A stretch of DNA of 38,767 nt from the IMG/VR virus record IMGVR_UViG_3300009194_000025, positions 1 to 38,767 of that record. One strand, given 5' to 3'. Below the pieces are notes generated by a model. The model searched no databases and was not told the DNA's origin. It saw only the letters and a program-made list of their open reading frames with translations. Source of the stretch: a virus. Its lineage: Duplodnaviria; Caudoviricetes. Below, piece after piece: positions 1 to 38,767 of this stretch (position 1 is the stretch's first letter; every line of letters starts with the position of its first letter). Position numbers and translations under genes: made by a program.

Positions 1-1
1 C

Positions 2-343
2 GATGAGAACTATCGCAATCCAGAGCAGATGCGGGAGCAGGCCATTGAAACCCTGGCCATGATTCGAGCCAGAACGCGAGGCACAATCAGTGGGACTGAA
101 AGCAACAGCGATGTGCCTGGACTTCAGGTTGTGGGTAGCGAGTCAGAACAACTGCCAGCAGACGGCAGCGCGGTGCCGCAGCCAGACGGCAGTTATTCTG
201 GGCGTGTGAATCGTGATCCAGAGCCATCCGCATCGGCCCCTTCCAGACCGGCGCCAGCCGCTGCAGTCGAGCATTTGAGGAAGAACCCGCAACTGGCGGA
301 CCAGTTCCAGAAGAAATACGGCTATCTCCCGGAGGGTTTTTAA
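2..343 (+). CDS. 5'-truncated virion/ejection-region protein (C-terminal part)
   Basis: Frame is open from the window start (GAT GAG AAC...). The TAA stop overlaps the ATG of the giant gene (TAATG at 341-345). C-terminus ...HLRKNPQLADQFQKKYGYLPEGF. Function inferred from position only. Confidence 0.7.
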   Translation, partial: DENYRNPEQMREQAIETLAMIRARTRGTISGTESNSDVPGLQVVGSESEQLPADGSAVPQPDGSYSGRVNRDPEPSASAPSRPAPAAAVEHLRKNPQLADQFQKKYGYLPEGF

Positions 344-3300
344 TGGCCAATGCCTTTGACCGATTCGATGCGCAACGCAGCAAAACGCCCGAGCCAACCG
401 GAAACCCGTTTGATGCATTCGATGAGGTTGCCGAAACGGAAGCTTTGAGTCAGTACGGGCCGTCGAAATCTTCCAACGCAGGTCGGTCATTTCCGAAACC
501 CGAGCGCACGCCTGGCAAGGGACTGCAGCCGCCGGAGAATTACGACTCATTTGTAGAAGCCACCGGAAAAAGCCTGAGCAATGTTCCCGAACGCCTGCAG
601 CAATCCTTCGGCGGGCTTGTTCAGATGCTGGGCGAGGACATGGGGCAGAGCCGCGAGCAGTTTGTGCAGCAGTCTGCCAATCGGCTCGGGATTACGCCGC
701 AGGAATACAAGTTGATGGCATGGGCAGGCAACGAGGGCCTGGTGGATCCGGAAACCTCGATCCCGGAGGCGCTTAAAAGCCTGAAGTCTCGAATGCTCAC
801 CGAGCTGTCTCCGGAGCAGCAGGCTCAGGTGGCCGATATGGGGCTCATTAACCCCGAAACGGTTGCCGCCAAAGGCCGGGAGTTTCGAGCTGATGCGCAG
901 TCCACCATGAAACCTGTGAATGCCGAGCCTGGCAGCCCCGAATACTACGCTAGTGCCGCCATTGGCAGCATTGCAGAAATGACGCCCGCCCTGATTGCGA
1001 GCGCACTCACCCGAAATCCCGCTGTCGGCATGACCATCATTGGCGGTCAGGTTGGCGGTGAGTCCTACGGCACAGTCCGCGATAAAGGCTTGTCCGTTGA
1101 CGAGTCTCAGCGCTATGCGTTTGCGCAAGCCGCCGCTGAAGCGATCCCCGAATACCTTCCGATCGCCAAAATCCTGAAGCCCGGCGCTAACTTCTTCAAG
1201 AAGGTGTTTGATACCGCTATCGCTGAATCGTTGCAGGAGGGCGTTACCGCTGCCCTTCAAGCCGGCATCGACAAAGATACCATTCGCCCGGATATGACCT
1301 GGGGCGAGGCGCGTGGCTTGATTTCCGACAGCATGATTATTGGCAGCATTGCCGGCCCTGGCATGGTGGCCATTACTGAGCCACTGGTGCGTTATCGCAA
1401 CCGGCAGTCACCGGAAGGCCAAGATCCTGAATCGGCCCCGCCAGTCTTGACCGAGACGCTAACTCAACCGGCACCGGACGCAGACATATCGGCATTCGGC
1501 CTGGATGTAACGCCGAGCGAAGCTAACCCATTTGATGTGTTCGATCAACGGGCGTCTACCCCTGAAGCCACCGCAGAGGTGGGCGCAGGGGACGGCCATC
1601 CGGTCGGGCGCAACGTGCAGGCAACTGAACCATCCAGCGAACCGCAGAGCCAAGAGCAGCCAGAATCGTCCGAGCCTGCACTTTCCGAGAAAGGCACCGG
1701 TGTATTCCGCGTTCCGGTCGATCAGATCAAGGTAGATCCGCAGCAGTATCAATTCCGAAGCCGCGTAAACGAGCAAGGTGTGGATCAGCGCCTGTCTGGC
1801 GTAAAGAAGTGGGATGATCGCCGATCCGGCTCTGTATTGCTGCACCGCCGGGAAAATGGCGACCTGTATGTGGCGGACGGTCACCACCGTGTCGATCTTG
1901 CCAAGAAGTTGGGCCAGGGTAAAATCAACGCGCAGATCATTAATGAGGCTGATGGCGTGACGGTTGAGCAGGCCCGCGTTGAAGCGGCAATGAACAACAT
2001 TGCCGACGGTAAAGCTGAGCCCCTGGACGTGGCCAAGGTATTCCGCGGCAGCGAAGTGCCTGCCAATGAAATCCGCAGTACCTACGATCTCCCATCCAAT
2101 CAGGTTGTGCGCGACGGCGAATCACTCTCCAATCTTTCGGATAACGTTTTTGGTATGGTTGCGGCCGGCCAGATGACCGAGAAAGATGGCGCTGCCATTG
2201 GGGCTGCCTTCACCGAGCAAGCCCAGCAGGAAGCCGCTGCCGAAGCCTTTCAGAAAGTTCAGCCGAATACCGAATACCAGCGCCAACTTCTGATTAACGA
2301 AATCCGTGCCGCAGAGTTCGCGCAGGCCCAGGGAGAGCAGGGCGGCCTGTTTGGTGACGACCCACAGGAAGTGTCGTTGATGCAGGATCGCTTGAAGGTT
2401 CTGGACTCTCTGCGTCAGCGCCTCAATTCCGACAAGCGCCTGTTCAAGAGCCTGAATGACAACGCTGACAGGGCCGGAGAGGCTGGCAATCAGATTGCCA
2501 CCGAGGCCAACGAATCCATTACACAACAGAGCGCTCGCAGCCTGGACCTGATTGGCCGGGTGACAACAACCCCAGCCCTGAACGAGATGGTGAACCGTGC
2601 CGCTCGCCGGGTGTATGATGGCGAGAGCCGCTCGAAAGTGGTCACCGAACTGAAGCAGGAGTTGATGAGCTATGAACAGGGAGCAGATGCAAAAATCAGC
2701 GGAGAACGTAGCCAGGCACAGAGCCGCAAACCGGCTGCTGAATCAGGGCAAGAGCCGCGAGAAAGTGAATCAGTACCTGAGCCAGACACCACTGGAGCAG
2801 ATCAAGGCGGACAACCAGAAAGCGAAGTAACGCCGTCGCTCGACCTCGAAACCCAGACCGAGGAACAACTGGCCGAGCAGGCCCGCGCCCGGGAAGAAGC
2901 CGAGCAGGCCAAAACCGAGCAGCGCAAGCAGGCAGAGCAGCGGGCGCAGGCTGACGAACAGGTGGACGAATTCGCTCTCACTGGGTCGGAACGCACTGCC
3001 GATGTGGCCATGGCTGCAGGACAAGAAGACCTGCTATCTCAGCCCGACTCCGAAACCGACACGAATCCTACCGAAGGCCAGAAGGGTTCTGACCGGCCAG
3101 ACAATCGAGAAGTTGCGCCAGAAGATGAAGGTCGTGGCCGCGATAATAGCCGGACAGAAGATGCAGAAGGCGGCGAAGAAGTAAGCGCAGCCAGTGAAGC
3201 AGAGAATCTGACGGCAGGCCAGCCTGCCAGAAGTGGCTATCGCAAGATCAAGGACATCCTGCCGGAAAGCCTGGCCGAATCGTTCCCTTCGCATCTCATG

Positions 3301-4335
3301 CGTAATAAAGGGTCTTCCGAGCCACACGAGCGCATGTTCCCGTTTGACACATATAGCTCGTTCGATGCGATCGTTGAGCAGACAGGGCAAGAGCATCCTT
3401 CATACCTGAACTACAAGCCAGACGAGGTTCAGCCTGACGGCACTATCTACACGCCAGAAAATCTGATCCACGTCCTGAAGGGGTTGGAATCCGGCGTAAA
3501 GGATATGAACGGAAAGCTCAATGCCGGCAAGCAGCAGTATGGGGACGGCGCCCCAACGCCGAAGAAGTTGCTCGACACGTGGATTCGCCTGAAGCAGACC
3601 GAAAACACGGTCGCCAATTCACGTGCGAACTACCCGGATGCGTGGGCCATTTACGACCGGCGCCAGAAGGATTTACAGAAGCTAAAAAAAGGCGACAAGG
3701 TTCACAGGCCGTACAGCAGCCCTGAATCTCCGTATGGAACTATTGGCAAGATTATCCGTAAAGGGCCGAAAAACTGGCGGGTAAGCCAATCGCCAGGATC
3801 GCCACATTCAAGCCTGATCCCCATTGAGGCACTGGCTCCGGAGGGGGCTTTTGAGTCTGAGCCTCAAGGCCAGCAGAAAACCGAACAACAGGAGGTTGCA
3901 CAGCCAGCCGATCCGGTGAATCGGGACTCCGTTATATCTGATTTTGGCGAGAAGATCGAAGGCGCCCGGAAAGACTACGCCAGCAAGATGAAGGCTGCGA
4001 AAGAGAAGGACGTTGCCGCTGTACCGCTATCCGAATCCTGGCCTGAGCCCAACTATGAAAAACTGATCGAATCCGGCGCCGATCCGGTTGCAATAGGTTT
4101 TGCTCATGCCGCCCGAGATGAAGTTCCGCCAAAGCCCCGCAAAGGCTGGAAGCTGAAAGGCTGGACGACGCAGGTCGAAACGCTGCGATCTGTCTCGGAA
4201 AGCATCATCGACGGTAGTGTGTCAGCATGGATGACGTGCGCAACCTGGCAGAGCAAAAAGAGTTCAGCGCTGTCTCGTCTTACGTCATGGGTCGCGCTGA
4301 ATTGTACGCCGAGGTTGGTCACAGCAAGAGCCTGA
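343..4335 (+). CDS. Giant polyvalent (internal virion/ejection) protein, segment 1: N-terminal NPFD repeats, hydrophobic helical region, ParB-like domain, start of LPD5-like domain; frameshifts at about 4220
   Basis: SD GGAGG at 331-335. Motifs ANAFDRFD/GNPFDAFD/ANPFDVFD, ParB-like VPVDQIKVD...QFR...YVADGHHR, and DFGEKIEGARKD (LPD5-like). Sequence after about aa 1293 is non-protein-like, while frame 4227 continues the domain. Confidence 0.8.
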   Translation: MANAFDRFDAQRSKTPEPTGNPFDAFDEVAETEALSQYGPSKSSNAGRSFPKPERTPGKGLQPPENYDSFVEATGKSLSNVPERLQQSFGGLVQMLGEDMGQSREQFVQQSANRLGITPQEYKLMAWAGNEGLVDPETSIPEALKSLKSRMLTELSPEQQAQVADMGLINPETVAAKGREFRADAQSTMKPVNAEPGSPEYYASAAIGSIAEMTPALIASALTRNPAVGMTIIGGQVGGESYGTVRDKGLSVDESQRYAFAQAAAEAIPEYLPIAKILKPGANFFKKVFDTAIAESLQEGVTAALQAGIDKDTIRPDMTWGEARGLISDSMIIGSIAGPGMVAITEPLVRYRNRQSPEGQDPESAPPVLTETLTQPAPDADISAFGLDVTPSEANPFDVFDQRASTPEATAEVGAGDGHPVGRNVQATEPSSEPQSQEQPESSEPALSEKGTGVFRVPVDQIKVDPQQYQFRSRVNEQGVDQRLSGVKKWDDRRSGSVLLHRRENGDLYVADGHHRVDLAKKLGQGKINAQIINEADGVTVEQARVEAAMNNIADGKAEPLDVAKVFRGSEVPANEIRSTYDLPSNQVVRDGESLSNLSDNVFGMVAAGQMTEKDGAAIGAAFTEQAQQEAAAEAFQKVQPNTEYQRQLLINEIRAAEFAQAQGEQGGLFGDDPQEVSLMQDRLKVLDSLRQRLNSDKRLFKSLNDNADRAGEAGNQIATEANESITQQSARSLDLIGRVTTTPALNEMVNRAARRVYDGESRSKVVTELKQELMSYEQGADAKISGERSQAQSRKPAAESGQEPRESESVPEPDTTGADQGGQPESEVTPSLDLETQTEEQLAEQARAREEAEQAKTEQRKQAEQRAQADEQVDEFALTGSERTADVAMAAGQEDLLSQPDSETDTNPTEGQKGSDRPDNREVAPEDEGRGRDNSRTEDAEGGEEVSAASEAENLTAGQPARSGYRKIKDILPESLAESFPSHLMRNKGSSEPHERMFPFDTYSSFDAIVEQTGQEHPSYLNYKPDEVQPDGTIYTPENLIHVLKGLESGVKDMNGKLNAGKQQYGDGAPTPKKLLDTWIRLKQTENTVANSRANYPDAWAIYDRRQKDLQKLKKGDKVHRPYSSPESPYGTIGKIIRKGPKNWRVSQSPGSPHSSLIPIEALAPEGAFESEPQGQQKTEQQEVAQPADPVNRDSVISDFGEKIEGARKDYASKMKAAKEKDVAAVPLSESWPEPNYEKLIESGADPVAIGFAHAARDEVPPKPRKGWKLKGWTTQVETLRSVSESIIDGSVSAWMTCATWQSKKSSALSRLTSWVALNCTPRLVTARA
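2672..2830 (+). CDS. Candidate nested +1-frame small protein (52 aa, MNREQMQKSAENVARHRAANRLLNQGKSREKVNQYLSQTPLEQIKADNQKAK)
   Basis: ATG at 2672, TAA at 2828-2830, AGGAG about 10 nt upstream. Looks like a helical protein while the host frame here is low-complexity linker. Confidence 0.45.
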   Translation: MNREQMQKSAENVARHRAANRLLNQGKSREKVNQYLSQTPLEQIKADNQKAK

Positions 4336-5564
4336 AGGGCCTGCGATTCCATAAGGCTGACTTTGCTCTCTGGAATGGCGAGAAGGATGTTACCAAGTGG
4401 CTGATCGAGAAAAACCAGAAAGCCACAGCGTTCGATAACATGCCAAGCCAGTTGGTCGAAGCCGACACCAAAGAAGAAGCGATCAAGAAGTTCCGCAAAG
4501 TGCATGAGTCGCTGGGCGAGAAGGGCAAGACAGACAAGAAAGTCCGTTTTGACATTTATTCTGACCGCCGCGACAAGACCGATATATTCATTGGCAAGAA
4601 AATCGGCAAGGACGTTGTTCGGATTAAGGAGGGGTTCGATTCGGTCAAAGAGGCCCGGGAATACCTGAATGCCAAACAGGATGTGCTTGAGCGCATTCTG
4701 GACAAGATGAAGAATATCCCGGATCACCGCAAGGCGACCAACTCTCCCAGGGTCGGTGTGGATCACCGCAATGGCGGCGACGTAACGCCGGAAGCATTCG
4801 CGGAAGCGTTTAATTTCCGCGGGGTTCAGTTCGGAAATTTTGTAGAGCAGGGTCGCCGGCAGCAGGATCTTAACGAAGCCTATGATGGCCTGATGGACCT
4901 AGCCGGGATACTCAACGTTCCCGCTAAAGCTCTGTCCCTGAATGGCGAGTTAGGATTGGCCTTTGGTGCACGGGGCAAGGGCGGTAAAAACGCTCCGAAG
5001 GCGCACTATGAGTCCGGCAGCGTGGTCATTAACCTAACCAAGAAGGCCGGCGCGGGCTCTCTTGCACATGAGTGGTTCCATGCTCTGGACAACTATTTCG
5101 CCCGCCCTCGCGGCTCAGAATCCAGCGCCCGACGCTATGCCACTGACGGAAATCCAGATATAGCCGTGCGCCCGGAAGTTATTGACGCTTTCCGCAACAT
5201 CCGCCAGACGGTCAACCGCATCCGGATGCGCGAGCGTAGCCAGAAGCTGGACAAGGTGCGCACCAAAGCCTACTGGTCAACCGATGTGGAAATGACCGCA
5301 CGGGCCTTTGAAAGCTACGTGATCGAGAAGCTGAAAGACCAGGAAGGTGCCAACGACTACCTGGCCAATATCGTATCGGAAGAATACTGGGAAGCCTCTG
5401 AAGCGCTGGGCATGGAGGACAGCGACAGCTATCCGTACCCTGAAGCAGCAGAGATTCCGGAAATCCGGGCGGCCTATGACAACTTGTTCAGCGTGATTGA
5501 AACAGTTGAGCAGCCAAACGGCGCAATCATGGTGCGGGAACAGAATGGCGTGCCTTACTACTAG
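4227..5564 (+). CDS. Giant polyvalent protein, segment 2: LPD1-type zincin-like domain
   Basis: Motifs FRGVQFGN, LGLAFGARG, AHYE, SLAHEWFHALDNY (HExxH) and YWSTDVEMTARAFESYV. Same frame as 5832..11705 (both starts are 0 mod 3), separated only by the TAG at 5562-5564. Confidence 0.8.
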   Translation: MDDVRNLAEQKEFSAVSSYVMGRAELYAEVGHSKSLKGLRFHKADFALWNGEKDVTKWLIEKNQKATAFDNMPSQLVEADTKEEAIKKFRKVHESLGEKGKTDKKVRFDIYSDRRDKTDIFIGKKIGKDVVRIKEGFDSVKEAREYLNAKQDVLERILDKMKNIPDHRKATNSPRVGVDHRNGGDVTPEAFAEAFNFRGVQFGNFVEQGRRQQDLNEAYDGLMDLAGILNVPAKALSLNGELGLAFGARGKGGKNAPKAHYESGSVVINLTKKAGAGSLAHEWFHALDNYFARPRGSESSARRYATDGNPDIAVRPEVIDAFRNIRQTVNRIRMRERSQKLDKVRTKAYWSTDVEMTARAFESYVIEKLKDQEGANDYLANIVSEEYWEASEALGMEDSDSYPYPEAAEIPEIRAAYDNLFSVIETVEQPNGAIMVREQNGVPYY

Positions 5565-8500
5565 GTAAGGGAAGATCAAATTTCCCTCGATTTTGACGCG
5601 GAGCCAGAAAATGACGGACAAGCCAGCAACCTACCAAGTGGGCAACGTGGTGCAGATAATGCCGCCACAGAAGCCACTGATACTGGACGGAGATCGCCAA
5701 GAATACAAAATCAGCGGCAACGAGCCCGACAGATCGAGCGACAGTCGTTCTTCCACGGCCTCCGGGAAGTAACCAACGCCGCCGAAGCTGCACACGTACT
5801 TGCGCCCTTCCGAAAAGACGCCCACGAAACCATGCTTGCCCTCGTTATGGACGAGGACAGGCGCCCGCTTGCCATTATTCGCCACACCAAAGGTACTGTT
5901 GACGGTACTGCTGTTTACCCAGAGCGGTTCATTTCAGATATGGTCAGTGTTCCCGGCGCCGATTCTGTCTGGCTTTCGCACAACCACCCTTCTGGAACTA
6001 TGTCGCCCTCTGGCTCCGACATAAAGATCACCCAGAAACTGGCACCAATGATCAAAAATGCCGACCTTAAACTGGAAGGTCACGTAATCATCGGGTTTGG
6101 CCGAGACCACACCGCCTTTGACGTATCCGACCGGAGCGACGGCGGGCTATCAATAACCGAAGCCGCCGTTCGAAAGCACAAGATCCCGGTGTTGGAGCGC
6201 CAAATCGCCAGCAAGACCGGAATGAAAAACGCAAAGCCAATTAAATCGCCAGATGATGCTGTTAAGGCGCTGAAAGACATTGCCGATAAGGATCAGACCG
6301 GCGTAATGCTGCTGGATAATGCCAATAGGCCGCTTGGATTTCTGGATCTTTCCGGGTATGACCTTGAGGCGCTGCGCGGAACAAGCGCTTACCGTGACGT
6401 GCTACAGGCCATTGCTTCGACCAACGCCAGCTCCGGCATTGTCCAGGCTGGCAGCGGCGTCAGAGACACCCAAAACCTTCAGCGCATGCTGGCTGACACG
6501 GGCGAATTCAGGCTGCTGGACGCGGTGCATGTCGATATTATGTTTGAGCGTGACGTTGATTACGGCAGCGCTGCGAATATGGGCGCACTGGAAACCAGCG
6601 GGGCATGGTTTTCACTCGATGGCGAATACCTCCGAACCAAAAACAAGCGCACCGACGCCCTCTCAGCCACCGAGGCCCGCACCCACGCAAGCACCCTAAT
6701 GCGCGACTGGAAGGGCCGACCTCCAGTTATGATTGCCGACTCCATCAGCGAGTTCCCGCAGCGGTTGCGTGCAGCCATACGCAAGGCCGGCGCAGAAAGC
6801 GACATGCGCGGCGTTTACTTCGAGGGCAAGGTTTATATCCTGGCCTTCCGCATACCTTCCCGGGCAGCGCTGGAAGAGGTGGTGTTGCACGAAGTGGTGG
6901 GCCATTACGGCCTGCGCACCATGATGGGCGCTGAATTGAAACCGCTGCTGAATCAAGTGTATCTGAAGTTCGCCCGCACGGATCAGGCGAAGAAACTGAT
7001 TCGCAACTACTTCCCGAAAGGTAATTTCAGCGCCAGTAACAGCAATCACCGCCTGACCATTGCTGAGGAACTGCTGGCGCACCTGGCCGAAACCGGCAAG
7101 CACCAGAAGCTGTGGAACAAGATTGTCGCCGCTGTGCGCGAAGGGCTCAGAAAACTTGGCTTTACGCTGGAAATGACGGAGGCTGATCTGCTTGGGATCT
7201 TGGCAGGAGCACAGAAGACCGTGGAGCAAGGGGGTATTTCCCGGCCATCCGAGGCCGACAACCATTTCCGACGCGCCTATCACGGCACGCCGCACCGGTT
7301 TGATAAGTTTTCGCTAGAGGCGATTGGGACAGGCGAGGGGGTTCAGGCATTTGGTTGGGGAATTTACCTAGCAAGCCGGAGGTCTATTGCCGAATACTAC
7401 CAAGAAAGCGTTTCTAACGTCTCTGGCGGTGGGCTTAGTCTTGCTGGGGTCGTGCCAGCCTCTGCGAATGAAGGCCTCTCTAATGGAGCTTGGGTTGCGG
7501 CCAAAGACCTGTCCGAGCTTCTTGTACCCAACCCCAAGAACGTAAAGTTGTTTGGCGATCTCGATATCAAAGGTCAAAGGAGAGTGCTCTCTATGATGCG
7601 CGCTATCCTGCAAGACCGAGAGGTTCTCGATAGCGTTGTCAGCCTTGTCCCCATTGATATGGTGAACATGCTCGGAGGTCAAAAGCTTTCTGCCCAGGCT
7701 TTGCTCAACAATCCAGCGATGCTCATAGACCTGCTTCCCGCCAACCCTGATAATCTTGTAGCCAGCAGCATTTCGGCCATGGATATACTGGCCCCGGCTG
7801 TGGCACTTTCGGCTGCAAAAATTCATACCGGTCTTGGTCGTTTTGATGTGGCGGCGAGTGATTTCGTTTCCGCAGGCGGCACAGTTAACCATGGCAGTCT
7901 CCGAGATGTTTACGGAAAAATACCCCATCCATCCGAGTTTCGCAAGGGCAATCTTTACGAAGTCGAAATCCCCGACGACAGAGACCTTCTTGATTACGAC
8001 AAGCGCTTGAACGATCAACCTCCTGGGATCACCGATGCAGTCCGGGCCATTACCGACGAGCAGCATGGCGAGGGCACCTTTGACTATTGGATGGAAGCCA
8101 ACGAAGAAGGCGGTGATTACCGCGAGTGGCGCGACAACCTCATGGAAGAAGTTGAGGACCGCGACCTATCGCTGGCGCTCAACGAGAAGGGTGTGCCGGG
8201 GCTTCGCTACCTCGACGGAGACAGCCGCATTGATGCCGCTAACGGGGCTACCCACAACTACGTCATCTGGGACGAATCCGTGGTATCGGTGCAAGCCGTG
8301 AACGATGAAATGGCGCAGGCCGAGGCGTATTTCAGCCGGAGTGGTCAGAAGCAGACCGACACCGAAGCCTTCCGCAAGTGGTTCGGTGCAAGCAAGGTAG
8401 TGGATGAGAGCGGTGAGCCGCTGGTGGTCTATCACGGCACCGGGCAGGATGTGGCAGCCTTTGACAAAACGGCCATTGGTGAAGAAACGGACTTTGGGAT

Positions 8501-11500
8501 TTTTGGGCAAGGTTTCTACACAATAAGCGACCCCGAACTTGCAAGTTTTTATGCGGCTAGGGCAGGGCGGAAACGGCATAGCGGCCCCAACGTAATGCCA
8601 GTTTACATAAAGGCTGAGTCACCGCTTTGGGTTAAAGAGGCAGGAAGAGACACAGAAACCAGTTTTGAGCGAATAGAGCATCTGATTGATGCGTTTAAGG
8701 TCGAGCACCCTGACGCGGATCGCAGGCTATACCCGATACTTGAAAGAGGTAATCTTTCTGAGGATTTTATTGAAGGCGATGATCAGTCAATATCTGAGCA
8801 GGTAAGCGAACTCATCGAAGACTTTGAGTTTGACTCGGTAATTTATGAGTTTGACGATGGAACTAAAGAGGTAGTGGTTTTTGAGCCGACACAAATCAAA
8901 TCCGCCACCGGCAACTCCGGCACTTTCGAACCCGACAATGCGGATATTCGGTTTAGTCGCAGCACCGCACCCGCTCTTGACCCTCAGCCGTTCGGCCCTC
9001 CCAGCGACACCCTGATCCGCCGCCTTGTCTCTAAAATTGCCGACAAGCATACGGTACTCAAGGGCGTCCAAAAGAACATTCAGGAGCAATTCGGAGAAAT
9101 CCCGGAGCCTGCCAACGCCTACCGCGCCGAAGAACTGTTCCACGGAAAGGTGGAAAATGACATTCGACTGATCCAGGAAAACATGGTCGAGCCGCTGGCC
9201 AAGGCCATGTCGGAGAATGATGTATCGCTGAAGCAGTTGGACGAGTTTTTGTACGCCCTTCATGCCCCGGAGCGCAACCGCGCCATTGCCGAGCGAAACC
9301 CGGAGATTCCCGAAGGCGGATCCGGAATGACAGATGCTGAAGCCGCTGCGATCATTAACAAGGTCGAGAAGTCTGGCAAGCTGAAACAGTATCGGGACCT
9401 GGCTAAGCGGGTTCATGACATGCTGGCCATGCGCCGGAAGATCCTCAAGAGCGCCGGCCTGCTGGATGAAGAAACCGTTGGCGCCTGGGAAGCCTCGTAC
9501 AAAAACTATGTGCCGCTGAAGGGCTGGGCTGCGGATGAGCGGCAATCGGACACGCCACGCATCGGGAAGGGCTTTGCCATCGCCGGCAAAGAATCCCAAA
9601 TGGCGGCGGGCCGGAAGTCCCGGGCTGCATCGCCACTGGCCAATACCATCAGTGATTTGTCGGAAGCTGTGTTGCGCCGCCGAAAAAACCAGGTCGGCAA
9701 TGCCTTTATGAACCTGGTCGAAGCCTACCCGAATGGCAGCTACTGGCAGGTTTACTCCGACGAGAATCCGGAAGCCCAACGTAAGGCAGTGAGGGTCAAA
9801 GATCCGGCGACCGGCAAGATGAAAGTGAAAGTGCGCGAGCAGACCGTGCCCATGGCAATGATGAGCGACCGATATTTCACGACCAAGCGAGATGGCAAGA
9901 CCTACTACATCAAGATCGAGGACGAGCGCCTGATGAATGCCATGCGCAACATCGGGCCGGACAACAGCAGCCTGCTGGTTCGCTCACTGTCCGCCGTGAC
10001 GCGTGTCATGTCCTCGCTCAATACCAGCTACAACCCCGAGTTCATTATTTCCAACTTCTCCCGGGATATTCAGACTGCGTTACTGAACCTAACGTCGGAG
10101 CAATCCAGTGAAGACGGAAAGGCCCGTGGCAAGAAGATTGCAGCCAAGACACTCAAAGATGTTGGCACCTCCATTCGAGCCATCAATGCCAGCCTGAAGG
10201 GCAAGAAGTTGACTGGGAAGGCAGGAGAATGGCAGGCACACTTCGACCAGTTCCGGGCCGATGGCGCCAAAACCGGCTGGTTCGATATGAAGGATATCGA
10301 CGGCCAGATGCAGGACCTGGAGAAGATGATTGCCGTGGCCGGTGGCGGGCCTGTCAATTCCGTGCGCAGAGCATTCAGGGCCACAACCGATTGGGTCGAA
10401 AACACCAACAGTGCCATCGAAAACGGCGTGCGCTTGTCTGCTTACGTTAATGCGATCGAGGCCGGTATATCCCGCTCACAGGCCGCATCCCTGGCCAAGA
10501 ACATGACAGTGAACTTCAACCGCAAGGGCGAGCTCGGAACGATGATAAACGCCCTGTATATGTTCGCAAATGCGTCAGTGCAGGGTACTGCCAACTTTGT
10601 GCGCACCCTGGGCCGGCTGAACGGCGTCAAGGGTGATCCGGCCTGGCAGCGCATGCACACAGCGCAGAAGATTGCCGTGGGCATGGCCGTGGGTGGCTTC
10701 ATGCTGTCGCTGCTAAACCGACTGGTGGCCGGCGAGGATGATGACGAAGTGAACTGGTGGGACAAGGTGCCAGATTACGTCAAGGAGCGGAACATTGTCA
10801 TCATGAAGTCCTTAGCGGGCGGCGAACCTGGGGAATACTGGACGATCCCGCTGCCGTATGGGTACAACATATTCCCGGTGATCGGCACTCAGATTGAGCA
10901 CATTGCTTTCAGCGAAAACCAGTCTTCCGGTGACGCCGCAAGCAACGTGGTACTTGCCGCCCTGGGTAGCTTCTCGCCCATCGGCTTCGAGCAATCGGAA
11001 GAATTGTACGGGGTTCTGGCGAAGAACATCATGCCCACGATCTTGCGGCCAGTCGCCAGCATTTCCCTGAACGAGAATTTCATGGGTGGGCCAATCTATA
11101 AAGAGAACTTTCCGTTTGGCACCCAGAAGCCGGACAGCGCCCTCTATTTCCGGAGCACGCCGGAAGCCTTCAAGGCACTTGCCGAGGGGCTGAATGACGC
11201 TACCGGTGGCAGCGAGTTTCGTAGCGGCGCGGCAGATCTTAGCCCTGACGTGATGCAGTTCCTGGTCGGCTACTACGGCGGCGGAGCCTACAACTTCTTT
11301 ACCAGCCGAACGCCCAACTTCTTGCAGAAAGTGGCGACTGGTGTTGAGTTGGAGGACCGAGAGATTCCGTTCGTGCGCAAGGTCAGCGGCAAGGTGCTGC
11401 CGTATGAGGATCAGTCGAAGTTCTACGACCGGCGCAATGAAATTCAGCAGTTGGTAGCCGAGCGCAAGGCACTGAAAGGGCGAGAGCGCATTGAATTTAG

Positions 11501-11705
11501 CAAAGACTACCGCGACAAGCTTCGCCTGAAGCCCATCATTGACTCGACCGAGAAGCGGCTGAAAATGCTGCGAGAGCAACGGGATCGGATTGAACTGATG
11601 GATCTGTCGGCGTCGGAAGAAGATAGGCGCTTGCAGCAGGTTGAAAGACAGATGAAGCGGGCGATCAACCAGTTCAATAAGCGGTACAACGAAGCGGACG
11701 ATTAG
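5565..11705 (+). CDS. Giant polyvalent protein, segment 3: RadC/JAB, degenerate JAB copy, metallopeptidase-like (HEVVGH), two ADP-ribosyltransferase-like domains, LPD38-like C-terminus
   Basis: Frame is open from 5565 (VREDQISLDF...EVTNAAEAAHVLAPFRKDAHETMLALVMD). Motifs SHNHPSG...SGSD...HVIIG; VLHEVVGHYGLR; AYHGTPHRFDKFS...GTGEG.QAFGWGIYLA...GNLYEVEIP; VVYHGT...FGQGFY...EVVVFEPTQIKSATGN; TVNFNRKG...LYMFANASVQG...IPLPYGY. The ATG at 5832 has no SD. Confidence 0.85.
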   Translation, partial: VREDQISLDFDAEPENDGQASNLPSGQRGADNAATEATDTGRRSPRIQNQRQRARQIERQSFFHGLREVTNAAEAAHVLAPFRKDAHETMLALVMDEDRRPLAIIRHTKGTVDGTAVYPERFISDMVSVPGADSVWLSHNHPSGTMSPSGSDIKITQKLAPMIKNADLKLEGHVIIGFGRDHTAFDVSDRSDGGLSITEAAVRKHKIPVLERQIASKTGMKNAKPIKSPDDAVKALKDIADKDQTGVMLLDNANRPLGFLDLSGYDLEALRGTSAYRDVLQAIASTNASSGIVQAGSGVRDTQNLQRMLADTGEFRLLDAVHVDIMFERDVDYGSAANMGALETSGAWFSLDGEYLRTKNKRTDALSATEARTHASTLMRDWKGRPPVMIADSISEFPQRLRAAIRKAGAESDMRGVYFEGKVYILAFRIPSRAALEEVVLHEVVGHYGLRTMMGAELKPLLNQVYLKFARTDQAKKLIRNYFPKGNFSASNSNHRLTIAEELLAHLAETGKHQKLWNKIVAAVREGLRKLGFTLEMTEADLLGILAGAQKTVEQGGISRPSEADNHFRRAYHGTPHRFDKFSLEAIGTGEGVQAFGWGIYLASRRSIAEYYQESVSNVSGGGLSLAGVVPASANEGLSNGAWVAAKDLSELLVPNPKNVKLFGDLDIKGQRRVLSMMRAILQDREVLDSVVSLVPIDMVNMLGGQKLSAQALLNNPAMLIDLLPANPDNLVASSISAMDILAPAVALSAAKIHTGLGRFDVAASDFVSAGGTVNHGSLRDVYGKIPHPSEFRKGNLYEVEIPDDRDLLDYDKRLNDQPPGITDAVRAITDEQHGEGTFDYWMEANEEGGDYREWRDNLMEEVEDRDLSLALNEKGVPGLRYLDGDSRIDAANGATHNYVIWDESVVSVQAVNDEMAQAEAYFSRSGQKQTDTEAFRKWFGASKVVDESGEPLVVYHGTGQDVAAFDKTAIGEETDFGIFGQGFYTISDPELASFYAARAGRKRHSGPNVMPVYIKAESPLWVKEAGRDTETSFERIEHLIDAFKVEHPDADRRLYPILERGNLSEDFIEGDDQSISEQVSELIEDFEFDSVIYEFDDGTKEVVVFEPTQIKSATGNSGTFEPDNADIRFSRSTAPALDPQPFGPPSDTLIRRLVSKIADKHTVLKGVQKNIQEQFGEIPEPANAYRAEELFHGKVENDIRLIQENMVEPLAKAMSENDVSLKQLDEFLYALHAPERNRAIAERNPEIPEGGSGMTDAEAAAIINKVEKSGKLKQYRDLAKRVHDMLAMRRKILKSAGLLDEETVGAWEASYKNYVPLKGWAADERQSDTPRIGKGFAIAGKESQMAAGRKSRAASPLANTISDLSEAVLRRRKNQVGNAFMNLVEAYPNGSYWQVYSDENPEAQRKAVRVKDPATGKMKVKVREQTVPMAMMSDRYFTTKRDGKTYYIKIEDERLMNAMRNIGPDNSSLLVRSLSAVTRVMSSLNTSYNPEFIISNFSRDIQTALLNLTSEQSSEDGKARGKKIAAKTLKDVGTSIRAINASLKGKKLTGKAGEWQAHFDQFRADGAKTGWFDMKDIDGQMQDLEKMIAVAGGGPVNSVRRAFRATTDWVENTNSAIENGVRLSAYVNAIEAGISRSQAASLAKNMTVNFNRKGELGTMINALYMFANASVQGTANFVRTLGRLNGVKGDPAWQRMHTAQKIAVGMAVGGFMLSLLNRLVAGEDDDEVNWWDKVPDYVKERNIVIMKSLAGGEPGEYWTIPLPYGYNIFPVIGTQIEHIAFSENQSSGDAASNVVLAALGSFSPIGFEQSEELYGVLAKNIMPTILRPVASISLNENFMGGPIYKENFPFGTQKPDSALYFRSTPEAFKALAEGLNDATGGSEFRSGAADLSPDVMQFLVGYYGGGAYNFFTSRTPNFLQKVATGVELEDREIPFVRKVSGKVLPYEDQSKFYDRRNEIQQLVAERKALKGRERIEFSKDYRDKLRLKPIIDSTEKRLKMLREQRDRIELMDLSASEEDRRLQQVERQMKRAINQFNKRYNEADD
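5611..5772 (+). CDS. Candidate nested +1-frame small protein (53 aa, MTDKPATYQVGNVVQIMPPQKPLILDGDRQEYKISGNEPDRSSDSRSSTASGK)
   Basis: GGAG-7nt-ATG (5600-5613), TAA at 5770-5772. Exactly spans the low-complexity linker between the LPD1 and JAB domains. Confidence 0.45.
   Translation: MTDKPATYQVGNVVQIMPPQKPLILDGDRQEYKISGNEPDRSSDSRSSTASGK
7368..7892 (-). CDS. HNH homing endonuclease (174 aa), nested antisense inside the giant gene
   Basis: N-terminal Zn finger CAAC...FCSRKC, GY...VYEHR.IVEQ.LGRKL...EHVHHINGDKADNAIENL HNH core, C-terminal HTH-like segment. SD GGAG 6 nt before the ATG at 7892. Confidence 0.88.
   Translation of the reverse strand: MVNCAACGNEITRRHIKTTKTGMNFCSRKCHSRGQYIHGRNAAGYKIIRVGGKQVYEHRWIVEQSLGRKLLTSEHVHHINGDKADNAIENLSVLQDSAHHREHSPLTFDIEIAKQLYVLGVGYKKLGQVFGRNPSSIREAFIRRGWHDPSKTKPTARDVRNAFLVVFGNRPPAC
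7917..7945 (-). promoter_or_regulatory. Candidate sigma70 promoter for the nested HNH gene
   Basis: Minus strand TTGCGA-N17-TATTTT, about 25 nt upstream of the HNH ATG. Confidence 0.5.
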
Positions 11706-11735
11706 CGGCGACGGATGGCCCGGACAATTTCGGAG

Positions 11736-11786
11736 TTGACGTCCTCCCCGGCCTGAAGGCCGGGGCTTGTCGCGCATCCTGGTCAA
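11736..11786 (-). mobile_element. 51-bp IS200/IS605-family end remnant (PATE-like / collapsed element)
   Basis: Minus strand TTGAC-CAGGATGCGCGACAAG-CCCCGGCCT-TC-AGGCCGGGG-AGGACGTCAA: a GC hairpin with a ...GTCAA terminus typical of IS200/IS605 ends. No tnpA or tnpB present. Confidence 0.6.
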
Positions 11787-11817
11787 GGTTTTGTGTGCAA
11801 ACAATTACTCGACGCCA

Positions 11818-12126
11818 TTATGTGCGCAGCGCAAGGCAGTCTTCAGGATGCCAGCGGGTATCTTCTGCATCTTGATACTTTGCGAAAACCCCGTATTGCG
11901 TGCTGATAGTTTTATGCTCGGATCTCGCTACAACCACACCTGTAACTTCACCCGAAAACATTAAAACTCTTACCTTTTCGCCAATCTCAAACCGTGGCGT
12001 CAGACGCTCTATTTCGTCACAGAGCGTTGTAACGTCACTCATTTGTATAGCTGGCCATCCGTCCGGGAAGTGGTCGTGCTCCATAATTCGACACTTTGCT
12101 ATGATCTCGGAAATCTGATCTTTCAA
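11818..12126 (-). CDS. Hypothetical protein, last gene of the leftward operon
   Basis: TTG start overlaps the upstream TGA. C-terminal SH3/KOW-like FEIGEKVRV...GVVV. Confidence 0.65.
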   Translation of the reverse strand: MKDQISEIIAKCRIMEHDHFPDGWPAIQMSDVTTLCDEIERLTPRFEIGEKVRVLMFSGEVTGVVVARSEHKTISTQYGVFAKYQDAEDTRWHPEDCLALRT

Positions 12127-12824
12127 TGTTGCCCCCTGTCCAGTGCGTCTCGCACGTATTTGCTCCACTGTTCCGCCATTGCATCGGCCCAGCCCTGATA
12201 TGTTTTTGACCTGACCTGCCAGCGGTCGTCACCAGGAGTCAGGCAGTTCTGCCCTGAATCGGTCTGGTTTCCCCATCGTTTAACCATATTTCCAGATCCT
12301 TTCGGCCACTCCACCAGCCTCGGCGGATAGTCAGAAGTCGGCTTCAGATTGGGTAGACCAATCAGCCATAGTCCTGTTTTCTTGCTGGCATCCTCGCCAT
12401 ACTCGAACGGCTGGATGTACTGGCTGGCCGGGCGGATTCGCGTGCTGATAACGCCCACCGGATCCTCCAGCGCAATAAACGGAACAGGCGCGTCCAGCAT
12501 TTCTTTTACAAAATCCAGTGCCTCCAGCCTCTGCGCTCTGCGCTCTGCGCCTACCAGCGTTCCCGGCTTTACCTGCTGGTGATAGGGTCCGTCACCATAA
12601 GCCCATGCGGCTGAATTGGTGAGATAAGTACAGTCCGGATGGACAATGAACAGGTCCCACATTCCCGGCTTTAGGAGCAAGCGAACATCACATTGGAAGT
12701 GCCACTCTGGATCGCCAGAACACGGAAGAAGATCACATGAATAAGCATCATGGCCCAATGCTCTGAAAGCATCCCGTGTCACTGCACTGGATTCACAGCC
12801 AATCAAAACCCTTAATCGTTTCAT
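12123..12824 (-). CDS. Phage DNA cytosine-5 methyltransferase-like protein (orphan)
   Basis: Motifs RVLIGCESS..TRDAF...GHDAYSCDLLPC, WDLFIVHPDCTYL, LEDPVG, SKKTGLWL and RSKTY.G.A.AMAEQW. Confidence 0.75.
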   Translation of the reverse strand: MKRLRVLIGCESSAVTRDAFRALGHDAYSCDLLPCSGDPEWHFQCDVRLLLKPGMWDLFIVHPDCTYLTNSAAWAYGDGPYHQQVKPGTLVGAERRAQRLEALDFVKEMLDAPVPFIALEDPVGVISTRIRPASQYIQPFEYGEDASKKTGLWLIGLPNLKPTSDYPPRLVEWPKGSGNMVKRWGNQTDSGQNCLTPGDDRWQVRSKTYQGWADAMAEQWSKYVRDALDRGQH

Positions 12825-13021
12825 TCCTTTACCCCATACTGCCGCTTCAGCTTCTTCAGCCGCTTTTCCATCATCCGGGCCTTTACCGGGCCTACCTGGT
12901 GCCGGTCACGCTTGAGGCGCCGGCTCAGGTCGGCAATGTATTCGCGCATTGCGGCCGGGTTGCGAACGTCCGGGATCTGCTCGTCGTTATGCTCTGGTGG
13001 TGGCGTGCTTGCAGGTGTCAT
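12821..13021 (-). CDS. Hypothetical protein
   Basis: ATGA overlaps on both sides. Confidence 0.65.
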   Translation of the reverse strand: MTPASTPPPEHNDEQIPDVRNPAAMREYIADLSRRLKRDRHQVGPVKARMMEKRLKKLKRQYGVKE

Positions 13022-13443
13022 TGTTGTTTCCCATCCATCTCGTCGGCTTGTTGGCGTAGGCTTTGGGCGTAGGCTTTAACCTCACGACGCGGAATCTCCA
13101 CATATTCTTGGTCGTCATACTCGGGATCAAAAACCCCGATCTCTTGCCCAAACTTCTCCACCGCCTCGGCCTGCTTGCGGAGGAGCCATGCGGATTCGTA
13201 CTCGTCCGGGTCGTCGCCCAAGAGCGTGCGGCAACGATCGGAGATTGGGCTCAGGGCATCGTGCACCCAGTCGGGCACCCAGTCGGGGTCGAGTGATCTT
13301 TGGCAGGCCGTGGCTGTGTCTGACACAAATTCCTCAAGCTCTGCCACCCTAGCCCGCAAAGCCTCGTTCTCAGCTTTGGCCGCGGTGAGCTTTTTGGCTA
13401 TTCGGTCTACCTTGCGCTTAGGAACAGCGATTAGATCACTCAT
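13018..13443 (-). CDS. Hypothetical coiled-coil protein (ea/ead-region type)
   Basis: Start MSDLIAV with GAGG SD; coiled coil LRARVAELE; operon coupling. Confidence 0.7.
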   Translation of the reverse strand: MSDLIAVPKRKVDRIAKKLTAAKAENEALRARVAELEEFVSDTATACQRSLDPDWVPDWVHDALSPISDRCRTLLGDDPDEYESAWLLRKQAEAVEKFGQEIGVFDPEYDDQEYVEIPRREVKAYAQSLRQQADEMDGKQQ

Positions 13444-13693
13444 GGCCGCGATCCTCCTGAATGCTCCAGATAGTGTCGCCCACCATCTTGATCTCCCAGT
13501 TAGACAGATCATTCATGCTCCCAAGCTGGCGCTCCCGCTTCTCCCAGTCCTTGCTGACAACAGCAGCACCGAACTCTGCTTCCAGCATCTTCTTGATGCG
13601 GTCAATGACGATGGACTTGCCGCACTGCGTGGGCCCAGTCACGGTTATGCAGGCGACTTCAGGGACTTTGATGGTCACATTACGAGTTTTCAC
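13436..13693 (-). CDS. Small hypothetical protein with a P-loop-like motif
   Basis: ITVTGPTQCGKS; GGAGG SD; overlaps neighbouring genes. Confidence 0.7.
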   Translation of the reverse strand: MKTRNVTIKVPEVACITVTGPTQCGKSIVIDRIKKMLEAEFGAAVVSKDWEKRERQLGSMNDLSNWEIKMVGDTIWSIQEDRGHE

Positions 13694-14313
13694 GATTCAC
13701 CCTCCTTCGACTTGGGCGGCTGGGGACGGGTTAGGCCGGTGGGTTTCCAGCAACTATCCTGATAAATTCTGTGGCCTAGAGGGCCTTCTGCGCCGATTTG
13801 TTCTGCATAAACAAGCCTTGGCGAATCATCCAAAGTTCGCATGAAGTGAACCATGCCAAAGGGATCTTCATCCGCCTCAGTCGGCAACCTCTCACTGCAC
13901 TTAACCCACCCATCACCCTCTGGCTGGGGTGTGGTGGACAGCAGGGCGTAGGCCCGATCCATCATTGCCCTGTGCTTGTATGGCGCATCTTCATCTACGC
14001 TCATTTCGTAGTCGTGCATTGCCTGTACCATTTCCTGAAGACACTCGCGCCACCCCTCCGGAACACTCCCTTGCTGACCCTCTGGCTGAGGTGTGGTGGC
14101 TAAGGCCTCGCAAAACAAATAAAGCCATGGCTCTTTGTCTTTCCATGCGCAGTAACTGATGCCTGGTCCGCGAATGATGTAACCATCTGTTTCAGGGTCG
14201 TCAATATGCGTGAGACGCCAGCCATCCGGCACACTCCCTTGCTGGGCGGGCTCGTTGGTGGCGTCCAGGTTGTTGAACGCCTCTGCGAACTGGTCTTTGT
14301 TGTGGATGTTCAC
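13690..14313 (-). CDS. Modular hypothetical protein with a DUF551-like C-terminus
   Basis: GWVKCSERLP...W.P...PQPPK; internal repeats QQGSVP(D/E)GW and TTPQPEG. Confidence 0.7.
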   Translation of the reverse strand: MNIHNKDQFAEAFNNLDATNEPAQQGSVPDGWRLTHIDDPETDGYIIRGPGISYCAWKDKEPWLYLFCEALATTPQPEGQQGSVPEGWRECLQEMVQAMHDYEMSVDEDAPYKHRAMMDRAYALLSTTPQPEGDGWVKCSERLPTEADEDPFGMVHFMRTLDDSPRLVYAEQIGAEGPLGHRIYQDSCWKPTGLTRPQPPKSKEGES

Positions 14314-15953
14314 GCGGCACCCCGCACGATTTCCAAGGCCATGTCGTAGCCTTCCCAGTTATCGACACCGGCGGCGGCCAGGGCCAGGTACATCTTGCTG
14401 TTGTGCTCCAGTTTCTCGTATTCCTTCTTGGAAAGAGTCACGGTTTCAGTGGAGTTTGGCTTACCGTCCATGCGCTCGGGTGTCGGGTCTGGATAAGTCA
14501 GCGGCGGCATTTCAAAGGCTGGCTTCTTGCCTTGGCTGCTAGGCGATACCCCATGACTCCGGGCTTCCGCTTCTTGGGCACCCAGCGCATCTTCTTCGGC
14601 AGCCCGCTTCGCCTTCGCTTCTTCCTCCTGCCGGATCTTCTCCCGCTCGGCATCCAGGCGCTTCTGTTCGGCTTCCTTGTGGTCGGCAATGCGGGATTTG
14701 ACGATGGCGGCGAAGTCGTCGGCGGGCTTGCTCACGATCATATTCAGGTCACTGAACAGGAACCGGTAGTCAGCCGCGTGCTCGTCAATCTGCTTCAGGT
14801 TGCCGCGAACCGTGCTGGCGGTTTCATTCACCTCGATCTTGGCCTGGGCCATGAGGTCATCGCAGGCAGACTTCATGCTGCTGATGGTTTTCTTGCCCTT
14901 GATCGCGCCAGCAAAGTCCGGGATCTGCACCGGCATGTACTGGCCAACGTCAATGCCGCGAACGAACGTGTCGAAGTCCTGCTTGGCGGTCAGTACGATT
15001 TCCTGCTTGCGGGCGTCCTTCTCGGTCTTGACCGCCTTTTCCAGCTTCAGCCGGATCTGGCGGGTTTCCTCGCTGATCCGGTCAATGGTTTTCACCACAT
15101 CGTCTACGGTCTGCATCTGCCCAAGTACGTTTTCCTTGGCACCGGACAGGCGCTTCTCCACATCCTTGCAGAACTTCACCGCCTTCTCGGCGTCCGCGAA
15201 ATCGGTGTCGGTCTGCAGGTCGGTATTGATGCCCGCCAGGGTGGCCATGGCGTTCGCTTCGAATTCAGCCAAGTTGGACGATTCCACCATACCGCTTGCA
15301 CGAACCACCAGGGAGGGCAGGGCATCAGGGGCTTTGCCTTCGGGCTTTGGCTGCTCGGTTTCCGGCACTTCGTATTCAGCCAGGTCTTTGGCGAACTGCT
15401 CCCAGGCTGCCAGCAAAGGCTTAAATCGGGATTCGTCGCGCTCGATCCAGAGGTGTTTGTAGTTTTCGCCCTTCTCGTCACAGGCGGTAAACAAGATCCG
15501 CTCAGCGCCGGACAGGGCGAACTGCTGGTCAAGCTGGACCATGTAATGCTCTTCGAGCTTTCCGGCATCGATCTGGGCAAACAAGCTTTCGGATGCCAGT
15601 TTACATTCCCACCCGATCTCGCCCGTAATTGAAAGCCCATCCATAGATGCCAAAAACCCGTTTTCCTCATCATCCAGGACGATTGGGAAAAGGTCTTCCC
15701 CGATTTCCTTCTCGGCGATAATTCTGCCAGCGGCCTCGGCCCGGTGCCCCTTATCAAATATGCGCTGCTGATGCTCGGATACCTCCGGCACAAGGCCGGT
15801 TGCCTTCTGCTTCAGCAAATCGCTGCGGCTCTGGTATTTGGATTGGCCCATCGCAGCCGGGGCTTCACTCGCGGTAAATCTTTTCGACCTGAGCTCTGCC
15901 CACTGCTGCGATCCCTGCGGAATGTTGACGATTTTTCCTTGTTGAAATTTCAT
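14310..15953 (-). CDS. YqaJ/lambda-exonuclease family recombination nuclease with a coiled-coil tail
   Basis: Motifs QGSQQW...R...TASE..AAMG.SKY, GH..E, LASMDG...WECK and Q.DQQ. Confidence 0.9.
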   Translation of the reverse strand: MKFQQGKIVNIPQGSQQWAELRSKRFTASEAPAAMGQSKYQSRSDLLKQKATGLVPEVSEHQQRIFDKGHRAEAAGRIIAEKEIGEDLFPIVLDDEENGFLASMDGLSITGEIGWECKLASESLFAQIDAGKLEEHYMVQLDQQFALSGAERILFTACDEKGENYKHLWIERDESRFKPLLAAWEQFAKDLAEYEVPETEQPKPEGKAPDALPSLVVRASGMVESSNLAEFEANAMATLAGINTDLQTDTDFADAEKAVKFCKDVEKRLSGAKENVLGQMQTVDDVVKTIDRISEETRQIRLKLEKAVKTEKDARKQEIVLTAKQDFDTFVRGIDVGQYMPVQIPDFAGAIKGKKTISSMKSACDDLMAQAKIEVNETASTVRGNLKQIDEHAADYRFLFSDLNMIVSKPADDFAAIVKSRIADHKEAEQKRLDAEREKIRQEEEAKAKRAAEEDALGAQEAEARSHGVSPSSQGKKPAFEMPPLTYPDPTPERMDGKPNSTETVTLSKKEYEKLEHNSKMYLALAAAGVDNWEGYDMALEIVRGAA

Positions 15954-16720
15954 GCCTCTGCTCCTTCTTCAAGCGCCAGAACCTGCTTGCGCTGTTCATC
16001 GGACAGCACCGCCTTGCTTTCCAACATTGCCACAATGTCACCGGCTGATTTCTTGCCGGACTCAACAATCTGCTGCCACTTGGCAAAGTTCTGCTCAAAG
16101 CTCTCTGAGCTATACGGCTCAAGGGCAGGGCGGGCCGCTTCCTTCGGCTGCTCATGCCGCTTCGCAATACCCATGTCCTGCTCCGGAATATCCCGCGCTT
16201 CCTCGACGGTAATCAGGCCGCCCAGGGCATCGGCAAACTTGTCGCGCAGGGCGTAGCCTCTGGCCCGCCACATCAGCATCCGTTTCGGGTAGGTTGTCCA
16301 TGGCCCTTGCTTTCCCCAAAGCCCAGCCTGTTGCGCGTCAGCTTGGCTGAACGTCACGGTATGCTTGGCGGTGTCACCTTTGCGCCAGACCGTGCAAGTG
16401 GCGGTCATGGTTTTCTCGTCCAGGTCTTCTTCGTGGCCGCCAAACTTCGGGTGGTTCTGGACCAGTGCCAGCAGGGCGTCACCGTAAATCGCCGGCTTTC
16501 CGTTAATGACCGCCACGTTGGCCAGGGACTGAATCGGGTTAAGCCCCAACTCGGAACCCATCATCATTGCCACCAGAGCATCCTGTGGCTTGCCCTGGTA
16601 GTTCTTCGGGACCATCTGGCTACCGGCCAGCATTTCGGCCATACGGAAAGCCTCATCCATGCTGTTCGGCTGAAGGGCAAATCCCATGCCGGTTGTTTTT
16701 GCTATTGCGCTACTCATCAC
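15950..16720 (-). CDS. RecT/Red-beta-like single-strand annealing protein
   Basis: Motifs ELGLNPIQ....AVINGKP and W...YPKRML..RA...LRD.F.D.LGG....EE; adjacent to YqaJ. Confidence 0.85.
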   Translation of the reverse strand: MMSSAIAKTTGMGFALQPNSMDEAFRMAEMLAGSQMVPKNYQGKPQDALVAMMMGSELGLNPIQSLANVAVINGKPAIYGDALLALVQNHPKFGGHEEDLDEKTMTATCTVWRKGDTAKHTVTFSQADAQQAGLWGKQGPWTTYPKRMLMWRARGYALRDKFADALGGLITVEEARDIPEQDMGIAKRHEQPKEAARPALEPYSSESFEQNFAKWQQIVESGKKSAGDIVAMLESKAVLSDEQRKQVLALEEGAEA

Positions 16721-17043
16721 ACTGCCTCCTTCTGATAAATGTGTGCTTCCGCCATGCCCCGAATATCCATCCGGCCAATAACTTCATTCACTGCCTTGGC
16801 CCGGACTTCCTTCAAAATCCGCACGGCTTCCATAGGATCTCGGTCAAGCATGGAAAATGCCAGTTCGATTTCGTCGCTACCCAGGTCATAGGCCGCCTCC
16901 ATTACGTCAAAGCCGGTCATGTTTTCGTGACGCAGCATTTCTGAAAGATTCTCTCGGGCTTGCTGCTCAAGCCGCTCCATTTCCAGTTCAACTTCGGCGG
17001 CCTGGTCCTGTTCGCGCTGGTGTTGCATGAATGAGGTTTTCAT
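16717..17043 (-). CDS. Hypothetical protein
   Basis: GAGG SD; coupled stop/start. Confidence 0.7.
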   Translation of the reverse strand: MKTSFMQHQREQDQAAEVELEMERLEQQARENLSEMLRHENMTGFDVMEAAYDLGSDEIELAFSMLDRDPMEAVRILKEVRAKAVNEVIGRMDIRGMAEAHIYQKEAV

Positions 17044-17114
17044 CTGCCAGTCCTCGCTTTTCTCATTACGAAATCAACATCTTCCAGCTTTGCGCTGTGG
17101 ATTGAGGTGTTCAA
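17040..17114 (-). CDS. 24-aa mini-ORF (MNTSIHSAKLEDVDFVMRKARTGR), truncated paralogue of 17401..17610
   Basis: TTGA and ATGA overlaps at both ends; 28/33 nt identity with the start of 17401..17610. Confidence 0.5.
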   Translation of the reverse strand: MNTSIHSAKLEDVDFVMRKARTGR

Positions 17115-17404
17115 GATTCACCTCTGGCTTTTGCCATCAGGGTTTCGACTTCGTTGAACTCTTGGCTTTCGGCGTAATGCGAGTCGTCTTCAAGCAAGTA
17201 GGAGTGCAGCATATCCAGCTTTTTATAAAGCTCTGGAGCCACTGCGATTAGATTCGCGTCTTCCTCCTTTCTGATGCCGAGCATCGGGCTGATAACGTCA
17301 TACTCGTCTGTCGCGACCGTGAAGCACGTCTCATTCGATGTTGGCGCGATCTGCTCAACCCGAACTTCCCATTGGCCTTTCGTCCATTTGTAAAGGCCCA
17401 TCAC
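17111..17404 (-). CDS. Hypothetical protein (common phage 'ANA.LIA.APEL' family)
   Basis: WTKGQW...DANLIAVAPELY...AKARGE; GGAGG SD. Confidence 0.75.
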   Translation of the reverse strand: MMGLYKWTKGQWEVRVEQIAPTSNETCFTVATDEYDVISPMLGIRKEEDANLIAVAPELYKKLDMLHSYLLEDDSHYAESQEFNEVETLMAKARGES

Positions 17405-17610
17405 GCCACCTCCCGCTCTACTCGCATCTGCTTCGCCAGACTCGCCAGGCCATTTGCAGCAGCCTGAACATCATCGGCAGAATCAAAGAACATGCTGAGC
17501 GTTCCGGTGCGTCCGCCTTGCTCGGCAAAGCTGGCCATGCCCGTTACTTCAAGGCTTGAGTCTGACGCCTGCACGGCTTCCAGTTTTGTGCTGTGAATTG
17601 ATGTATTCAT
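17401..17610 (-). CDS. Hypothetical protein (MNTSIHSTKL...)
   Basis: AGGGGG SD and ATGA overlap with the upstream ORF. Confidence 0.65.
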   Translation of the reverse strand: MNTSIHSTKLEAVQASDSSLEVTGMASFAEQGGRTGTLSMFFDSADDVQAAANGLASLAKQMRVEREVA

Positions 17611-17879
17611 GGATTTCCCCCTTGAATTTTCGCCCGCACTCGATCCGCGTACTGAACGGCGCGAACGTGGTTGTCGAGATCGTATGTGTTGATCCGCTTT
17701 CTCAGATACGCCGGCAAGTTGTAGAAATCGTCCTCGCCAGTACCTTTGTATCCGAACCTGCCATCTGAATGTTTCTTCTTTGTCTTCGGAATAGACCCTG
17801 CTGTCAGCCGGCTTTGCGCTCTGAAAAACTGCGTTTCTAAGTAGTTCACTTTGCTCTCCGCTTTGTGTTCTTGGTCCAT
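17607..17879 (-). CDS. First gene of the leftward operon, basic 90-aa hypothetical protein (possibly leaderless)
   Basis: ATG lies 7 nt downstream of the PL -10 box with no SD; stop is coupled to the next gene. Confidence 0.5.
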   Translation of the reverse strand: MDQEHKAESKVNYLETQFFRAQSRLTAGSIPKTKKKHSDGRFGYKGTGEDDFYNLPAYLRKRINTYDLDNHVRAVQYADRVRAKIQGGNP

Positions 17880-17886
17880 GTGCCAA

Positions 17887-17915
17887 ACATTAGCAGCGCT
17901 TACTTGCGCGCGCAA
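17887..17915 (-). promoter_or_regulatory. PL-like early promoter
   Basis: TTGCGC-N17-TAATGT with a TGn extension; spacer carries GTAAGCGCTGCTA. Confidence 0.7.
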
Positions 17916-17991
17916 CAGCAGAGATAAATATCTTGTCCTGTTTTTTGGTTTAATCTGAAATAATTAATCGGAAAATTCGATAACAGATAAA

Positions 17992-18020
17992 TTGTATCTT
18001 CCGGGTAGTGCTGCTAGCCT
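17992..18020 (+). promoter_or_regulatory. PR-like early promoter
   Basis: TTGTAT-N17-TAGCCT with a TGn extension; spacer carries GTAGTGCTGCTA; upstream of the cro SD AGGAGG. Confidence 0.7.
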
Positions 18021-18044
18021 AACTCAACAACAGGAGGTCGAGTA

Positions 18045-18239
18045 ATGCAGAAAATCAAACTTGAAGACTACTTGCTGGATAACACGCAATATAAGTGCGC
18101 AAAAGAAATCGGCGTCACCCCAAGCGCCATCTGGCAGATGCTGAGGGCTGGTCGGCACATAGAAATTACGGTGCATGATGACGGAAGCGTTGTGGCGCAC
18201 GAGATCAAGCCGATAGGCAAAAGCAAAGCGGCAGCGTGA
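18045..18239 (+). CDS. cro: Cro-family transcriptional repressor
   Basis: IKLEDY...TQ...AKEIGVTPSAIWQMLRAGRHIEITV..DGSV.A.EIKP closely follows the lambda Cro pattern; strong SD. Confidence 0.9.
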   Translation: MQKIKLEDYLLDNTQYKCAKEIGVTPSAIWQMLRAGRHIEITVHDDGSVVAHEIKPIGKSKAAA

Positions 18240-18646
18240 TGGAATTACGCGCGAGCCGGAGCGCGATTGAAAAGCCGGTGACGTTGCGGGCCTTCGTCAC
18301 ATAAGCGAACCGGGATGGGAACCGGAGGAAAAAAGCCGCTGCACACGCCTGAACCTCCTTGCCGCAGCAGTATCGCGGTTTTGCAGTACCCAGGGTGAGT
18401 GTGCCGAGTAGCTGCCGTAAGCAGCTCATCTGAAAGCGTCCGGATCGGGCTTTTTCAGATGCGGAAAGGGTTGGGGGATTCCTGGCCGGCGCATCAAAGC
18501 AGTGAACTTGTGAAGTAGCAGCTGTGCGACAGCTGGCCCCACGAAATACTCGCGTCATTCAAAGGTGGGGCAACCAAACAGGCACAAAAAAGCCCGGCAG
18601 GCTACCAACCAAATACCGGGCTTTCACTCAAAGAGCTGAGGTAATT

Positions 18647-19441
18647 ATGAGCAAAGACACCCCAAAGCGCAAGCCGATACCGCCAAAGGTGCGGTTTGAG
18701 GTTTTTAAGCGTGACTCCTTCAAGTGTCAGTACTGCGGGCAATCGTCCCCTGACGTGATTCTGCACGCTGACCATATCAAGCCAGTTTCAAAAGGTGGCG
18801 ATAACTCCATCATCAATCTGATTACTGCCTGCCAGGGCTGCAACTCTGGAAAGTCGAACGTAGAGCTGGACGATGGATCGGCTCTAGCTAAGCAGAAGGC
18901 TCAGATGGATGAGCTAAACGAGCGCCGCGAACAACTGCAAATGATGATGGATTGGCGTGCCAGCCTGAAGGATATGGACACGGAGGTTGTTGAGACTCTG
19001 GTTGACGAAATTGAGTCAGTTATGAGCACCCGCGAAGTGAACGAGCAGGGTGAGCGCTCCGTCCGGAAGTGGTTTAAGAAGTATGGCTATACGCTGCTCA
19101 GCGAGTGCATTGAGCTTTCGGCATCTCAGTACCTTCGCTTCGATGATGAAGGCAATTGCGAGGACCAGGCAGCTCAAAAGTTTTTCAGCATGATTCCACG
19201 AATAGCCGCCAACAAGATGAAGTTTGGCGACGACCCCGATATGGCCCGCCTGTACTACGCGCGCGGAATTCTGCGCAACCGCCTCAGCTACTGCAATGAC
19301 CAGATGGCAATTGACCTCATGATTGCCGCCAATGAAATTGTTGGCGACCCCGAAGAGATGGTTGAGCTTGCTAAGCGGGTGCGGAACTGGACGCAGTTTC
19401 GGGATCAAGTGGGCGAAATTATTAAAGGGGCAGAGCAATGA
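18647..19441 (+). CDS. HNH endonuclease-domain protein upstream of the replication gene
   Basis: RFEVFKRDSFKCQYCG...LHADHIKPVSKGG....NLITACQGCN.GKS; SD GAGGT before the ATG at 18647. Confidence 0.85.
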   Translation: MSKDTPKRKPIPPKVRFEVFKRDSFKCQYCGQSSPDVILHADHIKPVSKGGDNSIINLITACQGCNSGKSNVELDDGSALAKQKAQMDELNERREQLQMMMDWRASLKDMDTEVVETLVDEIESVMSTREVNEQGERSVRKWFKKYGYTLLSECIELSASQYLRFDDEGNCEDQAAQKFFSMIPRIAANKMKFGDDPDMARLYYARGILRNRLSYCNDQMAIDLMIAANEIVGDPEEMVELAKRVRNWTQFRDQVGEIIKGAEQ

Positions 19442-20337
19442 GAGCCAGAAATATCAAGCCGGGATTCTGGCGGAATGAGCAGTTGGTTGAGCAGCCTTTT
19501 CAGACACGCCTGCTTTTTATTGGTCTATGGAACCTTGCTGACAGAGAGGGGCGAGTCGAAAACCGCCCGAAGAAAATCAAGCTGGAAATCTTTCCGGCTG
19601 ACGACGTTGATATAAGCCTAGAAATTACGAGGCTTTCCGAGGCCGGCCTAGTAAAGGTATACGAGGCTGATGGCGTTAAATGCATTGAGGTCGTTAACTT
19701 CAAGAAGCACCAGAATCCGCATCACCGCGAAGCCGAAAGTGAATTGCCGCCAGCCCCTGAAAATAACGGCACTGACCCGCAACCTCCTGAAAATAAAGAA
19801 GCCCCGGAAAGCCCCGGACAAGCCCAAGGCCAGCCCGAGGAAAGCCGTGCTGAATCCGGATACCTGAATCCTGAATCCGGATACCGGATTCCTGAAAAAC
19901 AACACGGCGCATCTGCCGATGCTCAGCCGAGTGAGAATTCTCCACCCAAGCCAGTTAACCCCAAAACCCCGGCCATTGATTATTCATCCTGGCCAGAGCT
20001 GCCTGACGAGCAAATCCTCAAAGATTGGCTTCAGTCTCGGAAAAAGGCGAAAGCCACCCATAGCCAGACGGCTATCAATGCCATAGGCAAAGAGCTGCAC
20101 AAGGCTGTGGCGATGGGCTACACGGTCAACCAATGCGGGGAGGAAGCGGCCACCAGGGGCTGGCGCGGCTTCAAGGCTGAATGGTTGCAGGGATCGGTTG
20201 CCCCGGAAAACGGCCCGGGCAAAGGCATAACCGCCCACTTGCAAGCAGTCCCAACTTCCAGAGAGCAGCGAATCCACGAGCAGAACGTAGAGATTGGCCG
20301 CCAGTGGGCAGCAAGACGGAGGGCGCAAGGTGAATAA
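19438..20337 (+). CDS. Phage replication initiator (O-analogue)
   Basis: MRARNIKPGFW.NE...RLLFIGLW.LADREGR...F.KHQ; internal iteron-like repeats; C-terminal GWRGFKAEW. Confidence 0.85.
   Translation: MRARNIKPGFWRNEQLVEQPFQTRLLFIGLWNLADREGRVENRPKKIKLEIFPADDVDISLEITRLSEAGLVKVYEADGVKCIEVVNFKKHQNPHHREAESELPPAPENNGTDPQPPENKEAPESPGQAQGQPEESRAESGYLNPESGYRIPEKQHGASADAQPSENSPPKPVNPKTPAIDYSSWPELPDEQILKDWLQSRKKAKATHSQTAINAIGKELHKAVAMGYTVNQCGEEAATRGWRGFKAEWLQGSVAPENGPGKGITAHLQAVPTSREQRIHEQNVEIGRQWAARRRAQGE
19801..19895. repeat. Iteron-like repeats / probable replication origin
   Basis: GCCCCGGA twice plus AGCCC units, then a 7-mer array CTGAATC CGGATAC CTGAATC CTGAATC CGGATAC CGGATTC (19850-19891) inside the initiator gene. 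Confidence 0.6.
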
Positions 20338-21001
20338 CAACGAGATGGAAGACTTTGCTGAAATCTGGACGGCGGCCTATGCGGTTTATGGCAAGACCGT
20401 CAGCGACCCCATGCTGGACGTGGTATTCAGCGCTCTGAGCAGCTACAGCCTGCAGGATATCCGTCGCGGCCTGTCCGGCCATATCAAGAACCCGGACTCT
20501 GGCCAATTTCCGCCGAAGCCCGCTGATGTCATCAAGCACATTTCCGGAAACAGCCAGTCGGCAGCCGGTGAAGCCTGGGCGAAAGTCGATTACGCCATTC
20601 GGTGTGTTGGCAATTACCGCTCGGTGGTGTTCGATGACACAAAGATCCATGCGGCCATCGAGCGCCTGGGCGGCTGGGCGAAAGTGTCGACAACCACCAA
20701 CGACGAATATCCGTATCTGCAAAACCACTTTCTGAAGTTGTACCAGGGCTTCACTGTTCAGCCGCCCGAAGCATTCCCTCGCAAGTTGATGGGCTACTGT
20801 GAGCACCAGAACAGTCAGCAATCAGAGTTTGCCCGAGGAAAAGCGAAGGACGAGCCAGCGTTGATCGGCAACCCTGAGAAGGCTAGAGATGTTTATCATG
20901 GTGGCGGAGATCAGGGAATTGCTCAGATTACCCTGAATGGTGCCGGCGAATTTCTGGATCGGCTGGAAAATCAGCCTAAGCGGCTGGGAGGTGCGACTTG
21001 A
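20330..21001 (+). CDS. DUF6475-type replication-associated protein (helicase-loader position)
   Basis: GQFPPKPAD.I...AW.KV..AI..VG.YRSVVFDD..IHA.I..LGGW; GTG start with GGAGG SD. Confidence 0.75.
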   Translation: MNNNEMEDFAEIWTAAYAVYGKTVSDPMLDVVFSALSSYSLQDIRRGLSGHIKNPDSGQFPPKPADVIKHISGNSQSAAGEAWAKVDYAIRCVGNYRSVVFDDTKIHAAIERLGGWAKVSTTTNDEYPYLQNHFLKLYQGFTVQPPEAFPRKLMGYCEHQNSQQSEFARGKAKDEPALIGNPEKARDVYHGGGDQGIAQITLNGAGEFLDRLENQPKRLGGAT

Positions 21002-22614
21002 ACGCAGCAGTCCAGCCTTTGGTAGAGTCTCAGTTCTTCGCCCCGGCCAGCACGGATATGGTGGACGGTCTTGTTGGTCGCTACCGTGCCGAGCGTGACC
21101 GCATGGAGCGGGTAGTTGACTACGTGACCGGTGACGACTTCCGTGCCGTGGTCGGCTACTTCGAGGATGCCGCCCGGCGCAAGAACTATCGGGCCGTATC
21201 AACCCCTAGCTTCAAACTGGAGCAGGGCATAGCAGCACTCAATGCACATTACTGGCAGCAGGCCCTGAATCTGACCGATGTGCTGGATTTCATGCCGAGC
21301 AAGCGCCGTGAAGAGTGGTTCGACAGCATCCAGAAGATGGAGACCCCGGACTTTGAGGAATTGACTGTCCGGGCCACGCTGTCCGAGATGCTGGCCGCCA
21401 GGATGGATTTTTTAGCCGAGAAAGTGGACGGAATATTCCGGGCGTTGAGCAAAACGCACATCACAAACCAGCCGGAGGGGTTCAGCAAGCGGATGATCAT
21501 GTCCGGAGTGACAAATGATTGGGGCGTATACGGCAGGAGCAAGACCGGGCACATAAATGACCTGCGTCAAGTCATTGCCAAGCTCATGGGCCGCGATGAG
21601 CCGGACTGGAATGCCAGCAACCGTGTTGTAGAGATTGCCCGCAGCGACTTCCGGGGCGAGTGGGTGACACTTGACGGAGGGGCGCTGAAGATCCGTTGCT
21701 ACCTAAACGGAAACGCACACGTCGAGATCCACCCAGATATTGCATGGCGACTGAACGAGATACTGCACCACCTGTATCCGATGGCCATTCCGTCTCGGTT
21801 CCGCCAGAAGCCGAAGCGCAAGCTCAAGGAGCACGTTCTCATGGAGCGGCCCTTGCCTTTCGCCGTGCTGGAGGTACTACACCGAATGAAGCCGGAGCGG
21901 CATGAGGAATACCGAACAAATTATGGTGATCTACTTCCGCCAAAAACCACGAACCCGAACAATCTGGCATTCGATTTTTCAGACCGCGACAAAGGCGTAG
22001 CCTCAGAGATACACGACATTATGCTGATGCTGGGTGGCATCAAGATATCTGACAAAGGCAGTTCGTGGTATGAGTTTGACTATGACGCAGTTTCGGTCGT
22101 GAGAGAGATCGTGTGCAGCGGCTGCATCCCGGACCAGAAGAGCCACCAGTTCTATCCGACACCCGAGCATATCGCTCGGGATGCGGTGGAGATGGCAGAG
22201 ATTGGCCCAGATCATGATTGCCTGGAGCCTTCAGCCGGAACCGGAAACTTGGCAGATCAGATGGGAGCGTGCGGGAGTATCACCTGTGTCGAGGTGAGCC
22301 AACTTCATGCTGATGTATTGCGCGCCAAGGGATACTATGTAGAGCAAGTAGATTTTCTAAGCATGACAAGCCTGCGTGCATATCACAGGGTGATAATGAA
22401 CCCTCCGTACAGTCAGGGCCGATGGCAAGCCCATGTAGAGCATGCCGCAACGATGCTCAGACCTGATGGCATACTGGTAGCGATAGTGCCAGCCAGCGCA
22501 AAGGGCAAGGACGTGCTTCCAGGTATGAGTATTACATGGTCCCGCGTGTACGAAAACCAGTTCCGGGGCGCGTCAGTGGACGTGGTGATTATGAAAGCGG
22601 AGGCGACCGCATGA
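20998..22614 (+). CDS. DUF4942-domain N6-adenine DNA methyltransferase (orphan)
   Basis: Motifs QFYPTP, LEPSAG.G.LA and IMNPPY; N-terminal F..LS..H.TN...GF.KRMI...C.LNGN.H. Confidence 0.85.
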   Translation: MNAAVQPLVESQFFAPASTDMVDGLVGRYRAERDRMERVVDYVTGDDFRAVVGYFEDAARRKNYRAVSTPSFKLEQGIAALNAHYWQQALNLTDVLDFMPSKRREEWFDSIQKMETPDFEELTVRATLSEMLAARMDFLAEKVDGIFRALSKTHITNQPEGFSKRMIMSGVTNDWGVYGRSKTGHINDLRQVIAKLMGRDEPDWNASNRVVEIARSDFRGEWVTLDGGALKIRCYLNGNAHVEIHPDIAWRLNEILHHLYPMAIPSRFRQKPKRKLKEHVLMERPLPFAVLEVLHRMKPERHEEYRTNYGDLLPPKTTNPNNLAFDFSDRDKGVASEIHDIMLMLGGIKISDKGSSWYEFDYDAVSVVREIVCSGCIPDQKSHQFYPTPEHIARDAVEMAEIGPDHDCLEPSAGTGNLADQMGACGSITCVEVSQLHADVLRAKGYYVEQVDFLSMTSLRAYHRVIMNPPYSQGRWQAHVEHAATMLRPDGILVAIVPASAKGKDVLPGMSITWSRVYENQFRGASVDVVIMKAEATA

Positions 22615-22856
22615 CTGCAACATTGTCAGACAATCCCGCAGTACAGCGTAAGCCGGGCTGCTTCAACCGCTCCCGGTCTGCACTGAGTGCTCCGTATATC
22701 GTGCCTGCCGGCTTCAAGGAGGACGGCTCGAAGCGATATGCGACCGTCCGTACGGCTTGGAATAACGCGGCGTCTGGGGCGTGTCAGCACGCCTCAACGG
22801 ACGAGGGTAAGGCGGATCCGGATTGCGAAGGGTGTATTTGGAGGGTGAGCGAGTGA
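22611..22856 (+). CDS. Hypothetical Cys-containing protein
   Basis: GGAGG SD; ATGA coupling; GCFNR...CQH...DP.C.GC.WR. Confidence 0.65.
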   Translation: MTATLSDNPAVQRKPGCFNRSRSALSAPYIVPAGFKEDGSKRYATVRTAWNNAASGACQHASTDEGKADPDCEGCIWRVSE

Positions 22857-23104
22857 GCAGACGTTATCAGATCAAAACCGTTGTGGACTTTCTGAACGTC
22901 CCGAAGTACAAGCGGGCAGAGTGTCTGGCTGATTTTCAGGAATGGCTGTCGATCATGGACAACCACAAAGAGCTTGAAGAGTTATTGGATCAACTGGCCG
23001 ATACCAAGGGCGCCTTCCAGACTCAACACAACAGCTTCACCTGGATTGATGACGGCAAGCGTGGCGTGAGCGGTGTTGAGTTCAGCGTTAAGGGTGAGGA
23101 CTGA
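22853..23104 (+). CDS. Hypothetical protein
   Basis: GTGA coupling; YQIKTV.DFL.VP...CL.DF..W. Confidence 0.65.
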   Translation: MSRRYQIKTVVDFLNVPKYKRAECLADFQEWLSIMDNHKELEELLDQLADTKGAFQTQHNSFTWIDDGKRGVSGVEFSVKGED

Positions 23105-23107
23105 GCC

Positions 23108-23341
23108 ATGACAGAGCAAGAAGCATTCGACGCCAGAGCCCTGATGATGCTCGCCGGGCAGCAGCCCATGAGTTGCTCCGAGCTGGCCAGGCACCTGGGC
23201 AGCGATCCGCTTACAACCAGGGAATCGCTGAAGCGGCTGAAGAAGGCGAAAGAGGTGATTGAAATCGAGCGCCAGAGCGGCCCGCTTTTGTATGAGAAGG
23301 CGCATGGCGGCTATTCGCCTTGGCCTAAGGGGGCTGCGTGA
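23108..23341 (+). CDS. Small winged-HTH protein
   Basis: PMSCSELARHLG.....RESLKRL....VI. Confidence 0.65.
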   Translation: MTEQEAFDARALMMLAGQQPMSCSELARHLGSDPLTTRESLKRLKKAKEVIEIERQSGPLLYEKAHGGYSPWPKGAA

Positions 23342-24039
23342 TGGATCACTTTTCATTCTGCCCGAACTGCGGCTCAAACCGGATTCCCTGCGGTTGCGCA
23401 GCCGCACAACCCTGTAATTGGTGCCTCCGAAATCATCACCCGAGGGTTGCCTGCGAGGCCAAGGTGAAGGGGATCGAGAAGATTGTTAAGGGCGCCATGC
23501 AAGACGCGGAACGAGAGATTGAGCGGGAGAAGGTTATGAAAGCAGATTGGGACCAGGCCCCGGAGTGGGCAACAATGTTCGGTTTGGCTGGAATTAAAGA
23601 AATGCCTGTTTGGTACAACCTTCAGCAGTATCAGCACACTTCAGGCGCTCAATGTCACCGGATTTTTGCCTTTCATGAGGGGTGCGGATACCCGATACAC
23701 GCTATTCAGCGGATAGAAATGCGGCCAGCCAAGCCTGACCCCAGAGAGTGGAGGGAAAGCATCGTTGACCGGATCGGAGAGCTTGGCAATCAAGTTCATA
23801 ACTTAGGGTGCGACTGGCAGAACGACGAGGACATTTCTGACGAGCTGAGCCAAATCTCGGTGCAGCTTTGGGAGGTTCAGAAGCAAGCATATATCCGCAC
23901 CCAAGCCGAGCGGGAGCGGGAAGATCTGGCAAGCCTGTGTCGCGCCAAATTCAACCAGCACACCCCATCATCGAATCCGCACCTTTGGAAGCAGGTTGCT
24001 GACGCCATCCTAGCCGCTGGCTGGCGCAAGGAGGATTAA
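23338..24039 (+). CDS. Mosaic hypothetical protein (Cys-rich N-terminus, DW..APEWAT motif)
   Basis: Coupled ORF; CPNCG, DWDQAPEWAT and ADAILAAGWRK motifs. Confidence 0.7.
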   Translation: MMDHFSFCPNCGSNRIPCGCAAAQPCNWCLRNHHPRVACEAKVKGIEKIVKGAMQDAEREIEREKVMKADWDQAPEWATMFGLAGIKEMPVWYNLQQYQHTSGAQCHRIFAFHEGCGYPIHAIQRIEMRPAKPDPREWRESIVDRIGELGNQVHNLGCDWQNDEDISDELSQISVQLWEVQKQAYIRTQAEREREDLASLCRAKFNQHTPSSNPHLWKQVADAILAAGWRKED

Positions 24040-24506
24040 TGGCCAGCCTATCCAGAAAGATCACGGCCAGCAACCAGATCCCATTCGTCACGCAATGGGC
24101 GCAACAGGTGATTTCCAAGGCGCTTGAGGGCGGCCCGGTTCAAATCACCCTGGGGCGCGTGAGCAAGTCGCGGGATCAGGAGGCGCGTTATCACGCCATG
24201 ATCCACGACATTCACCAGCAATGCTTCCGGGGCTATTCCGCCGAAGGTGTGAAGGCGGTTCTGGTCAATCAGTTTTCCATCGAGCGCGCAGAACAGGGTG
24301 AACCCTTGGCGCATCCCGGGGAAAAGGTCTGGGACTGGAAAACCAAGGAGCCGGTGTATGTCCGGCCATCGACCAAGAAGTTCCGCAAGAAAGAGGCGTC
24401 GGACTTCATTGAGTTTCTTTATAGCGTGGGCAGCGAATTCAACGTCCAGTGGTCCGAAAAGGCCCTGGCAGTTTACGACGAGTTGATGGAGGCAAGGGTA
24501 GAATGA
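24039..24506 (+). CDS. ninB: NinB/Orf-family recombination protein
   Basis: KSRDQ.ARYHAM..DI..Q...STKKF.K.E.SDFIEFLYS.G.E..V.WS. Confidence 0.75.
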   Translation: MASLSRKITASNQIPFVTQWAQQVISKALEGGPVQITLGRVSKSRDQEARYHAMIHDIHQQCFRGYSAEGVKAVLVNQFSIERAEQGEPLAHPGEKVWDWKTKEPVYVRPSTKKFRKKEASDFIEFLYSVGSEFNVQWSEKALAVYDELMEARVE

Positions 24507-24634
24507 ATCCAGACAGAATCGAACGTCAGCAAGCAATCGGCGCGTGGCTTTCCGACAACTGCTGGAAGCCGCGAAATTCACTAAACGGAGTCAGCTTTGC
24601 GGAGCTGATGTGCCAATTGAGGGTCGAACAGTGA
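24503..24634 (+). CDS. Small hypothetical protein
   Basis: ATGA/GTGA coupling on both sides. Confidence 0.5.
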   Translation: MNPDRIERQQAIGAWLSDNCWKPRNSLNGVSFAELMCQLRVEQ

Positions 24635-24813
24635 CCAGCATCGGCCCAACCAGACTGTCAACCAAAGAGCAGGAATCCGCCGATATCGAGCGCCTGACAC
24701 GCGAGTATCTGCGCAAGGGCGGCAAGGTCGATCAGGCGGATTTGCGCAAGACCAAGACGGTTGACCTGACCTTCCGGCATTATTCGAGGGCGGCTATGGA
24801 GGATGTGAGATGA
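24631..24813 (+). CDS. Small hypothetical protein (..EYL.KGGKV motif)
   Basis: GTG start coupled to the previous stop; ATGA overlap with the next gene. Confidence 0.55.
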   Translation: MTSIGPTRLSTKEQESADIERLTREYLRKGGKVDQADLRKTKTVDLTFRHYSRAAMEDVR

Positions 24814-25115
24814 AGGGTCGCAAGCCAACGGCTGAAGAAAAGCGCTTCCACGACAAGATTGCTAGCCTGGGCTGCATTGCCTGCTACCTGGATGGCCGCT
24901 ACAACCCAGAAGTTTCAATTCATCATGTCGACGGACGGACGAAGCCTGGAGCTCAAATGAAAGTGCTTCCGCTCTGTGCCGGGCACCATCAGGACGGCAC
25001 CGAAATTCCCGGCTTAATCGCCATCCATCCGTGGAAAGCAAGATTCGAGAAGCTTTACGGGCGGCAGGAAGAACTGCTGGCGCTGTGTCATGAACTGCTG
25101 GAAAGGGATACGTAA
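24810..25115 (+). CDS. Ref-like (recombination enhancement) HNH nuclease
   Basis: T.EEKRF...IA.LGCIAC.......IHH.DGRT......VLPLC..HHQ...H..K..FE..YG.Q.ELL. Confidence 0.8.
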   Translation: MKGRKPTAEEKRFHDKIASLGCIACYLDGRYNPEVSIHHVDGRTKPGAQMKVLPLCAGHHQDGTEIPGLIAIHPWKARFEKLYGRQEELLALCHELLERDT

Positions 25116-25546
25116 TGGGAAAGCTATCAAGAACAAAGGGCGCGGCAGGTGAGCGGGAGTTCTGCAAACTACTGTCCGCTGAACTGGAATACCTGGGCGT
25201 TGACGCAAGCCTGAGTCGCAACCTGCAACAGGCTCGGGATGGCGGTTACGACATTGACGGCCTCGATATGCTTGCCATTGAGATTAAGCGGGCAAAGAAG
25301 CCAGACATCCGCGCCTGGTGGTGCCAGTGCGTACTGCAATCCTACGAATCTGATAGAACACCGGTGCTGGCCTACCGACTTGACAACCAGAAATGGCGCG
25401 TTCGGATGCACATCAACGACATTGCCAATCTTGACGTTTCCGTGAACGCCAACGACTCGCTTGAGTTCACGGTTGAAATGGACCTGAGCTTGTTCGCACA
25501 ACTTGTTGCGGACAGGCTGTTGAAGCGAGATGGGAAAGCCGCTTGA
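25115..25546 (+). CDS. PD-(D/E)XK Holliday junction resolvase-like nuclease
   Basis: SR.KGA.GERE...GG.DI.......IEIKR......WW.Q.......P.L.YR. Confidence 0.8.
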   Translation: MGKLSRTKGAAGEREFCKLLSAELEYLGVDASLSRNLQQARDGGYDIDGLDMLAIEIKRAKKPDIRAWWCQCVLQSYESDRTPVLAYRLDNQKWRVRMHINDIANLDVSVNANDSLEFTVEMDLSLFAQLVADRLLKRDGKAA

Positions 25547-25737
25547 ATCAAGAGCAGCACAAATCCGACTGCCTTGCACGATGGCAGGCACTGGAAGCCG
25601 AAGCCCGCAAGAAATGGGGCGACTACCGGCGAAAGCGGATCACCAGGAGGGAGCTTGAGGGCTGGCTGAAGCAGCAAAGTGAGATGGATGAGCGGACGAT
25701 TCGGGCAATGTTTAACGCGATGCGGGGTGGCAGATGA
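25543..25737 (+). CDS. Hypothetical protein
   Basis: TTGA/ATGA coupling. Confidence 0.6.
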   Translation: MNQEQHKSDCLARWQALEAEARKKWGDYRRKRITRRELEGWLKQQSEMDERTIRAMFNAMRGGR

Positions 25738-26222
25738 AGGTAGCAAAGACGAAAGCAGATCAAGTGGGCCGACAGCTGGCAGAGCGTACCGTTGACCTGT
25801 TTCTGGAAGTGCTGTTCAGCAGCGACCAAGACGCGGGCTGGCAGGGTGATTCCGTCATCGGCAAGCTGGTGGACTTCAAGGGCGATCTGCCCATGAGCTC
25901 AGGCTTCAGCGGATTCAGCAAGGTGTGGGAGAAGTCGAAGCTATTGGGTGAATGGTCTGACGCTCACAAAGGAGCCTGCGTGATCATGCGCAACCTGTCC
26001 GACCGAAAGCGTGAGGCCGTGACCATAGACAGGTCATATCGCAATCGCGTGAAGGCTGCCATTGATCCGGTCGTGCCAGAGGCAAGGGCGGAAATACTGT
26101 GGGACGACCAGCGCTGCGCCGACCTTCTTCAGTGCACTGTCAACGCTTTCAGGAAGCGAATCGCTGAGGGATACCAGCAAATTGAAGACCATCTGAGAGC
26201 TGAAATTCAGAAATCCGCCTGA
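25734..26222 (+). CDS. Putative late-gene antiterminator/activator (Q position, sigma-region-4-like HTH)
   Basis: Last early gene, immediately followed by a promoter and a terminator; C-terminal HTH-like DQRCADLLQCTVNAFRKRI. Confidence 0.6.
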   Translation: MKVAKTKADQVGRQLAERTVDLFLEVLFSSDQDAGWQGDSVIGKLVDFKGDLPMSSGFSGFSKVWEKSKLLGEWSDAHKGACVIMRNLSDRKREAVTIDRSYRNRVKAAIDPVVPEARAEILWDDQRCADLLQCTVNAFRKRIAEGYQQIEDHLRAEIQKSA

Positions 26223-26237
26223 ACTGACTGGAGAAAG

Positions 26238-26266
26238 TTTGCACAAACCGCATTAGAATGTATACT
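26238..26266 (+). promoter_or_regulatory. Late promoter (pR'-like)
   Basis: TTGCAC-N16-TATACT just after the Q-like gene. Confidence 0.7.
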
Positions 26267-26299
26267 CTCAGGTAATTAGTAGTTCCGACCCCAAAGAAA

Positions 26300-26330
26300 G
26301 CCGCCATCACTCCGAGTTGGCGGTTTTTTT
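26300..26330 (+). terminator. Intrinsic terminator (tR'-like)
   Basis: GCCGCCA-loop-TGGCGGT followed by a T-run. Confidence 0.8.
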
Positions 26331-26618
26331 GTGCCCGGAACCAGCTACAACGTGCGGCCTACGCTCCCAGGCTGACCAGCAACGTCAGGCCATCATTCCA
26401 TAGCCGCTCGGTGAGGTTGGCGCCCTCTTTGTGACGCAATAGCCCCAGCATCCAGACACCGCCCAAGCCTCTGCCTCGACATTCCGAGGGATCATGCTCA
26501 AATCGCAGGCGGTTTTAAAAAAAGCCGGTGGACGCGCCGGAAGTCCTGTCAGCCCTCTTGCTTCGGCTACGGCTGGCTGGGCGACCCTATTCCTCTCATC
26601 TGCAAGCCAGCAGAGCCT

Positions 26619-26641
26619 TGCCCTCAATCGAGGGCTTTTTT
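26619..26641 (+). terminator. Intrinsic terminator-like hairpin
   Basis: GCCCTC-AATC-GAGGGC-TTTTTT. Confidence 0.65.
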
Positions 26642-26656
26642 CTTTAGAGGTGCAGC

Positions 26657-27136
26657 ATGGCAAAGGTTATCTTTGGAAATGACGTTGTTTTACTTGATCC
26701 CGAAGATCTTTGGCTGCTAGAGCACAACGGCTTCAGTCAATGGAGCGTGAGAACAAACAATGGAATGAGATACGTAGGGCGCAAGCCTGTTCCAGGAAGC
26801 TCGGATAAAACCTACGAAAGCCTGCACCGACTTATCGCTGACTGCCCTGAAGGCATGATGGTTGATCATATTAATGGCAACACTCTTGACAATCGACGGA
26901 GCAACTTGCGCGTCTGCACTCATGCCGAGAATATGCGTAATCGAAAGATTCACAAGAACAACAAGTCGGGCTTCAAAGGCGTTTATTTAGATCGTATCAC
27001 CGGGAAGTGGAAGGCTCAGATAAGAAATAATCGGAAGAGGTTTTATCTGGGTTCCTACGAGACGCCAGAAGAAGCCAGCAAGGCATATTTAGATGCAGCC
27101 GAAAGGCTCCATGGCGAGTTTTTCAGGGCTGCATAA
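26657..27136 (+). CDS. Free-standing HNH-AP2 homing endonuclease
   Basis: LHRLI....GM.VDHINGNTLDNRRSNLR.CT..EN.RN, then AP2 domain NKSGFKGV....GKWKAQI......YLG.Y.T.EEA..AY..AA..LHGEF; AT-richer than its flanks. Confidence 0.92.
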   Translation: MAKVIFGNDVVLLDPEDLWLLEHNGFSQWSVRTNNGMRYVGRKPVPGSSDKTYESLHRLIADCPEGMMVDHINGNTLDNRRSNLRVCTHAENMRNRKIHKNNKSGFKGVYLDRITGKWKAQIRNNRKRFYLGSYETPEEASKAYLDAAERLHGEFFRAA

Positions 27137-27147
27137 TCGGAGGTCGC

Positions 27148-27609
27148 ATGAGCATCCACCCCGGCCAGCTCCGTGAGTACATCATTCGCCCGGTCCTGAA
27201 CCGTATCGGCCTGTACTCCGAAGCCGCTGAAGAACTGCTGATGCTCACGGCGGCCACCGAATCCCTGTGCGGGAAGTTTGTGCATCAGGTAGGCGGGCCC
27301 GCATTGGGCATCTTCCAGATGGAGCCTCGCACCCATGATGATATCTGGGAAAACTTCTTGAAGTACAAGCCAGCCCTGGCCATGCACGTCAAGACCTATG
27401 GCCGAATCTCTCAGCAGCTTCCCGGCAATCTTTACTACGCCTGCGCCATGGCTCGGGTGCATTACCTCCGAGTGCCTGAGCGCCTGCCTTCAGCGATGGA
27501 CGTTGACGGCCTGGCCCGGTACTGGAAGGACCACTACAACACCCATCTCGGAGCCGGCCAGCCGCATGAGGCGGTTGAGAATTACCAGCGCTTCGCGGTG
27601 GTTGATTAA
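27148..27609 (+). CDS. Endolysin, lysozyme-like fold
   Basis: LL..TAA.ES.......Q..GPALGIFQMEP.TH.D.W...YA.AMAR.HY...YWK.HYNT..G.G; heads the lysis cassette. Confidence 0.8.
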   Translation: MSIHPGQLREYIIRPVLNRIGLYSEAAEELLMLTAATESLCGKFVHQVGGPALGIFQMEPRTHDDIWENFLKYKPALAMHVKTYGRISQQLPGNLYYACAMARVHYLRVPERLPSAMDVDGLARYWKDHYNTHLGAGQPHEAVENYQRFAVVD

Positions 27610-27620
27610 ACCCTAGCAAA

Positions 27621-28007
27621 ATGAACCGAGTCGAGAGAATGCCTTGGAGCCAACTTGCCCAAAACTTCAGCGAAGGTGGAGGAATCTGGGCCTTTGTCAG
27701 CGCGATCTTCACAGCCGCCTGCTTTGCAGCCGTTGGCTTATTCAAGGTTCGCACCAGCTCGGCTATTGCCCGGGACGCAGATCTCAAAGAACGTGAGGCC
27801 GCCCTTGTCCAGCATCTTGCCGCCGAAGTGAGTCGGCTGAATGCTCTGGTGGCCGATCTGGATATTGCCTTGAAGGCCCAGGCCAATGAGCACCGCGAAG
27901 CCATGAACCGTGAGCGCGAAGAGTGCAACGCCAAGATGGCCGCTCTGAGGGCGGAGATGGAGATTCTGAAGCGCCGGATGAGTAACGAGGAACAGCGCGG
28001 TGATTAA
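27621..28007 (+). CDS. Single-TM plus coiled-coil membrane protein (holin/antiholin-like)
   Basis: Hydrophobic GIWAFVSAIFTAACFAAVGLF followed by a coiled coil; lysis cassette. Confidence 0.6.
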   Translation: MNRVERMPWSQLAQNFSEGGGIWAFVSAIFTAACFAAVGLFKVRTSSAIARDADLKEREAALVQHLAAEVSRLNALVADLDIALKAQANEHREAMNREREECNAKMAALRAEMEILKRRMSNEEQRGD

Positions 28008-28215
28008 GTGGCTGTACGATCACTATTTCATCACCACCCTGATAGCGCTGTATTACATGGCCCTCTCTGGCTACGGCACCTATCAGGTGTTTAGTCAGAT
28101 CACCGAAATCACCGGCTCAGGCGTTGCGGTATACGGCACATTGATGGCGTTACCTCCCGCTGCCGTGGCAATGATTCGCTGGCGTATTGGCAAAGACAAT
28201 CAGGGTGAGCAATGA
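28000..28215 (+). CDS. Putative two-TM holin
   Basis: Two hydrophobic segments and a charged C-terminus; between endolysin and spanins. Confidence 0.6.
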   Translation: MIKWLYDHYFITTLIALYYMALSGYGTYQVFSQITEITGSGVAVYGTLMALPPAAVAMIRWRIGKDNQGEQ

Positions 28216-28565
28216 GTAAGATCACGCTTGGCGCCATTGCCGTTCTGGTCATTCTGCTCGGAATCTCCGGCTATCTTCTGAAAGGGCTTTATGAGCAGGT
28301 AGGCGAACTTGAGCAGGCCAACGCCCAGCTTGAGCAGTCTCTGAGCGAACAAATTGACGAGAATGACGAATTGCAAACCGAAATTGAGCGAAGGGATCAG
28401 GCGGTATTGAACGCCAAGCGAGCCGAGGCCCGCGCCCGATCCGAAGCTGACTCTATCCGTCGCGACCGCGACAAGGCCCTGAAAGATGATCCGTGGACTC
28501 GTAAGCCTGTGCCTGCTGCTGTTGTTGACAGCCTGCAAGCCGGCGCTCGTCAAGACCGAGACTGA
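28212..28565 (+). CDS. Rz: i-spanin (Rz-like)
   Basis: N-terminal TM plus coiled coil; W...PVP..V C-terminal motif; overlaps a lipoprotein gene. Confidence 0.8.
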   Translation: MSKITLGAIAVLVILLGISGYLLKGLYEQVGELEQANAQLEQSLSEQIDENDELQTEIERRDQAVLNAKRAEARARSEADSIRRDRDKALKDDPWTRKPVPAAVVDSLQAGARQDRD

Positions 28566-28743
28566 GTACCGATACCCACCGGCCTATCTGCTGGAGCCGT
28601 GCCCGATTCCATGGCCTGGCGACTCCATGCAGAACCTGGACTTGGCCGACTATTCAAGCGACCTGCAAACCATGTTGAGAATCTGCAATAGCGATAAGGC
28701 TGAGATTCGCAACTGGCGCAACGATCACGAGGTTCCCAAATAA
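28486..28743 (+). CDS. Rz1: o-spanin lipoprotein (Rz1-like)
   Basis: Lipobox LLLTAC, Pro-rich PP..LL.PC..P, and CN.DK..IR.W. Confidence 0.85.
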   Translation: MIRGLVSLCLLLLLTACKPALVKTETEYRYPPAYLLEPCPIPWPGDSMQNLDLADYSSDLQTMLRICNSDKAEIRNWRNDHEVPK

Positions 28744-29427
28744 TGCCCGCACCCATAGTCCTGAGAAACCTGACCCCGGAGACGAAGATCGTTCCGAATC
28801 CGCCTGCTGGCCAACCGGTGATTGCTACGAAAGCTGCGTTGCGGGATGGGAGTCGTCCGACTTCGGGCGGGGGTGATCCGGTTGATCCTGCGCTCCCCGG
28901 CGCATTAACCGAGCAGCAATGGCTGGACGTTCTCAGAACCCAAGGCTCCGGTACGCCCGACCCTAAGTTCAACCCCGACACAGATATTACCTTTATCGGC
29001 GCTTTTCGCATTGGATTTAAGTCGAACGCAGAAAGCGGGCCTGCCGGCGATTCAGTACCCGCTGGATGTCAACGCCCCGGCCAAGCGCACGTTCACCGCC
29101 AATCGTCTGCTTAAGTTCACAGCAAGCGAGCCACTGTTCTTCATGCAGCCCGGCGAGATCCTGGATTATGACTTTGATTTGACCGACTGGCTGGCCGAGC
29201 AGGGTGGCGACATTGCCGAGGGCACGCACGAAATCACCGAGATGGCTGAAGCGCTGGATGTGCTGATATCTGGCCACGTTCCAGGCACAGGCCGAGTGAA
29301 GGTCTGGTTGGAGGCGGGCAAGGTCACTGACAGCCAATCGTCTCTGGTGCAACTGAAAGTCTCCACCACCGGCTACCGGACTGGCGTTTTCCAGTTCCGT
29401 GTGGTCATCATCAACTGGATGCAGTAA
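28743..29427 (+). pseudogene. Split/internally deleted structural gene: Pro-rich N-part (28743-~29020) and a C-part resembling a tail-fibre adaptor domain (~29020-29427) in another frame
   Basis: ORFs 28743..29114 and 29011..29427 overlap by 104 nt. The first degenerates after GAFRIGFKS. The second has no SD/ATG start but carries F.MQPGE.LDYD.D...WL...KVWL..G...V.T...RT. Confidence 0.55.
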
Positions 29428-29432
29428 GAATC

Positions 29433-30002
29433 ATGGCAAATAACGGTAGCAAACTGGGTAAGAAGCCGAGGGAATCGACTCTGGCAAAGTTGCGCGAGTT
29501 TGCCGATATGTATCGCGGCGGCAAGGAGGGCCTTCGAGGTAATGCTGCTCGCTGTTACGCCGAGATGCACCCTGGCGCCCACCCAAAAAACTGCGAAGCC
29601 AGAGGCAGCGAGTATCTGAACCACCCGTACACGCAGGAATACATGCGCGAGAAAACGGACAAGGTGGCCGAGAAGGCGGATGTAACCCAAGAGCGCGTAA
29701 TCAGGGAAATTGCTCGGATTGGATTGTTTGATGTCCGGAAGCTGTTTGATAACGCGGGCAACCCGCTACCCATCACCGAACTGGATGACGATGTAGCGGC
29801 TGCCATTTCCGGCATTAAGGTCGTTCAGATGGGCGGCAAGGATGGCGAGGAAGTCGCTGGCCAGGTGATCGAGTACAAGATTGCTGACAAGAACAGCGCT
29901 CTGGAGAAGTTGATGAAGTATCTGGGGGCTTACGAGAAAGACAACGCTCAGAAAGCCAAGTCCCTGCAGGAACTGATTGACGAAGTTCGCGGTGAAGGAT
30001 GA
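29433..30002 (+). CDS. terS: Terminase small subunit
   Basis: F...Y....GNA...Y, VT.ERVI.E.ARI...D.RKLFD..G...PI.ELDD, DK..ALE.L.K.LG. Confidence 0.88.
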   Translation: MANNGSKLGKKPRESTLAKLREFADMYRGGKEGLRGNAARCYAEMHPGAHPKNCEARGSEYLNHPYTQEYMREKTDKVAEKADVTQERVIREIARIGLFDVRKLFDNAGNPLPITELDDDVAAAISGIKVVQMGGKDGEEVAGQVIEYKIADKNSALEKLMKYLGAYEKDNAQKAKSLQELIDEVRGEG

Positions 30003-31600
30003 ACCGAACCGCCGAGGTCAGGCTGGCCGAAGCCTACCTGGCCGCCATGGAGTCGGGCGAGGTCACTGAAAAGGCCCATCTGGTCGAGGCCCTGGCGCTC
30101 AAGTGGTTCCGCATCAATACGCTGTACTTCATCAAGGACAAGCACGGTCGAAAGATTCGCTTCCGCCCGAACGAGGCTCAGAGGCAGCGTTACCTGGCCG
30201 GGCACAGCCGCAATATAATTTTGAAGGCCCGCCAGCTCGGCTTCACGACGTTCGAGATGATCGACGCGCTCGATGACTGCCTGTTTAGGGACAACTTCAG
30301 CGCCGGCTGCATCTGTCACAACCTGGACGACGCAAAAGACATATTCCGGAACAAGATCACGTTCGCTTACCAGAACATTCCGGAGGCGTGGCTGGCGATC
30401 TTTGATCAGATTGGCCTGAGATTTCCCAGGCCGGTGAGCGACAAGAGCGGATCGGGCGCCTATGTGTTTGACAACGGTTCAAGCATTAACGTGTCCACCA
30501 GTTACCGGGGCGGAACGCTGCAGCGCCTGCACGTGTCGGAGTTCGGCAAGATCTGCAAGCGCTACCCGCACAAGGCGCAGGAGATCGTGACCGGTGCATT
30601 CGAGGCCGTCGGTATCGGCAACCAGATCACTCTGGAATCCACCGCTGAGGGCCGCGAGGGCTATTTCTTCGACTACTGCCAGCAAGCGCAACATTTGCAG
30701 GAGTTGGGGCGAGCCCCAACAGAACTGGATTTCGAGTTCCATTTCTTTCCGTGGTGGCAGGAACCGACCTACACCATGAGCCCGAAAGCTGTGTCTATCC
30801 CGCAGCGGCTGCAAGAGTATTTCGAGCGCCTGTACCACAAGCACGGCATTCAGACGACTCAGGGCCAGCAAGCCTGGTACGCCAAGAAGTCACAAACCCT
30901 GCTGGACGACATGCAGCGGGAGTATCCGTCAACACCGGAAGAAGCCTTTGAGCAGTCGGTGGAAGGCGCATACTACGCCACGCAGATGCAGTTCCTGCGC
31001 AAGAACAAGCGCCTGACCACTGAGGTGCAGGTCAATCCCCAGTTGCCAGTCTTCACTGGCTGGGACTTAGGCATGAACGACTGTATGGCCATCTGGTTTG
31101 CCCAAATTGTGGGCCGGGAAGTCCACTTGGTGGATTACCTGGAAGGTTCCGGCGAGGGCATTGAGTATTACGCCGACCAACTGAACAAGAAGGGTTACCG
31201 GTACGGCGGGCACTACGGGCCACACGATCTGGCTGTACGGGAGCTTGGAACGGGGCTATCCCGCGCCGATGTGGCACAACAGTTTGGCATCAAGTTTGAG
31301 GTTATCCCAAGAATCAGCAATCAGGCCGAAGGGGTGCAGGCAGTTCGCCAGTTCCTACCGGCCTGCTGGATTGACGAGGAAGCCTGCGCTCAGGGCGTCC
31401 TGTGCATCGACAACTACCGCAAGGAATGGGACGACAAGCGGGGCGTTTATAAGGATAGCCCGCGCCACGACTGGGCCAGTCACGGAGCCAAAGCCCTCGA
31501 AACCCTGGCCCGGGCGGATCTGTTTGCCCGACTGTCCCGACAAGATTTTGCCAAGAGTCGCCCGCCGAGTCGAAGAGGCTCATGGGCCGCTCACACATAG
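29999..31600 (+). CDS. terL: Terminase large subunit
   Basis: Walker A ILKARQLGFTT, LHVSEFG, ESTAEG, QREYP.TPEEAF; nuclease motifs WDLG..D and PRHDWASH. Confidence 0.95.
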   Translation: MNRTAEVRLAEAYLAAMESGEVTEKAHLVEALALKWFRINTLYFIKDKHGRKIRFRPNEAQRQRYLAGHSRNIILKARQLGFTTFEMIDALDDCLFRDNFSAGCICHNLDDAKDIFRNKITFAYQNIPEAWLAIFDQIGLRFPRPVSDKSGSGAYVFDNGSSINVSTSYRGGTLQRLHVSEFGKICKRYPHKAQEIVTGAFEAVGIGNQITLESTAEGREGYFFDYCQQAQHLQELGRAPTELDFEFHFFPWWQEPTYTMSPKAVSIPQRLQEYFERLYHKHGIQTTQGQQAWYAKKSQTLLDDMQREYPSTPEEAFEQSVEGAYYATQMQFLRKNKRLTTEVQVNPQLPVFTGWDLGMNDCMAIWFAQIVGREVHLVDYLEGSGEGIEYYADQLNKKGYRYGGHYGPHDLAVRELGTGLSRADVAQQFGIKFEVIPRISNQAEGVQAVRQFLPACWIDEEACAQGVLCIDNYRKEWDDKRGVYKDSPRHDWASHGAKALETLARADLFARLSRQDFAKSRPPSRRGSWAAHT

Positions 31601-31609
31601 AGGTATCGC

Positions 31610-32005
31610 ATGGCCATTCTCGAATCCGATAAGCCGGTCAACCTGACCCAACGTGAAATTGCCGTGATTGTTGCCAAGAGCATCACCGAAACCGGCCTGC
31701 CTGTTCCATCCGGGCGTATCCGCAACGACGTGGACCACATCCAGATTGACCCAATCATTCTGGAAAAGCGCGTCACGCAGCCAAAGATGGGTGTTCGCCT
31801 GCAATTCGTCACCAAGGATAACTTCAAGGTGAATTTCAACATCGATATTGAGCAGTTCGAGGCCAATCCGGGCGGCTACATGACCGATTTGTTTGAGCGG
31901 CTAGGGGAAATGCTGCGTAACAGCCTGAAGATACGCAAGAACACAAAGCTGATGAACTCCGCCATGTACGACATTATGACCGAAGGGGCTGCCGCCAATG
32001 GCTAA
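31610..32005 (+). CDS. Hypothetical protein between terL and portal
   Basis: GAGGT SD; overlaps the portal start. Confidence 0.75.
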   Translation: MAILESDKPVNLTQREIAVIVAKSITETGLPVPSGRIRNDVDHIQIDPIILEKRVTQPKMGVRLQFVTKDNFKVNFNIDIEQFEANPGGYMTDLFERLGEMLRNSLKIRKNTKLMNSAMYDIMTEGAAANG

Positions 32006-34268
32006 TCTGGGACTGCTGCAGCACAAGTCTGCCGGTGATTTGCGCAACGAAGAAACCTATGAGGCGCAACAACTGGCTGACGAGCAGGCCCGGCGCCGTG
32101 ACGCCTTTGAAAGCTCTCTGGCTTCCCATATTCGCAAGAGCTGGGAGGAAGCCAAGATGGCCAAGCAGGAGACTGAATACCGCCTGCTGGACTGCCTGAG
32201 ACGGCGCAAGGGTGAGTACGACCCGAGCAAGCTGACTGCAATCAAGCAGGAAGGAGGTAGCGCCATTTTCATGATGCTGACCACCACAAAATGCCGGGCT
32301 GCGTCATCGTGGATCAGAGACATTCTGATGCCTGCGAACGAAAAACCATGGGGATTGTCTCCTACTCCGATTGCTCAGGTTCCGCCCGAGTTCCTGCAGC
32401 CGGTTTTTCAGGCATTCATCCAGCGAGCCGCGCTTCAGGCTCAGGAGTCTGGTGAGCAACTGGACCCGCAGGCCGTGATGAAGCAGGCGGAAGATCACAT
32501 TCGCCATGCCGCACAGGAAAGGGCTGAGAAAGCTGCAGAGCGCCATGAGGAAGTGATCGAGGACCAGATGGCCGAAGGCAACTGGGATAACGCTCTGGGC
32601 GACTTCATTGATGACTTTGTGACCTTTCCGAGTGCCTTTATCCGTGGGCATAATTTGCGCCGGGTGTCATCTCTGGCCTGGATGGAAGGCTGGAAGCCGG
32701 TCAAATCCATGGAGATAAAGCCGGACTGGTATCGCGTCAGTCCATTCGACATTTACCCGAGCCCGGACGCCACCGACATTGATAACGGCGCCTACATCAT
32801 TGAGCGCTGCCGCTTTACCCGAAGCCACCTGAACAAGTTGCTCGGCGTACCGTCCTACAACGAAGAAGCGATCCGTTCGGTTCTGGACGAGCATGGCCAG
32901 TCTGGCCTGCGTGACTGGCTATGGAGCGACGGCGAGCGGGCCGAACTGGAAGGGCGCGGCAATGAATGGCTGACCCGGGGCCAGACCATCGACGGCTTGA
33001 TCTATTGTGGCGGCGCACAAGGCACCAGCCTGCTGCAGTGGGGCGTGAATCCGGACGATATCGAAGATCCGTTGGCAGAATACGAAGTGGAAGCCACGTT
33101 GATCGGTCAGCATGTCATCCGGGTGAAGATTAACCGAGACCCGCTGGAGCGCCGTCCATACCACAAGGCCAGCTTTCAGCCTGTTCCGGGTTCGTTCTGG
33201 GGGCAGGGCATTCCCGAACTGATGGCGGACATTCAGGACGTATGCAACGCCACTGCCCGGTCGCTTGTCAACAACCTGGCGATCAGTTCCGGTCCTCAGG
33301 TGGAGGTGTACGAAGACCGACTGGACCCGAGCGAAGACCCGACGGACGTGTATCCGTGGAAGGTCTGGCGCACCAAGGATTCCAGCGTCACTGGCAACAA
33401 CCCGGCCATCCGGTTCTACCAGCCCAATAGTAACGCGTCTGAACTGCTTGGGGTGTACGAGAAGTTCGAGATCCGTGCCGACGATGCCACCAATATCCCC
33501 CGCTACGCCTACGGCAATGAGCGCGTGGGCGGGGCCGGTCAGACCGCAACCGGCCTTTCCATGCTCATGGAAAGCGCCAATAAGGGCATCAAGGACGCCA
33601 TCCGCCACATTGACCGTGGCGTCATCCGTCGTGTAATCGAGGCTCTGTGGCTGCACAACATGCAATACAGCGACGATATCAGCATCAAGGGCGATGTGGC
33701 CGTGGTTCCGCGAGGCTCAAGCGCCATGCTGATCCGTGAGCAGACGCACCAGATGCGAGCCGAGTTCCTGGCCATGACGGCCAATGATATTGATATGGGT
33801 ATTATCGGTCGCGAGGGCCGCCGTGATCTGCTGGAAGCCGTGGCCGAGAAGTTGGATATGCCGGGCCTGATCCCTTCCGAGGACAAGATGCAGGAGAACG
33901 CCAAGGGCCAGAACGAGGCGCAGCAAATGATGCAGGAACTGGAAAACATGATTAAGCAGGCCGAGGCCAAGGAGAAAATGGCCAAGGCCGCCAAGAGCGA
34001 GGCGGAGGTGGCCGAGACGCAGGCCGACACCCAGGAAACTGCGGTGATGACCCCGCTGAAGGCCAAGAAACTGATGGCCGAAATTCTCAACATGGTGCGT
34101 GAGGCAGACAATGCAGGAAAAACAATGGAAGGCGCTGGCCAGAATCGCGCAATCCCCGGACGGTCAGCACCTGCTGGCTATCCTCAAGGCCCGGCGCGAG
34201 GAATGCCGGGACCAACTGGAGCGGGTGCCGGATTCGGTGCAAATCCACAAACTCCAGGGATGCGCTGA
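31998..34268 (+). CDS. Portal protein (podovirus-like)
   Basis: Position after terL; VSPFD.YP.P.A, RPY.......PGSFWG.GI.ELM.DIQ...NA..R...NN and TATG.SML; C-terminal coiled coil. Confidence 0.9.
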   Translation: MANLGLLQHKSAGDLRNEETYEAQQLADEQARRRDAFESSLASHIRKSWEEAKMAKQETEYRLLDCLRRRKGEYDPSKLTAIKQEGGSAIFMMLTTTKCRAASSWIRDILMPANEKPWGLSPTPIAQVPPEFLQPVFQAFIQRAALQAQESGEQLDPQAVMKQAEDHIRHAAQERAEKAAERHEEVIEDQMAEGNWDNALGDFIDDFVTFPSAFIRGHNLRRVSSLAWMEGWKPVKSMEIKPDWYRVSPFDIYPSPDATDIDNGAYIIERCRFTRSHLNKLLGVPSYNEEAIRSVLDEHGQSGLRDWLWSDGERAELEGRGNEWLTRGQTIDGLIYCGGAQGTSLLQWGVNPDDIEDPLAEYEVEATLIGQHVIRVKINRDPLERRPYHKASFQPVPGSFWGQGIPELMADIQDVCNATARSLVNNLAISSGPQVEVYEDRLDPSEDPTDVYPWKVWRTKDSSVTGNNPAIRFYQPNSNASELLGVYEKFEIRADDATNIPRYAYGNERVGGAGQTATGLSMLMESANKGIKDAIRHIDRGVIRRVIEALWLHNMQYSDDISIKGDVAVVPRGSSAMLIREQTHQMRAEFLAMTANDIDMGIIGREGRRDLLEAVAEKLDMPGLIPSEDKMQENAKGQNEAQQMMQELENMIKQAEAKEKMAKAAKSEAEVAETQADTQETAVMTPLKAKKLMAEILNMVREADNAGKTMEGAGQNRAIPGRSAPAGYPQGPARGMPGPTGAGAGFGANPQTPGMR

Positions 34269-34338
34269 CACCCTCAATGGCCTGATCGGCAACCTCAATG
34301 AAGCCCGCGAGGTCGTCAACAGGAAATACACGCAATAG
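34111..34338 (+). CDS. Small head-module protein overlapping the portal 3' end
   Basis: GAGG-6nt-ATG; MQEKQWKAL...IHKLQG.A..L motif typical of post-portal genes. Confidence 0.75.
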   Translation: MQEKQWKALARIAQSPDGQHLLAILKARREECRDQLERVPDSVQIHKLQGCADTLNGLIGNLNEAREVVNRKYTQ

Positions 34339-34356
34339 CCCGAACCAGGGCCTCAC

Positions 34357-34392
34357 AAAAAAGCCGCTTCACAATTAGGAGGCGGTTTTCTT
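34357..34392. terminator. Hairpin flanked by A and T runs (possibly bidirectional terminator)
   Basis: AAAAAA-GCCGCTTC-ACAATTAG-GAGGCGGT-TTTCTT. Confidence 0.6.
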
Positions 34393-34501
34393 GTGGGCGA
34401 GCACTCGATGTCGGTAAGGCCAACGGCATTGAATCCGCGAACCCGAATCGTGAACCCCGGCCATGCCGGCTCACCGCGCAGATAAGCGTATAGGAGTTGA
34501 A

Positions 34502-35446
34502 ATGACACTACCCCGTTCGATCCAGCAGCAGGCCGATGCGGCCAAGCAGCACTTTGAATCCCTCCAGAATCCCGAACCTTCGGCTCCGGAACCGGATAAA
34601 AAGACGCCTGATGCACCGGACACTGCCACCCAATCCGCAGACACTGAGCCGAAACCCGAGGAAGCAAAGCGCTCCCAGGACGATGAGCCCAAGCGCTCCG
34701 ACACCTACTGGGAAAACCGTTTCCGCGTCCTACAAGGGAAGTACGATAAAGAGGTGCCTGCGCTGAGTGAAGAGGTCAGAAAGCTGACCCAGACGCTTGA
34801 GCAAAAAGATCGCCAGATCACGGAATTGGAGTCCAGTTCCGACCAATCCACCAACCCTGGCGGCCTGACTGACGAGCAAATGGCTCAGTTCAAAGAGGAA
34901 TTTGGTGAGGATTTCGTGTCGTTCGTGCAGCGCATGGTCTCCAGCAGTACTGGCAAACCCGACAACAGCGCCGAAGTGAACGAGCTGAAGCGCAAAGTTG
35001 AATCGTTCGAGCGGAAGGAGCAACAGAAGACGGAAGCGTCTTTCTGGGCCGCGCTCAACGAGTTGGTGCCCGACTGGAAGTCCGTTAATGCTAGCGACAA
35101 GTTCCGCGCCTTCCTTGCAGGGTTTGACCCGCAGACTGGAAGCCAGCGCCAGCAATCGCTGAGCGCTGCGCAACAGGCACTGGATGCAGACGGTGTAGCC
35201 GCCGTGTTCAACACCTTCAAAAAACAGCAGTCGCAGAAACCGAATCAGGGCATTCCCGACGATCAAGTTGACCCTCCCACCAGCCGATCCACAACCGAGC
35301 CCAAGGGCGCCAAGATCTGGACTGGACCGGAGATCAAACAGTTCTACGCGGACAAGACCGCCGGAAAGTATCGAAACAATCCTGATGAGGCGAAGCGGCT
35401 CGAAGCCGACATTTTCGCCGCACAGCGTGAAGGGCGAGTGCGATAA
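34502..35446 (+). CDS. Capsid scaffolding protein
   Basis: AGGAG SD; acidic/Pro-rich N-terminus, coiled coil W..RF..LQGKY, C-terminal EADIFAAQREGRV; directly before the capsid gene. Confidence 0.8.
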   Translation: MTLPRSIQQQADAAKQHFESLQNPEPSAPEPDKKTPDAPDTATQSADTEPKPEEAKRSQDDEPKRSDTYWENRFRVLQGKYDKEVPALSEEVRKLTQTLEQKDRQITELESSSDQSTNPGGLTDEQMAQFKEEFGEDFVSFVQRMVSSSTGKPDNSAEVNELKRKVESFERKEQQKTEASFWAALNELVPDWKSVNASDKFRAFLAGFDPQTGSQRQQSLSAAQQALDADGVAAVFNTFKKQQSQKPNQGIPDDQVDPPTSRSTTEPKGAKIWTGPEIKQFYADKTAGKYRNNPDEAKRLEADIFAAQREGRVR

Positions 35447-35495
35447 TGCGCCGCCTTTCCGCCTCGCGGTTCATTGATTCCGAGAGGTAATTATC

Positions 35496-35627
35496 ATGGC
35501 AGGTCCAACACGCGCGACCGGTTATCCGGACCTTTCCAGCACCAGTTCGAGCGGGTTTATCCCATCGATATGGAGCGGAAAGTTGGTAGAAAAGTTATAC
35601 GCATCAACAGCTTACGCTGAGATCGCT
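35496..35627 (+). CDS. Major capsid protein, exon 1 (44 codons)
   Basis: GAGGT SD; MAGPTRATGYPDLSSTSSSGFIPSIWSGKLVEKLYASTAYAEIA, containing the FIP.IWS.KL motif of P22-coat-like capsids. Too short to appear in the ORF track. Confidence 0.9.
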
Positions 35628-36685
35628 AGATAAAGTTGGCGATTTAAAACTGGTTCTGAATAACTGGAAGGCTTAGGCTAACCAGAGGCAAGCGCTAAGA
35701 CTTAGGAGCAGCCAAACAATGGCAAGGCTAAGCGAGAAATACATTGCGGGTTTCCTAGACTCCGATGGCAGTATCGGTATCGCGTACCGGTACATCGGAA
35801 AAAGTCGTGATTCATCGAAAATGCGCACGCATGTAATGATGAGTTTCACGCAATTGACCCGCAGGGATGATGTGCTATTCCGGATCAAAGAGGTTATTGG
35901 CGGTTCCATTCAGTATAACGATGAGCGCCAGGCGACAAGTCTAAAACTTCTTGGCAAGAAGGCCGAAATGGCTCTTGCTCGAATCCAAAAGCACTTGGTG
36001 ATTAAGCGCCACTATGCAGCAGTAGTTCTTGACATAGCTGGCAGTATTGTTGATCGGAAAGAGACAACCGCTTTTTTGAAAGTGGAGAGGAAAAGGAAAT
36101 CCTTGCCGCTACCCAACTATCCATCAAGGAAATGGATGGCGGGGTACTTGGATGGTGACGGATGTTTCGGAGTAAGGGTTCCGAAAAATCGAACGTCCGC
36201 TCAATTGACGCTGGAAGCGTCATCCTCGGACTATGATTCAGAGGGCATTGAGTTAATCCAGAAAGCATTTGGCGGTTCGATTGCCACGGCGTCAAACGGC
36301 ATTACAAGCTATACGCTGACCATGCCGCCATCCAAGGCCAAACAAGTTTTAGGCCATTGGGGCAAGTACGCGATCATCAAAAAACACCAAGCAGATTTCA
36401 TCCTTGGTTGCGCCAAGATGGGACATTACCGAGACGGTAAAAGCATCAAGGCATCAATGAAGCAACTGAAAGCGCAGCCGCACAGACTGAGTGAACCAGG
36501 GCTTATCAACAAATTGCTTGAAAACGTAACAGACATTGAAACGGCAAAAGAGAAAGGCCGCAAAAAATGGGCCGAGGGCGGATGTGGGTGCAACGCGCCA
36601 CACTACTGCTACGGACTATGCCGAAAGTGTTACGACAAGCAACGATGGGCTAAGCGACAGTCGGAATTAGCTAAGGCTAGTTAAG
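35628..36685 (+). mobile_element. Group I self-splicing intron (1058 nt) in the major capsid gene
   Basis: 5' site after U with P1 AUCGCU/GGCGAU (U.G pair); terminal omega-G at 36685; P3 CTGGTTC(35650)/GAACCAG(36493); P AACTGGAA, Q AACCAGAG; P7 GACTG(36485)/CAGTC(36658). Splicing restores EIA|NTIYEGEIK in frame. Confidence 0.92.
35719..36684 (+). CDS. Intron-encoded double-motif LAGLIDADG homing endonuclease
   Basis: Motifs YIAGFLDSDGSI and WMAGYLDGDGCF; AGGAG SD; C-terminal CGC...CYGLCRKCY. Confidence 0.92.
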   Translation: MARLSEKYIAGFLDSDGSIGIAYRYIGKSRDSSKMRTHVMMSFTQLTRRDDVLFRIKEVIGGSIQYNDERQATSLKLLGKKAEMALARIQKHLVIKRHYAAVVLDIAGSIVDRKETTAFLKVERKRKSLPLPNYPSRKWMAGYLDGDGCFGVRVPKNRTSAQLTLEASSSDYDSEGIELIQKAFGGSIATASNGITSYTLTMPPSKAKQVLGHWGKYAIIKKHQADFILGCAKMGHYRDGKSIKASMKQLKAQPHRLSEPGLINKLLENVTDIETAKEKGRKKWAEGGCGCNAPHYCYGLCRKCYDKQRWAKRQSELAKAS

Positions 36686-37495
36686 AACACCATATATGAG
36701 GGTGAAATCAAACAAGTAGGGGATTCGGTGCAGATCCGCACTACGCCCTCCATTACTATCAGCGACTACGAGGTAGGCGGTGGCCTGACGTATGAGGCGC
36801 CAACCAGCGACAAGGTTGAGCTTCAAATCAACAGGGCCAAATCGTTTTCCTTCAAGGTCAACGACATCGATTCCTATCAGTCCGACCTGAACCTGATGGA
36901 TAACTGGTCTGAAGACGGCGGTCAGCAGATGGGTATCGAGATTGATACCGACATCAACGCCTACGCCTACACCGAGGCGGCTGCGGCCAACGCCGGTGCA
37001 GCGGCAGGCGCCAAGTCCGGCTCACTGAATCTGGGCGTGGCTGGCGCACCGGTGGCGATCACCAAGGCGAACGTCTTGGATGTTCTGGTAGATTGCGGCA
37101 CTGCACTGGATGAGCAGAACGTGCCGAACACTGGCCGTTACGTGATCCTCCCTGCGTGGATGAACGGCATGCTCAAAAAGTCCGACCTGCGTGACGCGAG
37201 CGCAATGGGTGATTCCACCTCCGTGTTCCGCAACGGCAAGGTTGGCCAGCTTGACCGGTTCGACGTGTACGTGAACAATAATCTGAGCACGGTTGTTGAC
37301 GGCACCACTACCAATCAGGCCACCAATGTGATCTTTGGTCACAAGAAGGCGCTGACCTTCGCAAGCCAGATGACCAACATGGAAACGCTGCCGAATCCCG
37401 ACGATTTCGGCAAGCTGATCCGTGGGCTGAACGTCTATGGCCGCAAGGTCATCGACCCGAACGCCATCGGTCACCTGTACGCCGAGCGCGGTTAA
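36686..37495 (+). CDS. Major capsid protein, exon 2 (spliced product 313 aa)
   Basis: NTIYEGEIKQVGDSVQIRT.P...LDEQNVP..GR...NGKVG.LDRF.VY.NN...RGL.VYG.KV..P. Confidence 0.92.
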   Translation, partial: NTIYEGEIKQVGDSVQIRTTPSITISDYEVGGGLTYEAPTSDKVELQINRAKSFSFKVNDIDSYQSDLNLMDNWSEDGGQQMGIEIDTDINAYAYTEAAAANAGAAAGAKSGSLNLGVAGAPVAITKANVLDVLVDCGTALDEQNVPNTGRYVILPAWMNGMLKKSDLRDASAMGDSTSVFRNGKVGQLDRFDVYVNNNLSTVVDGTTTNQATNVIFGHKKALTFASQMTNMETLPNPDDFGKLIRGLNVYGRKVIDPNAIGHLYAERG

Positions 37496-37509
37496 ACCCA
37501 CTAACCATT

Positions 37510-37534
37510 AGGCCGCCCTCCGGGGCGGTCTTTT
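37510..37534 (+). terminator. Intrinsic terminator after the capsid gene
   Basis: AGGCCGCCC-TCCG-GGGCGGTCT-TTT. Confidence 0.8.
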
Positions 37535-37550
37535 GTTTCTGGAGTGACAC

Positions 37551-37859
37551 ATGGACTTGATTTATAAGTTAGAAAAGGCCCGCACCAAGGATGATCTGGA
37601 GGCTCTTGGTATCGAGCACCTGGGTGTTGATGTGGACAAACGTAAAGCCAAAGAGGTATTGCGTGCCGAATTGATTGGTGAGGCCGAAAGCCGAGGCTTT
37701 ACTGCGGAGGCTGCCGACGAACCGGCGCAGCCCGAACCAGAACCGCAAGCCCCGAAAGCATCCGGATACACCAGCAAGATGGCCCGCAACAGAAATACAG
37801 GGCGCATCATGCCATGGACCGCTGCAATGGCCGATATGCCGCACATGGAGGAAGTCTGA
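37551..37859 (+). CDS. Hypothetical head-module protein (Rho-N/SAP-like helix pair)
   Basis: GGAG SD; TKDDLEALG..HLGVDVDKRK.KE.LRAEL. Confidence 0.7.
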   Translation: MDLIYKLEKARTKDDLEALGIEHLGVDVDKRKAKEVLRAELIGEAESRGFTAEAADEPAQPEPEPQAPKASGYTSKMARNRNTGRIMPWTAAMADMPHMEEV

Positions 37860-37862
37860 CCC

Positions 37863-38579
37863 ATGGCCGTCACCGTCGCGGATATCGTCAACAACGCCAA
37901 GCGAATAATGCAAGAGGTCAACCCTGACGGAAGCGTTGCAGATGAAGGTGTGCGCTGGAAGAACGACGAGTTTGGCGGCTGGCTGAACGAGTTCTATCAG
38001 GCAGCCGTGCAACTGAAGCCCGACGCCTATTCTGTCAATGAAGAGCTTCTGCTGAACCCTGGCACCAAACAAAGCATTCCACAATCGGGCCTGCGCCTGA
38101 TTGATGTGGTCCGCAATACCGCCACGGCCAGTAACCAGATGGCGGTCATGGTTACCACCAGGCGGGCGCTGGACTCAACGCGCCGAACCTGGCATTCCGA
38201 CCCGGCCAGCACCAACATCGAGCACTACGTGTTTGATGAGCTGGACCCGACCACGTTTTACGTATATCCGCCGGCTGACACGGGCGCTGCACTGGAAATC
38301 ATTTACTCGGCTGTACCCGAGCCGCACGACGTAAGCCTTGGCCTGGATGGCGTGGGGGCCGACAAGTTCAAGCTCAATGACGCCTACGGCCCGGTGGCAC
38401 TGGATTACATCCTGTATCGCGCCTACGCCAAAGACGCCGAACACGCCGCCAACCTGCGGCGCTCTCAGATGCACTACCAGGCCTACATGCAGCAACTGTC
38501 CGGCAAGGCGCAGACCGATCAGCAGGTATCACCCAACGCCCCTGACTTGTCCGCCAATCCGCAGAGGACCAGAGCATGA
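37863..38579 (+). CDS. Head-tail adaptor/completion protein (DUF6682-like)
   Basis: RW...E...WLNE......KPD...L.PG.KQ.IP....LIDV.RN...FYVYPP...DY.LYRAY.KD.E. Confidence 0.75.
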   Translation: MAVTVADIVNNAKRIMQEVNPDGSVADEGVRWKNDEFGGWLNEFYQAAVQLKPDAYSVNEELLLNPGTKQSIPQSGLRLIDVVRNTATASNQMAVMVTTRRALDSTRRTWHSDPASTNIEHYVFDELDPTTFYVYPPADTGAALEIIYSAVPEPHDVSLGLDGVGADKFKLNDAYGPVALDYILYRAYAKDAEHAANLRRSQMHYQAYMQQLSGKAQTDQQVSPNAPDLSANPQRTRA

Positions 38580-38767
38580 CGCTGGATGAGCTTGCAACCC
38601 GCGTATCGCGAGACGTGCCAGAGGCGCCGCTGTTGCTCGTCAAGGAGAGCCTGCAGCGAGCCCAGCGCCAGCTTTCCGAAGACGGCAACGTGTGGACAGA
38701 GCACCAAAGCCTTGCAGTAACCGACGGCGACCCGCCGTTTGCGGAGATAATCGCGCAGACTGCCGAC
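38576..38767 (+). CDS. 3'-truncated virion adaptor protein
   Basis: ATGA overlap with GAGG SD; MTLDELATRVSRDVPEAP...; open to the window end. Confidence 0.65.
   Translation, partial: MTLDELATRVSRDVPEAPLLLVKESLQRAQRQLSEDGNVWTEHQSLAVTDGDPPFAEIIAQTAD

Follow-up and report, generated by a model that had tools for sequence, protein, structure and literature searches.

The window (the whole stretch of DNA analysed, 38,767 nucleotides) is a 38.8-kb viral record, 67% complete, of a podovirus-type phage, assigned as such from its SU10-like portal and adaptor, its terminase and its RecT/YqaJ genes. The sequence was found in one subsurface metagenome run, and no RNA datasets were listed as containing it. 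A giant gene on the plus strand encodes a polyvalent protein, and an HNH endonuclease gene lies within it on the minus strand. The features of the locus are as follows.

343..11705, plus strand: gene of a giant polyvalent protein (virion-delivered type) with LPD5, LPD1, RadC/JAB, an HExxGH peptidase-like motif, two ART-type domains and LPD38
4217..4218, plus strand: apparent frameshift in the window; the two bases are absent here in the X1 contig
5562..5564, plus strand: apparent in-frame TAG of the window, with C at 5562 in the X1 contig
7272..7404, plus strand: ART-like host domain, N-terminal half (AYHGT...GWGIYLA...IAEYY), within which the candidate target polymorphism is located
7368..7892, minus strand: HNH endonuclease gene, 174 aa, with a CxxC...CxxxC Zn finger, an HNH_3 core and a C-terminal HTH-like segment
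7405..7946, plus strand: host-frame reading of the element, about 180 aa, with no stop and no Cys; junctions approximate
7464..7829, plus strand: predicted helical core of the host-frame reading (model residues 21-142, about 120 residues, block pLDDT 65-94)
7650..7652, plus strand: host-frame Pro codon CCC, opposite the GGG that encodes the Gly of HINGD in the HNH; fixed in nested and variable in free-standing genes
7899..7902, minus strand: Shine-Dalgarno-like GGAG, 6 nt before the HNH ATG
7917..7945, minus strand: candidate sigma70 promoter of the HNH gene, TTGCGA (7940-7945), spacer of 17, TATTTT (7917-7922)
7947..8303, plus strand: ART-like host domain, C-terminal half (GNLYEVEIP...GVPGLRYLD...NYVIWD)

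The giant protein is about 3786 aa long if its re-assembly is right, and is free of Cys (0 in about 3780 aa). Over its C-terminal 900 aa it shares 51% identity with giant proteins of 933W-type coliphages. For polyvalent proteins of the class with LPD5, LPD1, RadC, ART and LPD38, packaging and injection have been proposed (Iyer et al. 2017, PMC5512222, available text). The initial annotation had cautioned that the host gene carries two upstream lesions. Neither is present in the Logan contigs of run X1, the probable source sample, and by frame arithmetic the X1 corrections unite the three ORFs of the giant gene; both lesions are therefore most likely assembly errors or strain variation, and the caution was dropped. 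A single X1 contig covers 7272-8600 and is identical to the window. Where the ART-like domain starts (7251-7301), a second X1 contig (depth 5.5, 4 differences) connects to other upstream sequence, which points to shuffled domains in a co-occurring phage. Relatives are also almost Cys-free, with 8 Cys in 33486 residues of the flanks at 24 related loci and 112 in 319070 residues of the best 150 of 1322 matches to a host-frame profile (see below), and the near-absence of Cys is a usable signature of this class of giant proteins. The ART-like domain scores 26.9 bits against Pfam PF18760 (ART-PolyVal; cut-off 31.2), and alleles empty of the element score 17-28 bits. Of the H-Y-D set, His and Tyr are invariant in 24/24, and an Asn stands in the last strand.

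The core motif of the HNH protein, EHR...EHVHHINGD..DN..ENL...H..EH, is matched by Pfam HNH_3 above the cut-off (E 2.3e-9), and 12 of the 13 PHROGs families that match the protein are annotated as HNH; the HTH-like segment is based on pattern and on weak PDB-sequence matches. The plus-strand frame runs from 5565 to 11705 without a stop, straight through the HNH gene. Both 5565 and 7890 are multiples of 3, which puts the codons of the two strands in register, and none of the 10 Leu and 10 Ser codons of the HNH gene is TTA, CTA or TCA. This arrangement had been described in the initial annotation, including the gene's own Shine-Dalgarno sequence, and was reproduced in every respect. The TTGCGA-N17-TATTTT promoter candidate proposed there is likewise present. 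It matches the consensus at 8/12 positions and was not listed by a standard sigma70 scan, being below the threshold. A similar site recurs across the close clade of the HNH tree: TTG-N-TA(t/c)nnT lies at the same position in the other 8 members with upstream DNA, including 2 that are free-standing, and 9/9 such members have TTG..-16/17-TA(t/c).. 6-24 nt ahead of the HNH coding start; the site is not clear in about half of the distant members. The host frame reads the promoter DNA as an element-borne KIPHPSEF motif.

The junctions lie at about 7405 and 7946, where 7410 and 7945 had been expected. The HNH gene had been located between the ART motifs, which is accurate for most of its length, but its tail runs into the host domain: the host motif LASRRSIAEYY (7368-7404), read in antisense, supplies the last ~12 HNH codons and the stop, a TAG that is complementary to the Leu codon of the host's GIYLA. 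Only about 53 nt of the insert lie outside the HNH ORF. The supposed insertion into a tolerant loop is right in that the site is variable; a native hypervariable slot was replaced, however, rather than a short loop enlarged (14 empty alleles have 72-184 aa there, the window 192 aa). The host-frame reading had no match in Pfam, including its LPD families, or in PHROGs. It had been cautioned that open antisense frames arise easily, and fairly so: for a single HNH gene of such composition the chance of an open in-register antisense frame is p about 0.04, and 8 of the 14 native empty slots have open antisense frames too. The single locus is thus not decisive, and the family is.

A search of IMG/VR with the HNH protein alone gave 80 loci, the 12 best of which comprise 10 distinct sequences. 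Nine of the 10 are nested, with no stop in the in-register antisense frame, and sit in ORFs of 667 to >2170 codons (that of L010 ends at the contig edge); polyvalent domains were found in the host ORFs of 8/9. Further scans raised the number of distinct HNH loci to 114, 24 of them nested and 90 not. Among the 25 top-scoring non-redundant HNHs, 7 of which came from host-frame searches, 22 have no antisense stops (0.75 expected); of the 18 among them that HNH-only searches gave, window included, 15 are nested. Stops or frameshifts in the host frame, named in advance as contrary evidence, are lacking in the nested homologues, which keep this frame open. A profile of the host-frame reading matched 1322 cluster representatives, 396 of them at E<=1e-10. 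The best 150 of these 1322, in which nesting was judged from protein context, include 124 proteins of at least 1000 aa, 130 with more than 150 aa on both sides of the match and 5 with two copies. The elements occupy the ART slot seen in the window, further slots of that domain, the inside of InPase (P0200), positions before ART-PolyVal, and linkers; by rough single linkage, 145 domains from proteins of at least 500 aa fall into about 60 flank clusters, the largest of which (55) is probably chained. At six loci (L009, L012, L114, L135, L144, L147) the nested HNHs bear extra Zn-finger or repeated HTH modules, and the host frame is open throughout. A search of a genome collection gave 2 MAG loci, and a search for longer homologues, limited by its word index, gave 5 proteins. 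Cultured phages yielded no match to host-frame queries, and ShiLan-type and free HNHs to HNH-frame queries (2 records examined); with no carrier match among plasmids either, these searches gave no cultured carrier of the element. Gene callers are blind to the family, since only the giant protein is annotated.

The conservation of the HNH motifs can be read through the complementary strand. In 144 of the 145 domains the residues are compatible with all 8 His, Asn and Asp codons of the HNH core. The eight host-frame columns opposite these catalytic residues hold only Val/Met or Val/Ile, as the codon complements allow, and the four columns opposite the Zn-binding Cys hold Ala/Thr in 140-144 of the 145. 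Ratios of the pN/pS type in the HNH frame are 0.33-0.44 (uncorrected and saturated), and 0.43/0.33 in the comparison of nested pairs with free pairs of equal divergence. By these comparisons the HNH catalytic motif is intact and under purifying selection, so the lack of antisense motif conservation that would speak against the initial reading is not found. The HNH frame is more strongly constrained than the host frame, and forces a good part of the apparent conservation of the latter.

The host strand carries marks of its own. No TTA, CTA or TCA occurs in 565 Leu/Ser codons of nested HNHs, against 63/422 in GC-matched free genes, a zero that partly follows from the definition of nested. Host-frame Cys is absent from the 4254 residues of 24 inserts and from the 22065 residues of the 145 domains, whereas 29 free HNHs of matched GC content have 2.2% Cys in their antisense reading. 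Trp is absent as well, and Phe, Tyr and His are depleted. A-ending codons that would give host Phe, Tyr, Trp or Cys are depleted (53/590 vs 321/1025), and those that give host Ser are not (101/302 vs 188/481, p 0.13). The host Pro lies at an HNH-synonymous site and is present in 16/16 nested genes from HNH-only searches, against 2/65 free genes. Two nested genes with Arg at the Gly position of HINGD use AGG and keep the host Pro, and free relatives of the same lineages (L005, L138, L146) lack it. An RNA hairpin or an internal SD-ATG was considered as the cause of the fixed GGG; the xGG pattern, with its first base free, and the pattern of Cys and aromatic residues fit selection at the protein level better. 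Across the 145 domains the Pro is kept in 143, an Asp in 132 and Leu over Phe in 133/10, and the motif IPVDVVNML is conserved. At equal protein divergence, the similarity of synonymous third positions is 0.54-0.65 for nested pairs, higher than the 0.43-0.51 of free pairs. When pairs are matched in divergence, host-frame ratios of the pN/pS type are 0.65/0.50 (nested) and 0.85/0.77 (free). Neither pairs nor loci are independent in phylogeny, and the p values therefore overstate certainty.

Substitution ratios for each strand, a check proposed at the outset, thus find both frames constrained, the HNH frame more so, and by these measures both strands of the element are under selection. The host-frame insert had been regarded as a tolerant loop. 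Its open frame agrees with that description, but the insert is not passive, being under purifying selection and having a predicted fold. The avoidance of Cys, the fixed Pro and the host-frame ratios argue that it is neither removed at the RNA level nor bypassed, as such sequence would show none of these.

AlphaFold, given 24 nested sequences, returned a model of the host-frame reading with pTM 0.67 and 117/175 residues at pLDDT >= 70. As a control, the antisense of 24 free or short-ORF HNHs yielded pTM 0.15, with 0/215 residues at that level; its alignment, however, has more fragments (mean column identity 19%, against 34%), which may exaggerate the difference. Foldseek searches of the model against PDB and viral sets gave no match at E<=0.001, and the best VIA-align match (Z 5.9, rmsd 5.6, 99 aligned) was to generic helical bundles. 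The ESM Atlas gave no usable match to the host-frame reading, recognition being low. The absence of fold matches to the model does not prove a new fold. The host-frame reading is probably a constrained, folded domain, as judged from the model and its control.

The distribution of the element is patchy and lies beside a conserved host motif. The ART-like core of the window is sister (support 0.90) to that of an empty allele, L081, with 63% identity; its identity to five occupied alleles is 42-49%. Elsewhere in the giant protein, identity to L081 is 66-69%. The HNH of the window belongs to a clade of 10 (support 1.0) with L121, L134 and L002, and L002 sits at a different host site; deep nodes of the HNH tree are weak. 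A host allele nearest to an empty one, with an HNH that groups elsewhere, is consistent with homing. Synonymous sites between the window and L081 are near saturation, so no co-conversion boundary was placed. At the ART slot, GxY-F-A is found in 26/32 empty and 3/16 occupied alleles, the occupied form being GxY-L/M-A. We infer from this a candidate self-protection polymorphism beside the insertion, which is partial, as FA is still present in 3/16 occupied alleles. Three members of the close clade are not nested (L005 and L138, intergenic; L124, beside an unrelated gene). L005, L138 and L146 are free-standing, intergenic and antisense, two of them directly downstream of giant or ART-type genes, which suggests a stepping stone to or from nesting. 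At L124 (1879-2316), a close-clade HNH has a host ART remnant (A.YY) in its tail, an open host frame and an unrelated neighbour gene; relocation or a chimeric contig is possible.

The best explanation is an antisense, in-register mobile HNH gene through which the host ribosome likely reads, keeping the opposite reading as a helical domain, with no need of splicing; we hold this with good confidence. The parts that sequence comparison supports are the layout, the repeated occurrence at many sites, the purifying selection on each strand and the mismatch between host and HNH phylogenies. The HNH gene would be transcribed from the predicted minus-strand promoter, and its product would nick or cut alleles that lack the element, close to the conserved motif adjoining the insertion (in the window, around GWG-x-Y-F-A). 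Recombination would then copy the element in, replacing the native variable slot. On the plus strand, the host ribosome would translate straight through the element, and the opposite-strand reading would be retained as an extra domain. Selection on the virion-delivered host protein would purge stops, Cys and aromatic residues from the host frame and fix the Pro, and the result would be a compact, well-behaved passenger domain, which would make the element portable between loops and linkers. The initial annotation had claimed a further strategy of sparing the host, by backwards, in-frame insertion without splicing. The strategy is supported; read-through without splicing has, however, already been published for a same-strand case (PMC11855218, available text).

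The strongest rival also assumes read-through, and takes the host-frame reading for an unstructured, tolerated spacer, filtered for stops, Cys and aggregation-prone residues, with the Pro as an anti-aggregation breaker in a hydrophobic run. Avoidance of Cys and aromatic residues needs no fold, the host-frame constraint is weaker than that on the HNH, no fold match was obtained, and the host-frame products of ShiLan are predicted to be disordered (PMC11855218, available text). The position-specific invariance of Pro, Asp and Leu argues against a spacer, as does the confident AlphaFold model, absent in the control, and we consider this account rather doubtful. It is improbable that the host-frame domain is excised or cleaved after translation, by the host protein's metallopeptidase or by self-processing, as a functional analogue of an intein. 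Polyvalent proteins were proposed to be processed by their own MPTase (PMC5512222, available text), the motif IPVDVVNML is conserved, and some inserts lie inside enzyme domains such as InPase; yet there is no Hint domain and no Cys, an intein-type C-junction motif occurs in only 11/145, and removal is not required, because the slot accommodates 72-184 aa in empty alleles. An intein proper was rejected, since 10/10 inserts matched no Pfam family (Hint included) at E<=1, Cys is absent from the host-frame readings and the AlphaFold model is all-helical.

An unrecognised self-splicing intron is very improbable. Rfam gave no match at the insertion site, over the window or in 8 relatives, a silence that is weak because Rfam also missed a probable intron in the capsid gene. 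The little sequence outside the HNH ORF and the overlap of the HNH tail with an exon motif stand against an intron, and spliced sequence would keep host-frame stops and Cys and fix no Pro; nor is the host frame inside the insert released from selection, as a group I or II intron would allow. Splicing at the RNA or protein level had been named as evidence against the initial reading, and no intron or intein features were found in the sequence. A free-standing homing endonuclease gene, intergenic or splitting its host, describes only L005, L138 and L146, the host ORF of the window being continuous. Next to no weight is left for a recent chance insertion with an accidentally open antisense frame in a dying gene, to which the single-locus p, the open antisense frames of native slots and the two lesions in the window would lend themselves: it is refuted by nested homologues with open frames and conserved HNH motifs, by family-wide recurrence with selection on both strands, and by X1 contigs without the lesions.

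The nearest known systems are the ShiLan domain and the Pacc40 gp60 'hidden HNH' insertions in mycobacteriophage DNA methylases (Arsenault, Gosselin, Gogarten 2025, PMC11855218). In the available text of that report, a Zn-finger HNH is likewise hidden in another frame while the host frame stays open, with no intron or intein and a patchy distribution, and the ShiLan HNH is a relative of that of the window (32% identity over residues 1-153). The ShiLan HNH differs in lying on the host strand, in the +2 frame (position confirmed here), with no RBS and a methylase as host, and its host-frame reading is described as Ser/Thr-rich, with Cys, and predicted mostly disordered. The element of the window is on the opposite strand and in register, has an SD and a predicted promoter, is found in giant polyvalent hosts at dozens of sites, and has a host-frame reading that is selected and predicted to fold. 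It works like a ShiLan-type hidden HNH, and is not one by strand, host or host-frame product. A ShiLan-type HNH, same-strand and in the +2 frame, was also observed outside actinophages, in the DNA methylase of cyanophage Cr-LKS3 (L218, OM373202.1 39044-40894).

Inteins with anti-sense LAGLIDADG or VSR-like endonucleases are also known (bioRxiv 10.1101/2025.01.02.630785). As described in the available text, they share an endonuclease on the anti-sense strand of a translated insert, and differ in that the intein splices the insert out, in their LAGLIDADG or VSR nucleases and in an in-frame reading without recognisable structure; the element of the window has no splicing domain. Free-standing phage HNH genes such as Aeh1 mobE in nrdA and T4 mobA in gene 60 (PMC2988022, available text) are HNH homing endonuclease genes within coding regions that home without introns, and they split their hosts into two polypeptides, whereas the host of the window stays one ORF. 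In mitochondrial cox2 of Campsomeris (PMC5374615, available text), an in-frame insert has overlapping antiparallel ORFs and a putative nuclease; it differs in that RNA processing makes two genes, in the other type of nuclease and in its confinement to a single lineage. The phage polyvalent proteins of PMC5512222 are the same class of host gene, and the words homing, antisense and intein do not occur in the available text of that paper. Searches of an open-access library gave no account of intein-less antisense HNHs in polyvalent proteins, nor of a selected, folded host-frame product.

New here, as far as sequences and models indicate, are the antisense position without an intein, the gene's own predicted promoter, the wide spread and a selected, probably folded, overprinted domain. 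The 2025 idea of the hidden HNH is thereby extended from a few methylases to a widespread family. Direct sequence evidence for the translation and retention of such inserts, missing in the precedent, is provided by the insert's obedience to the Cys-free rule of its host. The family comprises more than 100 divergent natural cases of in-register antisense coding with complete overlap. In them a domain without known fold appears to have been born on an enzyme gene, and they are a testable system for overprinting and the origin of folds de novo. More tentatively, one stretch of DNA may be a gene for two proteins, a homing nuclease and, by antisense overprinting, a helical domain of new fold with a job of its own; that job, if real, could be to serve as a portable folding cassette that replaces splicing, or to direct processing or ejection of the polyvalent protein. 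On this more tentative reading the element would be a third host-sparing device beside introns and inteins, and the family a large natural data set on de novo domain birth under dual coding. The family also cautions that, in some cases, an 'unknown domain' in a polyvalent protein is the shadow of a selfish gene.

Other features of the window were noted. Further HNH genes comprise a free-standing HNH-AP2 gene (26657-27136, plus strand) and an HNH domain in a replication-region protein (18524-19441, plus strand). The major capsid gene (35496-37495, plus strand) is interrupted: a short N-terminal part extends to about 35630, a LAGLIDADG ORF follows at 35677/35719-36684, and the remaining capsid frame is at 36671-37495. 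The interruption is probably a group I intron, yet little non-coding DNA flanks the LAGLIDADG ORF. On the minus strand, 14313-15953 encodes a YqaJ exonuclease with a C-terminal domain like the T7 gp5.9 RecBCD inhibitor, and adjoins RecT.
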